Assembly: GCA_040753835.1 (NCBI GenBank) | Contig: JBFMDM010000002.1 | Coordinates: 1-57,724, forward strand | Length of the DNA stretch: 57,724 nt | Reading direction: 5' to 3' | Source: Planctomycetota bacterium | GTDB lineage: Bacteria > Planctomycetota > MHYJ01 > JACQXL01 | In this document: positions 1 through 57,724 of the stretch, piece by piece | Numbering within the stretch: position 1 is the stretch's first letter | How the letters are laid out: each line of letters starts with the position of its first letter | The notes under the pieces: model-generated | Told to the model about the DNA's origin: nothing | The model's input: only the letters and a program-made list of their open reading frames with translations | Database searches by the model: none | Translations under genes and position numbers: made by a program

Positions 1-271
1 TAAACCTGTAACGATTGCTTACTTGCTCACTGGCTGATAGGGATTCGCCGAAAGCGGAATAGTCATAAGTGTTAACCACAGATTGCGCAGATGACACGAG
101 ATTGCGCACGCTTCCTAAGCCGTCAACCATAAAGTAATACGTATTGGAATTGGTGATGACCAGAAGGTTCTGGTCTAAGAACGGCGTTACATACGAGGCA
201 ATCAGGTTATTGGAGCCGTCATAGTCCGTAACCACGGTCGGGCCGTCATAGGCGCAACATCTATTTTTCAT
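1..271 (-). CDS. RHS repeat-associated core domain protein, 5-prime part only (continues past the window start)
   Basis: Minus-strand ORF absent from the supplied track because it leaves the window. ATG at 271-269 follows an in-frame TGA. Translation: MKNRCCAYDGPTVVTDYDGSNNLIASYV...YYFMVDGLGSVRNLVSSAQSVVNTYDYSAFGESLSASEQVSNRYRF. It matches the conserved N-terminal halves of the ORFs at 54212 and 55837. Nucleotides 1-49 are the exact reverse complement of 55993-56041. Confidence 0.7.
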   Translation of the reverse strand, partial: MKNRCCAYDGPTVVTDYDGSNNLIASYVTPFLDQNLLVITNSNTYYFMVDGLGSVRNLVSSAQSVVNTYDYSAFGESLSASEQVSNRYRF

Positions 272-1691
272 TCGGTTTGGTTTCTGGTGGAGTTTTCTCT
301 TTCAATTCTTCTATATATTGCTGGACTAATTCAGTTCTAATCGATTTTGGCTCTAATTCTAAATAATGTGTAAAATCCTTTATTGCCTCTTGCTTCTTAC
401 CTAATTTCTTATAAATTAACCCCCTAAAATAATATGCTTCGGAATATTTGGGATTTAATTGAATTGTCAATGTTAATTCTTTTATAGCATTGTCGTTGTC
501 GCTCTTATAAAACAATAATTTGGCGCGTCTAAGATGACATCTATCAGATGACGGAAATAATTTTATAGCTCGGTCAATATCTTTAATTGCGTTATCATAT
601 TCATTTATTTTTTCATAGATAACCGCTCTGCGATAATAAATTCTTGCCAATGAAGGATTCAACTCTATTGCTTTACTGTATACTGAAAGAGCAGATTTCA
701 GTTCTTCCCTTGCATCATAAGTATATCCTGTTGAGTTTATCAAATATCCCTTTAGTTCATACGAACCATAATAATTCGGGGACATTCGTATTACCTCATT
801 CAAATGGAATAACGCCCTATTATATGCTCCATCTGTACCAACCCCAGCCAAAAAAGAAGCGATTTCAAAGTGGGTATGCGCAGGGTTTGAAGAGACCTTA
901 ATTGCTTTTCTCCAATCACTATCAGATTTACTATCATCATAGTTATCGTAATACACCATCCCCCTATTCATGAGAAAGATTCCTATAACATCTTTCTTTG
1001 AAAGATTCTTAAGATATCCAGCAAAGTTTATGTCCTCTTTTGTTAACCCGATAAAAAACATTTGATTATCAGGGTTATTCATACCCGGCGCTAAATAATA
1101 ATCATAAGCCGACGTTCCTAATTCGGCGCCATTTTTATCGGTTTCTATGTCTCTTATATATTTACCATTATCATACCTAATAAATATATGTTCGGGAGAG
1201 GACACTCCATATACAGGCAGGTTTAATCTTTCTGCAAGGGCAAGATAAAGAGATGATAAACCCAAGCAATTTCCCGACTTATTATCCAACACCTTATTTA
1301 ATAATGCTTTTTCAGCATAATTCTCCCTCGGCTTCCAGTAAATAGTCGGGGATGCCTTAAACCCTTTAACGTCAAAAAGGTAGCTATTAATCGTTCGGAT
1401 AACATCAGACGGTTCTTTCTGGGCGCTAATCTGGTCTTCTATCTCCCTTGCCATGTTATCCAAGATATCAAGGTATTTTTTCACATCTATAGATGGATAA
1501 TACTCCTTCGCCAGGATTAAGAGCACGCATCCTAAATCGATATTTTTATCCGCAGAACTTATAACATCCTCGATTATTTCTCCCTCATTTCTATTTATCC
1601 ATTTGTTATAATTTTGCGACTCTTGTTCACAAATACCACCGACACCCGACATAATTACTAAAATCAGGAATAGAATATAAGTAATTTTCAT
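261..1691 (-). CDS. secreted transglutaminase-like / TPR repeat protein
   Basis: 476-aa ORF with a hydrophobic N-terminus (MKITYILFLILVIMSGVGG). SGNCLGLSSLYLALAERLNLPVYGVSSPEHIFIRY resembles the Cys/His core of transglutaminase-like cysteine-protease folds. The C-terminal third has 34-residue TPR-like units (ARIYYRRAVIYEKINEYDNAIKDIDRAIKLFP; AYYFRGLIYKKLGKKQEAIKDFTHYLELEP). The stop overlaps the start of the RHS-core ORF by 11 nt. Confidence 0.75.
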   Translation of the reverse strand: MKITYILFLILVIMSGVGGICEQESQNYNKWINRNEGEIIEDVISSADKNIDLGCVLLILAKEYYPSIDVKKYLDILDNMAREIEDQISAQKEPSDVIRTINSYLFDVKGFKASPTIYWKPRENYAEKALLNKVLDNKSGNCLGLSSLYLALAERLNLPVYGVSSPEHIFIRYDNGKYIRDIETDKNGAELGTSAYDYYLAPGMNNPDNQMFFIGLTKEDINFAGYLKNLSKKDVIGIFLMNRGMVYYDNYDDSKSDSDWRKAIKVSSNPAHTHFEIASFLAGVGTDGAYNRALFHLNEVIRMSPNYYGSYELKGYLINSTGYTYDAREELKSALSVYSKAIELNPSLARIYYRRAVIYEKINEYDNAIKDIDRAIKLFPSSDRCHLRRAKLLFYKSDNDNAIKELTLTIQLNPKYSEAYYFRGLIYKKLGKKQEAIKDFTHYLELEPKSIRTELVQQYIEELKEKTPPETKPNEK

Positions 1692-1946
1692 GATATATTT
1701 ATGAATAAATTTTGTATCCAGCTATAGTACACTACCTTAATCCGGTGACACAAACCAATTTATTAATTCGTATGCGTCCCCAGATTACCTTTTGATTACC
1801 TTTTTACCTTTTTACCTTTACCTTGGACATATTAGTATTCGCATCCTGGATTGTCAAGAGATTACTTTCAGCCGGGTCATAACCGCAAGAGGTGTTGTTG
1901 GCTACTTAATTAGTACGTGTCCCCAGATTAGTGATTAGGATATTTG

Positions 1947-2012
1947 CCCGCCAAAGGCGGGTCCGCCTCCCGCCATTAGGGCGAGGCTCGCCTTCGGGCG
2001 GCTGGCGGAAAA
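1947..2012. repeat. GC-rich nested palindromic element (intergenic copy of the double-hairpin family)
   Basis: CCCGCC-aaa-GGCGGG followed by TCCGCC-tc[ccgccattagggcgaggctcgccttcgggcgg]ct-GGCGGAAAA. The outer arms match the 33-nt element found inside ileS and the M42 peptidase. The inner part matches 5253-5289 and 50933-50957. Confidence 0.7.
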
Positions 2013-2047
2013 TTCCATACAATAAAATATGGGTTTTTACGTTTGTA

Positions 2048-3103
2048 TCAGTTTATCCGGTAGCGGTTTATCCCGGAATCGGCCAGGACCGGCACATTGC
2101 GCAGAACTGTTTTATCAGATAGTATGTTTGTCGTTACATCCTTAACGCCATCCGGCAGGTCTGCATAGCGGGCCGTGATGCCTGCGGCAAGTTTAATGTC
2201 CTCATCGCGGAATCTGCCCCGTAATAGCGCCGTGGGTCCGACATAGTCCGCGGTTTCCATCAGGACGTCTCCTTCGCGGCCATCCGCCGTTTCGTAGCCG
2301 GAGCTCTGGAATGGCGAAGGACGGCACAGGTTGGCAATGGTCTGGTTTTCCTTTTCATTGCGTCCCACTATGAGTTTGAGTTTGTCGTTTATCCTGAAAT
2401 GCCGGCCTACCTGCAATAACAGGGTGTCGTTCAGCCCAAAGTCCGGAGTATATTTCAGGAGGTCCTTCATCCGCACCGCAAATCCGGGGTCGGTGAGTAA
2501 ACATCCGCCGGCCGGACAGGGATAGTCCTTAATCTCAAAGATATTGGCAAGGGACATCTGCTCTTTGCGCGAGCGGCCTGAGATGGCCAGCAATTTGGCC
2601 CGGTCCACCCACTTGTTATTTTCCGGCACGGTCGGCTCCAGCAGCCGGGCCGAGAGCGGCCGCAGGATGAGGCCTTGCAATCCGGTCTCTTTCTCAATAA
2701 GTTTCAGGGCGTTCAGATGCTGGGACATCGGCCGCTGGCTCAGGACCTCGCCGGTAATAATAAAAGACGCGCCGGACCGGTTCATCACCTCGCGGGTTGA
2801 ACGAACCGTATTTATCCGGCAGTCAATGCAGGGGTTAACGTTGCTGCCGTAGCCGTACCGGGGCTTGCGCACCGCTTCCAGCATCAGGTTGGTGTTGTTG
2901 ATGTTTCTTATCGGAATATGAAATTTTTCGGCTACGCTTTTGGCCGTGGAGCCGCAGACGCTGTCTTTGCCGTCGCACCGGCAGAAGACCGTGGTGAAGT
3001 GCAGAGCCTCTATCTCAAGAGGTACCAGGGCGGATTCCTGCACCACCTTGATGGCCAGGGTTGAGTCCAGCCCGCCGGATAACAATGCCAATGCTTTCAC
3101 CAT
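2048..3103 (-). CDS. PP-loop (adenine nucleotide alpha-hydrolase) family ATPase, ThiI/MnmA-like tRNA sulfurtransferase-type
   Basis: 351-aa ORF. N-terminal SGGLDS PP-loop motif (ALALLSGGLDSTLAIKVV), Cys-rich segments (CRCDG, NPCIDCR) and PCPAGGCLLTD. The exact substrate cannot be assigned. Confidence 0.6.
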   Translation of the reverse strand: MVKALALLSGGLDSTLAIKVVQESALVPLEIEALHFTTVFCRCDGKDSVCGSTAKSVAEKFHIPIRNINNTNLMLEAVRKPRYGYGSNVNPCIDCRINTVRSTREVMNRSGASFIITGEVLSQRPMSQHLNALKLIEKETGLQGLILRPLSARLLEPTVPENNKWVDRAKLLAISGRSRKEQMSLANIFEIKDYPCPAGGCLLTDPGFAVRMKDLLKYTPDFGLNDTLLLQVGRHFRINDKLKLIVGRNEKENQTIANLCRPSPFQSSGYETADGREGDVLMETADYVGPTALLRGRFRDEDIKLAAGITARYADLPDGVKDVTTNILSDKTVLRNVPVLADSGINRYRIN

Positions 3104-3248
3104 ACAACAGCAACCACAGATTTCACCGATTTTGCGTGCGCTTCAGCCACAGGCTGAATGCTCCGCCTCACGCTCCGCTTAGTACACAGATTCGTTGACT
3201 TTAGAAAAAAGACATTATAGAATAATACAATAAAAAATACAAAATACA

Positions 3249-3986
3249 ATGTTATCTGCATCCAAATTAAAAGAATCAATAGAGAATATCAAGTCCCGGG
3301 TTAAGTCAGCCGCTCAGCGCGCGGGCCGGAACCCGGATGATATCACTATCGTAGCCGTAACCAAGACGGTCGGGGCGGAAACCCTGAAGGTTCTGTCGGA
3401 ATTGGGCTGGAAGGACATCGGCGAGAACCGGGTGCAGGACACGCTGGATAAGGCCAAGTCATTGGGCACAGAGACCGGGTTTGCCTGGCATATGATAGGC
3501 CACCTGCAGACCAATAAGGCCAAAAAGGCGGTCGGCTTGTTTGACTGGATTCACTCACTGGATTCCCTGCATCTTGCCGAGGAACTCCAGAAAGAGGCGG
3601 TAAAGGCAAACAAGACCCTGCGGGTCCTGATTGAGGTGAACGTGAGCACAGAGGCGAGCAAGGGCGGTATCAGGCCTGAGGAGTTGACGGACTTTTATCG
3701 CAAGGTAAAAGCCGCCCTGCGCCCTGGCGGGACTTCAGAACGGCGGGCTGGGCTGGTCATCAGCGGGTTAATGACTATGGCGCCGCTGAGCGGCGACCCC
3801 GAAGCGTCCCGACCCTGGTTTAGAAAATTAAGGGAATTAAGGGATAAATTAAAGAGCGATTTTATTGACGCAGGCGGCTCTGAGGAACTAAAATATCTCT
3901 CAATGGGGATGAGCCAGGATTTTGAGGTGGCGGCGGAAGAAGGCGCCAATATCCTCAGAATCGGCACGGCCATATTCAAAGAATAA
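3249..3986 (+). CDS. yggS: YggS-family pyridoxal-phosphate-binding protein
   Basis: 245 aa. Family hallmarks: VAVTKTV, IGENRVQD, HMIGHLQTNKAKKAV, LSMGMSQDFEVAAEEGANILRIGTAIF. Confidence 0.8.
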   Translation: MLSASKLKESIENIKSRVKSAAQRAGRNPDDITIVAVTKTVGAETLKVLSELGWKDIGENRVQDTLDKAKSLGTETGFAWHMIGHLQTNKAKKAVGLFDWIHSLDSLHLAEELQKEAVKANKTLRVLIEVNVSTEASKGGIRPEELTDFYRKVKAALRPGGTSERRAGLVISGLMTMAPLSGDPEASRPWFRKLRELRDKLKSDFIDAGGSEELKYLSMGMSQDFEVAAEEGANILRIGTAIFKE

Positions 3987-4058
3987 AGATGACAGAAAAA
4001 AGATGAAAGGATTCTAACTCTCATCTTTTGTCTTTCATCTGTCCTCTTTTACTTTACT

Positions 4059-7040
4059 ATGCCTAAACTGCTTGTAGAAAAAGGGCCGAATAAAGACCTG
4101 GAAATCACGGTCGGCAAGACCGTATTTGCCGGCCGGGATACCTCGGCGCATATTATGCTCACCGAGCCGATGGTCTCGCGCCTGCATTTCAAGATAGAGC
4201 GCCGCAAGGACGGTTATTTCCTGGTTGACCTGGATTCCCTGAACGGCACCTTTGTCAACCGGGCCCGGGTCAGGGAGCGGCTCTTAAAACCCGGGGATAT
4301 GATTCAGGTGGGCGACACCATATTCTCGTTCGTCTCGGACGACCCGGCGACCCAAGCCAAGTCGCTGGTCGGCAAAATCGTGGGCGGGTATTCCATCATA
4401 GAAAGAATCGGCCGGGGCGGGATGGGCACGGTCTACAAGGCGCTTCAGATTTCGCTCAACCGCACGGTGGCGCTTAAAATCCTTTCCGAGGATATGCTCA
4501 AGGACAAGACCTTTATTGATATGTTCCTGCGCGAGGCGCGCTCGGCCGGCCAACTGAACCACAACAACATCGTCCAGGTCTATGACGTCGGCCGGACCCC
4601 GGATGATATCTATTACTTCTCAATGGAGTTTATGCCCGGCGGCAGCATCCAGGAACTGCTGATAAAGAAACAACGGCTGCCGGCATTCCAGGCAACCAGG
4701 ATGATGTTGGATGCGGCAATGGGCCTGTCCTATGCGGAAAAGAAAGGCATTGTCCACCGCGACATCAAGCCGGATAACCTGATGATAAGCGAGGAGGAAA
4801 TCGTAAAAATCGGCGATTTGGGTCTGGCCAAGAGCGTCTCGGCCTCGCAACAGGAACAACAGTCCAATACCCTGATGGGCACGCCGCACTACCTGGCGCC
4901 GGAACAGGCCCTGGGCAAGTCGGTTGACCACCGGTGCGATATCTATTCGCTGGGCGCCAGTTTCTACCGCATCGTTTCGGGCGTAACGCCATACAGCGCC
5001 TCGTCCGTAAAGGATATTATCACCAAGAAATTAAAGGAAGACCCCAGGCCTCTTAAGGAGGTCCTGCCTTCGGTTCCGGATTCGGTGGTCGGGGTTATCA
5101 GCCGGATGATGAGGCGTAATGTTGAGGAACGTTACCAGAACGCCGGCGAACTTGTTAAGGAACTGCAGCAGTTGAAAGATGAATTGGACCCATCCAAGCC
5201 GCTCACCTCGCCAGGCGGAGCCGGCGGGGGCAAACCGACCGCCGCCGCCTTTGGCGAGCCTCGCCCTGCGGGGCGGGAAGGCGGATTTCTGGAGCCCGCA
5301 GGGCCGGTATTACCTGAAGCGGAAAAGGCATTGCGCAAATCGCCTTTTGTCCGGTTCGGCATCCCAGCCATCCTGCTGGTAATGACCATAGGCGTGGTGT
5401 TCCTGCTTTTCAGTTATTATTATTCAGATATAAACAAGACGCTTCCGGATAACGGAAACACCACAAACGGGCCGATTCACCCGCCTCCGGTGACCGGAAG
5501 CGAATACGAGGAGAAACTGGCCCGTGAATACCTGAGCCGGGCGCGCGCCTTTGAGGCCGGGCTTTCTTCGGACAGCGCCAGGGAGGCGGTGCACGACGGC
5601 ATAAAGTTGTTTGAGCGCGTCATCAACGAATGCGCCGGCGCCAAGGACGCCGTAAAAGACGCGCTGGAAGGGATTAACCGCCTTAACAAACTCCTTAAGA
5701 CCCTGGATGAACGGGACAAGCAGCGGCAGGCGGAAAAGGACACCCTGGCCCTTCTTGGCCAACTGGAGGACCGGATTAACGCCAATCTCAAGGCGCTCCT
5801 TGATGCGGCGGATTCTGCGGTCAGGGGAACCCAAATGGCCGAGAATTTCCTGAACACCTCGCTGGCTGAATTGGACGATTTCCTCCGGACCAATCCGCGT
5901 TTCGCCTCGGTTACCGAACGGGCTGAAGGGAAAAAGACATCCCTGACCAAGTGGTTCAAGTCCTGCCAGGCCGCGGGCGAGAAATATCGGACGCTTACCG
6001 AGCAGGCGGAAATCGCCGTCAAGAACGAAAGATTCGCCCAGGCGCTTAAATCCGTCAACGACTTCATTAACAACCCGGCTTACCAGAACACCATCTATTA
6101 TAATATTGCCAGGAATTACCACGCCCTGGTGGAATCGCGAGCCGATAAATCGTTCTCAGACCTGATGCTTCGGGTGGAAGACCTCAAGGATAAGGGCCAG
6201 TTAACCGAGGCCCAGAAGTTGCTGGCCGGAACGCAGGGTTTGTACGGCATAGAAAAAATAGAGGCCCGGATAAAGGAATATCTGGACTGGTTCAAGGGCC
6301 AGGGGGACAAGATTTACGAACAACTGCTGCGGAAAGAAGCCGCGGATTTTCCTCAATACCTGATGTCGCTTTCCTGGTTCCTGCAAAGCGGCCGGTTTGA
6401 CGACTGGGCCGCAAAGGAAGGCCAGATGAAAACCGCCTTCCAAACCAGGGAATACAAGGAAAAGGCCGGGCAGTATCTTTCCCTGATAAAGATGGAAAAG
6501 GGCATTATTGACCGCTTTATTGACCGGTTCAACACGCGGCGGATTGACCGGCCCGTGCTCCAGGGTCGGGAAATCGCATCTATAGACACCGGAAACGGGC
6601 TAATTTATTTTGTCTCCAAGGAAACCCCGCCCCTGAGATTCCAAGAAATATCCATCCGGGACTGGGAACTCTGCCTGACCGGCGGCTGGGATTTTGACGC
6701 CCGGGATTGTTTTGATTTCGCCATGCTCTGCATCTGCCGGGGCGGCAATATCCCCAAAGCCGAGGAGTTCTTCAGCAAATCCCTGACCAAGAAACCCAAC
6801 CGGGAACTCCAGGAACTGCTCAAGACATACCGGCCCAAGGAGAAACTTGAGGAGTTGAAGAAGAACCGCGAGGATGAAGCCGGGATGTTCAGCCAGATAG
6901 CCGATAAATTATACAACGAAAAACAGCCCGGGGCGCTGGACGCCTTCCAACTCCTGCGCTACCGATACGTCAACACCCTGGTCTATACCAACAACAAGAC
7001 GTCCATAGACACCAAGATTAAATTATTGGGAGGAAAATAA
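4059..7040 (+). CDS. FHA-domain Ser/Thr protein kinase with one TM helix and a large extracytoplasmic helical domain
   Basis: 993 aa. FHA-like N-terminus (GRDTSAHIMLTEPMVSRLHFKIERRKDGYFLVDLDSLNGTFVN). Hanks kinase motifs: GRGGMGTVYKA, VALKIL, HRDIKPDNLMI, DLGLA, GTPHYLAPE. TM segment FGIPAILLVMTIGVVFLLFSYYY, then about 540 aa of helical or coiled-coil-like sequence. Confidence 0.85.
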   Translation: MPKLLVEKGPNKDLEITVGKTVFAGRDTSAHIMLTEPMVSRLHFKIERRKDGYFLVDLDSLNGTFVNRARVRERLLKPGDMIQVGDTIFSFVSDDPATQAKSLVGKIVGGYSIIERIGRGGMGTVYKALQISLNRTVALKILSEDMLKDKTFIDMFLREARSAGQLNHNNIVQVYDVGRTPDDIYYFSMEFMPGGSIQELLIKKQRLPAFQATRMMLDAAMGLSYAEKKGIVHRDIKPDNLMISEEEIVKIGDLGLAKSVSASQQEQQSNTLMGTPHYLAPEQALGKSVDHRCDIYSLGASFYRIVSGVTPYSASSVKDIITKKLKEDPRPLKEVLPSVPDSVVGVISRMMRRNVEERYQNAGELVKELQQLKDELDPSKPLTSPGGAGGGKPTAAAFGEPRPAGREGGFLEPAGPVLPEAEKALRKSPFVRFGIPAILLVMTIGVVFLLFSYYYSDINKTLPDNGNTTNGPIHPPPVTGSEYEEKLAREYLSRARAFEAGLSSDSAREAVHDGIKLFERVINECAGAKDAVKDALEGINRLNKLLKTLDERDKQRQAEKDTLALLGQLEDRINANLKALLDAADSAVRGTQMAENFLNTSLAELDDFLRTNPRFASVTERAEGKKTSLTKWFKSCQAAGEKYRTLTEQAEIAVKNERFAQALKSVNDFINNPAYQNTIYYNIARNYHALVESRADKSFSDLMLRVEDLKDKGQLTEAQKLLAGTQGLYGIEKIEARIKEYLDWFKGQGDKIYEQLLRKEAADFPQYLMSLSWFLQSGRFDDWAAKEGQMKTAFQTREYKEKAGQYLSLIKMEKGIIDRFIDRFNTRRIDRPVLQGREIASIDTGNGLIYFVSKETPPLRFQEISIRDWELCLTGGWDFDARDCFDFAMLCICRGGNIPKAEEFFSKSLTKKPNRELQELLKTYRPKEKLEELKKNREDEAGMFSQIADKLYNEKQPGALDAFQLLRYRYVNTLVYTNNKTSIDTKIKLLGGK

Positions 7041-7049
7041 ACAAATCTG

Positions 7050-7880
7050 ATGACAGAGAATAACATCAAAGAGCAGGTCAACTCAGCCGCCGGATTCATC
7101 CGCTCCAAAATACAGGACTTTACGCCCCGAATCGGCATCATTCTGGGCACGGGTCTGGGCAACTTCGCCGATGAGATTACCGACAAAATCATTGTGCCCT
7201 ACCAGGAGATTCCCGGATTCCCGGTTTCGACCGTAATGACCCACAAGGGCGAACTGGTCTTCGGCTCGCTTGGCGGCAGACCGGTTATGGCAATGGCCGG
7301 CCGGTTCCACTATTACGAGGGCTACAATTTACATCAGACCACCTTTCCGGTGCGGGTGATGAAGGCGCTGGGCGTGGAAATCCTGATTGTCTCGGCGGCC
7401 GTGGGAAGCGTCAATGCCGACTGCCCCTGCGGAATGGTGGTCCTGGTCAAGGACCACATAAATCTCCTGGGCGCCAACCCGCTTATCGGCCCGAATGACG
7501 ATTCGCTCGGGCCCAGGTTTCCGGATATGTATAACGCCTACGACAAGGTTCTCCTGGAGATTGCCTCTTCTGTGGCCGAGGAGAATAACATCAAAACCTA
7601 CCGGGCGGTCTATGCCGCGATGACCGGGCCGTCTCTGGAGACGCCGGCCGAATATCGGATGATTCGCATACTCGGCGCCGATGTGGTCGGGATGTCAACC
7701 GTTCCCGAGGTGATTGTGGCCGCGCATTCGGGCCTGCGCACCCTGGCATTGGCGGTCGTCACCGACCTGGCTACGCCCGAGGCCATCAAGCCCGTGGACA
7801 TAGACGAAATAATCCACATTGCAAACGGCGCCGAGCCCTCCTTGAGCGCCATTATCAGGGGCGTGGTCAGGCAACTTTAG
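7050..7880 (+). CDS. punA: purine nucleoside phosphorylase (trimeric PNP/PunA type)
   Basis: 276 aa. Motifs: GIILGTGLG, MAGRFHYYEGY, GPRFPDM, VGMSTVPEVIVA. Confidence 0.8.
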   Translation: MTENNIKEQVNSAAGFIRSKIQDFTPRIGIILGTGLGNFADEITDKIIVPYQEIPGFPVSTVMTHKGELVFGSLGGRPVMAMAGRFHYYEGYNLHQTTFPVRVMKALGVEILIVSAAVGSVNADCPCGMVVLVKDHINLLGANPLIGPNDDSLGPRFPDMYNAYDKVLLEIASSVAEENNIKTYRAVYAAMTGPSLETPAEYRMIRILGADVVGMSTVPEVIVAAHSGLRTLALAVVTDLATPEAIKPVDIDEIIHIANGAEPSLSAIIRGVVRQL

Positions 7881-8009
7881 AACGCAAATCTGTATTTATC
7901 TGCGGAATCTGTGTGAACTTGTAGTGAACGTAGCGAATCTATCTGTGGCTATAATTCTTGACCCTTCTACCGGCGTTTGCTATAGATTATTGCCTTAAAG
8001 GAGAATTGT

Positions 8010-10907
8010 ATGCCAAATGAAAAAACCCGTCTGACCGAGTCATCCGGACAGGCCGACTACCAGAAGACGTTGAACCTGCCTGAGACGGATTTCTCAATGA
8101 AGGCGGACCTGACCAAGAAGGAGCCGATAATCCGCGGTCAGTGGGAGAAACTTGACCTCTACCACGAAATCCTGAAGAAGAATCATAGCAAGCCCAAATA
8201 TATTTTACACGACGGGCCACCTTACGCCAACGGCAACGTCCATATCGGCACGGCCCTGAACAAAATCCTCAAGGACATCGTGGTCAAGTTCAAGACAATG
8301 CAGGGTTTTTACTCGCCTTATATCCCGGGCTGGGACTGCCACGGACTGCCCATTGAACATAAGGTCACCAACGAACTCGGGCCCAAGGCCAAAACCGCTT
8401 CCAAGACCGAAATCAGGCAGGCCTGCGAGAAATACGCCCGTAACTATATTGATATCCAGCGCAAACAGTTCCAAGCCCTGGGCGTATTCGGCGACTGGTA
8501 TAATCCGTACCTGACCCTGAATCCCTCTTACGAGGCCGGCATCATTGAGGTCTTCCGTGACCTGGTTAAGAATGGTTATATCTACCGCAAACTCCGGCCC
8601 ATCCACTGGTGTATGCACTGCGAGACCGTGTTGGCCGAGGCCGAGCTGGAATACTCGGACGAGACCGGCCCGTCTATCTATGTCAAATTCCCGCTCACCG
8701 ACGCGCAACAAGAAGAGCTGGCTAAACGAGTTAAAACTCCGCATTCCACACTCCGCACTCCGCACTCGTTTTTTATCTGGACCACCACGCCCTGGACGCT
8801 TCCGGCCAATGTGGCCGTGGCCCTGAACCCGGCATTTGAATACGCTCTGGTCCAGACCGACACAGATATCCTGATTATGGCCTCAGGCCTGGTGGAAAAA
8901 GTCATGGCGCTAATCGGAATAACCGATTACAAGATTCTGGCCAAGGTCAAGGGCTCTGCCCTGGCAGGCCTGCATTATAATCATCCCTTTGTTTCCGCCG
9001 AAGGCGGATCCGCCTCTGGCGGAAAACCACGCATCTGCCAGGTCATCCTGGCCGATTATGTCAGTTTAGAGGACGGCACAGGCATCGTGCACATCGCGCC
9101 CGGGCACGGCGTTGAGGACTACGAAAGCGGACTGAAATACAACCTACCGGTCATCAGCCCGGTGGATAAATCCGGCCGGTTCACGCCGGAGGCCGGCGTA
9201 TTCCCGGGCGAGCGCGTATTCGACGCGGACCCGAAAATCTGCCAGATGCTCGCCGAGCAGAAACTGCTCCTTAAGAAGGTGGACGTGGTCCACTCGTATC
9301 CGCACTGCTGGCGCTGTAAAAAGCCGCTCATTTTCCGGGCCACCGAGCAGTGGTTCATCTCCGTGGACAACCACTCGGCCCGGCAGAAAGCAATAGAGGA
9401 AGTAAAGAAAACGCGCTGGGTGCCCGAATGGGGCAAGAGCCGGACCGCGGCAATGCTTGAATCCCGGCCCGACTGGTGCGTCTCGCGCCAGCGTAACTGG
9501 GGCGTGCCCATCCCCATCTTCTACTGCGCCAAGTGCAACCAGTCGCTCCTGGACGTCAAGGCCATAGACCACGTGCGCGAGATATTTTCTAAAGAAGGCG
9601 CCAATGCCTGGTTCATCAGGCCCACCGCCGAACTGGTTCCCGCGGGCACCAAATGCAAATGCGGCTCAACCGAATTTTCTAAGGAGAACGACATATTTGA
9701 CGTCTGGTTTGAATCCGGCTCGTCATTCCGCTCGGTTGTCATAGAAAACAAGGACCTGCACTTCCCGGCGGACTTATATCTGGAGGGCTCGGACCAGCCG
9801 GCGAGGTGGTTCCAGTTGTCGCTCCTGCCCTCGGTAATGACGCGCGGGGTCGCGCCATTTAAGAACGTCCTGATTCACGGATTCGTCAAGCGTCCCGAAG
9901 GCGAGAAACTCTCCAAGTCCAAGGGCGCGATGACCTCGGACGAGATGGTCAGCAAGGTCGGCGCTGACATCATCCGGCTCTGGATTTCATCCATCAACTT
10001 CACCGAGGACATCCCGATTTCCCTGGAAATCCTGCAGGAAAAGGCCGACCCGTATCGCAAGATTCGCAATACCTTCAGGTATATGCTGGGTAATCTTTAT
10101 GATTTCAACCCGGCCGAGGACGCGGTCAAACACGACAAGATGCCGGAGATAGACCGCTGGGCCCTGAATAAAGTCCAACGTTTGGTGCGCGACCTGACCC
10201 GGTATTACGAGGATTTTGAGTTCTACAAGGTATTCCGCGACTTCTACGAATTCTGCGTGGTGGAAATGAGTTCGTTCTATTTTGACATCCTCAAGGACCG
10301 GCTTTATACGTTCGGCCGGAACTCGCCCGAACGCCGGTCCGCCCAGACCGCCTTGAATGAAATACTCCATACGATGGTAAAACTTATTGCGCCCGTTCTC
10401 TCCTATACAGCCGAGGAAATCTGGGATAATATCATTTTCGCCAATTCCAAATTCGGCAATCGGCAACCCGCGTTCGTGCGCAGCGTCCACCTGCTGGACT
10501 GGCCCAAGGTGGATGAGGCCTGGATTGACAACCGCCTTGAGGAGAACTGGAAGAAGATATTCCTGATTCGCTCCGAGGTAACCAGAGAGATAGAAAACCT
10601 GCGCAAGGAAGGCCAGATCGGCTCGTCTATTGAAGCCGACGCCGTACTCTATACCGAAGGGGCAGACCTGCTGGAATTCCTGAAGATATACGAAAAAGAC
10701 CTTGCCACCATCCTAAAGGTCTCGTCTGTCAGGGTGGTCAGGAAACCGGCCCGGAAACCCGCGGAGCAAATGCAAATGGGCGTGGAGATAACCAAATCGC
10801 CGCACCAGAAATGCGCCCGGTGCTGGAATTATATGGTGGATGTTGGCAGGGACAAGAACCATCCGACCCTCTGCGGACGTTGCGTTACCATCGTCAGCGC
10901 GATGTAA
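8010..10907 (+). CDS. ileS: isoleucine--tRNA ligase
   Basis: 965 aa. HIGH-type motif (PPYANGNVHIGTALN), KMSKS-type motif (KLSKSKG), and a C-terminal Cys4 zinc module (CARCWNY...CGRC). Carries two in-frame repeat insertions (see findings). Confidence 0.95.
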   Translation: MPNEKTRLTESSGQADYQKTLNLPETDFSMKADLTKKEPIIRGQWEKLDLYHEILKKNHSKPKYILHDGPPYANGNVHIGTALNKILKDIVVKFKTMQGFYSPYIPGWDCHGLPIEHKVTNELGPKAKTASKTEIRQACEKYARNYIDIQRKQFQALGVFGDWYNPYLTLNPSYEAGIIEVFRDLVKNGYIYRKLRPIHWCMHCETVLAEAELEYSDETGPSIYVKFPLTDAQQEELAKRVKTPHSTLRTPHSFFIWTTTPWTLPANVAVALNPAFEYALVQTDTDILIMASGLVEKVMALIGITDYKILAKVKGSALAGLHYNHPFVSAEGGSASGGKPRICQVILADYVSLEDGTGIVHIAPGHGVEDYESGLKYNLPVISPVDKSGRFTPEAGVFPGERVFDADPKICQMLAEQKLLLKKVDVVHSYPHCWRCKKPLIFRATEQWFISVDNHSARQKAIEEVKKTRWVPEWGKSRTAAMLESRPDWCVSRQRNWGVPIPIFYCAKCNQSLLDVKAIDHVREIFSKEGANAWFIRPTAELVPAGTKCKCGSTEFSKENDIFDVWFESGSSFRSVVIENKDLHFPADLYLEGSDQPARWFQLSLLPSVMTRGVAPFKNVLIHGFVKRPEGEKLSKSKGAMTSDEMVSKVGADIIRLWISSINFTEDIPISLEILQEKADPYRKIRNTFRYMLGNLYDFNPAEDAVKHDKMPEIDRWALNKVQRLVRDLTRYYEDFEFYKVFRDFYEFCVVEMSSFYFDILKDRLYTFGRNSPERRSAQTALNEILHTMVKLIAPVLSYTAEEIWDNIIFANSKFGNRQPAFVRSVHLLDWPKVDEAWIDNRLEENWKKIFLIRSEVTREIENLRKEGQIGSSIEADAVLYTEGADLLEFLKIYEKDLATILKVSSVRVVRKPARKPAEQMQMGVEITKSPHQKCARCWNYMVDVGRDKNHPTLCGRCVTIVSAM

Positions 10908-10992
10908 ACCACAGATTCCACAGATTTCGCCGATTAAGGGAACGCAAGCATAATTTTCCCGACTATCGTCGGGAGCGTCAAAGGAGAATATT

Positions 10993-11286
10993 ATGCCAGA
11001 AGAAAACACGGTTCCGCAAGCGCTCCAAGGCACGGGCGACGACGGCTTGGTTATTGCCTCGCTGGTCCTGGGCATTATCGGACTGATTGCCTGGTGTCTG
11101 CCTATCTTTGGCCTGCCGGTCACGATTACCGGGCTGGTGCTCGGGATAAAAGGCCTCAATTCTTCCAAGCGTGGGATGGCAATTGCCGGCATCGTTATGA
11201 GTTCGCTTGGGCTGTTATTCTCGCTGGCCAATGCGGCCTGGGGCGCCTATCTGGGCGCGACCGGCCAGCATCCGCTCTTCCGGTAG
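10993..11286 (+). CDS. small DUF4190-like membrane protein
   Basis: 97 aa with two hydrophobic helices and the GxxxG-rich pattern LVLGIIGLIAWCLPIFGLPVTITGLVLGIKGL...GMAIAGIVMSSLG. Confidence 0.6.
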   Translation: MPEENTVPQALQGTGDDGLVIASLVLGIIGLIAWCLPIFGLPVTITGLVLGIKGLNSSKRGMAIAGIVMSSLGLLFSLANAAWGAYLGATGQHPLFR

Positions 11287-11517
11287 AAGATGTCCATCGT
11301 TCCGAAAATCTAGAATGGCGAGGGATATCCAAGCACCGTTCTTAAGCATAAACACTCGCATATAACTAATGCCTTTGCTATCCATCCGGACACACCAAGT
11401 GAATTGTAGTTTACATACTTTAAGTAGTGAAATAATTATTATGTGCCTGGTAAAAATAAATTGCTTGACTTCCCATCCGCCCTTGTTTACCATACTTTGT
11501 AATCATAAGGAAACGCT

Positions 11518-12678
11518 ATGCTGAAGCGCCTACAGGAAGAGATGACTGAATTAAACCGCGAAGGGTTGTTGCGCAAGCCGCGGGTGATTTCCGATATTGA
11601 CGGCGTGCGGGTGAAAATAGAAGGTCGGTGGTACGTTTCGTTCTGCTCCAACGACTACCTGGGCTTGGCCCAGCATCCGGCCCTGAAGCAAGCGATGATT
11701 AAGGCAACTAAAGAGTTCGGGGCCGGGGCCGGCGCGGCACGGCTATTGTCCGGCACAACCACCCTGCACCATCAATTAGAGCGGGAGATTGCCCGGTTCA
11801 AGCAAGCGGATGACGCCCTGCTGTTCACCTCTGGCTATGCGGCCAATTTAGGCGTGATTACCACGTTGGTCAAGAAAGATGATATTATCTTCTGCGATGA
11901 ACTCAACCACGCCTCGCTGGTGGACGCCGCGCGGCTTACTAAAACGCAGTTGCATATCTATCGCCATTGTGACGCCGCTCACCTGGAATCGCTCCTGCGA
12001 AAATCCAAAATCCAAAGTCCAAAATCCAAAATCTATATTATTACGGATGCGATTTTCAGCATGGATGGTGACGGGGCGCCATTAAAGGAAATTGTCCGGC
12101 TGGCCGGGAAATACAAAGCATATACGATTGTGGACGAGGCGCACGGCACAGGCGTATTCGCCAAGAACGGCCGCGGCTGGTGCGAGGCGCAAGGGCTGGG
12201 GAAGAAAGTAAACGTCATCATCGGCACGGCCAGTAAGGCCCTAGGCTCGCTGGGCGGATTCGTTTCGGGTAAGCAGGTATTGATAGATTATATCCGAAAC
12301 AAGTCCCGGCCTTTTATATTCACAACCGCCCTGCCTGCGGGCACGTGCGCCGCGACTATTGCGGCGTTAAAGGTTCTCGGGTCAGAGCCGGGCTTGCGTA
12401 AACGGCTTTGGGATAATACGGATTATATGAAACGCCGGCTGGAGCAAATGGGATACGGCCTTAGAAACTCGGTCTCGCCCATTATTCCGATATTAATCGG
12501 GGACACTAAAAAGACCGTGGCAATCTCTGAGGCGCTCTGGAAAAAGGGGCTGTACGTTCCGGCCATCCGGCCGCCCACCGTGCCTGAAGGCCAGAGCCGC
12601 CTGCGCATCACGGTCACGGCAATGCATACCGGGAAACAGATGGATGGGCTTCTGGAAGAATTGCGTAAGCAACTATAG
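11518..12678 (+). CDS. bioF: 8-amino-7-oxononanoate synthase-like PLP-dependent acyltransferase (BioF/Kbl family)
   Basis: 386 aa. Motifs: SNDYLGL, DELNHASLVD, FSMDGD, VDEAHGTGV, GTASKALGSLGG (PLP lysine). BioF versus Kbl cannot be settled by eye. Confidence 0.8.
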   Translation: MLKRLQEEMTELNREGLLRKPRVISDIDGVRVKIEGRWYVSFCSNDYLGLAQHPALKQAMIKATKEFGAGAGAARLLSGTTTLHHQLEREIARFKQADDALLFTSGYAANLGVITTLVKKDDIIFCDELNHASLVDAARLTKTQLHIYRHCDAAHLESLLRKSKIQSPKSKIYIITDAIFSMDGDGAPLKEIVRLAGKYKAYTIVDEAHGTGVFAKNGRGWCEAQGLGKKVNVIIGTASKALGSLGGFVSGKQVLIDYIRNKSRPFIFTTALPAGTCAATIAALKVLGSEPGLRKRLWDNTDYMKRRLEQMGYGLRNSVSPIIPILIGDTKKTVAISEALWKKGLYVPAIRPPTVPEGQSRLRITVTAMHTGKQMDGLLEELRKQL

Positions 12679-12747
12679 CCGACCGGATAAGAAAAGGGCG
12701 CCCCGCCCTGATTGGAGCGAGACGCCCCGTATAAATCGAAACCGTGT

Positions 12748-13713
12748 TTATTTCACCGCATTGAATCCGACGACCTCCAGGACGCATTTGCCCGCCATTT
12801 CCTTGCGGACTTCGCCGCCCGGAACCTCATCGCTGGTCCATTCCTTAACCACAGTTCCCGCGCCTTTCATCGTATAGGCCTTTTCCAGGTAGGTGCAATT
12901 GACCTTTTTGCCTGCGACCTCTAGGGTTGTTTTGGCGCCCTGGTCCTTAGGAACGAGCACCGGTTGCAGAGATACCTCCTGGGTGGTTTTCTTTTCCCAC
13001 TTCTCTCCCTCCAGTTGGGAAATCTCTATGGTGGCCTTTTCCTTGGTTACGTCCACCACGGTGTATTTCTGCTGGAGTTCCTTTTGATCCTCGGGGTTGA
13101 GAATTTTGTATTGTACCCAGGAACCCTTGCCGAAATTGGCCCAGGGGTTTTTAAGTTCGGTCACCTCTGCCAGCGCCGGCGCCTTGCTTTCCAGTCCGAA
13201 GTCAACCGCCTGCCAGACAACCTTGCCGCCCATCTCCCGTTGACACAGGCCGCCCGGAATATCATCGCACATCCAGGCCTTCATTATAGTGGAGACATCG
13301 TTCATCTTGTAGGTCATGTCTGCTACTTTGCAAGTGACTTCCTTGCCGCCGACCTTCATTTTTTCGGTGGTGCTGGGCTTGTCGCCCGGTTTGGCCAGAG
13401 GGAAAAGAGAGACCTTTTCCATCCCGACTTTCTCCCACTTGTCGCCCGCCTTTACAGCCGTGACAATCACCGCCTCGCCCCGCGCTATCTGATGGATGGA
13501 TTGCCTGAATTCGCTGGCGTTACCGTCCATCGGGCTGACAACCTTGTATTGGACCCAAGCGCCCTCGTTAAATCCGGCCCAGGGCGCCTTTACCTGGTTC
13601 GCTCCCGGAGCCAGTGATATTTCACCCGGCATCTTCGGAGCCGACGAGCAACCGACAACCAGCATCAGAATTAATATGCTGACTATAAGGATGCTGTTCT
13701 TCATTATTCTCAC
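12748..13713 (-). CDS. lipoprotein of unknown function with internal duplication
   Basis: 321 aa. Signal peptide plus lipobox (LMLVVGCSS). Two homologous halves of about 150 aa (PWAGFNEGAWVQYKVVSP... and PWANFGKGSWVQYKILNP...), each ending in a W.SD/CDDIPGG motif. Confidence 0.7.
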   Translation of the reverse strand: MRIMKNSILIVSILILMLVVGCSSAPKMPGEISLAPGANQVKAPWAGFNEGAWVQYKVVSPMDGNASEFRQSIHQIARGEAVIVTAVKAGDKWEKVGMEKVSLFPLAKPGDKPSTTEKMKVGGKEVTCKVADMTYKMNDVSTIMKAWMCDDIPGGLCQREMGGKVVWQAVDFGLESKAPALAEVTELKNPWANFGKGSWVQYKILNPEDQKELQQKYTVVDVTKEKATIEISQLEGEKWEKKTTQEVSLQPVLVPKDQGAKTTLEVAGKKVNCTYLEKAYTMKGAGTVVKEWTSDEVPGGEVRKEMAGKCVLEVVGFNAVK

Positions 13714-13856
13714 CCCCTTTCTAACAAAATGATATTATGGTTTAATTTGACGTTTTATCAAGTATTTATGGAAAAATTATTGACCCGGCGCATAATGTTT
13801 GTTTACATTATGCCTGATTTATCAAAGCGCAATATTTAGCAAAGCGAGGTGCTTAT

Positions 13857-14354
13857 ATGCCGAAGATTAAAACCAACAAGCGCAAGGAATTACGGTTTGC
13901 CATCCAGGACGGCAAGGCGCAGATGGAAAGCGCGGGCGGAATTTTCGCCTTTTTAACCGGCGCTCCTTCGGCCTTACCTATCGTCAATCTGAGCACTACG
14001 GGCCTGCGGCTGTTGTCCAAGAAAAAGATGGCGGTGGGCGACAATCTATCGCTTAATATAATGATACCGCTGTTGGGCGCCAAGCCGATGAAACTGGCGG
14101 GCCAGGTGGCCTGGGTCAAGACCTTTGCCATATTTGATGAGTATATGGTCGGGGTCAGGTTTACGGATATCAGGGGCGATGTAAAAAAGCGCCTACAGAA
14201 CCTGGCCGATTTTCTGGGCACGCGCATTAAGCCGGACCGCAAGATTGTAGTCAGGGAAATCAAAAAGCGCGCCAAGTCCTGCGTGGTCTGCCAGTTTGCG
14301 GACAAGCACAGTTCGCCGGCCCTGAAGATAACGCCCGGCCTGTCCGGGCTATAA
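13857..14354 (+). CDS. PilZ-domain-like protein
   Basis: 165 aa. N-terminal basic KRKELRF followed by NLSTTGLRL and GQVAWVK...VGVRFTDI, the pattern of c-di-GMP-binding PilZ barrels. Confidence 0.55.
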   Translation: MPKIKTNKRKELRFAIQDGKAQMESAGGIFAFLTGAPSALPIVNLSTTGLRLLSKKKMAVGDNLSLNIMIPLLGAKPMKLAGQVAWVKTFAIFDEYMVGVRFTDIRGDVKKRLQNLADFLGTRIKPDRKIVVREIKKRAKSCVVCQFADKHSSPALKITPGLSGL

Positions 14355-14361
14355 TCGAAAC

Positions 14362-14958
14362 TTATCGGGCCGTGCAATATTCAAGCAGGTCGATTCCCAG
14401 ATTTCCAAACAGCCGGTGCAATTCCATCATCGGCAAGCCGAGGACGTTGTAAAACGAGCCCCGGACATTATCAAAGATGAACGAGCCGGGGCCTTCTATG
14501 GAAAACCCGCCGGCCTTGTCAAACGGTCCGGCCACCATTAGGAATTTCCCTGCCATTTTAGGGGTTATCTTTTTCACCCTCACCTTTGAGACAGTCGTTG
14601 CGCACGCGGATTTTTGGGTCAGGGCATCAATCACGCAAAGCCCTGTGTAGACGCGGATGGTTTTGCCCGAGAACTCCCTGAACAGGCGTTTTGCCTCGGC
14701 GCGATTGCGGGGCTTTCCGATGAGGTTCCGGCCGGACAGCACTACCGTATCGGCGCCGATGACGAAGCCGCGCTTAAACCGGCGCGCCACCACCCCGGCC
14801 TTGATACGGGCGTTGAACAAGACGTTATGCGCCGGGCCTTTGCCGGCGTTCATTATCTCCTCTGCATTGCTGGGCGCGACCTTGTGGGCGATGCCGCATT
14901 CCGAGAGTATCTGCGAGCGCCGGGGCGATGCCGAGGCCAGTATAATCAAGGGTTTCAT
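14362..14958 (-). CDS. maf: Maf-family nucleoside triphosphate pyrophosphatase
   Basis: 198 aa. Motifs: LILASASPRRSQIL, GADTVV, GKP. Confidence 0.85.
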   Translation of the reverse strand: MKPLIILASASPRRSQILSECGIAHKVAPSNAEEIMNAGKGPAHNVLFNARIKAGVVARRFKRGFVIGADTVVLSGRNLIGKPRNRAEAKRLFREFSGKTIRVYTGLCVIDALTQKSACATTVSKVRVKKITPKMAGKFLMVAGPFDKAGGFSIEGPGSFIFDNVRGSFYNVLGLPMMELHRLFGNLGIDLLEYCTAR

Positions 14959-15072
14959 AGCCGGCTTTTTACTTAGTTATTATGCGCCAGTATATCATCG
15001 TTTTTATGCAGGGCAAGAAAAGTTTGTTATTCCTTCACTCTTCAGGAGGTTTATGCCATAATAAACGCGCTT

Positions 15073-16107
15073 ATGAATTTTCGCAACCGTATTGTCCTGA
15101 GTGTTTTCCTGCTGTTCTTTATCCTGGTTTTCGGCACGGCCGGATACTGGATTATCGGGCGGTCGCAGGGAAGCGAGCCGTCCGGGCAACTGTTCCTGGA
15201 TTCGGTATATATGACCGTGATTACCGCGGCCACGGTCGGCTACGGCGAGATAATGGACCTGTCGCATAACCCAGCCGGGCGAATATTCACCATTATATTC
15301 ATTATCCTTTCGTTGGGCGTAATTGCGGCCGTAACTTCCATTCTGGCCGCATCCATATTAGAAATAGAATTAAGCGGATTTTTAAGGAGGCGAAAGATGG
15401 ATAAAGAAGTCGGCAAGCTCAACAATCATTACATTATCTGCGGCGCTGGAGAAACCGGAATCCATATCATCCGGGAACTGGCTAAAACGATGAAGCCGTT
15501 TGTGGTGGTGGAGCGCAGCCAGGAACGGCTGGACAAACTCGCGGCAACCATACCGAATATGATTTACCTGACGGGCGATGCGACCGATGACGAGGTGTTA
15601 TTGGCCGCCGGGGTGGAGCGGGCCCAGGGGGTCTTTGCGGTCCTGCCCTCGGACAAGGATAATCTCTACATTACGGTAATGACCAGGCAGTATAACAAGA
15701 ATGCCCGGATTGTAGCCCTGGGCATAGAGGATAAAGCGGTGAACAAACTCAAGACGGCCGGAGCGGACAGCGTGATTTCCACCTCGGTCATCGGAGGACT
15801 CAGGATCGCCTCGGAGATGATACGCCCCTCGGCTGTTAAGTTTCTGGATACAATGCTAAGGCAGACCTCGGGCACTTATCGGATAGAAGAAATGGCTATT
15901 AATGCCGGCTCGCCCGTCATAAACAAGCGGGTGGCTGACATTCCTCTTAAGGACCGCTTCGGGCTTTTGGTGCTGGCCATCATTTCTGATGGCGATAACA
16001 TGCTTTACAACCCGCCGGCTGATGCTGTTATAAAAGAGAATTCCATCGTTGTGGTAATGGGCGAGGTCCAGAACATCCAAAAGGCCGGGGAATATATTAC
16101 ACGGTGA
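15073..16107 (+). CDS. potassium channel with RCK (TrkA-N/TrkA-C) domains
   Basis: 344 aa. Two TM helices flank the selectivity filter TVGYGE. Rossmann motif IICGAGETGIHIIREL, then a C-terminal TrkA-C-like segment. Confidence 0.85.
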   Translation: MNFRNRIVLSVFLLFFILVFGTAGYWIIGRSQGSEPSGQLFLDSVYMTVITAATVGYGEIMDLSHNPAGRIFTIIFIILSLGVIAAVTSILAASILEIELSGFLRRRKMDKEVGKLNNHYIICGAGETGIHIIRELAKTMKPFVVVERSQERLDKLAATIPNMIYLTGDATDDEVLLAAGVERAQGVFAVLPSDKDNLYITVMTRQYNKNARIVALGIEDKAVNKLKTAGADSVISTSVIGGLRIASEMIRPSAVKFLDTMLRQTSGTYRIEEMAINAGSPVINKRVADIPLKDRFGLLVLAIISDGDNMLYNPPADAVIKENSIVVVMGEVQNIQKAGEYITR

Positions 16108-16113
16108 TTTTAC

Positions 16114-16143
16114 TTGCCCCGCGCCTGCTTTGTAATATATAAT
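16114..16143 (+). promoter_or_regulatory. candidate sigma70-type promoter upstream of dnaA
   Basis: TTGCCC (16114-16119), 18-nt spacer, TATAAT (16138-16143), about 100 nt upstream of the dnaA ATG. Confidence 0.3.
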
Positions 16144-16240
16144 GCTTTCAGCCATAAGGCGCCGACAACCCGACTGATTATTATTTTATGCGGGCTTTCT
16201 ACAAGGCAGGTACGGGGCTTGCCGGATTAAGAGGCGATAA

Positions 16241-17629
16241 ATGCCGTTTAATAACGAATTAAAACAGCGTGTCCTGGAAAAACTCAAGCCCTCTATGGAT
16301 AATATCTGGCTGAAGGAGCTTAATTTCATAGAGGAGCCGGAAGGCACGCTGAAGGTGCCGCTACCCAACGTTTTCTACGTGGATTATTACAGGAAGAATT
16401 TCCTTTCCCTTATAGAGCAGACCGTATCGGAGGTGGCCGGCCGCGGTTACAATATAACCCTTATTGCCCCGCCCGAGCAGGGACGGCTGTTCACGGATAT
16501 TCTTGTGACCAAAGATATGGGGCGCCGCCCGGCTAAGGATGGCAGAGAGCCGCCCGTTACTCCATCCGCCAATAAACCGGCCGGCAAGAACGATTTTACC
16601 CTGAATGAAAATTACACCTTTGACAGATTTGTGGTGGGCCTGTGCAACCGGATGGCGCATGCGGCGGCCCAAGCCGTGGCAACCAATCCCGGCAAGGCCT
16701 ATAATCCTTTGTTCATCCACGGCGGCGTGGGACTGGGCAAGACGCATCTCCTGCAGGCCGTCTGCCATCAGGTCCTCGCCCAGCGTCCTGACTGTTCCAT
16801 TTACTACCGTTCCGGCGAGGGATTTGTCAACGACTATATCATGGCCGTAAAGAACAACGCCTTTGAGAAATTCCGCCAGTCCTGCCGCTCCAAGGATATG
16901 ATGATAATAGACGACATCCATTTTCTCGGCGCCGGGGAAAAAGCGGCCAGCCAGGAGGAATTCTTTCATACCTTTAATGCCCTGCATAACAACCAGAAGC
17001 AGATTATTCTTTCCAGCGATTCGCCGCCCAAGGAGATACCGCTTCTGCAGGACCGGCTGGTTTCCCGTTTTAACTGGGGAATGGTGGCCCGCTTGGAGAC
17101 GCCCGACTTTGAGACGAGGGCGGCAATCCTAAGGAAGAAAGCCGAGGGTTATAAAATAGAACTGCCTGAGGACGTGGTGAATTTCATCGCCGAGGTTATT
17201 AACACGAATATCCGCGACCTGGAGGGCGCCCTAATCCGGGTCATCGGCCTGTCCCGCAGTTCCGGCCAAAACCCCACGGTTGCCCTGGCAACCGAGGCAT
17301 TAAAGGATGTTGTGGGCGCATCTTCGCGCCGAATAAAGGTGGCAAACATTATTGATATTATTGCCGGCTATTTTAACCTCTCGGCCGCGGACCTGCAGTC
17401 CAAGACGCGTCTGAAGTCCGTATCCCTGGCCCGGCAAATCGGGTTTTACCTGACCCGCCAGTTAAAACCGGACATGTCCCTTGAAGAAATCGGCGCGGCT
17501 TTCGGGGGACGGGAGCATTCCACGGTCCTGCTGGCCATAGAAAAAATCCGCAAACGCCTCCAAAAGGACGCCCAGTTCAGGGAAACCGTTAATCTCCTTA
17601 CCTCTGAAGTCAGGAAGAAATCGGTTTAG
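16241..17629 (+). CDS. dnaA: chromosomal replication initiator protein DnaA
   Basis: 462 aa. AAA+ Walker A (GGVGLGKTHLLQAV), DDIHFL box, and a C-terminal DNA-binding signature (SLEEIGAAFGGREHSTVLLAIEKI). Confidence 0.95.
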   Translation: MPFNNELKQRVLEKLKPSMDNIWLKELNFIEEPEGTLKVPLPNVFYVDYYRKNFLSLIEQTVSEVAGRGYNITLIAPPEQGRLFTDILVTKDMGRRPAKDGREPPVTPSANKPAGKNDFTLNENYTFDRFVVGLCNRMAHAAAQAVATNPGKAYNPLFIHGGVGLGKTHLLQAVCHQVLAQRPDCSIYYRSGEGFVNDYIMAVKNNAFEKFRQSCRSKDMMIIDDIHFLGAGEKAASQEEFFHTFNALHNNQKQIILSSDSPPKEIPLLQDRLVSRFNWGMVARLETPDFETRAAILRKKAEGYKIELPEDVVNFIAEVINTNIRDLEGALIRVIGLSRSSGQNPTVALATEALKDVVGASSRRIKVANIIDIIAGYFNLSAADLQSKTRLKSVSLARQIGFYLTRQLKPDMSLEEIGAAFGGREHSTVLLAIEKIRKRLQKDAQFRETVNLLTSEVRKKSV

Positions 17630-17922
17630 TTTTTGTTGCTTTTGCGTATAAAAGACGTTATTATAAAAGGCGGCGCGGCATAATAACCGGTCTGTTTTGC
17701 CGGTATTTATAAAACGCTATTAGAAAGATGAAATTTATCAACCGGTTATAACCCGTGTTTTACCGGTTATCTACAATCTGCTTGGGCGTGTTTATTGCCC
17801 ATCTCTTTGGTAATCTATGGGTTATATTTAGGTTTATTGGATATCTACAAACAGGCGTGTACATAATAATAAGAAGAAGAAAAATATATTAGTTTACTAT
17901 AAAATATTAGGAGGAGTGTATA
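17630..17922. other. putative oriC segment (dnaA-dnaN spacer with DnaA-box-like sites and AT-rich unwinding region)
   Basis: TTATCTACA at 17767-17775 (8/9 to TTATCCACA), ATATCTACA at 17841-17849 and TTATCAACC at 17735-17743. CCGGT(T)AT repeats three times. An AT-rich run at 17865-17905 lies just before dnaN. Confidence 0.5.
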
Positions 17923-19035
17923 ATGAAGGTTATATGCAATAAAGACCAGTTATTAAAGGCGTTTCAAGTTGTCAGCCCGGTTGTTCCTGCCAAGAGTTCA
18001 ATGCCGGTGTTGCAGAATGTCAAATTAAGCGCAGATGACAAAGCGCTTTTTATTTCCGCCACTGATTTGGAGGTGGGTATCCAATATCCGCTCTCGGCTG
18101 AAATAAAGGAAAAGGGAACGATAATTATCCCCAGCGGCCGGCTGGGCGGCATTTTGCGCGAGACAACAGACGAGCAGATAACCATAGAGGGCGTTGGCGG
18201 AGCGGCCAATATCAAGACCAAAACCAGTAAGTATAAAATAATGTGTATGGATTCAGCGGAATACCCGGATTTTCCGGCATTTAATGAAAAGAAAGCCATA
18301 AGCATAAGCGCTTCGGGATTGAAAGAAATGGTTTGCAAGACCACCTTCGCGGTCTCGCAGGAAATAACCCGTTATGCCCTGACCGGACTTTTGATGGAAA
18401 TACGCAAGAAAGAACTCCGGATGGTGGCAAGCGACGGCAAGCGGCTGGCCTATATTAAACGGCGTTCCGAACAAGAGGTTGCATCAGATATCAAGGTGAT
18501 AGTTTCTCCCAAGGCGTTGAACCTTCTGGAGCGGATAATAGAAGACGAGGAGCAGGTAATAAAAATAGAAACGGACGAGACGCAATTCAAGGCAATGATT
18601 CCCCAGAAAGACCAGAAAGGCATTATCCTGTTCTCCCGCCTGATAGAAGGGGCCTTCCCGGATTACGAAAGCGTTATTCCGCCGGACAGCGACAAGAAGA
18701 TAGAAATGCCAGCCGGGGAATTGCTGTCGGCAATGAAACGGGTTTCACTGGTAACCACGGACAAATTCAAGGCCACCCAGATATCCATGGAAAAAGACAA
18801 AATGACGCTCCTGACCAGGACCCAGGATGTTGGCGAGGCAACTGTAGAACTGCCCATAAAATATTCCAGCGAGGCGTTCAGGATAACCTTTAACCCGGAA
18901 TTCTTTATAGATATGCTCCGGATTGTCGGAGACGAGAACATAACCCTGGGGCTAAAGGACAAGACGTCCCCGGCCGTAATAAAGCAGGGCAAGGATTATG
19001 TTTATATCGTAATGCCCCTGACAATCGAGATGTAA
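17923..19035 (+). CDS. dnaN: DNA polymerase III beta sliding clamp
   Basis: 370 aa, typical length, positioned after dnaA. N-terminus MKVICNKDQLLKAFQVVSPVVP and C-terminal ...YIVMPL are sliding-clamp-like. Confidence 0.9.
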   Translation: MKVICNKDQLLKAFQVVSPVVPAKSSMPVLQNVKLSADDKALFISATDLEVGIQYPLSAEIKEKGTIIIPSGRLGGILRETTDEQITIEGVGGAANIKTKTSKYKIMCMDSAEYPDFPAFNEKKAISISASGLKEMVCKTTFAVSQEITRYALTGLLMEIRKKELRMVASDGKRLAYIKRRSEQEVASDIKVIVSPKALNLLERIIEDEEQVIKIETDETQFKAMIPQKDQKGIILFSRLIEGAFPDYESVIPPDSDKKIEMPAGELLSAMKRVSLVTTDKFKATQISMEKDKMTLLTRTQDVGEATVELPIKYSSEAFRITFNPEFFIDMLRIVGDENITLGLKDKTSPAVIKQGKDYVYIVMPLTIEM

Positions 19036-19045
19036 TGCTTGTTAT

Positions 19046-19972
19046 ATGGCAGACGAAATCTCAGCCCGTACGAGCAAGGCGGCTATCTGGAGTTTAATCT
19101 GCGGAATATTGTCGTTCCTGTGCCTGCCCGCGCTTCCGGCCATTATTCTTGGCATTGTTGCCCTGGTGGCCATCAGCAACAGCAACGGGAAACTAAAAGG
19201 GACCGGCTTGGCTATTGCCGGGATGATTGCGGCGGTTGTTATCCCGGTAGTTATGATACCCGTTTTGGCTATTATCGCGGCTATTGTTATTCCCAATGTT
19301 GTTCGCCCGCAGGCTGAACCGGCGCCGTTCTTTAACGACAGTTGTTGGACCGAGCCCCGGGATAGCGGCCCATCAAGCGAACTCCGCAGAGACCGCGTCA
19401 GCGAACAAATACCTGCCAACGAAGCCGCGGCTATCGCGTCCTTGCGGGTGCTGACCGTTTCCGAGTCAGTTTGGTATCAGCAGGACCCGGACGGCAACGG
19501 AATAAAGGACTACTGGACTTATGATGTCTCGTGCCTTCACCGGATGTTTCGGGCCGACAAAACAACCAAGGTCGCGTTTATTTCCCTGGACCTGGCCCGG
19601 GCGGACAGCAGTCCTGCCGAAACAGGCGATTTCGGAGAGAGGCCGCTTATAGAGGATTGGCTTACGGTGGCATTGGCGCCCAAAAACGGTTATTATTTCC
19701 AGGCAATGGAACTGGATGAAAACGGCGAGCCGTATAATCAGGTTGAGGCGGGCGAAACCGGCATAAAAGCGACCAACAAGATTAAATTCGGATTTGTGGC
19801 CTATCCGGCCGAGTATGGCAAGGCCGGCCGCAGGACTTTTATCGTAAACGAGCAGGGCACGGTATACGCCATAGACGTTAATCCGGATATTTACGGAATT
19901 GCCCTGCAGTGGCCGGCGGGCGACGACCCCAACGACCCGTATCAAAAGAGCAAGTGGTCGGCGGCGGAATAA
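19046..19972 (+). CDS. membrane protein with DUF4190-like N-terminus and DUF2950-like C-terminal domain
   Basis: 308 aa. N-terminal helices (AAIWSLICGILSFLCLPALPAIILGIVALVAISNSNGKLKGTGLAIAGMIAA). The C-terminus FGFVAYPAEYGKAGRRTFIVNEQGTVYAIDV recalls the AYPA.YG..G..TF.V...G.VY motif of DUF2950 (from memory). Confidence 0.6.
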   Translation: MADEISARTSKAAIWSLICGILSFLCLPALPAIILGIVALVAISNSNGKLKGTGLAIAGMIAAVVIPVVMIPVLAIIAAIVIPNVVRPQAEPAPFFNDSCWTEPRDSGPSSELRRDRVSEQIPANEAAAIASLRVLTVSESVWYQQDPDGNGIKDYWTYDVSCLHRMFRADKTTKVAFISLDLARADSSPAETGDFGERPLIEDWLTVALAPKNGYYFQAMELDENGEPYNQVEAGETGIKATNKIKFGFVAYPAEYGKAGRRTFIVNEQGTVYAIDVNPDIYGIALQWPAGDDPNDPYQKSKWSAAE

Positions 19973-20003
19973 CAAGTCCGCAGGCAGTCCCGCTAAGAGG
20001 GAA

Positions 20004-22969
<2,966 letters not shown>

Positions 22970-23028
22970 GCCATTCTCCCCTGCCGGAAGCAGGGGATAA
23001 ACTGCGCCCGAAAGGCGGAGGATGATAA

Positions 23029-23538
23029 ATGCAACAGACCGCGCACAAGAAACACCTGGCAAGCGCCACCTTGTCTCTTAACGTCGCTGTGATTATCACC
23101 TCTGATACCCGCAACGAGAAGACCGACAAGACCGGCAATGTTATTGCCGGCATCCTGCAGAACGCCGGGCATAAGTGTGTCCTGCGGAAGATAGTAAAGA
23201 ACAATCTTGCGCTCATCCGCGCCGAGGTAAAAAAGGCGCTGAAGGCCGCGGATATCGTTATTACCAGCGGCGGCACCGGCATCGGCAAGAAGGACGTCAC
23301 CCTGGATGCGGTCAGCGCCCTGATAGCCCGGAAACTGGAGGGGTTCGGCGAACTCTTCCGGCTCCTGAGTTTCGGCGAAATCGGCTCCACGGCCATAATG
23401 AGCCGCGCCCTGCTGGGCGTTACCAGGGACGGCAAAATCATCTGCACCCTGCCCGGCTCGCCCAATGCGGTTGCCCTGGCCCTTAATAAGTTATTGCTTC
23501 CCGAACTGGCCCATATCTGCTGGGAATTGAATAGATAG
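23029..23538 (+). CDS. moaB: MoaB/Mog-family molybdenum cofactor biosynthesis protein
   Basis: 169 aa. Motifs: VAVIITSDTR, ITSGGTGIGKKDVT, LPGSPNAV. Confidence 0.75.
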   Translation: MQQTAHKKHLASATLSLNVAVIITSDTRNEKTDKTGNVIAGILQNAGHKCVLRKIVKNNLALIRAEVKKALKAADIVITSGGTGIGKKDVTLDAVSALIARKLEGFGELFRLLSFGEIGSTAIMSRALLGVTRDGKIICTLPGSPNAVALALNKLLLPELAHICWELNR

Positions 23539-23549
23539 CGAGGGGTTGC

Positions 23550-24659
23550 GTGAATAAAGAAACCGTAGAGATGCTCAAACGTCTAACCGACGCCAACGGC
23601 GTGCCTGGTTACGAATCAGAAGTGGCGGAGGTAATCCGGAGGGAGTTGACCGGCCTTGTTTCATTCTCCTACGACAAACTGGGTAGCATCGTCTGCGAGA
23701 AAAAGGGCTCAAGCCCTTCGCCCAAAATAATGCTCCCCGGCCACATGGACGAGGTCGGCTTTATGGTCACCCGCATTACCGAAGACGGATTCATCAAGTT
23801 CACGATGTTAGGCGGCTGGTTACCGCAGTATATGCTGGCGCAGAGAGTGGTCGTCAAAACCAGCAAGGGCGACATCCCGGGCATCATCGGCGCCAAGCCC
23901 ATCCACATTATGACCGAAGAGGAGCGCAAGAAGGTGCCGGACAAGAAAGACCTATTTATTGACATCGGCGCCAGGGACGAAAAGGATGCGGCCAGAATCG
24001 GCGTCCGGCCCGGCGACCCGATTATCCCGGTCGCGCCTTTTACCCAAATGGCCAATCCTGATTATCTCCTGGCCAAGGCCTGGGACGACCGGCTTGGCTG
24101 CGCCCTGTTCATTGACGTAATCAAGAACCTCTCCGCCAAAGGCGGATCAGCCTCCGGTGGAAAGGGCAGAAAACATCCCAATACGGTCTACGGCGTGGGC
24201 ACGGTCCAGGAAGAGGTGGGCACGCGCGGCGCGCACACCTCGGTGCGCAAAATTAATCCGGACGTGGCCCTGGTCTGCGAGGTCGGCATTGCCCAGGACG
24301 TGCCGGGCGGCGAGAAGAATGCCGGCGTATTGGGCAAGGGGCCGCAGATTACCATCTACGACCGCGGGATGATACCCAATCTGGCCCTGCGCGACTTCAT
24401 TATGGACACGGCCGAAAAACACAAGATACCATACCAGATACAATCAATGGAAGGCGGGATGACAGACGGCGGCCCGATTCACCTCAGCGCCGAGGGCGTG
24501 CCCTGTATTTATTTAGGCGTCCCGACCCGGTATATCCACTGCCATTCGGGCATCATCCACAAGCAGGACTATGACAATACCGTGCGCTTGATTACCGAGG
24601 TGGTCTTAAAACTGGACGCCAAGACCGTGAATGGCTTTACCCCGCGCATAAAAGATTAG
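23550..24659 (+). CDS. M42-family aminopeptidase (FrvX/YpdE-like)
   Basis: 369 aa, GTG start. Motifs: LPGHMDEVGFMV, AWDDRLGC, TVQEEVGTRGA, HCHSG. Contains an in-frame copy of the GC-rich double hairpin. Confidence 0.8.
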   Translation: MNKETVEMLKRLTDANGVPGYESEVAEVIRRELTGLVSFSYDKLGSIVCEKKGSSPSPKIMLPGHMDEVGFMVTRITEDGFIKFTMLGGWLPQYMLAQRVVVKTSKGDIPGIIGAKPIHIMTEEERKKVPDKKDLFIDIGARDEKDAARIGVRPGDPIIPVAPFTQMANPDYLLAKAWDDRLGCALFIDVIKNLSAKGGSASGGKGRKHPNTVYGVGTVQEEVGTRGAHTSVRKINPDVALVCEVGIAQDVPGGEKNAGVLGKGPQITIYDRGMIPNLALRDFIMDTAEKHKIPYQIQSMEGGMTDGGPIHLSAEGVPCIYLGVPTRYIHCHSGIIHKQDYDNTVRLITEVVLKLDAKTVNGFTPRIKD

Positions 24660-24820
24660 GTTATACCGGGACTCCGTCAATGGTTATCCGTTTAACTGTT
24701 TACCCGCCGCAGGAGGGCCTTTGGCATAGCCCCTGGAAGGCGTCCCCGGATTACGCGGCATTGCCAAGACGTTTGTTGACTGGGCCAAGAAGGAAAAACT
24801 GAGTTCCTTGAGGTAAAAAT

Positions 24821-25660
24821 ATGAAAAATGAGTTAACGCCAGTGACCAAAATAGCCGTCTTCCGCGGCGCGGAAATCCGTAAGACCACCCACAAAAACGA
24901 ATGGTGGTTTGTCGTGGAGGATGTGGTCTTTGCCCTGACGGACTCAGTCAACCCTAAGGACTATATCAATAAGATGCGTGTAAGAGACGAAGAATTAAAC
25001 AAAGGGTATGGATAAATTGTCCATACCCTTCCGGTTAAGACAATGGGCGGAGTTCAGCGGATGAACTGCGCCAATACCGAAGGGATATTCCGTATCATCC
25101 AGTCCATCCCCTCGCCCAAGGCCGAGCCCTTCAAGCGCTGGCTGGCCCGGGTCGGTTACGAACGGGTCAAAGAAATAGAAGACCCGGAACTGGCCACCAA
25201 ACGGACGAGGGCATTATATAAGGCCAAGGGCTATTCGGACGACTGGATAGAAAAACGAATGCGCGGGATTGCCATCAGGGAAGAACTGACCGACCAGTGG
25301 AAAAAGCACGGGGTTGAGGAAGACCGGGAATACGAGATTCTGACCGCGGAAATCTCCAAGGACACTTTCGGTCTTACCCCCAGCCAGTACAAGAAACTAA
25401 AGAACCTCAAACGTGAGAATCTGCGCGACCATATGAACGACCTGGAACTCATCTTCTCTATGTTAGATGAGGCCTCCACCAGCCAAATCACCAAGGTGGA
25501 GCATCCCAAGGACTTTAGCGAAAATAAGGCCGTCTCCCGCCGGGGCGGCAATGTGGCCGGTATCGCCCGTAAGAAACTGGAGCAGGAAACCGGTCGCAAG
25601 GTGGTCAACAAGCAAAACTATTTAGCCCAGCCGCAGAATAAATACTTAAAGAATAAATAA
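24821..25660 (+). pseudogene. BRO-N / prophage-antirepressor-like gene interrupted by one in-frame TAA
   Basis: Track ORFs 24821-25015 and 25043-25660 are in the same frame (25043-24821 = 222). Read through the TAA at 25013-25015, the product is continuous: ...EELNKGYG*IVHTLPVKTMGGVQRMNCANTEGIFRIIQSIPSPKAEPFKRWLARVGYERV.... The N-terminal FRGAEIR...EWWFVVEDV is BRO-N-like. Confidence 0.7.
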
Positions 25661-25711
25661 AGACAGACCAGCAGGCGGGTCGGGCTACCCTGATTCATAA
25701 TCTTCAATCCC

Positions 25712-25757
25712 GCATCTCATATCTCGTATCTGTATCTCGAATCCCATATCTCGCATT
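25712..25757. repeat. heptanucleotide tandem array (NNATCTC x about 6.5)
   Basis: gcatctc atatctc gtatct gtatctc gaatccc atatctc gcat. Intergenic. Confidence 0.8.
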
Positions 25758-26043
25758 TTTCTGGCAAAGGCAAAGGGGATTTGGTAGGATACAGATAAAT
25801 AATTCGGCCCTGTGCCAAAGGCGCTGGTCGCGCGCACCGCCAGGCGCACAGCGGGTACATGCTGTCCCCCGAATTACGAGTGATATATATATTTATTAGC
25901 GGATGAATTGAATATGGCGTCCCCCGAACTTTCCAAGGGTATCCTGGACAAAACCAAATCCGTAACCACAGATAAACGCAGATAAACACTGATTTCCCAA
26001 GCACTTATAACCCTTAACTGTGCACTTTTGACTTAAATTTTGG

Positions 26044-26101
26044 TCCCGCAGTTCTGCGGGATCTAAAAGCCAGTAACGACCAAAGGTCTAACTGGCTCTA
26101 A
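26044..26101. repeat. TAAC-hairpin element, copy A
   Basis: TCCCGCAG-ttc-CTGCGGGA followed by AAGCCAG-TAAC-GACC-aaa-GGTC-TAA-CTGGCTCT. Confidence 0.8.
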
Positions 26102-26103
26102 GA

Positions 26104-26418
26104 GGGGATAGGGTGGGGTCTATGGGGGGTGGGGGTGGGGTCTGGTATGCCTGACCGACCAAACGGGTGGTGGTTTAAGGCAAATCTGATGGACATAACC
26201 GCCCAGACCAGTAGACCTGTCTGATAGGACTGGCGGGCCTCTCCGACCAGATGGACAGGGGATGGCGACCTTACCGGAAGGGGCTGGCGCCGAGACCGGG
26301 GGACTTACCCGACCACACGGGTGGGTCTGTCCGACCATACGAGTGGGAGCTTACGCCGAGATTAGGAGGGATGACCGACCATATCGGTAGGTGGTGCGGC
26401 CGATACCCGGAGGAATTT
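26104..26418 (+). repeat. G-rich degenerate array of about 22-bp iteron-like repeats
   Basis: Eight contiguous units start at 26243, 26265, 26288, 26308, 26331, 26354, 26375 and 26397 (consensus CCGACCAnAnnGGnnGGG + 4-6 nt). Outliers sit at 26155 and 26199. GGGTGGGGTCT occurs twice (26111, 26133) within long G-runs. The 20-24-bp period is not a multiple of 3. Confidence 0.75.
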
Positions 26419-26475
26419 GCTATTATACAAGCAAATAGTCCCGACACAAAATTTTGCAGATTTTTAGTATTTTTC

Positions 26476-26504
26476 TTGACAATATCATCACATTTATATA
26501 GCAT
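26476..26504 (+). promoter_or_regulatory. candidate promoter for the 26549 gene
   Basis: TTGACA (26476-26481), 17-nt spacer, TAGCAT (26499-26504). Preceded by a T-rich UP-like tract and located 45 nt upstream of the ATG in a very AT-rich stretch. Confidence 0.4.
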
Positions 26505-26548
26505 AATATTAACAGATATAACTAAATAGATATATTAAGGAGTAAAAG

Positions 26549-27067
26549 ATGCAAGAACAAAAGGAATACCTTACGTCAGAAGAAGTTATGAGTTTGCTAA
26601 ATATTGCTCGTCCAACACTCTATTTGTGGGTAAAATTAGGTAAGCTGACTCCAATAAAAATGGAAGGTAAATTGCTTAGATTTAGTAGGCTTGAAATTGA
26701 GCGACTTCTACCACCGAATAAAACAGGTGTTTATGCTTGGGTTTCCACAAGTAACGATAAGGCAAAAGCGATTGCTGAAATACAAAACCATTTAAATGGC
26801 CAACCAGAATATAAGTTCATTTATTTAGATGAATCACGACCCGACCGTTTTAAGGCACGTATATTAATAAAAGATACCAAATCGGGGAAGTGGATAGATC
26901 CTGGTACGGCCCCGGGAGGAATGACACTAAGGGGGGTAACCGACTTACACAAAAAAGGTGGATATATTTTTCTGGGAACACAGGAGCCATGGCAAATAGA
27001 AAGCATCAGAATAGAAAATGACGGGTGCTCAAATTATATAGCTATTTGGGTCGATAAAGTGAAATAA
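26549..27067 (+). CDS. excisionase/MerR-type HTH DNA-binding protein with an uncharacterised C-terminal domain
   Basis: 172 aa. N-terminal YLTSEEVMSLLNIARPTLYLWVKLGKLTPIKMEGKLLRFSRLEIERLL is the Xis-family helix-turn-helix pattern. The remaining 110 aa are unassigned. Confidence 0.6.
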   Translation: MQEQKEYLTSEEVMSLLNIARPTLYLWVKLGKLTPIKMEGKLLRFSRLEIERLLPPNKTGVYAWVSTSNDKAKAIAEIQNHLNGQPEYKFIYLDESRPDRFKARILIKDTKSGKWIDPGTAPGGMTLRGVTDLHKKGGYIFLGTQEPWQIESIRIENDGCSNYIAIWVDKVK

Positions 27068-27077
27068 TTCTCTGGTT

Positions 27078-28745
27078 ATGAAACAATATCAACAATATAT
27101 TAACTACGGACAAAAGGCGGAAAAAAGGGGAGACGATAAATTAGCGATAAAAGAGTATACCAAAGCTATTAAATTAGACCCCTATAACAGAGTCGCATAT
27201 ATTTATCGAGCACTTCTTTATTCCGCTGGTGATAAACTCAAGAAAGCCGAAGATGATTATACTAAATTAATAGATTTAGAATCTGATAAAGTAAATGCGT
27301 ACGCACAAAGAGCAAATTTTTATCATACATGGATGCGGGATTATAAAAAGGCAGAAATAGATTATACCAGGGCAATAAAAATTACTCCGGGTTCAAGCGC
27401 ACCCTATGTAGAACGAGGGTATTTCTATCTTTCTATCAAGAAGTATGATTTAGCATTAGAGGATTTTGTAACATTTTTTACCAGTACAGATATAAAAGTC
27501 GCTGGTATTTATTATTGTCGTGATTGGTTAGGATTTGACATCTGGATGCCTCCCTATGAGGAAAAGGCAGTATGGCTTAAAAAACTGCTGAAACGCCTTT
27601 CTGGTAAAAGAATAGACAGCCAGAAATTCGTTACATTTTTTTATTATATAACTAAAGCATTAGCATCGTATGAAAGGGAAAATTGGACTGAATCATTAAA
27701 GTTATTGCGTCAGGCAAAACAAGTAGGACAATATTTTAAGGAATTAAAAAGTCTTATTTCCATGTTGAGTGATTTGTCGGAAATTATTTTATTAGATAAG
27801 CGCTTAAAAGAAGCATTGTTTTTGCCGCCTTCGTCCCAGATATTAATAAAACAAATCTCCCCACTTTATAGCAGGTTTAAAAATATTGCAAGGAGAATGT
27901 CCACGCTAAAAAATACTGATGCTGTGGTTCTAATATGGGGATTTGATTTGAATAATTTGATTAACGTTAAGCGAAATATTTGTGCTGTGATTTTGGGGAA
28001 ACTAAATAAACTATGTGAAAAAGAACTATTTTCCTTATTATCGCATGGATCTGCTACATTCAATTTTTCTCGACAACGAGAATGTCTGCTTGAATATATT
28101 TTAGATGAAAGCGAAAAAGAGTGCCGGATGTGGAATTTAAGCAAAGCGTTAGATGGTATTAAGGCGGTAAGACGATTCATTAAATCTTCAGATTTAAGTA
28201 CGCTTAAAAATGTAATGGGGTTAGATGGCGTTCTTACCCTGCAAGCAATTTCTCAAATAAGCGATAAAATTTCTGAAAGAGTAATTAAAAATCTCAAAAA
28301 GGGAAATTTGTGTAGCCAGACAATTGAACAGCCCCAGAAAATATTACTGCCTAAAAATAAAGATTTTCCTGTGCCTCCTGGTACCCAGTGGTCGGATTTA
28401 TTCTTGGCAGAAATAAACGGCGAAATGATAAGAGCCAGGATAGACAATGTCGTCCGACGCTATAATTTTATAGAGTTCGGTTGTAAAGACGGACGCACCT
28501 CTAAACTTACACCTGATAAACAATGGCGAACATTGATTGACTTAATAAAACATAATGGCGAAATATCATACAAAACTCCATTAGGTAAACCGCCTACAAA
28601 AATGACCATTTCCAGAGTTGCTAAGATACTCAAAACTATCTTCCCTATTTCAGGCAGTCCATTTTACCCCTATAAGGACTTCAAATCCTATAAAGCGAAA
28701 TTTAATATAGAAGATATTTCGGTAGTTAACCCCGACCTTACATAG
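27078..28745 (+). CDS. TPR-repeat protein, C-terminal two-thirds unknown
   Basis: 555 aa, AT-rich codons. The N-terminal 130 aa carry 3-4 TPR-like units (AIKEYTKAIKLDPYNRVAYIYRALLY..., AEIDYTRAIKITPGSSAPYVERGYFY...). Confidence 0.6.
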   Translation: MKQYQQYINYGQKAEKRGDDKLAIKEYTKAIKLDPYNRVAYIYRALLYSAGDKLKKAEDDYTKLIDLESDKVNAYAQRANFYHTWMRDYKKAEIDYTRAIKITPGSSAPYVERGYFYLSIKKYDLALEDFVTFFTSTDIKVAGIYYCRDWLGFDIWMPPYEEKAVWLKKLLKRLSGKRIDSQKFVTFFYYITKALASYERENWTESLKLLRQAKQVGQYFKELKSLISMLSDLSEIILLDKRLKEALFLPPSSQILIKQISPLYSRFKNIARRMSTLKNTDAVVLIWGFDLNNLINVKRNICAVILGKLNKLCEKELFSLLSHGSATFNFSRQRECLLEYILDESEKECRMWNLSKALDGIKAVRRFIKSSDLSTLKNVMGLDGVLTLQAISQISDKISERVIKNLKKGNLCSQTIEQPQKILLPKNKDFPVPPGTQWSDLFLAEINGEMIRARIDNVVRRYNFIEFGCKDGRTSKLTPDKQWRTLIDLIKHNGEISYKTPLGKPPTKMTISRVAKILKTIFPISGSPFYPYKDFKSYKAKFNIEDISVVNPDLT

Positions 28746-28914
28746 TAACAAATCTGGTGCCTAAAATCAGAAATTCTTAAAAATTACCTCTTCTTCTATT
28801 CTGTTCTAACCGTCTGATTCTCAGGCTGTTATAGCATTTCTTCCCGGGAATTTGCGTCTCAAATCAATTATTACTAGTAACTTGTTACAATCTTATTAGT
28901 AGAAGGACGCAAAT

Positions 28915-29009
28915 GAGAGTCAGCCCTTCTAACCCGCTATTCGGCGGGTCTAAAACATTGTAACATCCCGATTTCAATAACACTCATCGGGATTAACTGT
29001 CTCTCAAGA
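28915..29009. repeat. compound TAAC-hairpin element (copy G) forming the leader of the 29021 gene
   Basis: Outer stem GAGAGTCAG / CTGTCTCTC encloses TAAC-CCGC-tattcg-GCGG-gtc-TAA and TAAC-ATCCCGAT-13 nt-ATCGGGAT-TAA. It is followed by AAGAAAGGAtaatctATG. Confidence 0.7.
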
Positions 29010-29020
29010 AAGGATAATCT

Positions 29021-29608
29021 ATGCATAAACCAAATAAATGCCGGTATTGTTCGGTCAAGGAGTTGCAGAAGGAGAAAAATAAGCACGAGAAAAAGGCGTT
29101 TGAGAACGTCTTTCCTGACATCTTGCCTGCCTTGAAAGGTCTTGCTTGTAAATACTGTAATGATTTATTGCCTGTTTACGACCCTTTCAGCGAAGTAGTA
29201 TACGCCGCCTATCAGGCATTGAAAATGGGATACCATCAAAAGAAAGATATTATCCGTATCGCAGCAAATCACCTCATCCGTTTGGCAAGAAAAGAATCTA
29301 ATCATAGAGAATTTCTAATAGAACATTCTGAGGAAATCGCCGAGAAGTTCCATCATCCGTATTCTTATCCGCCTGACTATCGCCTGCAGGATAAATATCA
29401 GTGGAATTATCAGGGGATTCAGATGCTGGATGAAGCGGTGCAGGATAAGGTCTTGAGTCAGATAGAAGTTGAGGTGCTGGCTGAATATGTCTGCTACGAG
29501 CGGACTTTTAAGTGGATTGCCAAGGGACAGAACCTTACAATACAAAAAGTTGCTCAACTTTATGAAACCGCTTTAGAAAAACTAAAAAGGAGTATATCCG
29601 ATGAATGA
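29021..29608 (+). CDS. small sigma-70-family-like protein (region 2/region 4-like) with N-terminal Cys pairs
   Basis: 195 aa. CRYC...CKYC at the N-terminus. The C-terminal LSQIEVEVLAEYVCYERTFKWIAKGQNLTIQKVAQLYETALEKLKR resembles a sigma region-4 HTH. A YvrJ-like gene follows, an arrangement known for YvrI-type sigma factors in Firmicutes. Confidence 0.5.
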   Translation: MHKPNKCRYCSVKELQKEKNKHEKKAFENVFPDILPALKGLACKYCNDLLPVYDPFSEVVYAAYQALKMGYHQKKDIIRIAANHLIRLARKESNHREFLIEHSEEIAEKFHHPYSYPPDYRLQDKYQWNYQGIQMLDEAVQDKVLSQIEVEVLAEYVCYERTFKWIAKGQNLTIQKVAQLYETALEKLKRSISDE

Positions 29609-29741
29609 AATTATTACCGTAATTGAACGATTGGGCTTCCCGATTTTCCTGTCTCTGTATCTGGTCGTCAGGCAGGACGGCCTTTTAAGGGCGATTCTGT
29701 CCGAACTACGTAAGATGAACGGATACAAAAAAGGAAGATAA
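29601..29741 (+). CDS. YvrJ-like small membrane protein
   Basis: 46-aa ORF not in the track. AAGGAG lies 8 nt upstream, and the ATG overlaps the upstream stop (ATGAATGA). MNEIITVIERLGFPIFLSLYLVVRQDGLLRAILSELRKM matches my recollection of the YvrJ family (..GFPI.V..YLL.R.E..L). Confidence 0.5.
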   Translation: MNEIITVIERLGFPIFLSLYLVVRQDGLLRAILSELRKMNGYKKGR

Positions 29742-29745
29742 ACCT

Positions 29746-29871
29746 ATGTTCAAACTAATGTCAGGTTTCTGGAAACGGGTCATTAAGACGATAATTGAAA
29801 TCGTCTTGGATCTGATTCAGAAGAAAAGGCAACAGTAATCCCTAACGGGATAAGAGCCAGTAACAACTAAA
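29746..29871 (+). CDS. hypothetical 41-aa peptide
   Basis: ATG preceded by AAGGAAG. MFKLMSGFWKRVIKTIIEIVLDLIQEEKATVIPNGIRASNN. The 3-prime end runs into repeat copy B, so the extent is uncertain. Confidence 0.25.
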
Positions 29872-29888
29872 GTTTAACTGGCTCTAAA
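29839..29888. repeat. TAAC-hairpin element, copy B
   Basis: ATCCC-taac-GGGAT followed by AAGAGCCAG-TAAC-AAC-taaa-GTT-TAA-CTGGCTCT. Confidence 0.8.
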
Positions 29889-30101
29889 CACACCCCTGCC
29901 ACTCTTGATAGAGGGGACTTTGGGTGAAAATTACCAGTCCGGTTGGGGCTATCTCAGGTATCAGTGGTCCCCGCCTCTATCTTTTTGATGGGTGCGGGGC
30001 TTGAATAGCCACGGCAAGATACGATAGCCCCGCCGGCTGTTTACAGCCACAGATTATACAGATTCTTTGTGTCCTTTGTGGCGAGAAGAAAGGAAACGAA
30101 A

Positions 30102-30893
30102 ATGATACACACTAAGATACTGGTTCCGGTTGCGCCGTTCGTGCCGCCGGACCCGGATATGTCCACCAAACGGGTGGAAACACTCAAAAACGATGCGGAG
30201 ATTATCAATAACCGCCGCAAGGTCCGGCTTCCCAATGCCGATACCTTTGCCCAGATATATTCTCCGGCATCGGATAAGTTCAAGCAACGGGTGAACTTCC
30301 CGACCTCAACCCAGGGCGACCGCAACGCGGCCGACATCTTCGCGCTCCAGCGCTCCAAGATGACCCGCGCTTACAATAAGTACAACGACGGCTTAGACCA
30401 CGCCTTTGAAGAGGTTGACGGCGTCTATGCCAAGCGGTTCAAGGATAAGGTTGACGCCTCGCAAAGCAACTGGGATGAGGAAGCGGCCAGGGGAACCCTG
30501 AGATTCACCGGCTCGCGTGCCAGAGGCAGACAGGTCGCCTCAATTATGGGCTACTGGCTGACCGCAGACCAGCAGGCAACACAGCGGCTTCCCGAAGGCA
30601 CGGTCGTCTTTTCCGGCAATCCCTACGACATTGCCTGGGATGACTTGAAGGCGACCTTAAGAACCTCTATCACCCAGATTCTGGTCCAGACCGGGATGAT
30701 TTTGGTGGAATCGGGGTTTGACCCGAATATGTTCACCAGGCATAACGGCCGGATCAAGAATATGCTTGAGAAACTCTCAGACCCCTTAAAGGCGTCCGAC
30801 TGGGTGGCCAGCCGCCTGACGGATAAGTCCTACTGCGTCTGGTTCGTGGAGGACGGACAACTGAAACTGGAAACCCAAATCTACACGGCGTAA
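30102..30893 (+). CDS. hypothetical protein
   Basis: 263 aa from the ATG at 30102, preceded by GAAAGGAAACGAAA (the track start at 30069 lacks an RBS). No motif recognised. Confidence 0.6.
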   Translation: MIHTKILVPVAPFVPPDPDMSTKRVETLKNDAEIINNRRKVRLPNADTFAQIYSPASDKFKQRVNFPTSTQGDRNAADIFALQRSKMTRAYNKYNDGLDHAFEEVDGVYAKRFKDKVDASQSNWDEEAARGTLRFTGSRARGRQVASIMGYWLTADQQATQRLPEGTVVFSGNPYDIAWDDLKATLRTSITQILVQTGMILVESGFDPNMFTRHNGRIKNMLEKLSDPLKASDWVASRLTDKSYCVWFVEDGQLKLETQIYTA

Positions 30894-30994
30894 GCCACAG
30901 ATTACACAGATTGTATTCTGTAAAATTACCACGAGGACACAGAGAACGCAAAAGTCCTTTTGGGCTTTGTGCGCTTTGTGTCCTTTGTGGTGAA

Positions 30995-31128
30995 ACCCGC
31001 CAGAGGCGGGTCTAACTGGCTGTCCCTGCCCCTACGGGATAACTCACTGTAACATCCTGTCGGATTAACAGTGAGTAAACGGGACTCCTGCGGTCGTAAC
31101 GACCAATGGTTTAACAACCAGTAAGAAA
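30995..31128. repeat. compound hairpin cluster (copy F) forming the leader of the 31141 gene
   Basis: ACCCGCC-aga-GGCGGGT, CTAACTGGCT..., CTCACTG-TAAC-ATCC-tgtc-GGAT-TAA-CAGTGAG, GGTCG-TAA-CGACC, ...AACCAGTAAG. It is followed by AAGAAAGGAttaatttatATG. Confidence 0.7.
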
Positions 31129-31140
31129 GGATTAATTTAT

Positions 31141-32094
31141 ATGGCAAGAATACTTTATGACCGGATTAACGAGATAAAGAACAAGCACTTAAGCCCGCAA
31201 TCAGTCACGGGAGATAAGATAGCCAGCGATGCTATTGAAGAGAAACATATTAAGGACGGCGTGGTGACCAGACGTAAGATAGCCGATGGCGTGGTTGGTA
31301 CTAATGAACTGGTGGACGGTTCGGTTACCACGGCCAAGATAGCCAGCAAGGCGGTAACTACCGACAAACTGCAATCAGCCAGTGTAACTAATGAAAAGAT
31401 TGCGGATGGCGCAATTACCTCAGGCAAGATTGTGGCCGGGGCAATCACCACGGAAAAAATTGCCAACGGCGCGATCACCCGGGAAAAGGTGGCCGACCAG
31501 AGCGTGAGGAGCGAGGATTTGGTGGACGGCGCAGTGACCAGTGCGAAACTGGCGAGTAACTCGGTAACCGCGGCAAAGATTGCGGCCAATGCAGTCGGCT
31601 CATCCGAGATTGCGGCCAGTGCGGTTAATACCAGCGAACTGACAAACGGGGCAGTTACTACGGAAAAGATTGCCAACGGCGCGGTAACGCAGGAGAAATT
31701 GGCCGCCGGAATAGCCGCGGGCGAACGGCACATCATCGGCACCACACAGGGCGAACAGTCATTAGAAGGGCTTTATTTGCCCGGACAGTCGTTCCCGATT
31801 CCTTACACCGCGGTTGACCTGTCCCAATGGATTCCGGCCGGGGCTAAGTGGGCCATTGTCCAGCTCGGGATGTTTACCGAGTCAATGAGTCCAAACGTGG
31901 TGGCCGAGATGCGCGTGCGCCGGGATGAGATTCAGCGCGAGGCAATCTGCATCTCCAACGGCTCAACGGGCAAGACCGTCTGGAACGCCGGCCTCGTGCC
32001 ACTGACAAGTGGACGAACGGTGGAATATCAGTTGACGATGACCGGCAGTATAACGGTTACTATCTTTATTACAATTGTGGGATATGTAATGTAG
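31141..32094 (+). CDS. tail-fibre-like protein with 16 tandem 11-residue repeats and a globular C-terminal domain
   Basis: 317 aa. Residues about 18-193 follow an 11-aa period (VTTAKIASKAV TTDKLQSASVT NEKIADGAITS GKIVAGAITTE KIANGAITREK ...). The last 120 aa or so are non-repetitive. Confidence 0.7.
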   Translation: MARILYDRINEIKNKHLSPQSVTGDKIASDAIEEKHIKDGVVTRRKIADGVVGTNELVDGSVTTAKIASKAVTTDKLQSASVTNEKIADGAITSGKIVAGAITTEKIANGAITREKVADQSVRSEDLVDGAVTSAKLASNSVTAAKIAANAVGSSEIAASAVNTSELTNGAVTTEKIANGAVTQEKLAAGIAAGERHIIGTTQGEQSLEGLYLPGQSFPIPYTAVDLSQWIPAGAKWAIVQLGMFTESMSPNVVAEMRVRRDEIQREAICISNGSTGKTVWNAGLVPLTSGRTVEYQLTMTGSITVTIFITIVGYVM

Positions 32095-32134
32095 ATACAA
32101 GATGCAAGATACTGGATACGTGATGCGCGATATG
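32093..32134. repeat. heptanucleotide tandem array (NGATRYN x 6)
   Basis: agataca agatgca agatact ggatacg tgatgcg cgatatg. The reverse complement resembles the array at 25712-25757. Confidence 0.8.
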
Positions 32135-32137
32135 CGT

Positions 32138-32180
32138 GGGGCGTTAAGACATTATGTCTTAACGCTCCTTTCTTTATTTT
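32138..32180 (+). terminator. rho-independent terminator after the fibre-like gene
   Basis: Perfect 10-bp stem GCGTTAAGAC (32141-32150) / GTCTTAACGC (32156-32165), loop ATTAT, followed by TCCTTTCTTTATTTT. Confidence 0.7.
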
Positions 32181-32230
32181 AACTCTTCTTCCCAGGCGAT
32201 TCCGTTTGCACCTCAAAGGTTGATTCGGGT

Positions 32231-32471
32231 AATTACTTGAGTGGTCGGGGAGTTTTTTTGCACCCTCGTTAGGACCCTGTCATTCCTGCCCCTGCTTTCG
32301 CAGTGGTAAACTTGTCCCCGCGTAGGCGGGGAGCAGGAATCCAGCCGTTTCCGGGTCTACTGGATTTCCGTTTTCACGGGAATGACAAATGGGCGGGAAT
32401 ACACTTTTGCTTATAATCGCCATTTTAACCAATAAAATCAAGGGTTATATTCCCCGACCCCTCAATTACTT
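32231..32471. mobile_element. MITE-like element with terminal inverted repeats
   Basis: TTGAGTGGTCGGGGA (32237-32251) and its near-perfect complement TCCCCGACCCCTCAA (32451-32465), 14/15. The interior carries GTCATTCC...GGAATGAC-type palindromes. There is no ORF. Confidence 0.4.
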
Positions 32472-33353
32472 AAACTCGTAAGAAATGGTAATTTTACCCT
32501 TGCCGGTTGCCTGACCCATAACGTTTCCCTTGGTGCAGGGCTGGTTGCCGTCAAGCATAATATCGCCGGTCAACTCAACCTTGGTGAACCGGCCTTTCTT
32601 GATGGCAAATATGGCAGTGCCTTTGAGCGCCGCTTCAATATTCATTCCGTTGTCCTCGCCTTTTAAAGTTCCGTCCAGTTCAATAATAGCCGAGTCCGAC
32701 TTGACCTCCTTCAAGCGGCATTTAAGGGAACCGGAAGAAAACCGGGCATTAATGCCGACCTCGGTGCAGCCGTGCGACATCGTCCGTTTCTTATGGTTGC
32801 TGAAGTTGAATATACGCACTACGGAATCCGAAGTCGCCTCCCATTCCGACTTGACCTGGATTTCTTCAGCCGGAAGAATCAAGGCAAAGCGGTGCTCGTC
32901 TATGGAGATAAGCGATTTGATAGAATCAGTAATCTGATTAGCCGGCGCCTGGCCCAGGGCTGTGATGGTACCGTCTGATTCAATAACCACCTTTTTGGCA
33001 TCCAGCGGTTCCGGTTTGGGGGTCTGGGATGATTTGCTGACAAAGTATTTGGACGAGCGGTAATTGCGTTCCAGGCGCGTAATCTGCCCCTCCGACATCT
33101 TCAGTATTTTCTGTTCTATTTCCTGTTGGAGTTTGGAATACAAGGGCATTGCCGGATGCCTGGGCATAGAAGGAACCTCCACGTTGGCGTTTGCCTCCAG
33201 TTTATAGATAATGAGTTCCTTATCGCCCTCTTTCATAATGTATTTCAGGGTGTATGACTTGGACTGGTCTGCGGATTCCAGGTAAGTCAGGGAAAGAGCG
33301 GTAATTAATGCAACGGTTGACAGCATCAGGCCGAATAATATCTTTCTATTCAT
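32466..33353 (-). CDS. secreted protein of unknown function
   Basis: 295 aa. N-terminal signal-like helix MNRKILFGLMLSTVALITALSL. No recognised motif. The start overlaps the lspA stop by 8 nt. Confidence 0.65.
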   Translation of the reverse strand: MNRKILFGLMLSTVALITALSLTYLESADQSKSYTLKYIMKEGDKELIIYKLEANANVEVPSMPRHPAMPLYSKLQQEIEQKILKMSEGQITRLERNYRSSKYFVSKSSQTPKPEPLDAKKVVIESDGTITALGQAPANQITDSIKSLISIDEHRFALILPAEEIQVKSEWEATSDSVVRIFNFSNHKKRTMSHGCTEVGINARFSSGSLKCRLKEVKSDSAIIELDGTLKGEDNGMNIEAALKGTAIFAIKKGRFTKVELTGDIMLDGNQPCTKGNVMGQATGKGKITISYEFK

Positions 33354-33906
33354 TTTTGGCTTCTCCTGACGGCGGGCATTGTTCTGTTGCAGGCGGACAG
33401 GCGGTTGCCTGAATCGCCTGTTTCGGCTTAATGAAAAGAGAAACGATAATCAGTCCCGCCCCGATAGTGATATATGTATCAGCCAGATTAAAAACAGGCC
33501 AGTTAATTACGTAAAAATCAATGAAGTCGCGCACGGCCTTATAGGCAATCCGGTCGTACAGATTACCCAGCGCACCGGCCAGAATCAGTCCGAAGGCGAT
33601 GGTCAGCAGAAGATACAGCCGGGCCGGCTGTTTTCCGGAAGCATCATCCTGCGCCTTCTCGCCGCCGAAGAGATGGATATATTTAAACATTAAGACAATA
33701 AGCGGAACCGCCAGGGCCGGGATGACCAGAAACAGGATTGAACCCTGCTGGAACAGGCCCCAGATAATGCCTTTGTTCAGGACGGGCTTGAATTGCAGGA
33801 CGCCCGGGATGATTTCTTTTGTGGTAATGGTGGAAGTGAGTTCCTTGGTAATCAAGTCACCGATGGTTCCGACTATGGCGATGAGGAAGAAAATAAACCA
33901 TCTCAT
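33346..33906 (-). CDS. lspA: lipoprotein signal peptidase II
   Basis: Motifs NKGIIWGLF and VRDFIDF...WPVFNLADTYITIG. I prefer the start at Met18 of the track ORF (33906), because the 33957 start would overlap the upstream gene by 47 nt. Confidence 0.85.
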   Translation of the reverse strand: MRWFIFFLIAIVGTIGDLITKELTSTITTKEIIPGVLQFKPVLNKGIIWGLFQQGSILFLVIPALAVPLIVLMFKYIHLFGGEKAQDDASGKQPARLYLLLTIAFGLILAGALGNLYDRIAYKAVRDFIDFYVINWPVFNLADTYITIGAGLIIVSLFIKPKQAIQATACPPATEQCPPSGEAKNE

Positions 33907-33910
33907 GAAA

Positions 33911-34300
33911 TCAGCGTTTCTCCATGGATTCCTGGCATTTAACGCAGAGACGGGCATAGGGAATAACCTTTAGCCGGTTTTCGGCTATCGGGTTGGAGCA
34001 CTCCTCGCAGATGCCATATGTCTTGTTTTCTATCCGTTCCAGTGCTTCGTCTATCTCTTTCAATTCAATATCCTCGCCTTCCAGGAGTCCCAGCGAGAAA
34101 TCCTGCTCAAACGTGTCGCTGCCGGTGTCAGCCAGATGAATGGGCAGGTTGGAAAGGTCGCCGCTGGCATCGCGTCCGGATTTCTTCAGCGAGCTGTTTT
34201 CCAGGTGGTCCATTCCTTCGCGCAGCATCCCCTTGATTTTCATAAGCCGCTGCTCGAATTCCTTCAGCTTGGCCTTGTTGAACGGTGTTTTTGCTTCCAT
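33911..34300 (-). CDS. DksA/TraR-family C4 zinc-finger protein
   Basis: C-terminal CEECSNPIAENRLKVIPYARLCVKCQ. The ATG at 34300 has AAAAGGA 9 nt upstream. The alternative start at 34387 (track) would overlap rpmC by 26 nt. Confidence 0.8.
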   Translation of the reverse strand: MEAKTPFNKAKLKEFEQRLMKIKGMLREGMDHLENSSLKKSGRDASGDLSNLPIHLADTGSDTFEQDFSLGLLEGEDIELKEIDEALERIENKTYGICEECSNPIAENRLKVIPYARLCVKCQESMEKR

Positions 34301-34361
34301 AGGCGCATCCTTTTGACTCGCTTGGACCGTAATGCGCGGTTTATGCTCTTTGGCCGGCCGC

Positions 34362-34577
34362 CTAACGGTTTTTTTCTTTCTTTTCATTGGCCTGTTTCTC
34401 TTTTATAATGGTATTTAAACGGGCAATGTTTTTCCGCAGGTTTCGTATCTCGGTATGGTTCTGGACCACGTCTGTAACCTGGCGGCAACGAATCCGGAAA
34501 TATTCCTTCTTGGTATTCTCCAGTTCCGTCGTAAGTTCGGCTAGGTCCTTTTGTTTCATCTCTTTTACTTTGAGCAT
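34362..34577 (-). CDS. rpmC: 50S ribosomal protein L29
   Basis: MLKVKEMKQKDLAELTTELENTKKEYFRIRCRQ... is L29-like. The start is set at Met17 of the track ORF, since the first 16 codons lie inside hairpin copy C. Confidence 0.85.
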   Translation of the reverse strand: MLKVKEMKQKDLAELTTELENTKKEYFRIRCRQVTDVVQNHTEIRNLRKNIARLNTIIKEKQANEKKEKNR

Positions 34578-34610
34578 AGATAAATATTCTATTCCCTCGT
34601 CTATCGGGAT

Positions 34611-34648
34611 AAGAGCCGGTAACATCCCTGCGGGATTAACCGGCTCTA
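34611..34648. repeat. TAAC-hairpin element, copy C (rplP-rpmC spacer)
   Basis: AAGAGCCGG-TAAC-ATCCC-tgc-GGGAT-TAA-CCGGCTCTA. The last 3 nt are the complement of the rplP TAG stop. Confidence 0.8.
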
Positions 34649-35056
34649 ATGTATACGTTTCACCAGTTTTGTATTGAACGGCATCTTATGGGCCACGCTG
34701 TTAAAGACCTTGCGGGCGATGTCCTCGGTTACGCCGTCTATCTCAAACAGGACAGTGCCTTTTTTCACCTCGGCTGCATAATATTCCGGCTCGCCCTTGC
34801 CGGTGCCCATCCTGGTTTCAGCCGGCTTGGCTGTAATCGGTTTGTGCGGGAATACCCTGAGCCAGAATTTTCCGGTCGGCGGCATCTGATGCGTAATCGC
34901 CACCCGGCCGGCTTCTATCTGCTGGGCTGAAAGCCAGCCGCGCTCCAGGCACATCAATCCGTATTCGCCAAAAGCGACATAATTTCCCCTTTGGGCGTCG
35001 CCTTTCATCTTGCCTCTTTGCCACTTACGGTATTTTATCCTTTTGGGCATTAACAT
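34646..35056 (-). CDS. rplP: 50S ribosomal protein L16
   Basis: MLMPKRIKYRKWQRGKMKG..., 136 aa. Confidence 0.95.
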   Translation of the reverse strand: MLMPKRIKYRKWQRGKMKGDAQRGNYVAFGEYGLMCLERGWLSAQQIEAGRVAITHQMPPTGKFWLRVFPHKPITAKPAETRMGTGKGEPEYYAAEVKKGTVLFEIDGVTEDIARKVFNSVAHKMPFNTKLVKRIH

Positions 35057-35068
35057 AATAATGTCCTC

Positions 35069-35845
35069 TTATGCAGTCGGTTTTTGCACTGGTTCGGCGC
35101 TTGGAGCCGGCGCCGGAGCGGCAACCTGTTGGACCGCCGGCTTTTCCTCGCGCCTTGGGGCCATCCTGGGCGCGGCCGGAGCCGCGACCGCTGGACGAAG
35201 CGCTGTTTTTTTGGTCCGGTCAATCTCGCCTTTATAAATCCAGACCTTGACACCGACCGTTCCCTTGCCTAACGTGGCGGTGGAACGGGCGTAATCAATG
35301 TCCGCCTTAAGGGTATGCAAAGGTATTTTCCCCTTGCTCAATGACTCGGCCCGGGCGATTTCCACGCCTCCGATGCGGCCGGAAATTCTTATCTTCATTC
35401 CCAAAGCGCCGGCTTCCAGCACCGTCTCAATGGCCTTGTGCATCACCCGGCGGTGATGGGCCTGCTTCTCCAGTTGCTGGGCAATGGAATCGGCCACCAA
35501 CTGGGCGCTTAATTCCGGTTTCAATACTTCAACCACCTTCAGGTCCACAACCCGCCCACCGCAGAGTTTTACCAGGTCTTCGGTGAGTTTATCCGCCTTA
35601 ACCCCGCGCCGGCCGATGATGAACGACGGCTTGGCGCAATACACTATCACGATGGTCTTCTCGGTATTGCGCTCAATCTCTATTTTCTGGAGCCCGGCAA
35701 AATTATATTCCTTCTTGATAAACTTGCGGATTTTTTCGTCTTCTACGGCAAACTTGCCGTAGTTTTTCTTGTCGGCATACCAGCGGGAAATCCAGTCCTT
35801 GTTTATGCCGATTCTTAATGCAACAGGTGATACTTTTTGTCCCAT
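35069..35845 (-). CDS. rpsC: 30S ribosomal protein S3 (with Ala/Pro-rich C-terminal tail)
   Basis: MGQKVSPVALRIGINKDW..., 258 aa. About 45 aa of A/P-rich extension. Confidence 0.95.
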   Translation of the reverse strand: MGQKVSPVALRIGINKDWISRWYADKKNYGKFAVEDEKIRKFIKKEYNFAGLQKIEIERNTEKTIVIVYCAKPSFIIGRRGVKADKLTEDLVKLCGGRVVDLKVVEVLKPELSAQLVADSIAQQLEKQAHHRRVMHKAIETVLEAGALGMKIRISGRIGGVEIARAESLSKGKIPLHTLKADIDYARSTATLGKGTVGVKVWIYKGEIDRTKKTALRPAVAAPAAPRMAPRREEKPAVQQVAAPAPAPSAEPVQKPTA

Positions 35846-35847
35846 AA

Positions 35848-36312
35848 TTATTTAGGTTTATTTTCCTTTTCCTTCTTACCCGCTTTTGTTTCCGGCTGGG
35901 CGGGTTTGCTCTCTGTTGTCTTTGGGGGCTTTGCCGTTGTAGCAGGCGGGGTGGTAACCGCTGCCTTGAGCGGTTGTTCAACGGTTTTTAGCACCAATGT
36001 AACATGCGAGGTACGTTTCTTAACCTGGCTGGCCCGGCCCATTGAAGCCGAGCGCCAGCGCTTAAATGCCGGGCCGTCGCCGACTTTTATCTCGCTGACT
36101 ACCAGTGCCTCCGGCGCCAGGTTGGCATCCCGGGTTGTGGCATTGGCCACTGCCGAGTTAACCAGTTTACTCAGGAAATAAGACACCCTTTTGGATGTAT
36201 ATCTCAGTATCCGCTGCGCCTCAGGCACGGGCTTGTTGCGTATCATATCAGCCACATAGCGCATCTTGCGCGGCGTGCTTCTGGCATATCTCAAAATCGT
36301 TTTGTATTCCAT
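35848..36312 (-). CDS. rplV: 50S ribosomal protein L22 (extended C-terminus)
   Basis: RYARSTPRKMRYVADMIRNKPV..., 154 aa. Lys/Pro/Thr-rich tail. Confidence 0.9.
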   Translation of the reverse strand: MEYKTILRYARSTPRKMRYVADMIRNKPVPEAQRILRYTSKRVSYFLSKLVNSAVANATTRDANLAPEALVVSEIKVGDGPAFKRWRSASMGRASQVKKRTSHVTLVLKTVEQPLKAAVTTPPATTAKPPKTTESKPAQPETKAGKKEKENKPK

Positions 36313-36328
36313 ATAGCGTTAAATAATA

Positions 36329-36610
36329 TTATTCCTCTGTTTCTGCCTTTTTGATGCCCGGATGCCCGCGGAAAAGCCGGGTCGGCGCAAATTCGCCTAA
36401 TTTGTGTCCCACCATATCTTCGGTTACGAAGACCTTGATAAACTTATTGCCGTTATGGACCATAAAAGTATGGGAGACGAATTCCGGCACGACCGTGGAA
36501 CGTCTGGACCAGGTTTTTATCGGGTCGTGGCCCCGGTTTTCTTTCTGCCTGATGACCTTGGCCATCAGTTTCTCATCCACGAACGGTCCTTTTTTGACTG
36601 AGCGGCTCAT
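36329..36610 (-). CDS. rpsS: 30S ribosomal protein S19
   Basis: [15 protein letters not shown]...[24 protein letters not shown]. Confidence 0.95.
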
Positions 36611-36637
36611 ATCGTTAAATAATACCTTTCATTATTG

Positions 36638-37465
36638 CTATGGACGGCGGCGCCTGATAATAAAGGCGCTGCTCGGGCTTCGGCGCTTGCGGGTCTTGCC
36701 GCCCTTGGCCAGTTTTCCCCAGGGTGAGCACGGATGGCGTCCGCCGCCGGACCGGCCCTCGCCGCCGCCCATCGGATGCGAGACCGGATTCTGGGCCGTG
36801 CCCCTGACCGTGGGTTTTATCCCCAGCCAACGTTTGCGTCCGGCCTTGCCCAGCCAGACCGTGGAATATTCCGGGTTGCTTACCTGCCCGATGGTGGCGC
36901 GGCACTCCACGTGCACCTTGCGGATTTCACCGCTGGGCAGTTGGAGATGCGCATACTCGCCTTCCCGGGCCATCAGTTTGGCAAACGAGCCGGCCGAGCG
37001 CACCATCTGGCCGCCCCGGCCTTTGTATAATTCCACATTATGGATAAATAACCCCAACGGGATATTTTTGATGGGCATCGTGTTGCCGTTTTTGGGCTCC
37101 ACCTTTTCGCCGGACATTAGGACCTCGCCGGCTTGGATATCCTTGGGCGCGATTATATAACGTTTTTCGCCGTCTGAATAGCAGAGCAGGGCAATAAAGG
37201 CCGTCCGGTTCGGGTCGTATTCTATGGACAGCACCCGGGCCGGGATATTGTCCTTGTCGCGCTTGAAGTCAATGATGCGATACTGGCGCCTGTTGCCTCC
37301 GCCGATATGGCGGCAGGTGACCTCGCCCTGATTATTGCGTCCGCCGGTTTTCCTGAGGGCGGAAAGCAGACGTTTTTCCGGCTCTTTCCTGGTCAGGATG
37401 GAATAATCCACCGCTGTGGCCGACCTGCGGCCCGGGCTGGTTGGTTTGTATTCTTTTAGCGCCAT
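36638..37465 (-). CDS. rplB: 50S ribosomal protein L2
   Basis: 275 aa. Contains [29 protein letters not shown]. Confidence 0.95.
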
Positions 37466-37471
37466 ATAAAT

Positions 37472-37750
37472 TTATATTTCTATCCTGTAACCCTCTTTCA
37501 GGGTTACCATTGCCTTTTTCCAGTCGTTCCTCTGCCCCGGGCGGAATTTATATCTCTTGACCTTACCCTTGACGTTGATGGTCCGCACGCTGGCCACCTT
37601 GACCGGGAAGATGCTCTCAACAGAATGTTTTATCGTATCTTTGGTCGCTTCTTTGTCAACCATAAAAGAATAGACCATCTTCTGTTTGGCAAACTCGGTC
37701 TTTTCGGTCAGCAAGGGTTTCTTAATAACGTCGTAAGGGGACTCTTTCAT
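37472..37750 (-). CDS. rplW: 50S ribosomal protein L23
   Basis: 92 aa. YDVIKKPLLTEK...; positioned between rplD and rplB. Confidence 0.9.
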   Translation of the reverse strand: MKESPYDVIKKPLLTEKTEFAKQKMVYSFMVDKEATKDTIKHSVESIFPVKVASVRTINVKGKVKRYKFRPGQRNDWKKAMVTLKEGYRIEI

Positions 37751-37752
37751 AA

Positions 37753-38397
37753 TTATTTTCTTAGTGAAATCAGATGCTCCAGGGCGTCCTTGGTCAGCAT
37801 CAGCCGTTGGTATTTCAATACTTCATAGGCATTCAGATCCGTAACGGGCATCAACTTGACGCCCGGTATATTGCGCGCAGACAGATGCAGAGAACGTTGG
37901 GGTTCCTTTACACCCATCAGGCATTTATTCTTGGGCGTTTCCTTAGCCGGGTTTATGCCCAGTTTCCTGATGATGGCTGAAAATTCCTTGGTTCTGGGCG
38001 TTTCAATACTAAGCGAATTGATAATGGATGTTTCGTTGCCTTTGAATTTGGAGAGGAGGGCTGAATCCAGGGCCTTTGCTTTCAACTGGTGGGGGATTTG
38101 GTAGTAGAAACTTCTCGGCTTGGGGCCGAAGACCACGCCGCCGTGTTTCCAGAGCGGCGAGCGGATGGTGCCGACCCGGGCCCGGCCCGTATGCTTCTGC
38201 TTCCAGGGTTTTTTGGTGCTGCCTTCCACCTCGCCGCGGGTCTTGGTTGAGGCCGTACCCTGGCGCTGGTTGGACCGGTACATCACCACCACTTCCTGGA
38301 GGAGTTTCTTGTTGACCGTCCCGCCAAAGAGCGTCTCGTCAACCGAAACCTTGCCTACTTCCTTGCCTTCGTTGTCAAATACCTTAAGTTCTAACAT
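37753..38397 (-). CDS. rplD: 50S ribosomal protein L4
   Basis: 214 aa. Contains KPWKQKHTGRARVGTIRSPLWKHGGVVFGPKPR. Confidence 0.95.
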   Translation of the reverse strand: MLELKVFDNEGKEVGKVSVDETLFGGTVNKKLLQEVVVMYRSNQRQGTASTKTRGEVEGSTKKPWKQKHTGRARVGTIRSPLWKHGGVVFGPKPRSFYYQIPHQLKAKALDSALLSKFKGNETSIINSLSIETPRTKEFSAIIRKLGINPAKETPKNKCLMGVKEPQRSLHLSARNIPGVKLMPVTDLNAYEVLKYQRLMLTKDALEHLISLRK

Positions 38398-38400
38398 CGG

Positions 38401-39126
38401 CTATTTCTTCTCGGCCTTTTTGGGCTCTATCTTTTTCTTGGCCTTGCCCGAAACGACCGGCGCTTTCTTGACCAAACTGGTTTTATAAATCGTCACGAAC
38501 CCGTTCTTGTACCCGGGCACTGCGCCCTGGACAAAGAGCAGGTTGCGGTTCTTGTCAACCTTGATAACCTCCAGGTTTTCTACCGTGATATTATCGCATC
38601 CGTAATGGCCCGGCATATGGCGGTTGGGCCGGATATGAGTAAGGCGCGAATCGCCCGAAAGCCCGCCCGGCTGGCGCATGTTCATAGAACCGTGGCTTTC
38701 CGGTCCGCGCTTTTTGTTCCACCTCCGGACCATTCCGACAAATCCCCGGCCCCGGGTTGTGCCGGTTACGCTGACCTTATAAACGCCCTCAAAGATATCC
38801 ACCTTAATCTCATCGCCCGGCTTGAATGACTCGGCTTCCTTCTCGCCGGCCGAGCCGTCGGCCAGGCGGAATTCCCGGATAAAGCGGGGCGGGGTCTCAA
38901 TCTTGGAATGCTTCAGGTGCCCGAGGATGGCCTTGACAGTGTTCTGCTTCTTTTTGGCGTCAAAGCCGACCTGGACCGCATTATAGCCGTCCGTCTTGGC
39001 GGTTTTGACCTGCAATACCGGGCAGGGACCGGCCTTGAGCACGGTCACCGGCACCACATTGCCGTCTTCCTTGAAGACCTGGGTCATCCCCAGTTTCCTG
39101 GCCAATAATCCGGGCATTGCTTGCAT
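38401..39126 (-). CDS. rplC: 50S ribosomal protein L3
   Basis: 241 aa. GLLARKLGMTQVF...; Lys-rich tail. A start three codons downstream (39117) is also possible. Confidence 0.93.
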   Translation of the reverse strand: MQAMPGLLARKLGMTQVFKEDGNVVPVTVLKAGPCPVLQVKTAKTDGYNAVQVGFDAKKKQNTVKAILGHLKHSKIETPPRFIREFRLADGSAGEKEAESFKPGDEIKVDIFEGVYKVSVTGTTRGRGFVGMVRRWNKKRGPESHGSMNMRQPGGLSGDSRLTHIRPNRHMPGHYGCDNITVENLEVIKVDKNRNLLFVQGAVPGYKNGFVTIYKTSLVKKAPVVSGKAKKKIEPKKAEKK

Positions 39127-39161
39127 TGTAGCACACAGTAGGCGTTTACCGCCCGCTCCTT

Positions 39162-39216
39162 AGAACCTGTTAGACCTTTGGTCTTACAGGTTCTTAAATC
39201 CCGCCTTCGGCGGGAT
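39162..39216 (-). repeat. TAAC-type hairpin element (rpsJ-rplC spacer), consensus orientation on the minus strand
   Basis: The minus strand reads ATCCCGCC-gaag-GGCGGGAT-tta-AGAACCTG-TAA-GACC-aaa-GGTC-TAA-CAGGTTCT. The architecture matches copies A-E, with compensatory changes in the outer stem. Confidence 0.75.
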
Positions 39217-39222
39217 TACCTT

Positions 39223-39525
39223 TTATATTAATTTTATCTGGATATCAACGCCGCTGGGTACGTTAAGGTTCTTAAGCGCCTCGGTGGTCTGGGCAGTCGG
39301 GTCTACCAGTTCAATCAGTCGCTTATGGGTCCGGATTTCAAACTGTTCCCGGGCCTTCTTGTCCACATGGGGTGAACGTAGAACCGTATAACGTTCAATA
39401 TCGGTCGGCAGGGGGATGGGTCCGGATATCTTGGTTCCGCCCTTCTTGACCGTATTGACAATCTCGCCTACGGTCTGGTCCAGGACCGTATGGTCATACG
39501 AGCGCAGTTTTATTCGCACTAACAT
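39223..39525 (-). CDS. rpsJ: 30S ribosomal protein S10
   Basis: 100 aa. [37 protein letters not shown]. Confidence 0.95.
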
Positions 39526-39572
39526 AGTTCCCTGTCTTTCTTTCCGTTCTTCAGGAACGAAAAGGGTTTTTT

Positions 39573-39601
39573 CTTATACCCAAAATCGTATTAACTGTCA
39601 A
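39573..39601 (-). promoter_or_regulatory. candidate S10-operon promoter
   Basis: Minus strand: TTGACA (39601-39596), 17-nt spacer, TATAAG (39578-39573), about 50 nt upstream of the rpsJ ATG. Confidence 0.55.
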
Positions 39602-39677
39602 TATAATTTGATATTTTTCAATAAAATATCTGTTTTATCTATGAACCAGTTAAATTCGCTCGGGATAGATTATTTAC

Positions 39678-39705
39678 TTGATTTTTGCCCGGAGATTGTT
39701 ATAAT
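39678..39705 (+). promoter_or_regulatory. candidate promoter for the 39753 gene (extended -10)
   Basis: TTGATT (39678-39683), 16-nt spacer ending in TGT, TATAAT (39700-39705). Confidence 0.5.
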
Positions 39706-39752
39706 AAGCATTAAGCATATAACATAATCTTAGTTTAATAAGGAGGTGGATT

Positions 39753-40694
39753 ATGAAGAGCGTGATATTGCTTCTTGCCGCCCTATCCGTGGCGTCCATT
39801 TTGGGCGGATGCATCATTTATACGCCGCCTGACCCGGACGGCCCGGATTTTTACAGCCCGGCCATACGATATAACCCACCGCCGGCCCTGGTGGAAATCG
39901 TCCACTCGGATATTGAATGGCTGGTCTGGGAATACTACGACTGGGACTATGACATTGTCTACGACCTGCGCTACCGGTATAAATATACCCCGGACGAGGT
40001 GGCGCTGATACTCTTTCTGGCGTATCACGGACGGGTAGAGCCCATCCGCATCGTCCAGTGGCGCCAGGCCAATACCCCCTGGATGACCATAACCACCTAT
40101 CACCTGCGGCTCCAGCCGGATATCTTCTTCGTGCCGGTCTCAACGGCCTACCAATTCGGGCCGCCCTACGGCCACGCCTACGGCCGTTACTGGAAAAACC
40201 CCAAGGCCGTGGTCCTAAGCGACGACGAGATGATTAACCTGGTCTATCTCAAGACCACCTGCCAGGCCTACAACGTCTCGCCGGTTGAGGTCATCAAACT
40301 GCGCGAGCAGGGCCGGGACTTTAACCAGATTGTTTGGGTGCATCGGAGCGAGGGTAGACACATCAAAACCACCCGGGGCCGGGAAATCCAGGAACCGCCG
40401 GCAAAGATAAAGATGCAGCCGGTTGTTTATGATAAGGATAAGGACAAGGGAAAGATTATATCCGGAGCCATGGACAGGATGGAAAGAGCCCAGGAAGGCG
40501 AGCCGGAAAAGGGCAAACCCGGACTGCGTCCGGGCGTAAACGATGGCATCGGTTCCGGGAACAAAGAGGACAATCCCGTGGATAGTTCCGCTGAAAGGGA
40601 CAAACCAAAGACAGATAAAGATAAGCCATCCAAGGACAAGGGTAAAGATAAACCGTCTAAAGACAAAGGTGGCAAGGGTAAAAAGGATAAATAA
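39753..40694 (+). CDS. lipoprotein of unknown function with Lys/Asp-rich repetitive tail
   Basis: 313 aa. Lipobox-like LGGC. The C-terminus is DKPKTDKDKPSKDKGKDKPSKDKGGKGKKDK. Confidence 0.65.
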   Translation: MKSVILLLAALSVASILGGCIIYTPPDPDGPDFYSPAIRYNPPPALVEIVHSDIEWLVWEYYDWDYDIVYDLRYRYKYTPDEVALILFLAYHGRVEPIRIVQWRQANTPWMTITTYHLRLQPDIFFVPVSTAYQFGPPYGHAYGRYWKNPKAVVLSDDEMINLVYLKTTCQAYNVSPVEVIKLREQGRDFNQIVWVHRSEGRHIKTTRGREIQEPPAKIKMQPVVYDKDKDKGKIISGAMDRMERAQEGEPEKGKPGLRPGVNDGIGSGNKEDNPVDSSAERDKPKTDKDKPSKDKGKDKPSKDKGGKGKKDK

Positions 40695-40740
40695 GATAGG
40701 TTTAATTATTCGTCATTAATCATTGGATATTAGGCATTCG

Positions 40741-41697
40741 CTACTGTTTTTTCCTGGCAAAGGCCTTCTTGGCCGCCTTGATGATGTCTTCGCTGGTGAG
40801 GCGGTATTCCTTCATTAGTTCATCCGGCTCGCCGGACTGGCCGAAGCGGTCCTTGATGGCCACCATCTCCAGGGGCGCGGGGCAATTGGCCGCCAGGATA
40901 TCGGCCACTGCGCTGCCCAGGCCGCCGGTTGCCAGGTGTTCCTCTGCCGTGACGATGGCGCCGGTCTTTTTGGCGTAGGAGATAATCCGCTCCTCGTCCA
41001 GGGGTTTGATACTGTAGGCATTGATGACCGTTGCTTTGATGCCTTCCTTGATGAGCGTCTCGGCCGCATTCAGGGCCGGAGCGACCATCACTCCGCAGGC
41101 GATGATAGTTGCATCCGCGCCTTCCTTGAGGACATTGAATTTGCCGATGACGAATGAGTCGGTGAGTTGGGTGATGATGGGAATCTTGAGCCGGGCCAGG
41201 CGTACGTAGACCGGACCTTTGTATTCAGAGGCGGCAAAGAGCGCCTTGGGCGTTTCCACGGCATCACACGGAACCAGCACCGTCATTCCCGGAATCATCC
41301 GCATTAGCGCGATGTCCTCAATGCCCTGGTGCGAGGCACCGTCCGGACCGACCGAGATGCCTCCGTGCGTGGCTATAATCTTCACATTGAGATTGCCATA
41401 GGCAATGGTGTTGCGAATCTGCTCCCAAGCCCGGCCTGAGGCGAAGATGGCGAATGTCGTGGCAAAGGGAATCTTGCCTGCCGCGGCCAGCCCGGCCGCG
41501 GTGTTCATCATATTGGCCTCGGCGATTCCCATATTGAAGAATCGCTCTGGGAACACCTTGCCGAAATCCTCGGCCTTGGTTGAGCCGGCCAGGTCGGCTG
41601 AGAGGACCACGATGTCCTTATTGGCTCTGCCCAGTTCCACCAGGGCATTGCCGCAGGCCTCACGGGTGCATTTTAATTCTGGCATAATAACCACCAA
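40741..41697 (-). CDS. transketolase, C-terminal (pyrimidine-binding) subunit
   Basis: 318 aa. Motifs: FNMGIAEANMMNTAAGLA, THGGISVGPDGASHQ. Confidence 0.9.
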   Translation of the reverse strand: MVVIMPELKCTREACGNALVELGRANKDIVVLSADLAGSTKAEDFGKVFPERFFNMGIAEANMMNTAAGLAAAGKIPFATTFAIFASGRAWEQIRNTIAYGNLNVKIIATHGGISVGPDGASHQGIEDIALMRMIPGMTVLVPCDAVETPKALFAASEYKGPVYVRLARLKIPIITQLTDSFVIGKFNVLKEGADATIIACGVMVAPALNAAETLIKEGIKATVINAYSIKPLDEERIISYAKKTGAIVTAEEHLATGGLGSAVADILAANCPAPLEMVAIKDRFGQSGEPDELMKEYRLTSEDIIKAAKKAFARKKQ

Positions 41698-41699
41698 GT

Positions 41700-41766
41700 G
41701 TCATTCCCGCGAAAGCGGGAATCCATTAATTTAAGGTCGTAGATTCCGCATCAAGTGCGGAATGAC
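41700..41766. repeat. pair of GTCATTCC-type palindromes in the transketolase subunit spacer
   Basis: GTCATTCCCGC-gaaa-GCGGGAAT (41700-41722) and ATTCCGCA-tcaag-TGCGGAATGAC (41743-41766). Related GTCATTCC/GGAATGAC arms occur at 32279-32390. Confidence 0.7.
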
Positions 41767-41770
41767 AATT

Positions 41771-42595
41771 TTATTGCAATTCCCTTAATGCCGCCTCCAC
41801 CTGCTGCGGATTGGGCGCCTTGCCGTGCCACTCGTGCCTGTTCTCCATAAACGAAACCCCCTTGCCTTTGACGGTCTTGCAGACAATCATCGTGGGCTTG
41901 CCCTTGATTGTCTCGGCCTTGTCCAGCGCCGCGATTATCTCTTCTATATTATGGCCGTCCACGGTGATGACGTTCCAGCCGAAGGCGGCCCACTTGTCAG
42001 CCAGAGGCAGGGGAGACATCACCTTTTCTATTGGGCCGTCAATCTGCAGCCCGTTAAAATCAAGCAGGGCGCAGAGGTTGTCAAGTTTATAGTGCGCCGC
42101 GGACATCGCCGCCTCCCAGACCTGGCCTTCCTGACATTCGCCGTCGCCCAGGAGCGCATAGACCCGCCAGGGTTTATTGTCAAGTTTGCCGGCCATAGCA
42201 ATGCCGTTGGAGATGGAGAGTCCTTGACCTAATGAACCGCTGGACATCTCCACGCCAGGCGTGCGTTTCATATCCGGATGGCCTTGGAGGGTAGAGCCCA
42301 TCTTGCGCAGGGAATCAAGTTCCTTAACCTGGAAGAATCCGACCTCGGCCAGGGCGGCATACCAGACCGGCGCGGCGTGGCCCTTGGACATCAGGAATCG
42401 GTCCCGGTCCGGCCATTTGGGCTCTTTGTGATTGATGCGCAGTTTATGGAAATAAAGCGCCACGAGGATTTCCACGGCTGAGAGCGAGCCGCCCGGATGG
42501 CCTGAGCCGGCCTTGCCTATCATCCGGATGATGTGCTGGCGGATGACTTTGGCTCTGGATTGGAGCGATGCTATTTTGTCGGATGAGAGAGCCAT
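41771..42595 (-). CDS. transketolase, N-terminal (TPP-binding) subunit
   Basis: 274 aa. Motifs: GSGHPGGSLSAVEIL, SKGHAAP, LGDGECQEGQVWEA. Confidence 0.9.
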   Translation of the reverse strand: MALSSDKIASLQSRAKVIRQHIIRMIGKAGSGHPGGSLSAVEILVALYFHKLRINHKEPKWPDRDRFLMSKGHAAPVWYAALAEVGFFQVKELDSLRKMGSTLQGHPDMKRTPGVEMSSGSLGQGLSISNGIAMAGKLDNKPWRVYALLGDGECQEGQVWEAAMSAAHYKLDNLCALLDFNGLQIDGPIEKVMSPLPLADKWAAFGWNVITVDGHNIEEIIAALDKAETIKGKPTMIVCKTVKGKGVSFMENRHEWHGKAPNPQQVEAALRELQ

Positions 42596-42601
42596 AAAAG
42601 G

Positions 42602-42859
42602 TTAAAACCCTTTATCTAATAATTTTAGTTTCGTTTCCCGCGGCCATCCTTGGATTTCCATCTCCCGTTTCCGGGCCGAGGATTTATCAGGATATTTTTC
42701 CCGATAGACCAATCTAACCGGTACTCGCGTCCGGGTATATTTGGCGCCCTCGCCTGAATTATGTTCTTTAATCCTTTCCGGGATATCGTTGGTTATGCCT
42801 GTATAAAGCGAATCATCCCTGCAACGGAGGATATAGACGAACCAGGGACGATTGTTCAT
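42602..42859 (-). CDS. GIY-YIG nuclease-family protein
   Basis: WFVYILRCRDDSLYTGITNDIPERIKEHN...R..E...K. The start is set at Met17 of the track ORF (MNNRPW...), because the first 16 codons lie in repeat copy D. Confidence 0.8.
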   Translation of the reverse strand: MNNRPWFVYILRCRDDSLYTGITNDIPERIKEHNSGEGAKYTRTRVPVRLVYREKYPDKSSARKREMEIQGWPRETKLKLLDKGF

Positions 42860-42868
42860 TGTTATAGG

Positions 42869-42926
42869 AGTCCCGCCTTCGGCGGGATTAAGAGCCAGTA
42901 ACGACATTTGGTCTAACTGGCTCTAA
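42869..42926. repeat. TAAC-hairpin element, copy D (abuts the tRNA-Phe 3-prime end)
   Basis: GTCCCGCC-ttcg-GGCGGGAT-t-AAGAGCCAG-TAAC-GAC-attt-GGTC-TAA-CTGGCTCTAA. Confidence 0.8.
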
Positions 42927-42927
42927 G

Positions 42928-42999
42928 TGGGCAGGGCCGGGGTCGAACCGGCGACACGTGGATTTTCAGTCCACTGCTCTACCACTGAGCTACCTACCC
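42928..42999 (-). tRNA. tRNA-Phe (GAA)
   Basis: Minus strand: GGGTAGG TA GCTC AGTGGTA GAGC A GTGGA CTGAAAA TCCAC GTGTC GCCGG TTCGACC CCGGC CCTGCCC A. This gives a full cloverleaf with anticodon loop CU-GAA-AA. CCA is not encoded. Confidence 0.9.
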
Positions 43000-43028
43000 A
43001 GTTCAGGATATTAGGAAATCAGGGACAA

Positions 43029-43775
43029 TTAATTATTCAACTTCCTCAGTGCGCCCAGGGCGGTCTTGATGCATTTGAGTTCCGCCTGTTTCTTGAGCGC
43101 CTCGTTTATTATACTGTATTTCACCCGGTTAATAAAGACCGTGCAGATACTGCCGGCCCGGTAGTTCTTTAAACTGGCCAGGGTCAACAGGGTGCTGGTC
43201 TCCATTTCAAAGTTGAGAATCCCAATCTTGCCGAAGTACCTGGCGATATCCGGAGTCAGGACCGGGAAGCCGCCTACCGAACGGCCCTGGGCTGCATAGA
43301 ATCCCGGTGCCGTGGCGGTTAGGCCCGTGTGATATTTATGCTTCATCTCGTCCGCGGTCTCTTCCAGGGCCCGGATGACCTGATGGTGCGCCACAGCCGG
43401 ATAACCCTCGGGCACGAAGAAGAGCGAGGTGTTCTCCAGGCGCAGGGCCGCCGAAGAAATAATCAAATCACCCACAGCAGTATGCCTCTGCAATCCGCCG
43501 CAGGAGCCAACCCTTAATATAGTCAGGTCCCTGGCAATCTGCGAGAGTTCTATCAGGGCAATCTCGGTATTGGCCGGGCCAATGCCCGTAGCCATCACCG
43601 AGACCGGCAGTCCTTTATAAGAGCCGGTATAGGTCATGAACTCGCGGTTGTGCCGCTTGAGTTTAATCCTGTTAAAGAGTTTAGATGTCTTCTCAGCCCT
43701 GGAATAGTCGCCGCAGAGCAGGACGTTAGGCGCCACCTCGCCCCGGCTCAGCGCGATATGGTATTGCCGCGCCAT
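43029..43775 (-). CDS. udp: uridine-phosphorylase-like nucleoside phosphorylase (PNP_UDP_1 family)
   Basis: 248 aa. YHIALSRGEVAPNVLLCGDYSRAEK, ATGIGPANTEIALIEL, LRVGSCGG, FEMETSTLLTLA. Collinear with my recollection of E. coli Udp. Confidence 0.7.
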   Translation of the reverse strand: MARQYHIALSRGEVAPNVLLCGDYSRAEKTSKLFNRIKLKRHNREFMTYTGSYKGLPVSVMATGIGPANTEIALIELSQIARDLTILRVGSCGGLQRHTAVGDLIISSAALRLENTSLFFVPEGYPAVAHHQVIRALEETADEMKHKYHTGLTATAPGFYAAQGRSVGGFPVLTPDIARYFGKIGILNFEMETSTLLTLASLKNYRAGSICTVFINRVKYSIINEALKKQAELKCIKTALGALRKLNN

Positions 43776-43915
43776 AAAATTATCACCTCTCTATAATCAA
43801 CTTTTATTGGGAAAAGGAAAAGCATTAAAGATATTATCAACCGGTTAGTCAACCAAAAATATATATTTTGTGGGAAATATAATTCGGGCAGGCAATAACT
43901 ACCAGACCTTTAAGA

Positions 43916-44824
43916 TTATTTGATTCTGATAAAATCGTTCCGGTCCATGTTGAGTTTGGCGAAGAGCGGCGAGATTTTCCTTATGAACCTCCGGCTGTCC
44001 GAATGATAGCCGCTGGTGGGCTTAAGCGACTGGATATGCGACCGGAAAAAGCGGTTGAGTTTGAACATAGACAGTTCACGGTGATACTTGGAAAAGATTG
44101 AAGCCAGGGCAATGACGAATTCTGACGCATCGCCGTCCCTGATAAAACTGATTGCCGCATCGGGTAGCGGCCCATCTTCTATTATATACGACGAACGATT
44201 GAATCCCTGCTCCACCGGGCGGACTGTTCTATGCGGGAAAAGCCGCTGAAGGTGCGGCAGATAATAATTCCGGCCGCCCTGCTTGCCGGCACGGATGATA
44301 ACCTTGTTATTGTACTTATATTTATCAACGCAGTGTTTAATCAGGTTAGCCGAGACCTCCCAGAGGAAATCGGCTTTGTTTCCGAGTCGCCTGATACCAT
44401 GATTAAAGTCCGCCGGCTCAATAATATCAACCTTGGCTTCGCAGAATCTGATGGAACGATGATTAAGTTCTGATTGGAGTATTCGGGAGAACTTATTTAT
44501 TTCATTGTTATCAGCCGATAGCGGAAGGGATAGTTCATCGTGAACGCAATAACCGGGTTCAATCATACGTCTGAATACCAAGGCGGTCTTCTCCAGTTCG
44601 CGCAGACCTCTGGCCGGATTATAGAGCGCCTTGCTGTCACAGACCGTCACCTTGGCGCTTGAGCGGTTGTTGGCAACGATATGGGAAAGCGTTTTCCAGA
44701 GGCAGGCAACCTGTTGGTTTGCGAGCAGGTTATCCGGCAGTTCCAGGACGGCTGCGCTGACCACGAGCGGGCCTAACTGCGGGCCGTAACCGGCTTCGTC
44801 AATCCCGACCAGATGAAATGGCAT
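43916..44824 (-). CDS. divergent type-2 RNase H (RNase HII)-like protein with a large insertion
   Basis: 302 aa. GIDEAGYGPQLGPLVVSAAV (DEAG motif), VCDSKAL (DSK motif), RDGDASEFVIALASIFSKYHRE (compare KAD....VAAASI.AK..RD) and TSGYHSDSRRF (compare GSGYPSD). About 100 extra residues lie between the DSK and D motifs. Confidence 0.55.
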   Translation of the reverse strand: MPFHLVGIDEAGYGPQLGPLVVSAAVLELPDNLLANQQVACLWKTLSHIVANNRSSAKVTVCDSKALYNPARGLRELEKTALVFRRMIEPGYCVHDELSLPLSADNNEINKFSRILQSELNHRSIRFCEAKVDIIEPADFNHGIRRLGNKADFLWEVSANLIKHCVDKYKYNNKVIIRAGKQGGRNYYLPHLQRLFPHRTVRPVEQGFNRSSYIIEDGPLPDAAISFIRDGDASEFVIALASIFSKYHRELSMFKLNRFFRSHIQSLKPTSGYHSDSRRFIRKISPLFAKLNMDRNDFIRIK

Positions 44825-44827
44825 AGG

Positions 44828-45148
44828 TTAGCGTGACAGGTAAACGACAATTATAATGAGGTATAACGCCAGGACAAAGGCATTCAGCCCCAGTCCAATC
44901 AAGGGCAGGGTTTTCTTGCGTCCCGGCTGGGCAATACCCTTGAAACCGCCAGCCAGGCCGAAGATGATGATTGCCAGATTAAAACAGGCCAAGACAGCCA
45001 GCAGGACCTTGTGCGGATATTCCAACTGGTTATCAACCCGGAAGAAGAGCCAGAGTGTGGTGTTAAGCAGGAAGATACAAATGGCCAGAGAGCCAAGGAC
45101 AGTGGATGTGATTCCGTGCCCGCTATGTTGCACCATCGGCTGTTTCAT
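44828..45148 (-). CDS. small integral membrane protein
   Basis: 106 aa with three or four hydrophobic helices. The stop sits 3 nt upstream of the next gene's start codon, and the start overlaps the upstream stop. Confidence 0.6.
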   Translation of the reverse strand: MKQPMVQHSGHGITSTVLGSLAICIFLLNTTLWLFFRVDNQLEYPHKVLLAVLACFNLAIIIFGLAGGFKGIAQPGRKKTLPLIGLGLNAFVLALYLIIIVVYLSR

Positions 45149-46026
45149 TAAAATTTAATCCTGCCCAAAAGGTTTAAACTGAAGTTAAAGAACGAACGGG
45201 TCTGGTTGTCCGGCTGGGTTGCTTTGGTCACTACCCAATCCTCGGTTGCGATTAATCCGAGAGCGAACGAATCGGAAAAGCGCCGTTGCAGGCCCATAGA
45301 ATAGGAAACAATCAGCCCGAGGTCTTCCGGCTCCATATTGGAATAATCCTGCGCCCCGCCCATAATACTCAGATGGATGAATGATTTCTTGGTGAGTTGT
45401 CCGCTCAGGCCGAAGCCGGCCAGGTAGGTATCCACCCGGCCTTTTCCGGTCTGGCCTTCAACCTCGTGGATGGAGTTGCGGTATTCAAAGATAAAGGGCG
45501 AACTGGTTATATCGCGGATGGGCGAGTCGGATGTCCCGATAAAAGGATAGGTGTGATATCGCCCGAAGGTATCCTGGCGATAATGAACCCTCAGGCGCAC
45601 TCCGACCACGTCGTTGACATTGAGGTCGTTGTCAAAATAGGTGTATTGCGGTCCGATTTCCAGCATCAGTTTATTCCACCATGGCCGGCGGACAAAGTCG
45701 CGCTGGTAACCGCTGATAAGAATGTCCATTTCTATCCTGAGGTCCTTGAGGTTCTTTTCCATCTGGTTGGCCTTGTCCGTGAGTTCCTTGACCTGTTCCA
45801 GTTTATTGTCCTTAAGGGCCTGCATAATCTGGTCCTTGACGGCCTGGATTTCCGCCTGGGCGGCCTGGACCTTGCGGTCAAGCGAATAAATCTGGGAACG
45901 CAGAACCGAACCGGGCGTGGTCAGGTCCTGCGCCTCATCAGGGCCGAATGGGTTATCGGCGGTCTCGCCGTTAACCGGCAGCACAAATGCGGCCAGAAAC
46001 AGCAGGGCCGGAATTAATCTATTCAT
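45148..46026 (-). CDS. secreted coiled-coil / beta-barrel-like outer-membrane protein
   Basis: 292 aa. Signal peptide (ALLFLAAFVLPVNGE), a coiled-coil segment, alternating hydrophobic beta-strand pattern and a C-terminal Phe. The start overlaps the permease stop by 8 nt. Confidence 0.6.
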   Translation of the reverse strand: MNRLIPALLFLAAFVLPVNGETADNPFGPDEAQDLTTPGSVLRSQIYSLDRKVQAAQAEIQAVKDQIMQALKDNKLEQVKELTDKANQMEKNLKDLRIEMDILISGYQRDFVRRPWWNKLMLEIGPQYTYFDNDLNVNDVVGVRLRVHYRQDTFGRYHTYPFIGTSDSPIRDITSSPFIFEYRNSIHEVEGQTGKGRVDTYLAGFGLSGQLTKKSFIHLSIMGGAQDYSNMEPEDLGLIVSYSMGLQRRFSDSFALGLIATEDWVVTKATQPDNQTRSFFNFSLNLLGRIKF

Positions 46027-47256
46027 AACGCAATGCCTCTATCGGGTTCAGCCGCGATGCCTTCCAGGCCGGCCAGAACCCGAAGAAGATTCCCACGCCG
46101 GCCGAAAATACCACCGCAATAATCACCGAGACCGGCGAAACCGATACCGGCCAGTTGGTGAAGCCGGCGGTAATCCGGGCCGCCAGCGCGCCCAGGATTA
46201 TCCCGAAGATGCCTCCGATGGACGAGAGTATGGCCGATTCCACTAGGAACTGGAGCAGGATATCCCTGGCCCGGGCGCCGATGGCCATCCTTACCCCGAT
46301 TTCCCTGGTCCGTTCGGTGACCGAGACGAGCATAATGTTCATTATGCCGATTCCGCCCACAATTAAGGAAATGGATGCGATTATCGCCAGTAAAATCGTC
46401 ATCAATCTTGAGGTTGAGGTGACCATCTCGGTCAGTTCGGTCATATCGCGGATGTTGAAATCATCCTCTGCGCCTTCCATAATATTGTGCCGCTGGCGCA
46501 GCAGTTCCCTTATCTCGCTTTTGGTTCTGGGTATCATTTCGGTAGAGGTGGAACTGACCAGGATATTGTCCACGGTATTGAACGAAGAGCCCTGGAGAAC
46601 CCGGCTGGCCGTGCTCCAGGGCACCAGAATCACATCATCCTGGTCCTGGCCAAAAGCCGAGGCGCCTTTCTTTTCCAGCATCCCGACCACCTTGAAAGGC
46701 ATATTGGCAATCCTTATCATCTTTCCGACGACATTTTCCCTTTCCTCCTCGCTGAAGAGGTTATCGGCTACGGCCTGTCCCAATATGCAGTTCTTGACCG
46801 CATTGTTTATATCCGACTGGGTAAAGAATTCGCCCTGGGCCATTGACAGTCCCCGAATGGTCGGGTAATCCAGGCCGATGCCCTGGACGCTGGTGCGCCA
46901 GTTCTTTTCCTTGTAGATAATCTGGCCGCGCGGGCCGCCCACCCGAATCATCGGCGATACCGCCAGGGCCGAACTGCATTCCTTGTCAATCGCCTCGCAG
47001 TCCTTGATGGTCAGGGTGGACCGGCTTCCCATTCCGAAGTGCATCCCGCCACTGGTGGCGCTGCCCGGGAATATCATCAGGACATTATTGCCCATATTTT
47101 TCACCTGTTCCTTAATCATAACCGTTGCGCCCTGGCCCACCGCAATCACCGCAATCACCGCGGCAATCCCGATGATGATACCGATGATGGTAAGCGTGGA
47201 ACGGGCCTTGTTGCGCAGCAGCGCCCTCAGGGCAATCCGTTGGGCAATATAAATAT

Positions 47257-47260
<4 letters not shown>
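46019..47260 (-). CDS. ABC transporter permease, MacB/FtsX type
   Basis: 413 aa. N-terminal TM, large periplasmic domain, and a C-terminal FtsX-like 3-TM bundle ([24 protein letters not shown]). Confidence 0.85.
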
Positions 47261-47928
<668 letters not shown>

Positions 47929-47940
47929 AACCAGAATCCC

Positions 47941-48070
47941 TTTAGGATGGCCGTTAACCTCGCAGGTCAGATAAAACCTGACCGAAAGGTTTACGGCTGG
48001 TTATCCCGCTCCAACACACTGTATGTCCCGAACGCTTTCGGGATTTTATGGGTAAAGCGGGATAACTGGT
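47941..48070. repeat. highly structured intergenic spacer inside the efflux operon
   Basis: GCCGT-TAA-CCT...AGG-TTTA-CGGC encloses GGTCAG-ataaaac-CTGACC. Then GTTATCCCGCT...AGCGGGATAAC (11-bp arms) encloses TCCCGAA-cgc-TTTCGGGA. Confidence 0.65.
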
Positions 48071-49399
48071 TTAACGCCGGCGGAATCCGGACCCTGACGG
48101 CATAAACGGGTTGGCGGTCGCCGCCTCCTGCTTGCTTATCGTGCCGGTCACTACTTCCTGGCCTTCCTTGATATCGCCGTTTAATATCTCGGTAAAAGAG
48201 CCGTCCGTAATGCCGGTTCTGACGCTGACCGGCTTAAGTTTTCCGTTATTTAATATCCAGACCTGTTTCCGGGACGGCGTCTCTGTTTTATCCTTCCCGT
48301 TCGGCTTTGCCTCAGGATAAGAGCCAGTAACGACCTGCGGTCTAACTGGCTCTAATGGTTTCCGGCCCGTTCCCGGCTGGTGTGCTGGAGCGCCTGATAC
48401 GGCTTCCCGTTCCCGGCCTTCGGGCGCCTCCGCGGCCTTGTATTTATCAGCATCCTGGGGCACAAAGCGTAGGGCCGCATTGGGCACCCGCAGGACATCT
48501 TCGCGGCGCTCTATCTCAAACGAGAGATTGGCCGTCATCCCGGGCAGGAGTTTTTCCTCCGGATTGTCCGCATAGATAATCACCGTATAGGTCACCACGT
48601 TCTGGACCGTTGTGGGCGATAGCCGGATTTGCGCCACCCGGCCGCTGAACTTCTTTTCCGGATGGGCGTCCACCGTGAAATTGACCATCTGGTCCATCAG
48701 AATCTTGCCGATGTCCGCCTCGGCCACGCTGGCCTGTATCTGGATTTTGTTGAGGTTGTTGGCAATTATGAACAGGGTCGGGGCCGAGAGCGAGGCGGCC
48801 ACGGTCTGGCCCTCGTCCACGTTGCGCGAGACCACAATGCCATCTATCGGCGATTTGATGGTGGTATAGGCCAGGTTTATCTCCGACATCTTCAGGGACG
48901 CCTGGGACTGCTCGATACCGGCCTTGGCCAGTTTCAACTGGGCAATCAGCGAATCAAATGACGCCACCGCCGTGTCCAATTCTGATTGCGATATGAGGTC
49001 TTTCTTAGCCAGTTCCTGGGCCCGCTTGAATTCGTTCTCGGCCTGGGTGAGATTCGCTTCCACCCGCTCGGCATCGGCGATGCTGCGCGCCAGACTGGCC
49101 CGGTCTTGGGCGACCCGCGCCTCGTAGGACGCCGGGTCTATCTGGGCGATGATGTCGCCTTCCTTGACCCGAGAATTGAAATCCACGTATAACTTCTTGA
49201 CAGGCCCGGTTACCTGCGTGCCGACCTGGACCTGGAGCAGGGGCTGGACCACGCCGCTGGAAGTAACGGTCTTGATAACCGTGCCCTTGTCCGCCTTGGC
49301 GGTCTTATAGGATACCGCGCCGTTGGCGCCTCCGCCTAGGGTAAAATACAGGACCGCGGCCGCGGCCAGGACCGCAATCACGACGATAATCTTTTTCAT
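48071..49399 (-). CDS. efflux periplasmic adaptor protein (HlyD/MacA family)
   Basis: 442 aa. N-terminal TM, a coiled-coil hairpin (ARVAQDRASLARSIADAERVEANLTQAENEFKRAQEL...), beta-barrel segments, and a low-complexity linker containing repeat copy E. Confidence 0.88.
   Translation of the reverse strand: MKKIIVVIAVLAAAAVLYFTLGGGANGAVSYKTAKADKGTVIKTVTSSGVVQPLLQVQVGTQVTGPVKKLYVDFNSRVKEGDIIAQIDPASYEARVAQDRASLARSIADAERVEANLTQAENEFKRAQELAKKDLISQSELDTAVASFDSLIAQLKLAKAGIEQSQASLKMSEINLAYTTIKSPIDGIVVSRNVDEGQTVAASLSAPTLFIIANNLNKIQIQASVAEADIGKILMDQMVNFTVDAHPEKKFSGRVAQIRLSPTTVQNVVTYTVIIYADNPEEKLLPGMTANLSFEIERREDVLRVPNAALRFVPQDADKYKAAEAPEGREREAVSGAPAHQPGTGRKPLEPVRPQVVTGSYPEAKPNGKDKTETPSRKQVWILNNGKLKPVSVRTGITDGSFTEILNGDIKEGQEVVTGTISKQEAATANPFMPSGSGFRRR
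48315..48355. repeat. TAAC-hairpin element, copy E, inside the MacA-like coding sequence
   Basis: GGAT-AAGAGCCAG-TAAC-GACC-tgc-GGTC-TAA-CTGGCTCTAA. It is translated on the minus strand as ...LEPVRPQVVTGSYP.... Confidence 0.8.
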
Positions 49400-49402
49400 A
49401 TT

Positions 49403-50797
49403 TTATTTATTCCCTTCCTGCCCGAAACCCAGTGGAGGGCGGGCGACAATCTTTTCCAGCGCCGAGCGGGCAATCAGGTAATCAAACTGCGCCTGGATGA
49501 TGTTTTCCCGCGCCTTGGTCAGCGACACCTGGGCGTCGGTCAGTTCTATGGCCGAGGCCTTGCCGGTCCGGTAACGTTGCTCTATGAAGTCCAGGTTCTC
49601 CTCGGCCTGCTGGAGTATCTTCCGGTTCACCTCCAGTTTCTGCGAGGCGTCCAGCATCTGGGTCCTGGCCCGGGTGATGTCCAGGAACAGCCGCTGCTCA
49701 AGGGAACTTAATGACGCCCTGGTTGACTTGAGATTGGCCGCGGCGCTTCGTATGGTCTCCATTTTCTGACCGCCTTTGAACAGGTCCATAGTCAGCAGGG
49801 CCGTAACCGTCCTGGTCCAGTCCAGCGGAAAATCGCTGCCGCTGAAATTATACGATGCGGACAGGGACAGCGAGGGCCAAAGCGCGGCCACCGCATTGTC
49901 CACCGAAGCGCTGGCCGATTCCACCCTGGATTCCTGGGCCTTTATTTCAGGATTATTGGCCTTGGCTTTCTGGAATAACGTCTCGGTTGCCTCGGTTGTG
50001 GCATCGGCGACTGAAATATCAAACGGTGTTTCCTCCAGTTTGTATTCCGGATTCTCGGCCAACCCCAGGACGTTGTTAAGCGTCTGGCGGTTCACGAACA
50101 GGGCATTGCGGGCGTTAATCAGGCCCAATTGGGCGTTGCCCAGGTTGACCTCGGCCTTGGTGATGTCGTATTTTATCTTCGTGCCGGCCTCAAAGAACGC
50201 CCGGGCCTGCTCAAGGTATTTCTCGTTCTGGCGCACGGTTTCCTCGGCCAGGCGCACGGCTGAAATCTGCCTGAGCACATTGTAATACGCCTCCTTGACC
50301 GAATAGGCGATGCTGTTCCCGGTCTGGGTCAGGTCGTATTCGGCGGCCAGGGCGTCGTAATAATAAGCGCGCACCAGAGAACCGGTCTTGCCGAAATCGT
50401 ACACATACTGGCTGAGAGACAGTCCGGTGGAATTGGAACTGGTGTTGGAGGAATCAGTGGCGCTGCGTGAGGCGCTGGCGCTGGCCGATATCTGGGGGTA
50501 GTAACTGCCTTGCTTGCTTTCCAACTGGGATTTGGCCGAGACCAGCCGTTCCCGGGATTGCGCCGCTGAGGGATTATATTTAATGGCGATGTCTATGGCT
50601 GTCTTTAGCGATAGGGTGGTGTCTTTGGTCAGGCCGGCCTCCGAGGCCTTGACCGTGCGCTCGCCCGGCAACAGGATTGTTGCATCCTGCGCCTTGCGCG
50701 CCTCGGTCACCGCGGAACATCCGGCGACAAACAGCATCAAGCCAGTGATGAAGGCGGGTGTCAGCCGCGGTTTATTTAGATGCCTGTTTGTGTTCAT
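49403..50797 (-). CDS. TolC-family outer-membrane efflux protein
   Basis: 464 aa. Lipobox-like LFVAGCS. Two-fold repeated helical structure with typical TolC-like segments (YYPQISASASASRS..., LDITRARTQMLDA...). Confidence 0.85.
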   Translation of the reverse strand: MNTNRHLNKPRLTPAFITGLMLFVAGCSAVTEARKAQDATILLPGERTVKASEAGLTKDTTLSLKTAIDIAIKYNPSAAQSRERLVSAKSQLESKQGSYYPQISASASASRSATDSSNTSSNSTGLSLSQYVYDFGKTGSLVRAYYYDALAAEYDLTQTGNSIAYSVKEAYYNVLRQISAVRLAEETVRQNEKYLEQARAFFEAGTKIKYDITKAEVNLGNAQLGLINARNALFVNRQTLNNVLGLAENPEYKLEETPFDISVADATTEATETLFQKAKANNPEIKAQESRVESASASVDNAVAALWPSLSLSASYNFSGSDFPLDWTRTVTALLTMDLFKGGQKMETIRSAAANLKSTRASLSSLEQRLFLDITRARTQMLDASQKLEVNRKILQQAEENLDFIEQRYRTGKASAIELTDAQVSLTKARENIIQAQFDYLIARSALEKIVARPPLGFGQEGNK

Positions 50798-50897
50798 CCG
50801 TGATTCCTTAAATAAACGGACTGATGAGTCCGTCTATTTCATATTATATAATACACGCTAACCTGTCAATAGTTTCGGGGATTTTTATTGATATTTT

Positions 50898-51021
50898 ACC
50901 CAGCCCCTGCCCCGAAATAATCGCCGCCCTTCGGGGCGAGCCTCGCTTTCGGCGGGGGACTCCCCGCTCCGCTCTCGCTGGAGCGAGGCGAGCGTTGCAA
51001 CTTCGCACGCAGGGGCTGGGT
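50898..51021. repeat. 124-nt GC-rich multi-hairpin module closed by a 13-bp stem
   Basis: ACCCAGCCCCTGC (50898-50910) pairs with GCAGGGGCTGGGT (51009-51021). Inside are GCCC-ttcg-GGGC, GCGAG-c-CTCGC, GCGGGGGA-c-TCCCCGC and CGCTC-tcgctg-GAGCG. Part is homologous to 1979-2003 and 5253-5289. Confidence 0.7.
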
Positions 51022-51098
51022 TTATTTCTCCCCAAAATAATGACTTTTTACCGCTTACTATATATAATACGGCTGTAAACAACTGACAATAAAAACCG

Positions 51099-52985
51099 AT
51101 GAATAACTTGATTCCCTACGCCAGGGGCGCAAAACCGGTTGACCTCCTGCTCAAGAACTGCCGCATGGTCAATGTCCTCACCGCAGAGATATACAAGACC
51201 TCTGTGGCTATTGCAGAAGGATTCGTGGTCGGATTCGGCACCTATAAATCCGAAAAGGTCATAGACCTTAAGGGCGCGTATCTGGCGCCCGGATTTATAG
51301 AGGGCCATATCCATATAGAAAGCAGTATGCTCTCGCCTGCGGAATTCTCCAATACCGTTCTGCCCCGCGGCACGACTACTGTGGTCTGCGACCCGCACGA
51401 GATTGCCAATGTCCTGGGTCTTAAAGGCATTAAATATTTCCTGGATGCCAACCTGCCAGAACGCCTCGCAATGGGGCAGGCGGGCCGCTACCCCGGGCTG
51501 AGCATCTACACAATGCTGCCTTCCTGTGTTCCGGCAACTGATTTAGAAACCTCAGGCGCCCGGCTCACAGCCCGCGACCTGCTTAAATTAGCCCGCCACC
51601 CGTATGTGCTCGGACTGGCCGAGATGATGAATTTCCCGGGCGTGCTTTACGAGAATAAAGACGTCCTGGCTAAACTAAAAATATTTGATATGACAGCGGA
51701 CGGCTTGCCGTTCCGTAGTCCCACTGGGACGAAGGATGGCCTGCCGTTCCGTAGTCCTACTGGGACGAAGGACGGCTTGCCGTTCCGTAGTCCTACTGGG
51801 ACGAAGGACGGCCTGCCGTTCCGTAGTCCTACTGGGACGAAGGACGGGCATGCGCCGGGATTGAGAGGAAAAGATTTATCCGCCTATATCTCTGCCGGCA
51901 TCCGCTCGGACCACGAGTCGTTCACGGTTGAAGAGGCATTGGAAAAACTCCGGAGCGGGATGCACCTGATGCTCCGCGAGGGCACAGCCGCCCGGAATCT
52001 GGAGACGCTCATCAAGGCGGTCACGCCCGGCAACAGCCGCAGGTGTATGCTGGTCAGCGACGACCGGCATCCGGACGACCTGCTCAAGAACGGGCATCTG
52101 GACGCCGCCTTAAGAAAGGCGGTGCGGCTGGGATTGGACCCGATAACCGCGCTCCAGATGGTTACGATTAATCCGGCAGAATATTTCGGGCTGAAGCGCT
52201 TAGGCGCCATTGCGCCCGGATTTGCTGCCGACCTGGTTGTCCTGCAAGACCTCAGGGACTTTAAGATAAAGATAGTGTTTAAGAAGGGAACGAGCATAAG
52301 GCATAGAGCAAAGAGTTTAGGTGGTCATTCTAATAACGCTCTACGCTTTACGCTCTACGCTTCGCTTCATCTGCCTCTGCTGACAGAGAGTGATTTCCAT
52401 ATCCGTTCATCAGGCCATAGAATGATAAAGGTCATAGAACTTATACCGAACCAAATAGTAACCAAAAAGACGATTCTGCCGGCGCTGATAAAAGACGGCC
52501 GGGCCGTGGCCGACACGAAACGCGACATCCTGAAGATTGCGGTCATAGACAGACACAGCGGCAAGAAGCACATCGGACTTGGATTCGTAAAGGGATTCGG
52601 CTTAAAGAGAGGCGCGATTGCATCCACCGTGGCGCACGACTCGCACAACCTGATTGTGGTCGGGACAAGCGATTGGGATATGCATTTTGCAGCAAAGGTC
52701 ATCCGGTATCTCAGGGGCGGCCAGATTGTGGTTTCATACGGCAGGATTATGGCATCTTTGCCTTTGCCTAATGCCGGGATAATGTCCGACCGGAGCGCGC
52801 AAGAGGTGGCAGAAGCGGTCCGCAAACTAAATCTTGAGGCGCGCAAACTGGGGTGCAGGGTATCCGAACCCTTTATGCCGCTCTCATTCCTGGCCCTGCC
52901 GGTTATCCCGGACTTGAAGATTACGGACAAGGGTCTGGTGGATGTGACTCAATTCCGGGTCGTGGGATTGTTTGAGCGTTCATAG
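51099..52985 (+). CDS. ade: adenine deaminase
   Basis: 628 aa. Motifs: PGFIEGHIHIESSML, VVCDPHEIANV, DGHAPGLRGKDLSAYISAGIRSDHE, LVSDDRHPDDL. Carries in-frame tandem-repeat insertions. Confidence 0.9.
   Translation: MNNLIPYARGAKPVDLLLKNCRMVNVLTAEIYKTSVAIAEGFVVGFGTYKSEKVIDLKGAYLAPGFIEGHIHIESSMLSPAEFSNTVLPRGTTTVVCDPHEIANVLGLKGIKYFLDANLPERLAMGQAGRYPGLSIYTMLPSCVPATDLETSGARLTARDLLKLARHPYVLGLAEMMNFPGVLYENKDVLAKLKIFDMTADGLPFRSPTGTKDGLPFRSPTGTKDGLPFRSPTGTKDGLPFRSPTGTKDGHAPGLRGKDLSAYISAGIRSDHESFTVEEALEKLRSGMHLMLREGTAARNLETLIKAVTPGNSRRCMLVSDDRHPDDLLKNGHLDAALRKAVRLGLDPITALQMVTINPAEYFGLKRLGAIAPGFAADLVVLQDLRDFKIKIVFKKGTSIRHRAKSLGGHSNNALRFTLYASLHLPLLTESDFHIRSSGHRMIKVIELIPNQIVTKKTILPALIKDGRAVADTKRDILKIAVIDRHSGKKHIGLGFVKGFGLKRGAIASTVAHDSHNLIVVGTSDWDMHFAAKVIRYLRGGQIVVSYGRIMASLPLPNAGIMSDRSAQEVAEAVRKLNLEARKLGCRVSEPFMPLSFLALPVIPDLKITDKGLVDVTQFRVVGLFERS
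51699..51842 (+). repeat. 4 x 36-bp perfect-phase tandem repeat inside ade
   Basis: The unit GACGGC(T/C)TGCCGTTCCGTAGTCC(C/T)ACTGGGACGAAG occurs at 51699, 51735, 51771 and 51807. It encodes (DGLPFRSPTGTK)x4, immediately followed by the native DGHAPG. Confidence 0.95.
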
Positions 52986-53129
52986 AAAAGGGGGGCTGGG
53001 AAATCGGGGTAAGCCGACCGCAACATCGGGGGCAAAAACCTTGCCTGAAGAAAAAGGAATTTGTAAAATCAAATCATTAAAGGCGCCCTGTCCCGATAGG
53101 AATCGGGACTGGTCGGCAGCATTCAGCCG

Positions 53130-53441
53130 GTGGCTGCCCTATTCCACGATGTGAATCGGGGAATTGGTCGTGAGTACCGACGGAACGGGTACAGCGCACC
53201 GGGTACAAATGGTAGGATGGGAATTAAGTGGTGGCTTGATGAAAATGCCGAGGAGAGAATCGGAACATATATAGAAAGAATAGTAGAAGCAAAAGATGCC
53301 ATCTCCAGAGGAGAATTGAACCCTGATCGATGGGATGCTGCAAAGGAGGGAGCAAAAGACTCGAAATACGGTAAGCTAACGCCGAAAGAAATTGCCGAGA
53401 TAGAAAAACATTTAGGAGGGGGGGTGGGAAGACGCTCCTAA
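53130..53441 (+). CDS. hypothetical protein (possibly starting at 53217)
   Basis: Open frame only. The internal start gives MGIKWWLDENAEERIGTYIERIVEAKDAISRGELNPDRWDAAKEG.... No motif or convincing RBS; may be a gene remnant. Confidence 0.3.
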   Translation: MAALFHDVNRGIGREYRRNGYSAPGTNGRMGIKWWLDENAEERIGTYIERIVEAKDAISRGELNPDRWDAAKEGAKDSKYGKLTPKEIAEIEKHLGGGVGRRS

Positions 53442-53499
53442 AAAACCTGAACCTAAAGAGGAAGAACATAAATAGCAACAAAAAGGAGAAGGAATTTTT

Positions 53500-54096
53500 A
53501 TGCTCAAGAAACTAATTTTCTGGAAGATAACAACCATTTTTTTGCTTATTAGCACGCTAATTATGGGACTAATTATTGTCTGGCCAGAACCAGATGGATA
53601 TTCGCGAGTTCCCCGTATCATATCTATAGTAAGACTTATGGGGCTCAATCAAGAATCAATTAAGAAGGAAGTGCTAATTGATAAAAATAATAATGGTGTT
53701 GGAGAATATTCAGACAACATTAATTATATGCTTGAAACTAAATACTTAACTAAGGATATTAATAATAGCATTGATTATTCTCATTATAATTATATGGTAA
53801 AAGTAGGTGAAAGTGTTGAGGAAAGAGAAAAATCTTTTGAGATATACGCCATTCCTAAGGTGCCTTATAATTACTGTGATAAATACGGAGATGGAATAGT
53901 TGCTTGTGCTATTGACGAAACTGGGGTTATGAAATTTTCGGTAATGGAAAATGCAGTAAATTGGGACCCACCAATTGGTATAATGAAGAAATGGCAACCC
54001 TTAAGTAGTGACTGCTGGGGAGAACAATTAAAAAAACATTTTAGCATATCATTAACAGAAAAAATATTAAATAAAATATTTCATGGTCATTATTAA
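53500..54096 (+). CDS. membrane-anchored hypothetical protein
   Basis: 198 aa, AT-rich. GGAGAAGGA RBS. N-terminal TM helix WKITTIFLLISTLIMGLIIVW. The C-terminal FEIYAIPKV...GDGIVACAIDETGVM is loosely pseudopilin-like. Confidence 0.6.
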   Translation: MLKKLIFWKITTIFLLISTLIMGLIIVWPEPDGYSRVPRIISIVRLMGLNQESIKKEVLIDKNNNGVGEYSDNINYMLETKYLTKDINNSIDYSHYNYMVKVGESVEEREKSFEIYAIPKVPYNYCDKYGDGIVACAIDETGVMKFSVMENAVNWDPPIGIMKKWQPLSSDCWGEQLKKHFSISLTEKILNKIFHGHY

Positions 54097-54103
54097 AAGG
54101 GGG

Positions 54104-54520
54104 TTCGGGGGACAGCCCCGCTATCCAGCGGGACTCCGCGGCGGCTCCGCATACCGGATTTGAATAAGTAATTATTGCGCTATCGGGTTTTGGAGATTAT
54201 AATCAATTCTGATGATAGCCCTTAAGCCAATTAAGAAACACAATTCACCGACTACTGTCTACAGTCCACTGCCTGCTTCCCACTATATCCAGGACGGCTT
54301 GGGAAGTATCCGCAATCTCGTGTCATCTGCGGAGGCAGTGGTTAACTCGTATGATTATTACGGTTTTGGCGAATCCCTATCAGCCAGTGAGCAAGTGAGC
54401 AATCGTTACAGGTTTACCGGCCGGGAGTGGGACAACGAATCCAGCACCTACCGCTACCGGGCCAGGGAGTATAATCCGGCCAGCGGAAGATTTACGGCCA
54501 GAGACCCGATTGGGTATTTA
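54104..54520 (+). repeat. RHS cassette junction repeat, copy 1
   Basis: About 417 bp nearly identical and collinear (constant offset of 1625 nt) with 55729-56145. It covers 108 nt upstream of the ATG plus the first 100 or so codons. Confidence 0.9.
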
Positions 54521-55267
54521 GGCGGAATAAACATTTACTCATATTGTGGAAGCAACCCGGTTAACTGGATAGACCCCTCGGGCTGGGTGGCCAGATGGCC
54601 GGATGATGTCGGAGGCGAGGCAACAGACCTGTTATATAGAGTAAAAAGAGACCCGTGGGGTCGGCCAATAAATGACGAACCTGCTGGCGCAGATTTGTTG
54701 CATAGAGTAAAAAGAGACCCGTGGGGTCGTCCAATACCTGATTCTGAATCACAGGTGGAATTGATGGGGTTTAAAGAGTCGGTTGATTTCCTCCAGACAG
54801 AATGTGATGTTATTGGATTAATACCAGCAGTGGGAGAACCCTTTGATGCAGCGAGCGGAATAATTTCTGTATTTAAAGGAGATTGGATCGGTGCAGGTTT
54901 GTCTGCTCTTGCGTTAATACCTACCGGTGGCCAGTATTTTGGAGGCCTTAAACTTGTCAGAAAGGGCAAGAAAATTCTTGGAAAAGCAGATGATGTTGCC
55001 GATGCGACAAAAGTGGGCAAAAATGCGCCGCCAACGCCAAAGGCAGATACGCCAACTACAAAAGCACCGAAAATACCCGATGGAAGTAAAGATGTAAATG
55101 ACCTTAAGAGAGTAAGCGACCAAGAATTAAGAGATGCAGGGATTGACGCACATAAAATTAAAACAGGTAAAGGCACTGATCTTTATAAGGATAAAGATGG
55201 TAACCTTTATGAGGTTCCTAAGGGTGGAAGAGTAGGGGAGCCGACAGGTACGTCTCTCCCTAAATGA
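54212..55267 (+). CDS. orphan RHS-core / C-terminal polymorphic-toxin protein 1
   Basis: 351 aa. Residues 1-124 are the end of an RHS core (YRFTGREWDNESSTYRYRAREYNPASGRFTARDPIGYLGGINIYSYCGSNPVNWIDPSG). A unique 228-aa C-terminal region follows, with a PT-TG-like segment (AVGEPFDAASGIISVFKGDWIGAGLSALALIPTGG). Confidence 0.8.
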   Translation: MIALKPIKKHNSPTTVYSPLPASHYIQDGLGSIRNLVSSAEAVVNSYDYYGFGESLSASEQVSNRYRFTGREWDNESSTYRYRAREYNPASGRFTARDPIGYLGGINIYSYCGSNPVNWIDPSGWVARWPDDVGGEATDLLYRVKRDPWGRPINDEPAGADLLHRVKRDPWGRPIPDSESQVELMGFKESVDFLQTECDVIGLIPAVGEPFDAASGIISVFKGDWIGAGLSALALIPTGGQYFGGLKLVRKGKKILGKADDVADATKVGKNAPPTPKADTPTTKAPKIPDGSKDVNDLKRVSDQELRDAGIDAHKIKTGKGTDLYKDKDGNLYEVPKGGRVGEPTGTSLPK

Positions 55268-55282
55268 GAAAGAGATTTAAAT

Positions 55283-55723
55283 ATGGCTGGTAAGTTTTAT
55301 ATTGAGTTTAGCTTTAGAGGTGACGATTTTTCTCCTGAAGAAATAACAACATCTCTCGGTATTACCCCATCAAGGACATGGAAAAAAGGAGACAGGAGAA
55401 CCCCTAAAAATGCGAATACAAAAGTAGTATGCAAAAATAATGGATGGGTTATTAGAACCGAGGAAAAAACGGACGAAAACAATAACATGGAAGAACAAAT
55501 AGAACTTTTACTTGCGAGGTTAACACCACTTGCGTATAAAATAAAAGAAATTTGTTCTAATAATAAAAAAATAGAGGCCATATTTTGCTGTGTTTTATAT
55601 GCTATAGAAGCCAATCCGCAAGTTTATTTTAAATCTATGATAGTTAGGCAAATATCAGATATGGGTGCGTCTATTTGGTTTGATGTATATAATTTCGGGG
55701 ACGACATACCAAACTCAAAATAA
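55283..55723 (+). CDS. candidate immunity protein (DUF4279-like)
   Basis: 146 aa, 15 nt downstream of toxin 1. FYIEFSFRGDDFSPEEITTSLGITPSRTWKKGD resembles my recollection of the DUF4279 N-terminal signature. Confidence 0.55.
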   Translation: MAGKFYIEFSFRGDDFSPEEITTSLGITPSRTWKKGDRRTPKNANTKVVCKNNGWVIRTEEKTDENNNMEEQIELLLARLTPLAYKIKEICSNNKKIEAIFCCVLYAIEANPQVYFKSMIVRQISDMGASIWFDVYNFGDDIPNSK

Positions 55724-55728
55724 CGGAA

Positions 55729-56145
55729 TTCGGGGGACAGCCCCGCTATCCAGCGGGACTCCGCGGCGGCTCCGCATACCGGATTTGAATAAGTAATTAT
55801 TGCGCTATCGGGTTTTGGAGATTATAATCAATTCTGATGATAGCCCTTAAGCCAATTAAGAAACACAATTTACCGACTGCTGTCTATAGTCCACTGCCTG
55901 CTTCCCACTACATCCAGGACGGCTTGGGAAGTATCCGTAATCTCGTGTCATCTGCGCAATCTGTGGTTAACTCGTATGATTATTGCGGTTTTGGCGAATC
56001 CCTATCAGCCAGTGAGCAAGTAAGCAATCGTTACAGGTTTACCGGCCGGGAGTGGGACAACGAATCCAGCACCTACCACTACCGGGCCAGGCAGTATAAT
56101 CCGGCCAGCGGAAGATTTACGGCCAGAGACCCGATTGGGTATTTA
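55729..56145 (+). repeat. RHS cassette junction repeat, copy 2
   Basis: See copy 1. Also contains the segment whose reverse complement is found at 1-120. Confidence 0.9.
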
Positions 56146-56745
56146 GGCGGGTTGAATATATACTCGTATTGTGGGAATAACCCTGTTAATTATGTTGACC
56201 CAACTGGAGAACTGTTTGGATGGCTTAGAAATGCGGTAAATAAAGTTGCAAGTGTCGTTAATAATACACTATCCGCTGTTCGAGATGCAGTTCGGAAATC
56301 TGGTCTTCCAGAACCAGTTAAGAAAGTCGCTGATGCCGGATTAGGCCTTATCCAGAGTAAAGTATCTACCGATGCAAAGGTAACAAATGCTGTAACTGAA
56401 TTTGTGGACGATTATGGTGGCGGAATAGTAAAAAGCATGGTTGATGCGGCTAATGATCCTATGCCAATAATTGGCCCAGGTGAAGTTGCCGTTGAAACAA
56501 CTAGGATCGTACCGTCTTTGGTAAGAAATAATTATCATAATTACGATGCCGCTATAGTAGCCGGGGTGCTGGACCCGCCTAATCCGTATGAAGACCTACA
56601 TAACGCAGTGGTTTGCACGTATTGTGGAAATAAACCAGATACATCTGAAAATAGCCCTCAAACACCAGCGGCACCTAATACAAATCCGCCTAACCAAAGC
56701 GATACACCCAATCCACCAGATAATAATCATAATTCACAAAATTAG
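55837..56745 (+). CDS. orphan RHS-core / C-terminal polymorphic-toxin protein 2
   Basis: 302 aa. Same 124-aa RHS-core end (…NPVNYVDPTG), then an unrelated 178-aa C-terminal region ending in a Pro/Asn-rich tail. Confidence 0.8.
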   Translation: MIALKPIKKHNLPTAVYSPLPASHYIQDGLGSIRNLVSSAQSVVNSYDYCGFGESLSASEQVSNRYRFTGREWDNESSTYHYRARQYNPASGRFTARDPIGYLGGLNIYSYCGNNPVNYVDPTGELFGWLRNAVNKVASVVNNTLSAVRDAVRKSGLPEPVKKVADAGLGLIQSKVSTDAKVTNAVTEFVDDYGGGIVKSMVDAANDPMPIIGPGEVAVETTRIVPSLVRNNYHNYDAAIVAGVLDPPNPYEDLHNAVVCTYCGNKPDTSENSPQTPAAPNTNPPNQSDTPNPPDNNHNSQN

Positions 56746-56815
56746 AATGGCTATGTTGGAGACTCAAGTGCTCCATCATCGGGCTCTAGCGGAGAAAACC
56801 AAAGGAGGTAAATAG

Positions 56816-57592
56816 ATGCAGCGAAAGTATATCGCCTTGATAATTATTGTCTTTACCTTATTGTTTGGTATTGCACTAATGGATGATTTTTTTATTGAAG
56901 ATACACGGAAGGAAGCGGTTAAAATGGCGAGGATTTTATGTAAAGAGCCGGGATCTCAAGAAGCAACAGCGTTCTTTTCGGGAAAAAGGGAAACATTAAT
57001 GTTACCTGCGTTGATGACAATAATAGAAGATAAAAAGGAAGATATTGAAATAAAATCAATGGCAATAACCTTTATTTCTGCGCTTAAAGATAAGAGGGCA
57101 ACCGAATTACTGCTGGAATTACTTAACGATGATAATCAGAATTTAAGAATTATTGTTATTGATGCATTGGGGCACATTAAAGATAGGACCTCAACAAAAA
57201 GATTGTGTGAACTCTGGGTGTTAGAAACCGCCAACGGTAAGGATGATTCAAAAAGTATTCAAATGAGTGTAGCCGTGGCGCTTGGCAGAATCAAAGACAA
57301 AAAGACGACACCTTCTTTCCTGGAAACATACAACTCAAGCAATAAGAGGATAAAAATGCTTTCTGCAGTCGCGTTATATGAAATATCGGGGGACGATATC
57401 TATCTAAACGACATAAAAGCATTCTTGCAAGATGATGATCCCGAATGGCGTATGGGCACAATAGTTATGCTTGGTAGCATGGGCAATAAAAAATCTATCC
57501 CTTTGTTCGAAGACGCGTTAAAGGATAACGATTATAAAGTTAGGCAGACCGCAGAGAGATATATAAATCTAATTAAAGGCGAAGGTCGGTAG
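56816..57592 (+). CDS. HEAT-repeat protein with N-terminal TM helix (candidate immunity protein 2)
   Basis: 258 aa. TM helix YIALIIIVFTLLFGIALM. Repeated units follow: ...A..L..LKDKRA...L..LL.D.N..LR..VIDALG.IKD / VAVALGRIKDKKT / DDDPEWRMGTIVMLGSMGNKKSIPLFEDALKDNDYKVRQTA. Confidence 0.65.
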   Translation: MQRKYIALIIIVFTLLFGIALMDDFFIEDTRKEAVKMARILCKEPGSQEATAFFSGKRETLMLPALMTIIEDKKEDIEIKSMAITFISALKDKRATELLLELLNDDNQNLRIIVIDALGHIKDRTSTKRLCELWVLETANGKDDSKSIQMSVAVALGRIKDKKTTPSFLETYNSSNKRIKMLSAVALYEISGDDIYLNDIKAFLQDDDPEWRMGTIVMLGSMGNKKSIPLFEDALKDNDYKVRQTAERYINLIKGEGR

Positions 57593-57636
57593 AGTCGGTC
57601 CGGTGACACCCACCTCGCCTCAGTGGTGAATTGGAA

Positions 57637-57724
57637 TTCGGGGGACAGCCCCGCTATCCAGCGGGACTCCGCGGCGGCTCCGCATACTGGATTCAAATAA
57701 GTAATTCTTGCTTCACTGGATTAT
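57637..57724 (+). repeat. RHS cassette junction repeat, copy 3 (truncated by window end)
   Basis: TTCGGGGGACAGCCCCGCTATCCAGCGGGACTCCGCGGCGGCTCCGCATA... is identical to the heads of copies 1 and 2, then diverges moderately. This implies a further cassette beyond the window. Confidence 0.85.

Follow-up and report, generated by a model that had tools for sequence, protein, structure and literature searches.

A repeated double hairpin in two unrelated genes

The isoleucyl-tRNA synthetase (IleRS) gene of a groundwater Planctomycetota bacterium contains a short GC-rich palindrome that is read in frame and recurs in an unrelated peptidase gene and in non-coding DNA, which raises the question of how one DNA segment came to lie in such different places. 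We consider it probable, at about 70%, that the segment is a copy of a very small, non-autonomous selfish palindromic repeat, which is REP/REPIN-like and a functional analogue of the Rickettsia palindromic elements (RPE). The features discussed here lie in a 57,724-nt stretch of DNA, called the window, and "model" refers to a covariance model that was built solely from copies in other phyla and then run on the window.

8010..10907, plus strand: IleRS, 965 aa (PDB phmmer, 8c9e, E=4e-260)
8994..9023, no strand assigned: double hairpin TCCGCC-GAA-GGCGGA + TCCGCC-TCT-GGCGGA, in-frame insert in IleRS (model match 8990-9027, E=5e-16)
23550..24659, plus strand: M42 (TET/FrvX-type) metallo-aminopeptidase, 369 aa versus 355 aa in relatives
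24132..24161, no strand assigned: double hairpin TCCGCC-AAA-GGCGGA + TCAGCC-TCC-GGTGGA, in-frame insert in the M42 peptidase (model match 24128-24165, E=2e-8)
1947..2009, no strand assigned: intergenic composite of a C-G-type unit and a nested stem, fold -45.5 kcal/mol (model match 1943-1988, E=4e-6)
5238..5285, minus strand: 48-nt nested variant in reverse orientation, with the architecture of 1962-2009 by local alignment
30996..31010, no strand assigned: intergenic single C-G-type unit CCCGCC-AGA-GGCGGG (model E about 4e-3; the three single units listed here span about 3e-3 to 5e-3)
39200..39214, no strand assigned: intergenic single C-G-type unit CCCGCC-TTC-GGCGGG, directly downstream of rpsJ (S10) (model E about 3e-3)
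42872..42886, no strand assigned: single C-G-type unit CCCGCC-TTC-GGCGGG, about 40 nt downstream of tRNA-Phe (model E about 3e-3)
42927..42999, minus strand: tRNA-Phe (Rfam match at the gathering threshold)
22397..22429, plus strand: possible decayed or hybrid relative within a 14-aa GyrB insertion peculiar to the window

Positions 8994-9026 read TCCGCCGAAGGCGGATCCGCCTCTGGCGGAAAA and encode S-A-E-G-G-S-A-S-G-G-K between ...YNHPFV and PRICQVILADYV of the IleRS. An earlier sequence-only reading had described them as a 33-nt double hairpin; its sequence and frame are exact, but the comparison of filled and empty sites gives an element core of 30 nt, composed of two back-to-back 15-nt hairpins of the unit TCCGCC-NNN-GGCGGA, and places the trailing AAA outside the element, in target DNA. 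Except for the loops, this doublet is its own reverse complement. The peptidase copy, with positions 24132-24164 reading TCCGCCAAAGGCGGATCAGCCTCCGGTGGAAAG, lies in the same phase (SAKGGSASGGK), as had been stated, with an identity to the IleRS copy of 28/33 rather than 28/32, and of 26/30 in the core. It carries two stem-breaking changes, both synonymous.

The third match had been taken for an intergenic copy at 1947-2012. It does hold a related unit, but is a composite with a nested second family. The first part is the C-G-type unit CCCGCC-AAA-GGCGGG at 1947-1961, and the second is a TCCGCC...GGCGGA stem at 1962-2009, whose loop encloses an element of a different hairpin family, CCCGCC-ATTA-GGGCGAGGCTCGCC-TTC-GGGCGGC. 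The nested core is identical in another locus (L134), and the flanks GGATATTT/AAAATTCC provide the composite with an extra basal stem. The variant at 5238..5285 lies in frame in the linker of an FHA/Ser-Thr kinase gene (4059-7040), where it reads ...TAAAFGEPRPAGREGG and belongs to 22 codons that are extra relative to orthologues.

Further window-specific insertions hold GC-rich palindromes, and the kinase insert is the sole one assignable to a defined family. In the GyrB segment, outer arms TCCTCC..GGCGGA flank the palindrome TGGCGCC/GGCGCCA; the GyrB segments do not match the covariance model R1 and are candidate family members only. The RNase HII with an odd Pfam match seems to be diverged and not to carry an insertion.

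In the shuffled window, no match to the 33-mer at up to three mismatches is expected, and the pattern CCGCC-N3-GGCGG at up to one mismatch yields 14 matches in the window versus 4.2 expected, with none of 100 shuffles reaching 14. There are three doublet-type matches in the 57.7-kb window, and relatives have one doublet and one single unit in a total of 126 kb; this low copy density in the lineage counts against the selfish-repeat reading.

Filled and empty sites in the host genes

The IleRS insert (SAEGGSASGG) lies between GTT (V328) and AAA (K339), within the CP1 editing-domain region (editing-domain structure 1wk8 aligned to residues 215-432), and faces an 11-aa gap in the alignment to 8c9e. 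It is carried by 2 of the 60 closest IleRS sequences. The peptidase insert (SAKGGSASGG) lies between CTC (L195) and AAG (K206) and is found in none of the 49 closest M42 relatives. Since the insert is missing in 58/60 IleRS and 49/49 M42 relatives, and also in the PDB homologues of both proteins, insertion is indicated rather than homology, the insert-free relatives including proteins that are 84 to 88% identical. Judged from these alignments, both coding copies are clean lineage-specific insertions, as the sequence-only reading had expected, and its argument that protein homology fails to explain a repeat with the same DNA in unrelated genes holds.

The empty sites are ATT|AAG, ATT|AAA, and GTT|AAA in the IleRS gene and CTC|AAG and CTT|AAA in the peptidase gene, all five reading YT|AA. 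In both genes the filled site is longer by exactly 30 nt, with no target bases duplicated or lost relative to the five empty alleles. A MITE is rejected on this criterion. Over the collected copies, T occupies position -2 in 82%, and positions -3 to -1 are T-rich, mirrored by A's on the 3' side.

The IleRS insertion occurs at the identical site in three independent assemblies (the window, L001, and L002, the latter two being separate samples) with naturally diverged sequences. Presence of the insert does not track phylogeny: in the IleRS gene tree the two filled alleles are sisters in 0/100 bootstraps, and one sequence, P0003, is nested among empty alleles (77%). The insert cores of the filled alleles differ at 1 of 30 nt, in genes that are 82% identical (P about 0.02). 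Both filled alleles share K-P after the insert, which favors a single origin with recombination over two independent insertions; a recombination tract around the insert was not detected, since the window and L001 alleles are no more similar next to the insert than in the remaining gene.

AlphaFold2 models place the IleRS insert at the tip of the beta-hairpin 322-329/340-347, with a local pLDDT of about 64 versus 85 to 94 nearby. In the peptidase model, the insert (196-205) joins helix 182-195 to strand 212-218 and contains the sole segment with a pLDDT below 50 (198-204). Both coding inserts thus map, in the models, to low-confidence loops of otherwise confident structures, which agrees with the surface-loop placement proposed earlier.

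Distribution, architecture, and reading phase

The exact doublet is found at no fewer than 119 loci (at least 119) of GTDB species-representative genomes, in at least 10 phylum-level groups, including CPR/Patescibacteria, Omnitrophota, and PVC, and often within housekeeping genes; the chance expectation, estimated from the information content of the pattern, is less than one in 596 Gb. Hosts include DnaG, PheRS-beta (two copies), UvrB, Mfd, RecG, CysRS, other class I/II aminoacyl-tRNA synthetases, and ArsA, and 9 of 10 sampled host proteins have clear housekeeping Pfam domains. Because the set was collected by exact pattern, the lack of variation in the five inner stem pairs carries no information, and the apparent taxonomic breadth could be inflated by mis-binning of metagenome-assembled genomes. 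The further copies that the sequence-only reading called for are thus present, with a strong frame bias, and neither a homologous Gly/Ser loop in orthologues nor a lack of additional copies was found.

Only 4 matches occur among 2.9 M IMG/VR viral contigs, and none in PLSDB, INPHARED, and 5,426 E. coli genomes, three collections that together comprise 37.6 Gb. A phage or plasmid as the vehicle is therefore not supported, and a vehicle for horizontal spread was not found. A full-text literature search that included DNA and peptide strings gave no description of the element; matches to GGSASGG and GGCGGATCCGCC were to engineered linkers and primers only.

Each unit consists of a 6-bp stem and a 3-nt loop. 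The inverted doublet is present in 107/123 copies, and overall 125 doublets stand against 27 isolated units and no triplets. The closing pair covaries per unit from T-A to C-G (UA 40-44, CG 10-13), with 23 double changes versus 6.9 in shuffles, none of 500 shuffles being as high. Membership among GTAG- or CGTC-tagged REPs was rejected, as GTAG/CTAC (5 of 123 copies) and CGTC/GACG (8 of 123) lie within 8 nt of an end at chance level. A known RNA family was likewise ruled out: a search of Rfam 15 with the window at the gathering threshold gives only the tRNA-Phe, and positions 1800-9200 searched at E up to 1 leave the copies unmatched. An intrinsic terminator does not fit either, with T's before and A's after the hairpins on both strands and no entry for the copies in the terminator scan.

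Of 108 exact copies, 69 lie in open frames of at least 150 aa, 57 of them in one phase. In frames of at least 300 aa, the SAxGG phase is found 41 times, versus 4 and 1 for the other phases (P=5e-15), and in frames below 100 aa the phases are 6/10/6. The intact frames and the phase bias suggest that the element is translated in its hosts. The GC-rich codons of the insert are kept even in hosts of 33 to 45% GC, and copies of this DNA are also found outside coding regions and in both remaining phases.

Comparison with known elements

RPE were reportedly the subject of work by Ogata and colleagues in 2000. They measure about 100 to 150 bp (30 to 50 aa), are not GC-rich, and are confined to Rickettsia and its relatives. 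The element described here shares with them the palindromic repeat in frame in unrelated, often essential genes and in non-coding DNA, the probable translation as extra surface segments, the patchy presence among close relatives, the lack of an own transposase, and, in the AlphaFold2 models of both host proteins, the location in protein loops. It differs in being 30 nt (10 aa), about four times shorter, GC-rich, without a CGTC tag, and present with the same stems in 10 or more phylum-level groups. RPE have been classed among the CGTC-tagged repeats (PMC3733652).

REPs carry a GTAG (or CGTC) tetranucleotide and are cleaved by RAYT, are overwhelmingly extragenic and species- or genus-specific, and flank the RAYT gene (PMC3733652; PMC3116915; PMC3337134), with intragenic REPs described by Di Nocera et al. 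2013 (PMC3733652). Like REPs and REPINs, the element forms short GC-rich stem-loops (REPs measure 20-40 bp, with stems of 5 to 13 bp and short loops), mostly as inverted dimers, with covarying stems, and is non-autonomous; REPs, too, are now and then found inside genes for replication and repair. Unlike them, it has neither a tag (2-4 of 123 copies, as by chance) nor a spacer between units, is mostly intragenic, and is common to several phyla, and no link to a RAYT was found in the window or in 1.82 Mb of loci. The element appears closer to a REP/REPIN-type hairpin doublet than to RPE, so the proposal of an RPE-like selfish palindrome in a surface loop is supported in substance and shifted in kinship, and the element also occurs well beyond this genome.

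Among organellar elements, mobile GC clusters such as GC42 in yeast mitochondria are 30 to 60+ bp long and mostly intergenic, with AG target nucleotides or footprints (PMC4478555). Together with the double-hairpin elements in Allomyces and chytrid mtDNA (Paquin, Laforest & Lang 2000, cited in PMC4478555), they resemble the present element as small GC-rich palindromes in more AT-rich genomes, with stems more conserved than loops and filled and empty sites among relatives. The differences are the location in bacterial chromosomes, the YT|AA site without duplication, and the mostly in-frame position within genes.

PARCELs share dyad-symmetric coding DNA and horizontal spread among distant microbes, but are domains of 25 residues, arranged in tandem in surface proteins of unknown function, whereas the element here provides single 10-codon insertions in housekeeping enzymes. 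IS200/IS605 elements make no target-site duplication and have asymmetric ends, the left and right differing. The lack of duplication, the hairpins as recognized structures, and the short target motif make them a mechanistic analogy only. The element is symmetric, and its copies have no associated Y1 transposase in the window and 1.82 Mb of loci.

The Pfam search of 30 ORFs revealed no transposase in the window. A jackhmmer search with the ISHp608 TnpA (checked against 2a6m) over all 254 sources, 1.82 Mb of loci, detected two IS200-type TnpA genes, neither flanked by the 15-nt unit. Of these, the gene next to a copy (L095, 3485-3904) is bounded by different end hairpins of its own, and a linked transposase was rejected for the loci searched. 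All-against-all clustering of 1,959 ORFs from 119 loci showed no recurrent neighbor, no family occurring in more than four loci.

Proposed mechanism and alternatives

That the repeat is selfish and mobile is suggested by its distribution, the clean filled and empty sites, and the conflict with the gene tree. The building block would be the 15-nt GC-rich hairpin (T/C)CCGCC-NNA-GGCGG(A/G), usually as two abutted, inverted units that form a 30-nt near-palindrome with GGATCC at its center. New copies would go between the T's and A's of an existing YT|AA site, with target bases neither duplicated nor lost. The 30-mer spans 10 codons, and one phase yields nothing but small flexible residues (S-A-x-G-G-S-A-x-G-G), whichever way the element is oriented. 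Because the element is its own reverse complement and encodes such residues in that phase, in-phase copies in surface loops would be nearly harmless and could persist even in essential genes, whereas copies in other phases (R-x-R-R-I-R... or P-P-x-A-D-P-P...) are probably purged by selection, as the 41:4:1 ratio suggests. In the models, the IleRS insert extends the beta-hairpin tip of the editing domain and the peptidase insert a helix-to-strand loop, and the two stem-breaking synonymous changes in the latter may represent decay after insertion. The most likely copying route would be a trans-acting enzyme that recognizes the hairpin or a cruciform, comparable to REP/REPIN and IS200/IS605-type single-strand transposition, in which duplications are likewise absent, with templating from other copies via recombination or repair as the rival route. 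Known REP/RAYT systems are lineage-specific and inherited vertically, a pattern that fits poorly with the same stems in 10 or more phylum-level groups, and it also counts against this reading that neither transposition, within-population filled/empty polymorphism, nor a mobilizing enzyme has been observed.

Spread without a dedicated transposase appears rather unlikely to us. In this case, copies already present would be the templates for ectopic gene conversion, for repair guided by microhomology, or for template switching during replication at YT|AA sites prone to hairpins, and the repeat would be a by-product of recombination or repair and not a transposon. It would agree with the missing linked transposase or recurrent neighbor gene, the absent target-site duplication, the frequent nesting or clustering with other GC-rich hairpins in a mosaic-like manner, and the K-P codons common to non-sister filled IleRS alleles, which fit homologous recombination. 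However, it leaves one 30-mer in at least 10 phylum-level groups unexplained, the conserved inverted doublet and the T-rich/A-rich junction suggest a specific enzyme, and the target flanks have no homology to the element that could prime conversion. Patchy presence in essential genes of close relatives, at unrelated positions in many unrelated proteins, likewise makes it unlikely that the hairpins are host-beneficial signals (slowing of ribosomes, transcript stability, or a site for a dimeric protein) with an incidental peptide. The two substitutions of the peptidase copy keep the peptide and lose the pairing, an Rfam family is lacking, and the strong phase bias is the expectation for purifying selection on a translated passenger; on the other hand, such a signal would account for the closing-pair covariation per unit, for a core that differs less between the two filled IleRS alleles than the gene around it, and for the upstream T-tract and downstream A-tract, which keep the hairpin from terminating transcription on either strand, and REPs do serve as RNA elements in some species (PMC3733652).

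The composition is that of a classic flexible linker and the inserts lie in loops, as would be expected for a Gly/Ser module gained or converged upon for the benefit of the enzyme, but this is very improbable and effectively refuted by the DNA-level identity: synonymous positions are identical over unrelated genes and phyla, the same DNA stands in non-coding regions and the other two phases, and nearly all orthologues are without the insert. GGC GGA TCC is a common Gly-Gly-Ser/BamHI linker, and the literature knows GGSASGG and GGCGGATCCGCC solely from engineered linkers and primers, which could point to an assembly chimera, a library adapter, or synthetic-linker contamination. We consider such an artifact extremely unlikely, as the same IleRS site is filled in three independent, naturally diverged assemblies, the loops vary and the closing pair covaries, a 41:4:1 phase bias in intact long ORFs is unexpected for artifacts, and no match was found in the 37.6 Gb from plasmids, phages, and E. 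coli, in which vector contamination would appear.

Going beyond the selfish-repeat reading, we offer only tentatively, and as the less probable case, that the doublet represents a class of ultra-small mobile DNA not described before. With its 30 nt, it would be smaller than any characterized transposable unit, reside mainly in essential genes with invariant stems across phyla (CPR/Patescibacteria, Omnitrophota, PVC, and others), and insert bluntly at YT|AA without duplication by a pathway unlike any described, lacking a tag, TIR/TSD, and a linked transposase; together with at least one sister family (CCCGCCC..GGGCGAGGCTCGCC..GGCGGC), it might be a general, overlooked source of short loop insertions in the proteins of uncultivated bacteria.

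Implications

In-frame colonization of essential genes by selfish palindromes has so far been regarded as an oddity, known from Rickettsia and a few intragenic REPs. The phenomenon described here is a far smaller form of 10 codons, spread over many of the least-studied phyla and found in primase, repair helicases, and several aminoacyl-tRNA synthetases. If the selfish-repeat reading is true, the mechanistic question becomes what recognizes a hairpin of 15 nt and inserts it at YT|AA without duplicating the target, given that the phyla concerned have few mobile-element vectors in common. Filled and empty alleles are present in co-occurring groundwater populations, making mobility testable with existing reads. 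The repeat would also explain a recurrent class of odd low-complexity inserts, rich in Gly/Ser/Ala (or in Pro or Arg), in proteins of CPR, Omnitrophota, and PVC, which otherwise confound alignment, phylogeny, and structure prediction, and its copies would mark, as a natural map, those loops of essential enzymes that tolerate insertions.

Copies of the hairpin doublet in the window

The window carries the same GC-rich double hairpin in two protein-coding genes and a hairpin unit in a composite intergenic copy:

8994-9026: 33-mer TCCGCCGAAGGCGGATCCGCCTCTGGCGGAAAA, inside the plus-strand ORF 8010-10907, a full-length isoleucyl-tRNA synthetase (IleRS; top PDB match 8c9e, E = 4e-260), translated as S-A-E-G-G-S-A-S-G-G-K and flanked by ...YNHPFV and PRICQVILADYV
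24132-24164: 33-mer TCCGCCAAAGGCGGATCAGCCTCCGGTGGAAAG, inside the plus-strand ORF 23550-24659, an M42/TET-type aminopeptidase, in the same phase as the IleRS copy
1947-2012, intergenic: a unit CCCGCC-AAA-GGCGGG, then a TCCGCC...GGCGGA stem, the loop of which houses another nested hairpin element

The sequence-only reading had described the double hairpin in IleRS, its in-frame translation and the peptidase copy in identical phase, and all three are borne out. The identity of the coding copies, put there at 28/32, is 28/33, because the 33-mers differ at 5 of 33 positions. The intergenic stretch listed as a third copy does contain the hairpin unit, but it is composite, with the other hairpin element nested within it.

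Chance does not explain the window copies. Shuffled sequences give an expectation of 0 for matches to the 33-mer with 3 or fewer mismatches, and the window has 14 matches to the hairpin core with at most 1 mismatch, against 4.2 expected. A covariance model trained solely on copies from other phyla scores the three window sites at E = 5e-16, 2e-8, and 4e-6 and also picks up three isolated units at 30996, 39200, and 42872. The density of copies is modest: the 57.7 kb of the window has 3 doublet-type matches, and 126 kb from relatives contains one doublet and one single unit.

The surroundings of the isolated units show some features of their own. The motif GGTCTAACTGGCT occurs at 31010-31022 and 42908-42920, beside two isolated CCCGCC..GGCGGG units, and an AT-rich inverted repeat (TTAGAACCTGTTAGACC/GGTCTTACAGGTTCTTAA) lies ahead of unit 39200, at 39150-39190 downstream of rpsJ, with a similar context (GGTCTAAC...GTAACGAC) in the metagenome locus L228. 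Unit 30996 lies in the region 25043-32094, which could be an integrated mobile island; the ORFs there include a Bro-N fragment, TPR repeats, an HTH_17 (excisionase-like) domain, and several without any Pfam match.

Filled and empty insertion sites

Both coding copies are clean insertions specific to their lineage. By the source names of its nearest homologues, the window belongs to a Brocadiia-like Planctomycetota lineage from groundwater. Among the 60 closest IleRS proteins, the segment is present only in the window protein and in the 82% identical homologue P0003, whereas the alignment is gapped at this position in P0002 (84% identical), P0004, P0005, and 55 further sequences, in agreement with the lineage-specific insertion that had been predicted. 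The IleRS structures from P. megaterium and S. aureus show an exact 11-residue gap opposite the insert. The peptidase insertion is found solely in the window lineage, being present in none of its 49 closest relatives, including an 88% identical protein from GCA_016235865.1.

At the DNA level, the filled peptidase site reads AAC CTC|30 nt|AAG GGC and the empty sites GCA CTC|AAG GGT and GCC CTT|AAA GGT, a difference of exactly +30 nt with no bases duplicated and none lost. Because the comparison adds exactly 30 nt, the element consists of two 15-nt hairpin units and not of the 33 nt first proposed. The filled IleRS alleles read GTT|30 nt|AAR CCA, and the empty alleles read ATT|AAG, ATT|AAA GAA, or GTT|AAA GAG, the last from a 75% identical outgroup. 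The insertion is thus blunt, occurs at YT|AA without duplication, and has T-rich and A-rich flanks as part of its target. Among close relatives, the empty IleRS site itself is unusually variable both in its residues and in their number (S-T, Q, K, or K-E; loci L003 at 3252-3263, L005 at 10994-11002, L251, L252, and L253), which could reflect earlier insertions that were lost imprecisely, or just a variable turn.

The predicted structures place both inserts in loops. In the AlphaFold2 model of the peptidase (mean pLDDT of 92.5), the sole segment below 50 comprises residues 198-204, within the insert at 196-205. The model puts this insert between helix 182-195, which comes after the invariant D179/R181, and strand 212-218, which comes before the invariant E221-E222. 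The IleRS model (mean pLDDT of 90.1) has the insert at the tip of the beta-hairpin 322-329/340-347, with a local pLDDT of about 64 versus 85 to 94 nearby; this falls in residues 215-432, the stretch alignable to isolated editing-domain structures. Since the models put both inserts in such places, they support the suggestion of the sequence-only reading that the element is carried as a surface loop.

Anatomy of the family and reading-frame bias

Units have the consensus (T/C)CCGCC-NNA-GGCGG(A/G), with A as the last of the three loop bases in at least 90% of copies. Doublets outnumber isolated units by 125 to 27, and no triplets were found among them. The usual arrangement, seen in 107 of 123 copies, is a unit followed by an inverted unit with zero spacer, forming a near-palindrome centred on GGATCC. 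The pattern is identical to its reverse complement, so both orientations encode the same three frames, namely, S-A-x-G-G-S-A-x-G-G, R-x-R-R-I-R-x-x-R, or P-P-x-A-D-P-P-x-A. The closing pair covaries from T-A to C-G inside each unit and not across the 30-mer (UA 40 to 44, CG 10 to 13), with 23 double changes versus 6.9 in shuffles, a count that none of 500 shuffles reached; the inner five pairs, fixed by the search pattern, are uninformative. A T at position -2 is found in 82% of copies, positions -3 to -1 are T-rich, and A's mirror this on the 3' side, while GTAG and CGTC tags are no more frequent near copies than expected by chance.

In open frames of at least 300 aa, the S-A-x-G-G phase is used 41 times versus 4 and 1 for the other two (P = 5e-15); frames below 100 aa, presumed to be noncoding, show a 6/10/6 split. 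The most economical interpretation is that the element inserts irrespective of phase and that, inside genes, only the phase giving small flexible residues survives. In the peptidase copy, two substitutions disrupt the stems (TCC to TCA and GGC to GGT); both are synonymous, and the copy looks like a hairpin that is decaying while its peptide stays as it is.

Spread across genomes

The doublet is a widespread repeat family that is not confined to the window genome. Scanning one genome per GTDB species with the exact pattern CCGCC-N3-GGCGG-R-TCCGCC-N3-GGCGG (about 21.5 specified bases) gave at least 119 loci, where chance is estimated to yield <1 match in 596 Gb. Among the 80 loci listed, 33 belong to CPR/Patescibacteria, 12 to PVC (Kiritimatiellae, Verrucomicrobiota, Planctomycetes, and Lentisphaerae), 9 to Omnitrophota, and 8 to MAGs labelled Gammaproteobacteria, the rest being Chloroflexota, Ignavibacteria, Bacteroidota, Firmicutes, a Deltaproteobacteria-labelled MAG, Firestonebacteria, and unclassified. 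The GC content of the loci ranges from 33 to 70%. Pfam assignments for 10 sampled host ORFs are DnaG primase, PheRS-beta, UvrB, class I and class II aaRS, Mfd, ArsA, CysRS, RecG, and one ORF without a match; the PheRS-beta gene holds two doublet copies. The family is nearly absent from IMG/VR (4 matches) and was not found in 37.6 Gb of plasmid, phage, and E. coli sequence.

Four Ignavibacteria/Bacteroidota loci (L045, L059, L064, and L103) carry the doublet at an equal position of homologous large proteins, in a conserved C-terminal domain (...GSYxVQF|SAKGGSAxGG|...ASGVY), either by inheritance or because the site was struck repeatedly. In Kiritimatiellae/Verrucomicrobia loci (L013 at 4588/6409, L008, L043, and L075), the doublet lies within a longer repeat, the flanks of which are conserved (...GGATTG[doublet]AAATTCCTATG). 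The window intergenic copy has a 3' flank that resembles this (2010-2020, AAAATTCCATAC), suggesting that a longer version, with a basal stem, is specific to PVC bacteria.

Nested sister family and other small palindromes

Further in-frame insertions in the window and in a related locus involve small palindromes:

5238-5285, reverse orientation: nested insert in a Ser/Thr kinase linker, reading ...AAFGEPRPAGREGG
2780-2880 of locus L001: 19-aa insertion in a Rex-like gene (2609-3286, minus strand), not in L005
22367-22438 and 22643-22693: window-specific in-frame insertions of 14 aa and 7 aa in GyrB (20282-22969), both ending ...PSGGKE

The 48-nt in-frame kinase-linker insert can be aligned with 1962-2009, the nested portion of the intergenic copy. 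Its core pattern, CCCGCC-N(3-6)-GGGCGAGGCTCGCC, is found at 120 or more metagenome loci (L131-L250), and the true form of this sister family is CCCGCCC-loop-GGGCG-AGG-CTCGCC-[variable-length hairpin, complementary arms]-GGCGGC. These elements are T-flanked too and occur inside long ORFs mainly in one orientation and phase, reading AA-x-GEPRP-x-GRE or ...EASLAPEGRE. Their lengths go in 3-nt steps, seemingly noncoding copies included, and a conserved T·G pair would render the structure strand-specific. Directly upstream of the kinase-linker element, 5202-5231 is another window-specific GC-rich insert of 30 nt (10 codons, LTSPGGAGGG).

The L001 Rex insertion combines one TCCGCC-AAA-GGCGGA unit with an unrelated perfect 18-nt palindrome (CCCCGAAAGCTTTCGGGG, also given as CCCCGAAAG|CTTTCGGGG), so different small palindromes go in frame into the window lineage. 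The first GyrB insertion has TCCTCC..GGCGGA arms enclosing the palindrome TGGCGCC/GGCGCCA. Neither GyrB insertion matches the covariance model, and they may be decayed or hybrid relatives of the doublet. The gyrB gene belongs to a dnaA-dnaN-(DUF4190)-dciA-gyrB cluster (16241-22969) syntenic with L125 and L126, and the window probably covers the chromosomal replication origin region.

The window has 36 perfect GC-rich 6-bp hairpins with loops of 3 to 5 nt, versus 7.4 in local shuffles. Because this class is about 5-fold overrepresented, the TCCGCC doublet belongs to a wider group of small GC-rich repeats that form hairpins and lie inside or next to each other. Many of the 36 are intergenic and may be terminators or more small repeat families. 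A 92-nt intergenic repeat in three copies (54087-54178, 55712-55803, and 57620-57711; 87 to 100% identical) includes the hairpin CCCGCTATCCAGCGGG, and a 300-nt repeat (54097-54396 and 55722-56021; 96% identical) covers the 5' ends of two genes. With the neighboring Ntox33 toxin-domain ORF (54212-55267) and DUF4279 ORF (55283-55723), the region looks like a polymorphic-toxin cassette array.

Mobility and mechanism

The patchy distribution of the insert is at odds with the IleRS gene tree (neighbor joining, 16 sequences, insert columns taken out), where the two filled alleles are sisters in 0 of 100 bootstraps and P0003 is placed inside a clade of empty alleles (77%). The 30-nt cores of the filled alleles differ at one loop base in genes that are 82% identical (P ~ 0.02), and both continue with K-P (AAR CCA), where empty alleles have K-E, K, Q, or S-T. 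The tree and the shared K-P therefore point to a single origin with later recombination, to recurrent hits, or to several losses.

We infer that the repeat is selfish and would be copied by a trans-acting activity recognizing the hairpin or cruciform. The nearest mechanistic analogues are the RAYT mobilization of REP/REPIN and the single-strand transposition of IS200/IS605, which use hairpins and leave no duplication (PMC3116915, PMC3337134, PMC3733652). We found no support for either enzyme as the mobilizer: the window holds no transposase, the 1.82 Mb of fetched DNA contains just two IS200-type TnpA genes, the one adjoining a doublet copy has end hairpins unrelated to the unit, and no protein family recurs near the copies. 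Transposase-free spread through recombination or repair is a live rival to a trans-acting enzyme; the identity of the stems across phyla is accounted for by neither route.

Comparison with known systems

Rickettsia palindromic elements (RPEs) are selfish palindromic DNA translated into extra loops of essential proteins. The analogy drawn in the sequence-only reading holds functionally, the doublet acting alike as a palindromic passenger in essential proteins, but by length, tag, and taxon it is not an RPE. It matches REP/REPIN sequences in the size of the stem-loop, the inverted dimers, and the covariation of the stems, and REPs inside repair genes are already recorded (PMC3733652); however, it is without the defining GTAG/CGTC tag, mostly intragenic, and not lineage specific. 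Organellar analogues are the GC clusters of yeast mitochondria (PMC4478555) and chytrid double-hairpin elements. The open-access full texts searched, with DNA and peptide strings included, gave no account of the doublet family.

The initial observation is real, and its interpretation is supported and open to extension. We file the doublet as an in-frame selfish palindromic repeat, REP/RPE-like. It is unusual in its minimal size, its lack of an identifiable mobilizing system, its predominance within genes, and its presence across phyla, which make it worth pursuing.

Follow-up and report, generated by a model that had tools for sequence, protein, structure and literature searches.

An insert within an M42 aminopeptidase gene

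The locus raises the question of whether a short double-hairpin segment, found in frame inside an M42 family metallo-aminopeptidase gene, is a native part of the protein or a piece of DNA inserted into it and, in the latter case, what kind of sequence it is. The gene occupies positions 23550..24659 (+) of the window, i.e., the whole stretch of 57,724 nucleotides (57.7 kb) that was analysed, and encodes 369 aa (relatives: 355 aa); its assignment rests on a phmmer search of the PDB (1vhe, E = 8e-118) and on the list of homologs. The first-pass annotation had singled out a 32-mer at 24132-24163 (+). This segment lies in frame 0 of the open reading frame (24132 minus 23550 is divisible by 3) and the translation contains the peptide ...VIKNLSAKGGSASGGKGRKHPNTVYGVGTVQEEVG, as had been stated. 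The inserted DNA amounts to 30 nt (24132..24161, +) and encodes SAKGGSASGG, residues 195-204 by codon count. The final two bases of the 32-mer belong to the native Lys codon AAG (24162-24164), and the native codon on the 5' side is Leu CTC (24129-24131).

The segment had been taken for an insertion, a claim that would have fallen if the Gly/Ser stretch were conserved across M42 peptidases. This is not the case: a clean 10-residue gap is found at its position in 26/26 closest homologs (up to 88-90% identical), and the solved M42 structures (PDB 1vhe and 5ds0) are also devoid of it. The empty site that a comparison with sister genomes might reveal does exist, since the insert corresponds to an exact 30-nt gap in the orthologs L121/L122 (85% nucleotide identity) and L123/L124 (82%). 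The empty site reads CTC|AAG in L121 and CTT|AAA in L123, and the right junction (24159..24164, +) is, according to these empty sites, of target type TY|AA. In the nucleotide alignment of filled and empty sites the boundaries of the insert are unambiguous and no target-site duplication is present. The comparison shows that the insertion postdates the split of this lineage from its nearest sequenced relatives.

The insert consists of two hairpin units in unequal condition, the first described as intact and the second as having lost complementarity; both descriptions hold. Unit 1 (24132..24146, +; TCCGCC AAA GGCGGA) folds as a perfect 6-bp stem with a 3-nt loop. Unit 2 (24147..24161, +; TCAGCC TCC GGTGGA) is decayed with reference to the family consensus: it retains 4 Watson-Crick pairs with one G.T pair and one A.G mismatch, and its fold is no longer predicted. 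In single-stranded DNA, hairpin 1 alone folds, and the stability of the 44-nt region is not above that of shuffled sequences (z = -1.7, vs. -4.4 for the intact copy in ileS, see below). The two stem substitutions (C24149A and C24158T) are both third-position and synonymous. Thus 2/8 synonymous stem sites have changed, vs. about 15% expected per lineage, which fits neutral drift given the 31% fourfold-site divergence of the gene from its nearest relative.

The AF2 model places the insert in a loop between helix 181-195 and strand 212-218, and residues 198-205 form the sole segment of the protein with pLDDT < 50. If the loop is disordered as modelled, the drift is better described as neutral than as constrained by the protein. 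The idea of an old insertion that is drifting is thus supported by the two synonymous changes, but not the protein-level constraint that had been attached to it. The best explanation is that the M42 copy is old and now immobile, its second hairpin being eroded by neutral synonymous substitutions. As the insert forms a disordered surface loop, the consequence for the M42 gene itself is probably nil.

Further copies in the window

A perfect copy (TCCGCC GAA GGCGGA TCCGCC TCT GGCGGA, encoding SAEGGSASGG) is present at 8994..9023 (+) in ileS (8010..10907, +), the gene for a 965-aa isoleucyl-tRNA synthetase, between native codons GTT (Val) and AAA (Lys). The alignment of filled and empty sites gives exactly 30 inserted nt between GTT|AAA, without duplicated bases. 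The PDB structures of IleRS have an 11-residue gap at this position, and the insert is missing in 17/18 close homologs, where the site reads F-V/I|K-(E)-R. The M42 and IleRS proteins of the window are both single-member 90% clusters in a collection of 5.8 billion proteins.

The M42 and ileS segments had been regarded as the same element. They share 88% identity over 32 nt (8994-9025 on the ileS side), and by our own calculation some 5e-4 matches of 28/32 would be expected between two sites in 57.7 kb. Moreover, TCCGCCNNNGGCGGA with at most one mismatch occurs 4 times in the window vs. 0.30 expected, and 0/100 shuffles reached 4, hence the similarity is not due to chance.

A composite copy, without assigned strand, is localized in an intergenic region (1947..2009) between ORF 261..1691(-), transglutaminase-like/TPR, and ORF 2048..3103(-), ThiI/NFACT-R. 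It starts with a variant hairpin, CCCGCC AAA GGCGGG (1947-1961). In the second unit, which follows, a nested palindromic insert of 32 nt (1970-2001) separates the arm TCCGCC (1962-1967) from the arm GGCGGA (2004-2009). The whole folds as nested hairpins (dG -26.5 kcal/mol, z = -4.4). It was also considered as an intrinsic terminator, a reading that was rejected in the absence of a terminator-like site. The element matches no Rfam family, the sole Rfam match in the window being a tRNA.

Three copies are thus present in the 57.7-kb window and one in about 110 kb of sister loci, which makes 4 in 167 kb for this Planctomycete clade. The 57.7-kb window encodes neither a transposase nor a nuclease. 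DUF5684 and leuS follow the M42 gene in sister genomes, which had raised the suspicion of a prophage or island at 25-53 kb; this idea was rejected, the region holding a ribosomal-protein operon, a transketolase and an efflux pump.

Family consensus and distribution

The consensus, TCCGCC-RRA-GGCGGA·TCCGCC-TYY-GGCGGA, is a near-perfect 30-bp palindrome made of two inverted 15-nt stem-loop units, each with a 6-bp stem and a 3-nt loop. It contains a stop codon in none of the six frames. Perfect 30-bp palindromes account for 24/124 copies (1.6% expected). In the loops, A occupies position 3 in 94% of copies. Covariation supports two adjacent hairpins (5 compensatory double stem changes) and not a nested structure (0). 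A coding-sense orientation bias (K/E in loop 1, S in loop 2) was considered and rejected, because the RRA/TYY consensus is identical on both strands.

A scan of species-representative genomes with an exact-match pattern returned at least 126 perfect copies on at least 120 stretches from at least 107 MAG assemblies; diverged copies are excluded by such a pattern and these counts are lower bounds. The chance expectation is about 0.002 perfect copies (our calculation, 596 Gb / 4^24). Among the matches listed, the loci belong by record title to Patescibacteria (63), Omnitrophota (10), the PVC group (12), Ignavibacteria (4), Chloroflexota (2) and others, and all hosts are MAGs. No match was found in 72,556 plasmids, 50,697 phages and 5,426 E. 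coli genomes, and only 2 in IMG/VR. A permuted-stem control (TCGCCC..GGGCGA) gave 0 matches in IMG/VR and 12 in the metagenome collection; it is not a clean control, since it contains the cyanobacterial HIP1 core GCGATCGC. A second control pattern (TGCCGC..) had 0 matches in IMG/VR.

Since hosts are exclusively MAGs and the centre of the element, GGCGGATCCGCC, resembles synthetic GGS-type linker DNA, an artefact of assembly, sequencing or contamination (e.g., a synthetic linker with a BamHI site) has to be envisaged. Its probability is practically negligible: the copies were recovered by many independent projects, with many assemblers and in part on long-read contigs above 1 Mb, they occupy precise in-frame positions within otherwise colinear essential genes, and they display lineage-specific synonymous decay as well as vertical sharing or variation (e.g., loop CCT in P0123). 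Mis-binning cannot explain the spread either, because several copies are carried by contigs of 0.3-1.6 Mb.

Each MAG contains at least 1-4 perfect copies. Loop pairs are identical in 11/24 within-genome copy pairs vs. 4.9% between genomes (permutation P < 0.0002). Nested copies exist (L026, and window 1947-2009), and in L035 and L075 the copies sit at the apex of pre-existing palindromes. The codons of the element are GC-rich even in AT-rich genomes with AT-rich flanks.

It remains to be considered whether the element is a functional DNA or RNA signal under selection, i.e., a protein-binding or recombination site (12-6-12 around GGATCC), a HIP1-like restriction or methylation palindrome, or an mRNA structure, the coding copies being co-opted or positively retained. 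In ileS, the 24 stem bases are all preserved in two lineages whose fourfold-site divergence is 36% (P = 0.03). This exceeds the neutral expectation and hints that the DNA or RNA is itself constrained or functional, which would not be foreseen by a pure "junk" model. Compensatory stem changes, the strong sequence conservation across phyla and an analogous HIP1-centred double hairpin in cyanobacteria-like contigs point in the same direction. On the contrary, the M42 copy decays at the neutral rate, the density is low, the orthologs function without the insert, and the copies follow no positional logic, being scattered over intergenic DNA and over genes that are unrelated, as are the positions within them. 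They are, in addition, neither terminator-like nor matched by Rfam. A functional signal is thus considered unlikely, though it deserves more weight than the other alternatives. The idea of a DNA-uptake sequence was rejected: these originate through substitutions and reach a density of about 1 per kb, unlike the 30-nt insertions observed here, of which there is no more than 1 per 20 kb.

Reading frame and host proteins

It had been proposed that the element repeatedly lands or survives in the same translational phase. The repetition extends to other genomes, where 43/47 copies lying at least 60 codons inside long ORFs are in frame 0 (Ser-Ala-x-Gly-Gly), against 38-59% expected from target-site availability (excess P <= 1e-6); with a looser rule the value is 59/68. 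Given this availability, "survives" fits better than "lands". Most coding copies in frames 1 and 2 were dismissed, being placed either before the true start codon or within questionable ORFs. Among 100 classifiable contexts, 68 are coding and 32 non-coding. Loop 2 encodes Ser in 38/58 coding copies, while TTY predominates in the non-coding ones. The genes hit in frame 0 are unrelated housekeeping genes, i.e., those of M42 and IleRS and, in addition, of RpoB, RpoC, DnaE, ValRS and PheT, in which the inserts are localized in variable loops.

The strong frame-0 preference and the position of the decapeptide in a surface loop could also be accounted for by an adaptive Gly/Ser/Ala linker gained convergently, the nucleotide likeness being a by-product of codon usage. 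None of the close orthologs has such a linker, however, the host proteins are unrelated, and the GC-rich codons persist in AT-rich genomes. Moreover, the same 30-mer occurs in non-coding DNA (about a quarter of cases) and as perfect palindromes. These non-coding copies and the palindromic symmetry of the DNA effectively refute the linker hypothesis, which is left with hardly any support.

Target site and inferred mode of spread

Across the family, T occupies position -2 in 81% of flanks and a pyrimidine (T or C) position -1 in 82%, a profile with which the M42 junction agrees. The consensus of the flanks, TTT / AAA, has T-rich bases directly 5' on both strands, though the motif is loose. Both empty sites of the Planctomycete clade (M42 and ileS) already carry the T-rich/A-rich target sequence.

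Taken together, and on sequence comparisons only, the element is probably a 30-bp non-autonomous, palindromic mobile repeat of REP/RPE-like type, selfish and tolerated, of which the M42 insert would be one copy. Its mobility is inferred from comparative patterns alone, since genes for a transposase or nuclease are lacking in the window and none of the gene families found near non-coding copies is recurrent. The element would spread as selfish DNA and the visible copies would be those that selection has tolerated; a length that is a multiple of three, the absence of stops in six frames and a flexible hydrophilic loop in frame 0 may all contribute to this tolerance. The hairpins are probably recognised by a mobilising machinery whose enzyme is unidentified. 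The absence of duplication, the precise ends, the T-rich 5' base on either strand and the compensatory stem changes favour a single-strand, hairpin-guided transposition by a trans-acting HUH/Y1 enzyme (IS200/IS605- or RAYT-like, unidentified), rather than a cut-and-paste DDE transposase; this mechanism is only inferred.

The search for a mobiliser gene covered the window and loci of 8 kb, not whole host genomes. No gene family was recurrent near the 32 non-coding copies (at most 2/141 ORFs). GIY-YIG genes adjoin 2 copies, too few to carry meaning. No larger element bounded by the same termini was found in 0.9 Mb of host loci, nor was an autonomous parent bounded by single hairpins; most "solo" hairpins are half of a variant doublet.

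The absence of target-site duplication, the preference for the centres of small palindromes or TT|AA dyads, and the occupation of the identical ileS site in two non-sister lineages would also be compatible with a de novo origin at each site by local mutation (slippage, quasi-palindrome template switching or fold-back repair). This is very improbable, because the flanks hold no template for TCCGCC/GGCGGA, the same 24 fixed bases are found in at least 107 genomes, and loop sequences are common to the copies of a genome.

For the mobile repeat that is preferred here, two difficulties should be noted: (i) the copy number per genome looks low, which counts against a typical REP or MITE family; (ii) the identity of a 30-mer across phyla is hard to reconcile with a simple vertical spread of selfish DNA. 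A wider proposal can be made only tentatively, and it is more doubtful than the mobile nature of the repeat itself. The element would be an undescribed pan-phylum unit of 30 bp, possibly the smallest self-defined bacterial transposable unit, passing horizontally among co-occurring CPR, Omnitrophota, PVC and Ignavibacteria and mobilised in trans by an unidentified hairpin-recognising enzyme. The hairpins of live copies would be kept intact, and surface loops of core proteins (RNA polymerase, DNA polymerase III and tRNA synthetases) would be remodelled repeatedly, the same ileS site being hit again in separate lineages.

No description of the element in bacteria was found in the searched literature. 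If it is a real mobile family, (i) in-frame palindromic insertion, as in the Rickettsia RPEs and occasional intragenic REPs, is extended to the candidate phyla radiation and other uncultivated groups; (ii) the 24 fixed bases are a searchable marker for horizontal DNA flow between distant co-habiting lineages, through which the moving enzyme could be found by phylogenetic profiling; (iii) unexplained Gly/Ser/Ala-rich loops of MAG-encoded housekeeping proteins find an explanation. Loops of this kind can mislead alignments, the assignment of orthologs and predictions of structure. The element is a fifth the size of RPEs and appears to have the kind of sequence that does no harm in whichever frame it is read.

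Comparison with known systems

The cyanobacterial HIP1 (GCGATCGC) is an 8-bp GC-rich palindrome with GATC, over-represented genome-wide including in coding DNA. Present in extremely high numbers, it owes its origin mainly to substitution or biased repair, not to the insertion of 30-bp blocks. The control pattern that contains this core matched HIP1-centred double hairpins with the A-n3-A'A-n3-A' architecture of the element.

The IS200/IS605 elements, including the miniature PATE, have hairpin-defined ends and precise junctions, and insert 3' of a short motif without target duplication. The element has hairpins, no duplication and a T-rich but loose 5' motif, from which a mechanism can be inferred but not membership. 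In known IS200/IS605 elements, which measure at least 100 bp, the left and right ends carry distinct hairpins and guide sequences are present. The loci searched around the element contain no TnpA gene. MITEs derived from DDE transposons are about 50-500 bp long with terminal inverted repeats matching an autonomous IS, whereas the element is 30 bp, wholly inverted repeat, and devoid of target-site duplication in the filled/empty alignments of M42 and ileS.

Mitochondrial GC clusters and double-hairpin elements (yeast, Allomyces and other fungi) are short GC-rich palindromes with a single hairpin or two adjacent ones. In yeast, the GC clusters generate or exploit specific AT-rich target duplications. 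These fungal elements are mobile in AT-rich genomes, intergenic or occasionally in frame, and optional between strains (Paquin et al. 2000, and the var1 GC-cluster literature). The likeness is only architectural, i.e., two adjacent short GC-rich hairpins dispersed as one unit: the fungal elements are organellar and have other sequences, while the present one is found on bacterial chromosomes. In the searched literature the term "double-hairpin element" occurs in organelle papers only, without a bacterial counterpart.

REP/REPIN sequences form GC-rich stem-loops 20-40 bp in length (stem of 5-13 bp, short loop), commonly arranged as inverted (head-to-head) dimers; complementary changes in the stem distinguish the subfamilies, some copies are intragenic and no target duplication occurs (PMC3733652). 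The element resembles them by its 15-nt units, its GC-rich inverted dimer of 30 bp and its 5 compensatory double changes. It differs by the lack of a terminal GTAG/CGTC tetranucleotide: the REP-type tags GTAG, CTAC, CGTC and GACG are found in the 8-nt flanks of 1-4/125 copies, vs. about 5 by chance. Its two units follow each other directly, without a spacer, and a linked RAYT gene is found neither in the 57.7-kb window nor among the 141 ORFs around the 32 non-coding copies. REP are high-copy and predominantly extragenic while the element is low-copy and mostly intragenic; REP families are lineage-specific while its sequence is common to many phyla.

Rickettsia palindromic elements are inserted in frame into unrelated housekeeping genes, where the peptide is tolerated, and also in intergenic DNA, without an associated transposase (PMC10969869, PMC3733652). 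The element is likewise found in frame in unrelated housekeeping genes and in intergenic regions. RPEs measure about 100-150 bp, encode a family-specific conserved peptide of 30-50 aa, end with a CGTC tag and are confined to Rickettsia (PMC10969869, PMC3733652); the element measures 30 bp, bears no CGTC tag and is distributed over many phyla (Patescibacteria, Omnitrophota, the PVC group and others).

Insertion in the M42 gene

The M42 metallo-aminopeptidase (ORF 23550..24659, + strand) has 1vhe as its best solved relative (E = 8e-118). The first-pass annotation had recognized in it, at 24132-24163, a partly decayed and in-frame copy of the double hairpin found in ileS. The 32-mer TCCGCCAAAGGCGGATCAGCCTCCGGTGGAAA is indeed at this position on the + strand, is read in frame 0 (i.e., S-A-x-G-G-S-A-x-G-G) and is the same element as the ileS copy (88% identical). 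Conservation of the Gly/Ser segment in M42 peptidases would have refuted that annotation. Solved structures have a clean 10-residue gap precisely at SAKGGSASGG, and the segment is missing from all of the 26 closest homologs in a collection of 5.8 billion proteins, including Planctomycete MAG proteins 88-90% identical; these homologs read ...IKAL-KGKKHPNT... at the site. As judged from these alignments, SAKGGSASGG is an insertion and not an M42 feature.

Orthologous M42 DNA was taken from two sister genomes (loci L121 and L123), both of which keep the order dnaA-dnaN-dciA-gyrB-mog-M42. The empty site that had been called for was found: by nucleotide alignment the window has exactly 30 extra bases (24132-24161) with unambiguous boundaries, and no target bases are duplicated with respect to either genome. 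The empty sites read CTC|AAG (85% nucleotide identity overall) and CTT|AAA (82%). In the AlphaFold2 model (mean pLDDT 86) the insert is localized in the loop that joins helix 181-195 to strand 212-218, and residues 198-205 are the sole segment with pLDDT < 50.

Another lineage-specific insert (17 residues, SDSVSTRTQPKARRSEL) occurs in the N-terminal region of the M42 homolog P0006 (372 aa), with a direct repeat ELSDSV at its borders; either an insertion that duplicated its target or a local duplication may account for it.

Decay of the M42 copy

Pairing is perfect in hairpin 1, whereas hairpin 2 (TCAGCC/GGTGGA) contains an A.G mismatch as well as a G.T pair. Folded as single-stranded DNA, the region is no better than shuffles (z = −1.7; ileS copy, z = −4.4). 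The stem changes (24149 C>A and 24158 C>T) are both synonymous, i.e., 2/8 synonymous stem sites. Since fourfold divergence of the gene from its nearest relative is 31% (~15% per lineage), they fit neutral drift since roughly the split from that relative, in line with the decay first proposed.

Copies in IleRS genes

The ileS copy (8994-9023) is a perfect double hairpin, TCCGCC GAA GGCGGA TCCGCC TCT GGCGGA, encoding SAEGGSASGG, and solved IleRS structures have an 11-residue gap at its place. Seventeen of 18 close homologs read F-V/I|K-(E)-R without insert, thus this copy is also exactly 30 nt, flanked by native GTT and AAA. P0123, the IleRS of locus L139, has the same insert at the same site (10973-11002), the only difference being in loop 2 (CCT). 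In a neighbour-joining tree the window sequence is basal and P0123 is nested among insert-less sequences (200/200 bootstraps), the two being sisters in 0/200; the insert thus needs two same-site gains, at least 4 losses or lateral transfer. The two genes differ at 36% of fourfold sites, yet 0/8 stem third positions differ (P = 0.03) and every stem base is identical. The ileS stems are thus possibly under a constraint. This unexpected conservation, together with sequence identity across phyla, keeps alive the reading of the element as a functional site.

A more distant IleRS (P0133; L141, 5751-8690) contains F|SAEPSGSGG|N at another site (residues ~712-720). Its DNA, TCCGCCGAA-CCCAGTGGG-TCTGGCGGA, shares both 9-nt termini with the element, whereas its palindromic 9-nt centre differs. 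The segment represents a decayed copy or else a sister family.

Anatomy and target site

Among the matches listed, the 5' loop is R-R-A on either strand (A at position 3 in 94%), so that both strands read TCCGCC-RRA-GGCGGA·TCCGCC-TYY-GGCGGA. Perfect 30-bp palindromes represent 24/124 of these copies vs. 1.6% expected. At minimum energy, an intact copy folds into a single long hairpin. However, compensatory double changes keeping Watson-Crick pairs (e.g., TTCGCC/GGCGAA, CCCGCC/GGCGGG, CCCTCC/GGAGGG) number 5 for two adjacent hairpins and 0 for nested ones. Variation thus supports two adjacent hairpins, on a small sample (10 variant copies).

Flanks of the matches listed are T-rich upstream (−3 T 58%, −2 T 81%, −1 T 61%) and A-rich downstream. 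This reflects target preference and not element sequence, since both empty sites in this clade are already TY|AA. Non-coding copies are found at the apex of pre-existing palindromes (loci L035, L075, L114 and L120), and the element is nested in the loop of another copy in locus L026 and at 1947-2009 of the window. Among the matches listed, GTAG/CGTC tags are no more than at chance level.

Distribution

The pattern TCCGCCNNNGGCGGATCCGCCNNNGGCGGA (24 fixed bases, self reverse-complementary) was searched in one-genome-per-species GTDB representatives and matches at least 120 stretches, vs. ~0.002 by chance (own calculation). The matches listed comprise 126 copies in 107 assemblies, all MAGs. According to record titles, their loci belong to Patescibacteria/CPR (63), the PVC group (12; Planctomycetes, Kiritimatiellae, Verrucomicrobiota, Lentisphaerae), Omnitrophota (10), Ignavibacteria (4) and Chloroflexota (2), several other groups having a single locus each; 11 carry the unverified label uncultured Gammaproteobacteria. 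Several of the copies are on contigs of 0.3-1.6 Mb. PLSDB plasmids, INPHARED phages and complete E. coli genomes yielded no match, and IMG/VR only 2.

Double hairpins of the same architecture surround the cyanobacterial HIP1 palindrome TCGCCCnnnGGGCGATCGCCCnnnGGGCGA in metagenome contigs L127-L138 (GC 34-47%; 12 matches vs. ~0.01 expected), one of which is read in frame 0 within a 968-codon ORF (L131). They suggest that a wider class of «palindrome of palindromes» elements exists.

Reading frame and host genes

Frame 0 is used in 59/68 confidently coding contexts among the matches listed, and most of the others are upstream of the true start codon. When only copies lying 60 or more codons within the ORF are counted, the frames of these matches are distributed 43 : 2 : 2. 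The scarcity of frame 1 is explained by target availability, since T|RA would have been a stop codon; the same availability predicts only 38-59% for frame 0 (excess P <= 1e-6). No frame of the consensus contains a stop codon, and the alternatives to frame 0 would give F-R-R-R-R-I-R-L-W-R-K or F-P-P-E-A-D-P-P-L-A-E. Among the matches listed, loop 2 is mostly Ser in coding copies (38/58) and most commonly TTY in non-coding ones.

Hosts include RpoB, RpoC, DnaE, ValRS, PheT (two copies) and HsdR; for RpoB and ValRS, the insert aligns to variable loops. In the PheT of locus L015, one copy (SARGGSAFGG) is near the N-terminus and the other (SAGGGSASGG) is at residue 356. A 1679-codon repeat protein of Planctomycetia (L090) contains a perfect copy, a one-mismatch copy (SAVSGSASGG) and a copy with a compensatory CCCGCC/GGCGGG unit.

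Copies and other repeats in the window

Three related copies (family D9) are present: ileS, M42 and an intergenic composite (1947-2009). The single-hairpin pattern (at most 1 mismatch) occurs 4 times vs. 0.30 expected, a number reached by 0/100 shuffles. In ~167 kb of this Planctomycete clade, with up to 6 stem mismatches allowed, only these three and the L139 ileS copy were found.

The adenine deaminase gene (ORF 51099..52985) contains at 51698-51841 four tandem in-frame 36-nt units GGACGGCTTGCCGTTCCGTAGTCCCACTGGGACGAA, each made of two short hairpins, with peptide (DGLPFRSPTGTK)x4; ~45 residues are missing at this site in the solved homolog 3nqb. It is a second in-frame hairpin-repeat insertion, unrelated to the 30-nt element. 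Dispersed hairpin repeats (32358-32392, 41694-41728; 26064-26106, 42889-42931, 48318-48360, 39159-39183) include a GTCATTCCCGCGAAAGCGGGAATCC-type inverted pair and a ~43-nt family GCCAGTAACGACCnnnGGTCTAACTGGCTC at intergenic spots. Small palindromic repeats are generally plentiful in this genome.

A repeat of ~75-300 nt precedes successive paralogous genes (54087-54178, 55712-55803, 57620-57711), with an inverted copy at 1-135; one paralog (54212..55267) has a C-terminal Ntox33 toxin domain. This arrangement resembles an array of polymorphic-toxin cassettes whose leader sequences are conserved.

M42 is followed in sister genomes by DUF5684 (L121) or DUF4234 (L123) and leuS. The window has at this place (25043-53000) genes for a Bro-N protein and for TPR proteins, a ribosomal-protein operon, the minus-strand tRNA-Phe gene (42927-42999) and an efflux pump; a rearrangement breakpoint is located directly downstream of M42. 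A prophage reading of 25043-53000 was rejected in view of the operon, a transketolase gene and the pump.

Evidence for proliferation and proposed mode of movement

Among the matches listed, loop pairs are identical in 11/24 same-assembly copy pairs vs. 4.9% between assemblies (permutation P < 0.0002). Some same-assembly copies are carried on larger repeats, and in 7 genomes the loops are shared between otherwise unrelated sites. In the Kiritimatiellae MAG STD1_155 (L002, two copies in L005, L050) the element is the 5' edge of a ~200-nt repeat which also holds GTCATTCCGAGCG...CGCTCAGGATGAC-type hairpins. In L002, ~300 nt downstream, there is a GIY-YIG ORF; overall, GIY-YIG was found near only 2/32 non-coding copies.

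The observations comprise (i) exact duplication-free 30-nt insertions at TY|AA; (ii) related within-genome copies; (iii) hairpin-preserving variation; (iv) frame-filtered survival. From these a non-autonomous selfish element, mobilised in trans, may be inferred. Absence of duplication and hairpin dependence disfavour DDE cut-and-paste and would fit single-strand HUH/Y1 chemistry (IS200/IS605- or RAYT-like). No gene of this type was found in the 57.7-kb window, nor any recurring gene family adjoining 32 non-coding copies.

Comparison with known families

Mitochondrial GC clusters and double-hairpin elements have a mode of working comparable to that of the element. Rickettsia RPEs and REPs located inside genes (PMC10969869, PMC3733652) also resemble the element in this respect. 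The element does not pass the defining tests of three families: unlike REPs, it has no GTAG/CGTC tag, a low copy number and a mostly genic location; unlike MITEs, it has no duplication and is 30 bp long; and it differs from RPEs in size, tag and host. No description of it was found in the literature searched. On the basis of sequence alone, the element may be classified with small palindromic repeats, as a previously undescribed form.

Follow-up and report, generated by a model that had tools for sequence, protein, structure and literature searches.

Does an array of phased direct repeats that lies beside an AT-rich tract and an excisionase-type gene mark a replicon or an excisable element hidden in a bacterial chromosome, or is it a structure of a different kind? 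The question is raised by a locus in the 57.7-kb stretch of DNA analysed here (hereafter, the window), an origin-proximal chromosome piece of a Planctomycetota-type MAG. From the sequence alone, the locus had been read as an iteron-type replication origin, a centromere or an arm-type site of an episomal or excisable island, with the helix-turn-helix (HTH) protein encoded next to it acting as initiator, centromere-binder or excisionase. Our analysis makes this reading highly improbable. Instead, we tentatively propose, with a little less than even confidence, that the array is a putative phased platform for BldC/Xis-like proteins and neither an origin nor a centromere nor an att arm.

Setting, register and conservation of the array

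The window carries, in this order, dnaA (16241-17629), dnaN, a DUF4190/DUF2950 gene, gyrB (20282-22969), a MogA-like gene and the gene for an M42 peptidase (23550-24659) whose closest homologs are annotated Planctomycetes proteins (69-88% identity); dnaA and dnaN together span 16.2-19.0 kb, and GC skew reaches its minimum near 14 kb. There follow a BRO-N gene, also recognized as PADLOC PDC-S13 (24821-25660, plus strand) and interrupted by a stop that lies in the interval 25015-25043, and then a non-coding stretch of 890 bp that holds the array. Downstream, again on the plus strand, are the gene for a 172-aa protein with an HTH_17 domain (26549-27067) and genes for a 555-aa TPR protein and a 195-aa sigma-70-like protein (27078-29608), all three included in a block of ~37% GC in a genome of ~54%; beyond this block, GC returns to ~53% at the genes for a 274-aa protein and a tail-fibre-like protein. 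In relatives with 84-88% identical M42 proteins, the M42 gene is followed by a gene for a small membrane protein and by leuS; the block at 24.7-32.3 kb is missing, and homology picks up again only at a MITE-like element of short length (32332-32387).

The array occupies positions 26097-26426 and, in a fixed frame from 26097, consists of 15 head-to-tail units of exactly 22 bp each, with no indel or phase slip. Autocorrelation at lags of 22, 44, 66, 88 and 110 bp is 0.49, 0.46, 0.48, 0.48 and 0.50, respectively, compared with 0.29 at lag 21, 0.27 at lag 23 and a top value over all lags of 0.387 in 1000 shuffles. The exact register, together with a similarity at lag 110 equal to that at lag 22, is consistent with units held to a common motif and spacing rather than with a gradient of recent duplication. 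Thus, the degenerate, G-rich repeats of ~22 bp, about two helical turns, described in the sequence-only reading are borne out and are more regular than described. The spacing of 20-24 bp given there has to be replaced by one of exactly 22 bp, the apparent variation having come from anchoring the units on CCGA, a tetramer found at two different offsets in the unit; what had been listed as extra copies at 26155 and 26199 are units 3 and 5, in phase with the rest.

The consensus in the 22-bp frame, A1 C2. G4 G5. R7 G8 G9.. T12.. C15 C16 G17 A18 C19 C20 A21, agrees with the one derived in that reading (CCGACCAnAnnGGnnGG). On average, the units are just ~49% identical to each other, which is why Tandem Repeats Finder reports only units 1-2 (period 22, 2.1 copies) and misses 13 of the 15. 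Conservation is distributed unevenly: columns G8 and G17 are retained in 14 of 15 units, and several other columns are near random. Across all 15 units, this column-to-column unevenness exceeds that of uniform decay from the consensus (P = 0.01), and for units 3-15 (26141-26426, plus strand), which are ~49% alike and keep the strict 22-bp register around the core CCGACCA.AC.GG.RGG, it was matched in none of 2000 uniform-decay simulations. The heptamer CCGACCA occurs five times inside 230 bp of the array and 22 times in the whole window, against 6.9 expected, a count reached by none of 100 shuffles. The array has a GC content of 60%, with 37.6% G and 22.4% C on the plus strand.

Units 1-2 (26097-26140, plus strand) form a G-run block (TCTAAGAGGGGATAGGGTGGGG, TCTATGGGGGGTGGGGGTGGGG), in which the two copies of GGGTGGGGTCT, at 26111 and 26133, are offset by exactly 22 bp. 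A G4 scan of the window found a single canonical motif, at 26104-26129. The G-run block with its doubled element and G-quadruplex potential, recorded in the earlier reading, is therefore real and in register with the array. Upstream, the array is abutted by one copy of a dispersed two-hairpin module (copy A, 26036-26104, plus strand), the last bases of which, TCTAA, open unit 1. The first part of copy A is a variable GC hairpin, TCCCGCAG-tt-CTGCGGGA, and the second a conserved one, AGCCAGTAAC-GACCaaaGGTC-TAACTGGCT, followed by CTAA. The module is present in five copies in the window, all on the plus strand, and in one copy in another locus (L328), with compensatory changes in 4 of its 13 predicted pairs. 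Copy B (29826-29890, plus strand) lies at the right-hand margin of the low-GC block, such that copies A and B bracket the array plus the HTH, TPR and sigma-like genes. The G-run also bears some likeness, too weak for use, to the tRNA-Phe gene beside copy C, at the antisense end of that gene.

Downstream of the array, GC drops from 0.61 to 0.20 within ~150 bp, with a sharp break at ~26.42 kb, the array's end. The segment estimated by eye at under 30% GC in the earlier reading is an AT-rich spacer with 24.6% GC (26419-26548, plus strand), which starts with an AT hairpin (ATTTGCT..AGCAAAT). It contains the promoter-like site TTGACA-17-TAGCAT noted before (26476-26504; 10 of 12 positions match) and a second such site at 26509-26536; sites of this kind are no more numerous than in shuffles. 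A promoter upstream of the window array and a terminator downstream of it were searched for, and neither was found. The overall architecture, namely, phased direct repeats, an AT-rich tract, a promoter-like site and an Xis-type HTH gene, is thus as first described.

Related arrays in the clade

The array is one of several. A sliding autocorrelation scan over 3.26 Mb, to which loci L331 and L349 were added afterwards, yielded five other non-coding arrays with a period of 22/44 bp, all on Planctomycetota contigs of one clade, or roughly one array for every 30 kb of the clade DNA sampled; none was found in ~3.1 Mb of other DNA scanned. The L349 array (2472-2803) consists of 15.1 units of TCCAACCGAGCATATACCCCTA with 93% matches and has a C-run before it and a G-run after it; that of L326 (8987-9364), with 17.2 units of TATCCCCTAAGCGGGGAGGGGC and 85% matches, continues in phase into a G-run. 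The remaining three have 13 units each: L331 (20592-20877; CCGACCGTACAAAGGGCGTAWY), for which the exact register was verified, L081 (20460-20745), where the array is followed by GGGGTATC..GATACCCC hairpins, and L001 (4236-4520), which consists of 6.3 copies of 44 bp (13.0 units) and is preceded by a G-run. Including that of the window, all six arrays comprise 13.0-17.2 units, with lags 21 and 23 at background; lag-22 autocorrelation in the other five is 0.58-0.89. The G- or C-run caps that clade arrays carry are in phase with the units. To our knowledge, no family has been described in which the period is fixed at 22 bp, the units number 13-17, runs of G or C cap the arrays and the unit sequences are unrelated, and we found no published description of such arrays in Planctomycetota in the literature.

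The unit sequences show no demonstrable homology. When consensus units were compared across arrays, circularly and without gaps, no pair was significant, and a PWM built from the L331 array fails to retrieve that of the window; sequence homology among the arrays is thus not supported statistically. Only short cores are shared, CCGACC between the window and L331 and the first unit, CCGACCAAAC, between the window and L081. As far as sequence comparison goes, the arrays share a blueprint, not a sequence, and with consensus units so dissimilar, one protein could not read all of them via base contacts. The pattern of the window array was also sought farther afield: when CCGACCA arrays were looked for in IMG/VR and in JGI metagenomes, there were, among the matches listed, chance matches, mostly coding repeats, and more specific pattern scans of IMG/VR gave no real array. 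A stretch of 2.5 units of CCGACCAGACAGGTAGGTCGCGC in L305 was judged to be a chance match.

What could keep the period and lose the sequence? The main rival to a binding platform is a clade-specific satellite (minisatellite) without sequence-specific function, which we regard as possible, if rather doubtful. Under this scenario, a common ancestral 22-bp array would have been passed on, with unequal crossing-over preserving the unit length and homogenising each array separately; the window would hold an old, decaying array, and the adjacency of the HTH gene would be an accident of a variable region. Dissimilar consensus units with a shared period fit this scenario, as does the spread of within-array identity from 93% in L349 to 49% in the window (~49-60% in the window, L331 and L081), which is what would be expected of arrays of differing ages. 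The arrays are located in variable, island-rich regions, and we found no function-linked gene common to all six loci; a shared TPR neighbour was considered as a link and dismissed, the TPR proteins being similar in their TPR repeats only. Further likeness to minisatellites and to REP/BIME elements comes from the intergenic, non-coding and lineage-specific character of the arrays, their variable internal identity, the inverted repeats within units and the adjacent hairpin module, although in REP clusters the orientation alternates and the periods are longer and irregular, unlike the fixed 22-bp period here. Neutral decay, however, is expected to introduce indels, and the ~49-60% identical units of the window, L331 and L081 are still in exact register. 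Nor would a satellite without sequence-specific function readily account for the uneven conservation of columns, for the confinement of all six arrays to 13-17 units or for the position of both HTH_17 genes seen in the clade, each directly downstream of an array.

The hairpin module and the inverted repeats raise the possibility that the arrays act as single-stranded nucleic acid, that is, as REP-like short hairpins in a transcript or in lagging-strand DNA, with a role in mRNA stabilisation or termination, as a sponge for an RNA-binding protein or in the service of a REP-type transposase. Short inverted repeats are indeed found within most units (those of the window have CCG..CGG, those of L326 CCCC..GGGG and those of L001 TAAGA..TCTTA), each strand of the region shows somewhat stronger folding than shuffled sequence (z = -2.9 and -2.5), and immediately upstream of the array is a copy of the dispersed hairpin module, with its compensatory changes. 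In addition, the L326 array begins 64 nt after a stop codon, and a faint Y1_Tnp (RAYT-like) gene is located near the M42 gene in L331-L333 and L351. We nevertheless consider a single-stranded role improbable. Across units and across arrays alike, none of the hairpins stays in a constant register: on inspection of the sequences, candidate hairpins change register from unit to unit, in L331 the core would fall in the loop, and the conserved core CCGACC has the character of a sequence motif rather than of a conserved stem. A strict 22-nt spacing is of no obvious use in RNA. Relative to their flanking genes, the arrays occur in orientations of every kind, with no consistent promoter or terminator, which argues against a dedicated RNA gene. 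Taken together, the exact register, the core that is a motif and not a stem, and the occurrence in all orientations favour action at the level of DNA over that of RNA.

Specific RNA-based and repeat-based identities were tried and rejected. The window and five related loci gave no relevant Rfam match at either gathering or permissive thresholds. A CsrB/Rsm-type sponge for CsrA is contradicted by the missing Rfam match and the lack of a bounding promoter or terminator, and the enrichment of GGA is marginal (9 compared with 5.35 expected, P = 0.05). A ToxI-like array of a type III toxin-antitoxin system does not agree with units that are ~49% alike, with a winged-HTH product of the downstream gene or with the absence of a ToxN-type match in PADLOC and Pfam. 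Finally, the array is not a CRISPR array, in that it is made of contiguous 22-mers without spacers, and CRISPR needs conserved repeats of 28-37 bp and unique spacers of comparable length.

Origin, centromere and attachment-site readings

Phased direct repeats next to an AT-rich tract and an Xis-family gene are what one would look for in a replicon or an element with arm-type sites, all the more so as the array forms the left edge of a low-GC block that relatives lack. The gene content of the block does not support this. As the earlier reading already remarked, Rep, Par and recombinase or integrase families are missing: none was detected in any ORF between 24.8 and 33.4 kb with Pfam, PHROGs, NCBIfam and PADLOC, no ParA, ParM, TubZ or ParB family is present in the island or beside the related arrays, and no Rep, Par or recombinase gene was found beside any of the six arrays. 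Moreover, arrays of the same build sit at ordinary chromosomal loci in the relatives, between housekeeping genes, and at L349 the composition is uniform (48-49% GC), with neither the array nor the gene next to it departing from the flanks. The search of plasmids and phages for relatives of the array that the earlier reading called for has yielded nothing by blastn.

Iteron origins are built from several head-to-tail repeats, 17-22 bp long and helically phased; those with 22-bp repeats, such as the gamma ori of R6K and that of pPS10, contain 3-7 nearly identical iterons accompanied by a Rep gene and DnaA boxes. The window array resembles them in its 22-bp head-to-tail units and in the AT-rich tract alongside, and differs in having units only ~49% identical, far more degenerate than working iterons, and in lacking a Rep gene and a DnaA-box cluster; between 25.0 and 27.2 kb, we found two single sites with one mismatch each and, within the array, none. 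The chromosomal oriC was likewise rejected as the identity of the array, given that dnaA and dnaN lie at 16.2-19.0 kb, 9 kb away, and that the DnaA-box cluster is lacking. Thus, for the window array, a cooperative protein-binding platform is more likely than a replication origin.

Plasmid centromeres, such as parC of R1 and sopC of F, are long arrays of phased direct repeats that overlap the promoter region of the gene for the binding protein, and the window array is like them in its length and in its place at a promoter region. By contrast, the window has no partition NTPase, the protein encoded beside the array is a winged-HTH protein and not a ribbon-helix-helix or ParB protein, and the 22-bp arrays are chromosomal, with many per genome.

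Arm-type sites of excisionases fare no better. The arrays X1-X1.5-X2 of lambda Xis, the Cox boxes of P2 and the sites of 186 Apl comprise 3-7 sites with a spacing of ~10-11 bp. The window protein has the same winged-helix fold as lambda Xis, P2 Cox, 186 Apl and the Xis of Pukovnik, and the repeats are likewise direct and helically phased; however, there are 15 units of 22 bp, and the search for an integrase, for an att core and for the boundaries of an element gave nothing. No att-like direct repeats surround the block, and apart from the dispersed hairpin module no direct repeats bound it. A tRNA or tmRNA remnant serving as att site was also considered and dropped, the only gene found by ARAGORN being that for tRNA-Phe at 42.9 kb. 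Altogether, the identification of the array as an iteron origin, partition site or arm-type site does not hold, in view of six loci without Rep, Par or recombinase genes, degenerate units and the lack of a DnaA-box cluster, and the suggestion of a hidden replicon in the window is removed.

The HTH_17 protein and a putative binding platform

The gene 123 bp downstream of the array (26549-27067, plus strand; 37% GC) encodes a BldC/Xis-type winged helix-turn-helix domain followed by a beta-rich C-terminal domain. Residues 7-54 match Pfam HTH_17 with 37.9 bits (cut-off 27), and the protein passes the TIGR01764 'excise' model (29.3 bits, cut-off 28.8); with NF033787, the NCBIfam BldC model, it scores 23.1 bits, below the cut-off of 77. 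A word-indexed search had suggested an orphan, a view ruled out by a full HMMER search, which gave ~13 full-length relatives at 29-36% identity. An AF2 model built with the alignment of these relatives has a pLDDT of 89.5, compared with an unusable 47 for the single-sequence model. In Foldseek comparisons of the predicted structure, residues ~5-57 superpose on BldC (6ama, 6amk) and on Xis of mycobacteriophage Pukovnik (4j2n) with probability 1.0, a target TM of 0.77-0.81 and an rmsd of 1.5-1.7 A, and identity to the BldC structures over the DNA-binding domain is 33-35%. The modelled DNA-binding domain thus has the BldC/Xis fold, and the Xis-type HTH gene of the earlier reading is upheld by both the family models and the fold. 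The C-terminal domain is conserved among the relatives and gave no reliable Foldseek match. Among viral contigs, there was one match to the protein, in the HTH domain only, with no array there.

Does the gene belong with the array? On their own, the break in GC content at the array's end and the existence of other arrays without HTH genes would suggest an accidental pairing, but L349 points the other way. There, the order is M42 gene (its product 73% identical to that of the window), hairpins, C-run, 22-bp array, G-run, an AT-rich spacer of 72 bp and a gene for a 161-aa HTH_17 protein (31.1 bits, cut-off 27). The HTH domains of the two proteins are homologous (hhalign probability 94.8%, E = 5e-8, residues 1-66); their C-terminal domains are not, so that the HTH domain alone is shared. 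Only two HTH_17 genes are present in ~190 kb of clade DNA, and each starts 72-123 bp after an array, an arrangement for which a rough estimate puts the chance probability on the order of 0.001. The idea that array and HTH gene belong together is therefore supported, by the same order in L349 and by the BldC/Xis fold. The sequence-only reading had also held that similar arrays without DNA-binding genes nearby would speak against a link, and this is in part the case: an HTH_17 neighbour is absent at four of the six arrays, with the gene downstream of the L331 array running off the locus, and is present at the other two. Furthermore, given the sharp break between an array of 60% GC and a gene of 37%, the present pairing may be secondary.

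A different way of connecting arrays with changing neighbours is to view them as recombination hot spots or landing pads, where G-quadruplex or slipped structures would provoke breaks and exchange of the downstream cassette; such activity would account for the variety of HTH genes and islands beside the arrays. The GC break exactly at the array's end, the difference between the window and L349 downstream proteins outside the HTH domain, the location of the window's only G4 motif at the array and the occurrence of arrays in variable regions all agree with it. We consider this explanation quite improbable all the same: G4 potential is slight or absent in the units of the L001 and L081 arrays, neither a junction nor a target duplication came to light, and the strict register and the narrow range of 13-17 units are left unexplained.

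The platform that we tentatively favour takes its logic from BldC of Streptomyces, which oligomerises asymmetrically, head-to-tail, on variable numbers of direct repeats and has as its minimal high-affinity site a 22-mer that holds two protomers (PMC5859096). By analogy, a winged-helix protein of the BldC/Xis type would polymerise head-to-tail on the array, with the 22-bp unit as the repeat of the filament, and the candidate binder is the 172-aa protein encoded 123 bp downstream. The end of such a filament would lie ~50 bp from the -35 element of that protein's own gene, and its position beside the promoter region could result in autoregulation or in silencing of the downstream, acquired low-GC genes. 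We infer that the 172-aa protein binds the array, and the stoichiometry of the putative complex and any regulatory outcome are likewise conjectural.

Among the systems compared, the array would work most like a BldC operator: the DNA-binding domain of the window protein has the same fold, and a direct-repeat array lies upstream of its gene. By sequence threshold, protein size and site composition, however, the system falls outside the BldC family. BldC is a single-domain protein of 68 residues, whereas the window protein has 172 residues with an extra C-terminal domain, and BldC repeats are AT-rich (AATTnnnnC), ~9 bp long and 2-4 in number, compared with 15 GC-rich 22-mers in the window, which contain no AATT and no half-period; an 11-bp sub-period is absent from the window array and from all five related ones. 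The AT-rich 9-mers of BldC sites thus count against the platform, as do the four arrays of six without an HTH_17 neighbour, the break in composition, the limitation of the similarity between the window and L349 proteins to the HTH domain, the lack of significant similarity among the consensus units and the fact that a unit length can simply be inherited.

A broader version, in which all the arrays, with their common blueprint and unrelated unit sequences, form a chromosomal system of a kind not described before, is unlikely, in our estimate, and could take two forms. Either the arrays are candidate sites for the nucleation of filaments of BldC/Xis-like proteins that would bring about chromatin-like silencing or insulation of acquired DNA, or they result from a ruler-type process by which 22-bp units would be generated. 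In either version, the system would differ from an ordinary satellite. Interest in the arrays would grow if the blueprint shared across the clade turns out to be functional.

Should the arrays prove to be such platforms, no larger natural operators made of direct repeats would be known for the BldC/Xis fold, a fold that would then coat hundreds of base pairs near acquired genes, outside Actinobacteria and phages. Six arrays with one period, similar lengths and differing sequences also amount to a natural experiment, in which the constraint on spacing is separated from that on sequence. For genome annotation, arrays of this kind can be miscalled as protein genes: the L349 array was called as the gene for a 203-aa protein.

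Dispersed repeats

A dispersed two-hairpin module is present in the window in 5 copies, all on the plus strand (26036-26104, 29826-29890, 34580-34652, 42862-42929, and 48286-48358), with a further copy at 6156-6244 of L328, another of the loci that we retrieved. The module runs from TCCC..GGGA through TAAG, AGCCAGTAAC, a stem-loop and TAACTGGCT to CTAA, and 4 of its 13 predicted pairs display compensatory changes. It matched no entry in Rfam, and no copy was observed in the two closest relatives. One copy adjoins the 3′ end of tRNA-Phe, and a MacA/HlyD-like gene contains another, placed in frame as part of an insert of ~65 aa, an arrangement resembling that of Rickettsia palindromic elements.

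The motif CCACAGATTAYACAGATT, often partnered by TTTGTGTCCTTTGTGG, recurs in intergenic DNA, namely, at 10909-10926, 30047-30064, and 30895-30912 of the window, with a variant at 25967-25990, as well as in L328 (4271, 6057, and 7046) and two other retrieved loci, L011 (8926 and 8987) and L081 (14787). The window and L328 share exact 22-mers of this motif, with flanking proteins just ~32-38% identical, and the motif is also carried by an Anaerolineales contig.

In a second low-GC region, three successive plus-strand genes are each followed by a repeat of ~130 bp (TTCGGGGGACAGCCCCGCTATCCAGCGGGACTCCGCGGCGGCTCCGCATACCGGATTTGAATAAG...), which contains a promoter-like TTGAAT..TATAAT and of which the copies (54102-54230, 55727-55850, and 57635-57724) are nearly identical. 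Fragments of 15 nt from this repeat occur in reverse orientation upstream of the phased array of 22-bp units (25861-25875 and 25916-25928).

MITE-like elements

At 32278-32390, the window carries a palindromic, MITE-like element (GTCATTCCTGC ... GGAATGAC) that also occurs in two related Planctomycetota loci with phased arrays of their own (L081, 11740-11815; L326, 11646-11709). The window shares this element with a relative's region upstream of leuS, and it is here, past the 7.6-kb block, that synteny with the relatives restarts. L349, a third locus of this kind, contains two inverted copies of a MITE of ~150 bp (3580-3740 and 4335-4470) with terminal inverted repeats AACCCGCATTATTCATA; between them, just downstream of the HTH_17 gene, lies a 120-aa ORF.

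The BRO-N gene and its loci

A stop between 25015 and 25043 interrupts the BRO-N gene of the window (24821-25660). Relatives of this gene that remain intact encode ~280 aa, show 80-89% identity across Planctomycetota, Omnitrophota, and Marinimicrobia, and match PDC-S13, a defence candidate in PADLOC (E = 1e-89). A phased array is located at most ~2 kb away at 3 of the 4 BRO-N loci examined. In L328 and L329, the same ~50-nt sequence, GTAAACGGGAAAGTTTAAAATATCGGGAAAGAGAAAAGGGGATTGT, flanks the BRO-N gene on both sides (L329, ~850-900; L328, 1440-1500), which suggests a cassette with direct repeats at its boundaries.

Repeats read as protein

The public call of a 203-aa protein at 2271-2882 of L349 is the 22-bp array read through, and is likely a false gene; the array unit contains no stop codons in any plus-strand frame. 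Within the adenine-deaminase-like ORF of the window (51099-52985), a 36-bp repeat (51698-51847; 4.2 copies, 94% identity) would yield a predicted 12-aa repeat.

Follow-up and report, generated by a model that had tools for sequence, protein, structure and literature searches.

A hairpin inside a MacA-like adaptor gene is probably a copy of a REP-like palindromic repeat of groundwater Planctomycetota

A hairpin lying in frame inside a MacA-like adaptor gene is probably a copy of a lineage-specific, high-copy, REP-like bipartite palindromic repeat of uncultivated groundwater Planctomycetota. The hairpin was found in a 57.7 kb stretch of DNA from a Planctomycetota bacterium, hereafter the window. 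In this study, we found that its relatives form a family, that their stems covary around conserved unpaired bases, and that the copies vary in presence at the same sites, nest within one another, form tandem arrays and occur inside genes. The repeat family is previously undescribed, and the entry of selfish palindromes into genes is a known kind of event.

The host ORF and the two modules inside it are listed below.

48071-49399, minus strand: MacA-like periplasmic adaptor ORF of 442 aa (PDB, Pfam and AlphaFold)
48296-48317, plus strand: A-like module CCCGTTCGGCTTTGCCTCAGGA preceding B (of the CCCTTCGCTTCGCTCAGGA type elsewhere), read as PEAKPNG
48318-48355, plus strand: B copy inside the MacA-like ORF (62.7 bits by covariance model; one of six frames open)

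By homology, the host gene is classed as encoding a MacA/HlyD-type periplasmic adaptor. It matched MacA in the PDB (5NIK, from E. coli, and 9QGY; E 7e-35 to 1e-36) and contained Pfam adaptor domains, and the neighbors of the adaptor gene in a syntenic locus (L036) were OEP, ABC_tran and MacB_PCD/FtsX. The initial annotation had placed a hairpin at 48315-48355, translated within this ORF, and both its sequence and its translation agreed with our reading. The B copy, TA-AGAGCCAG-TAA-C-GACC-tgc-GGTC-TAA-CTGGCTCT-AA, runs antisense to the gene, whose translation across it is LEPVRPQVVTGSY(P) at residues 349-361. The insertion as a whole comprises residues 349-368, within a disordered linker (residues 321-374) whose AlphaFold pLDDT was below 50. 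The copy adds approximately 14-20 residues absent from the closest orthologues, and the flank-to-flank distance at this site was 81 nt in the window versus 39 nt in L038. Orthologues at 79-83% identity were short by approximately 14 residues exactly there, which bears out the earlier proposal of an in-frame insertion. No exact empty site was found for the MacA copy, where the linker DNA was too diverged and the protein cluster had a single member. The copy adds LEPVRPQVVTGSYPEAKPNG to a disordered linker of about 50 residues, flanked by the adaptor's last beta segments, and its effect on the pump is most likely neutral. Because the element has TAA or TAG in five of its six frames, the MacA copy appears to be the survivor of a frame filter, in which only copies in the one open frame and at a tolerant part of the protein would persist in genes.

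We determined the architecture of the repeat by comparing its copies. The full unit consists of an A hairpin (TCCC...GGGA), TA, a two-tier B hairpin and AA. The B hairpin, 33-52 nt long, follows the grammar TA-[A N6 G]-TAA-[variable apex]-NAA-[C N6 T]-AA, with a conserved foot, an internal TAA/NAA loop and a hypervariable apex of 7-59 nt. Its ends read TA-A...T-AA on one strand and TT-A...T-TA on the other, and both arms carry TAA in direct orientation. The commonest apex has TC...TC mismatches, and A-like hairpins were also found as the B apex. The A module was present upstream of B in 84% of copies; the repeat is thus real but larger than the unit first quoted, which lacked this second module (TCCC...GGGA plus TA). 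The internal loop had been described as an invariant TAAC/TAA, which holds within the window; across the family the 3' loop is NAA (TAA 146, AAA 24, CAA 20 and GAA 5 among 195 matches), with the additional C of the 5' side also variable. Similarity between copies extended from the A hairpin to the AA that follows B and no further, which argues against the copies being termini of a known, larger IS or MITE. The AA is followed by a purine-rich stretch (approximately 85% A/G at positions +3 to +8).

The other copies in the window were as follows.

26044-26101, plus strand: A hairpin TCCCGCAGTTCTGCGGGA and B copy AAAGCCAG...CTGGCTCT, intergenic (B 26064-26101, 54.9 bits)
28915-29009, plus strand: compound copy with B arms AGAGTCAG...CTGTCTCT
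29838-29887, plus strand: A hairpin ATCCCTAACGGGAT and B copy, intergenic (B 29851-29887, 55.7 bits)
31015-31123, plus strand: nested compound (inner copy 48.4 bits)
34592-34649, plus strand: A and B copy AGAGCCGG in the L16-L29 spacer (B 34610-34649, 54 bits)
39160-39215, minus strand: A hairpin TCCCGCCGAAGGCGGGA and B copy AGAACCTG between S10 and L3 (B 39160-39196, 44.9 bits)
42871-42926, plus strand: A and B copy at the 3' end of tRNA-Phe (B 42889-42926, 56.5 bits)
42927-42999, minus strand: tRNA-Phe gene, adjoined by the element

At least eight copies had been claimed. We found seven canonical copies by covariance model and two nested compound copies, and every listed copy exists; the one at 39162-39195 lies on the opposite strand. 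With a covariance model trained on short copies, the seven scored 45-63 bits, while the reverse strand gave at most 15 bits. The compound copy at 28915-29009 has an A-like apex and, following its 5' arm, an inserted A-type hairpin; it ends 12 nt short of the start codon at 29021. The compound at 31015-31123 has an outer B, ACTGGCTG...CAACCAGT (inner CGACCAATGGTT), enclosing an A hairpin and a complete B, ACTCACTG, at 31040-31078, and lies directly upstream of the Shine-Dalgarno (SD) sequence of the ORF at 31141. The element at 34592-34649 fills the whole L16-L29 intercistronic spacer antisense to the operon and includes the L16 stop codon TAG (34646-34648). The S10-L3 copy is in sense orientation directly before the SD of L3. 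The gap between the B foot, which faces the tRNA, and the 3' end of tRNA-Phe is 2-3 nt. Between 26 and 32 kb of the window, a copy precedes each small gene.

The abundance of the repeat was then compared with shuffled sequence. A strict pattern gave 61 matches in 272 kb, versus approximately 0.05 in shuffles, and 195 matches in 1.06 Mb, versus 0-1 in shuffles. The contigs of related loci (approximately 1 Mb of Planctomycetota MAG and groundwater sequence) contained 174 unique copies, versus approximately one by chance. About 4% of these 174 copies were intragenic, and the genes adjoining copies were ordinary housekeeping genes. In a genome scan, 33 of 35 loci came from six Planctomycetota MAGs and the remaining two were unrelated perfect hairpins, and metagenome matches were largely from groundwater, such as Hainich H41. 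Loci from Staphylococcus simiae (L029) and Patescibacteria (L022) were rejected as members, being perfect long hairpins without the family grammar. A few such chance matches are expected because a 22-base palindromic pattern was scanned over 596 Gb. In Rfam, only tRNA-Phe passed in the window and no family matched the hairpin; an E-value search of 25900-31300, which holds five copies, returned zero matches on any copy.

The stems had been reported to change by compensatory substitutions, and the larger set of copies confirmed this. At least 30 sequence variants of the outer stem were found across the family, while 98.9-99.5% of outer-helix cells were paired. Seven of the eight outer-stem pairs showed double-sided changes, and none of 500 shuffles reached the observed scores. 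Among copies selected on their 5' arm only, almost every true family member was fully paired on the 3' side, versus 3% of random 8-mers. Wobble pairs were scarce, at approximately 1% in the outer helix; for the strand asymmetry of G-T versus A-C mismatches, which would report selection on RNA, there were too few non-Watson-Crick pairs to tell. Covariation was earlier taken as a signature of selection on structure, which is not the same as RNA function, because a DNA hairpin recognized by an enzyme leaves the same signature. The scarcity of wobble pairs and the presence of copies in both orientations fit a DNA-level constraint acting on both strands.

We also compared orthologous sites between genomes. 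The S10-L3 copy of the window was absent at the same site in L036, whereas a copy in the 5' UTR of a TolC-like gene was present only in L036, as was a further copy at 14561-14598. The tRNA-Phe copy was kept at the orthologous site of L036, with its stem compensated from CCAG/CTGG to CCTG/CAGG; the MacA proteins of these two genomes are only 79% identical. The spacer between 97%-identical tRNA genes contained elements in L010 and none in L088. This best flank pair was rejected as an exact empty site, as the whole spacer is replaced. In the MacA, L036 and flank-pair comparisons, none of the filled and empty sites formed a pair with boundaries exact to the nucleotide or with a target duplication. 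In L001, three units are arranged in tandem with a 15-nt spacer. At least five further copies lie in frame inside real genes, which were called from Pfam domains on both sides of the copy or on its upstream side. UvrA (L011), GcvPB (L039), a GltD-like oxidoreductase (L133) and a GT2 glycosyltransferase (L142) carry such copies, and others lie near protein ends (L017 and L018). They are read as LEPV...TGSY or as RASN...LTGSN, the latter being the sense frame.

The copies are placed precisely with respect to genes. An SD and start codon followed B by 9-24 nt in 54 of the 174 copies, versus 4% of random positions, with a modal distance from B to the start codon of 15-17 nt and with the B foot 2-6 nt from the SD. 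At 13 tRNA junctions, the gap was 2-5 nt and the B foot faced the tRNA every time, and copies occur on both sides of mature tRNA ends. Both orientations relative to transcription were found; copies on the 3' side of tRNAs were all antisense, and those within ORFs mostly so. This positional precision exceeds what a passive selfish element predicts and requires either target specificity or a function. A long-range processing stem pairing leader and trailer copies around tRNAs was rejected, since their stems and apices differ. Most copies other than that in MacA would be transcribed within leaders, trailers or intercistronic spacers. There, and at tRNA ends, they probably have a secondary role, forming stable stem-loops by which RNA ends are marked and protected, like the REPs of E. 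coli.

The main alternative is that A+B is a cis-acting structured RNA boundary module of leaders, trailers and intercistronic spacers, whose UAA loops are read by a protein or nuclease that would control how the adjacent mRNA or tRNA is processed, stabilized or translated, with intragenic copies being accidental. The tight placement before SDs and beside mature tRNA ends speaks for it, as do the unpaired bases (TAA loops and TC...TC apex mismatches) conserved while stems covary, the compensated tRNA-Phe copy and the very stable predicted RNA folds (z-scores of -3 to -7). However, in antisense copies, which include the L16-L29 copy, the loops of the RNA would read UUA and not UAA. Further points against it are the near absence of G-U pairs, the gain and loss of copies within housekeeping operons from one related genome to another, the nesting and tandem arrays, and the lack of an Rfam match. 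We consider this module somewhat unlikely. It is more doubtful that A+B is the substrate of a structure-specific enzyme that writes gene boundaries, either a GIY-YIG analogue of the REPtron at tRNA, tmRNA and operon junctions or RNA punctuation for a processing nuclease. Small GIY-YIG genes adjoined hairpins in every case seen within the clade; in L049 such a gene is bracketed by hairpins on both sides, and one is present at the tRNA-Phe site in the window and absent in L036. This adjacency is perhaps indirect, because small GIY-YIG genes also lie beside tRNA genes in a lineage without hairpins (L175) and in ordinary contexts (L166 and L173).

The repeat could also be an IS-derived miniature transposon that targets and duplicates TAA, the TAA loops and flanks being nested target-site duplications. 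TAA does occur at all four B junctions (flank, both loops and flank), A-like hairpins serve as B apices, and A+B units lie inside other B hairpins beside the 5' TAA. This model is nevertheless improbable: the "empty" B that it predicts (AGAGCCAGTAACTGGCTCT) was absent among more than 170 family copies, short-gap matches in metagenome and viral scans were unrelated AT-rich terminators of other organisms, and the 3' "TAA" was AAA, CAA or GAA in 25% of copies. Moreover, nested insertions lacked a clean flanking TAA duplication, and a parent IS was not seen. An integron attC-type recombination site, in which folded hairpins with an unpaired central spacer mark gene cassettes, has a similar two-tier shape and would suit the series of small genes at 26-32 kb, each preceded by a copy. 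The attC sites are 57-141 nt long, whereas the present element is shorter; its TAA is direct on both arms, without inverted RYYYAAC/GTTRRRY core sites. Ribosomal-protein operons, tRNA neighborhoods and the regions ahead of housekeeping genes also contain copies, in either orientation, and none of the window ORFs tested was seen to be an integrase, which leaves an attC origin very improbable. Independent ordinary hairpins, such as terminators alike by chance or convergence, might be suspected from the near-identical simple hairpins in S. simiae, Patescibacteria, AT-rich contigs and four viral contigs. The observed counts, 200 to 1000 times those in shuffles, already refute this reading, to which we give almost no credence; copies also have the two-tier grammar, the A module and the flanks in common. 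As B is followed by AA and purines, and not by a T/U run, it was likewise rejected as an intrinsic terminator.

The repeat most resembles REP, BIME and REPIN sequences, which are also imperfect palindromes of 30-50 nt in hundreds of copies per genome, mostly between operon genes, in clusters or arrays and with conserved unpaired bases. Like REPs, for which a length of 20-40 bp is also given, it is a short, repeated, mainly extragenic element; stem-loops are expected in the transcripts of both, and both are occasionally found inside genes (for REPs, PMC3733652). It differs from them in being bipartite (A+B), with a two-tier B, a TAA/NAA loop and a hypervariable apex, in its foot fixed 2-6 nt from SD sites or tRNA ends, and in its groundwater Planctomycetota host. 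Known REPs are mobilized by RAYTs (Y1 HUH enzymes), whereas no RAYT gene flanked by elements was found in the related loci. Reportedly, REPs fall into GTAG and CGTC superfamilies, as described by Di Nocera in 2013; neither tag was found at a fixed position at the element ends.

Rickettsia palindromic elements (RPEs) enter unrelated housekeeping genes in frame, and the proteins survive the insertion (PMC10969869); the present repeat does likewise, adding a conserved peptide, LEPV...TGSY(P) or RASN...LTGSN. Compared by size, host and behavior, RPEs are larger (approximately 100-150 bp, adding 30-50 residues, versus 12-20 residues here) and belong to another phylum; a further difference is that only approximately 4% of the present copies lie within genes. 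Bacterial MITEs in operons (Correia/CREE, ERIC and Chunjie) are also short non-autonomous repeats that are co-transcribed from operon spacers and may alter mRNA processing. They have target-site duplications and terminal inverted repeats matching a parent IS, whereas the present element is smaller, with no parent IS seen and no exact empty site found. The attC likeness (conserved foot, unpaired central spacer and variable terminal structure, with recognition that would depend on shape and not on sequence) is one of shape only, as the element is about half the size and has no inverted core sites or cassette arrays. The subterminal hairpins of IS200/IS605 and the PATEs are also imperfect hairpins, recognized as ssDNA, with one fixed end abutting the target, much as the B foot here always faces the end of the neighboring gene. 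However, the present elements had no linked TnpA/TnpB gene, nor was a conserved tetranucleotide for cleavage found.

In the REP-like reading that we favor, the unit would have spread as DNA, recognized in its folded hairpin form by a putative mobilizing enzyme. Recognition of the folded form would explain why pairing is kept while sequence changes. Counting against this reading are the positional precision, the tRNA-Phe copy kept in two genomes as divergent as the window and L036, and the conserved unpaired bases, which would also suit a site for RNA-protein binding. Y1_Tnp ORFs (IS200-like or RAYT-like) were found in four related loci, namely L135 (Pfam E 8e-16), L143 and, as fragments, L035 and L072. 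They were rejected as linked RAYTs, since in the examined loci they are not adjacent to hairpins and carry their own terminal inverted repeats (18 nt in L135). No gene for a mobilizing enzyme linked to the element was found in the related loci.

These results add a well-defined new family to the few bacterial palindromic repeats that colonize both spacers and protein-coding genes, in a phylum and habitat, uncultivated groundwater Planctomycetota, without a previous description of such repeats. The element grammar offers a clean system for studying target choice and later use by the host in RNA end formation. Annotation and phylogenomic pipelines should take account of these elements, which give rise to spurious starts and stops in gene calls, break up assemblies and add peptides of 12-20 residues (LEPV...TGSY) to housekeeping proteins.

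The letters quoted for 48315-48355 in the initial annotation match the sequence exactly, and each of the other copies that it listed is present in the window. The element consists of a two-tier hairpin with a foot, a TAA/NAA internal loop and a variable apex (module B), preceded by a TCCC...GGGA hairpin (module A); inverted copies are written A' and B'. The features concerned are as follows.

48318-48355 (+): module B of the MacA copy, antisense inside the host ORF
48296-48317: A-like module of the MacA copy, translated as PEAKPNG
48071-49399 (-): host ORF of 442 codons
28915-29009 and 31015-31123: compound B units that carry an inserted A hairpin or entire A+B unit right after the 5' arm
42602-42859 (-): free-standing GIY-YIG nuclease ORF of 85 aa (Pfam E 4e-20)

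A covariance model based on 21 short copies recovered 7 canonical window copies, with scores of 45-63 bits, and no others. The element has a clear polarity, since the opposite strand of the same sites scored at most 15 bits. Its grammar was derived from the window copies, 35 loci of a genome scan, at least 120 loci of a metagenome scan, and syntenic loci. On the 5' side, B begins with TA, an 8-bp foot (A N6 G) and TAA, after which an unpaired C is usual; the apex (7-59 nt), NAA, the second foot arm (C N6 T) and AA complete it. The apex falls into three classes: a short hairpin of the GACC-loop-GGTC type, a form of 12-13 nt (N-TC-RY-TNY-RY-TC-N) in which a 2-bp helix covaries and TC/TC mismatches are conserved, and long hairpins of about 30 nt. 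Module A, whose top is variable, stands ahead of the unit in 84% of copies, and one scanned locus (L001) carries three tandem units with a 15-nt spacer. Copy-to-copy similarity does not extend past the outer base of A or the AA that closes B. The copies therefore do not represent the termini of some larger IS or MITE, a possibility that the initial annotation had raised. Solo A-type hairpins (TCCCG...CGGGA) without a B partner were also observed in intergenic spacers, including that between MacA and MacB (10957-10974, 41705-41720, 48026-48043 and 53091-53108); the window holds 18 of them, close to the upper limit of the 4-17 seen in shuffled controls.

A strict pattern gave 61 matches in 272 kb compared with about 0.05 in shuffles, and 195 matches in 1.06 Mb compared with 0-1. 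At least 30 sequence variants of the foot were found, every one paired. Among 46 distinct copies, double-sided changes occurred in 7 of the 8 foot pairs and 98.9% of cells were paired; these values were reached in 0 of 500 shuffles, and slid controls showed 19-45% pairing. A model-based alignment of 53 distinct copies agreed with this result, and wobble pairs were very rare in both sets (about 1%). Since pairing had been a condition of the pattern search, a second round of the test selected copies on module A plus the 5' arm, with no requirement on the 3' arm. A perfect 3' partner was present in nearly all genuine copies compared with 3% of random 8-mers. Between the window and L036, the syntenic locus of a related MAG, the copy trailing tRNA-Phe shows a compensatory change of a foot pair from A-T to T-A. 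These results bear out the compensatory stem changes noticed in the initial annotation.

The host ORF, which matches E. coli MacA structures at E ~1e-35, encodes a MacA-type periplasmic adaptor; its TolC-like/MacA/MacB operon shows synteny with a related MAG. The hairpin is translated as LEPVRPQVVTGSY, and about 14 residues are missing exactly at PQVVTGSYPEAKPNG in the three closest orthologues (79-83% identity), in agreement with the in-frame insertion originally proposed. Nucleotide-exact boundaries cannot be set because the surrounding linker is hypervariable in both sequence and length. Conserved flanks stand 81 nt apart in the window, 39 nt apart in the L038 orthologue and 64 nt apart in L036, and E. 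coli MacA bears just a few residues there. In an AlphaFold2 model from the orthologue alignment, residues 321-374 have no predicted secondary structure and a pLDDT under 50; this segment, which separates predicted strands 289-306 and 377-384, would contain the whole insertion (residues 349-368). The 60-nt A+B segment has stops in five of six frames; the sole open frame is MacA's own.

Several of the 175 unique copies lie in frame within long ORFs. Host genes confirmed by Pfam domains on both sides or upstream of the element encode UvrA, GcvPB, a GltD-like oxidoreductase, a GT2 glycosyltransferase, a TPR membrane protein and a FecR protein. Antisense copies within genes are translated LEPV...TGSY, and sense copies with a 14-nt apex RASN...LTGSN. 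In L036 (8583-8640), the call of the TolC-like gene begins within an antisense A+B copy (MSPSSYRLLERSDLQPVIPMTIGAT...); its true start is probably an ATG beyond the element, and this call exemplifies how repeats mislead start-codon calls. Another repeat was observed in the adenine deaminase gene (ORF 51099-52985), where a 36-nt unit (GGACGGCTTGCCGTTCCGTAGTCCCACTGGGACGAA) occurs four times in tandem (51698-51841, +) and is read in frame as (DGLPFRSPTGTK)x4 between amidohydrolase segments. With a GTAG ahead of a palindrome (TCCCACTGGGA), this unit may represent a second intragenic REP-like repeat, in this case one that bears a GTAG tag.

In the genome scan, 33 of the 35 loci came from six Planctomycetota MAGs; the other two, from Staphylococcus simiae and a Patescibacteria MAG, are perfect hairpins unrelated to the family. 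The staphylococcal locus (L029, 7350-7720) is a tandem array with a period of 66-67 nt whose unit ends in a hairpin near-identical to the B foot (AGAGCCAGTAACCACTAAAGTGGTAACTGGCTCT), which we judged a chance resemblance. Among the matches listed, metagenome copies of the family were mainly from sets of groundwater and sediment, and four viral matches were unrelated terminators. The tRNA-Phe-trailing copy is common to the window and L036; the S10-L3 copy occurs in the window only, and a copy in the TolC-like 5' UTR and one after the MacB-downstream gene occur in L036 only. Between tRNA genes that are 97% identical in L010 and L088, one spacer holds B'-A-B and the other unrelated sequence. Genes that neighbour copies of the element are ordinary housekeeping genes. 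Two further regions of the window were observed. The stretch 25043-32094 has lower GC (46%), with Bro-N and HTH_17 (excisionase-like) ORFs, a TPR protein, ORFs without a Pfam match, periodic 30-nt repeats in ORF 31141-32094 and a hairpin copy ahead of every gene; it may be an integrated mobile region. At the 3' end, a 90-300 nt repeat (54087-54396, 55712-56021 and 57620-57711, two copies 96% identical; inverted at 1-135, the contig start) precedes successive ORFs, one with an Ntox33 toxin domain and the next DUF4279, which looks like a polymorphic-toxin/immunity cassette array.

A Shine-Dalgarno sequence and start codon lay 9-24 nt past the B foot (mode 15-17) in 54 of 174 unique copies compared with 4% of random positions; a start past the A side on the opposite strand was found in only 12. 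At all 13 element-tRNA junctions, the B foot faced the tRNA across 2-5 nt. Copies that precede a tRNA are in the sense orientation and those that follow one are antisense; several tRNAs have copies at both ends. A long-range stem between leader and trailer copies was ruled out because foot and apex differ. Upstream of antisense copies, the ORF often terminates at a TAG within TTAGAGCC, as L16 does in the window. A crude census of co-directional gene pairs gave 16 sense and 10 antisense copies.

The best candidate for a linked enzyme is the GIY-YIG nuclease. Its ORF in the window starts 10 nt past an A' hairpin downstream of tRNA-Phe, and the orthologous site in L036 has no such ORF. All four GIY-YIG ORFs of related loci lie within 20 nt of an element, and the L049 gene has inverted units on both sides. 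Close homologues fetched independently showed the same layout (L171, L163-165 and L172, the last after a tmRNA-like 3' end); the ORFs of L046, L049, L025, L171, L163 and L172 all adjoin hairpin elements or tRNA/tmRNA genes. However, the more distant homologues L166 and L173 lacked this layout, and in L175 the ORF lies among tRNAs without hairpins. The proximity may thus be indirect, with GIY-YIG ORFs and hairpins both favouring tRNA flanks. No linkage to a RAYT, the Y1 transposase that mobilises REPs, was found: Y1_Tnp ORFs occurred in four related loci without adjoining elements. A contig of the same clade (L135, 146-817) carries an IS200-like, RAYT/TIRYT-like Y1 ORF (HVHLI ... YIELNPIRAGLV), whose flanks hold an 18-nt inverted repeat of its own, GGGGACACAATACTAGTT, and GGGGAATCT tandem repeats; no hairpin element adjoins it.

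Gain and loss, nesting, arrays, intragenic copies, both orientations, near-absent wobble pairs and restriction to one clade together suggest that the family is probably a REP-like dispersed DNA element recognised as a hairpin; recognition of the folded form would then be what keeps the pairing intact. Passive spread is insufficient for the precise placement at Shine-Dalgarno sites and tRNA ends. Target specificity could account for it if the foot end joins beside purine-rich or structured DNA; alternatively, transcribed hairpins could serve a host function. A primary RNA function ranks second and appears rather unlikely, and the two readings are compatible rather than exclusive.

No match was found in Rfam, and motif strings retrieved only unrelated primers from the searchable literature. 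REP superfamilies are defined by a GTAG or CGTC tag (PMC3733652); the family lacks such a tag and is therefore not a member, although it resembles REPs as a repeat and Rickettsia palindromic elements (RPEs) in its in-frame insertions. The initial observation is confirmed and its interpretation supported. As in-frame palindromic insertions are known from RPEs (PMC10969869) and REPs inside genes have been described (PMC3733652), the MacA insertion is an event of a known kind in a new family.
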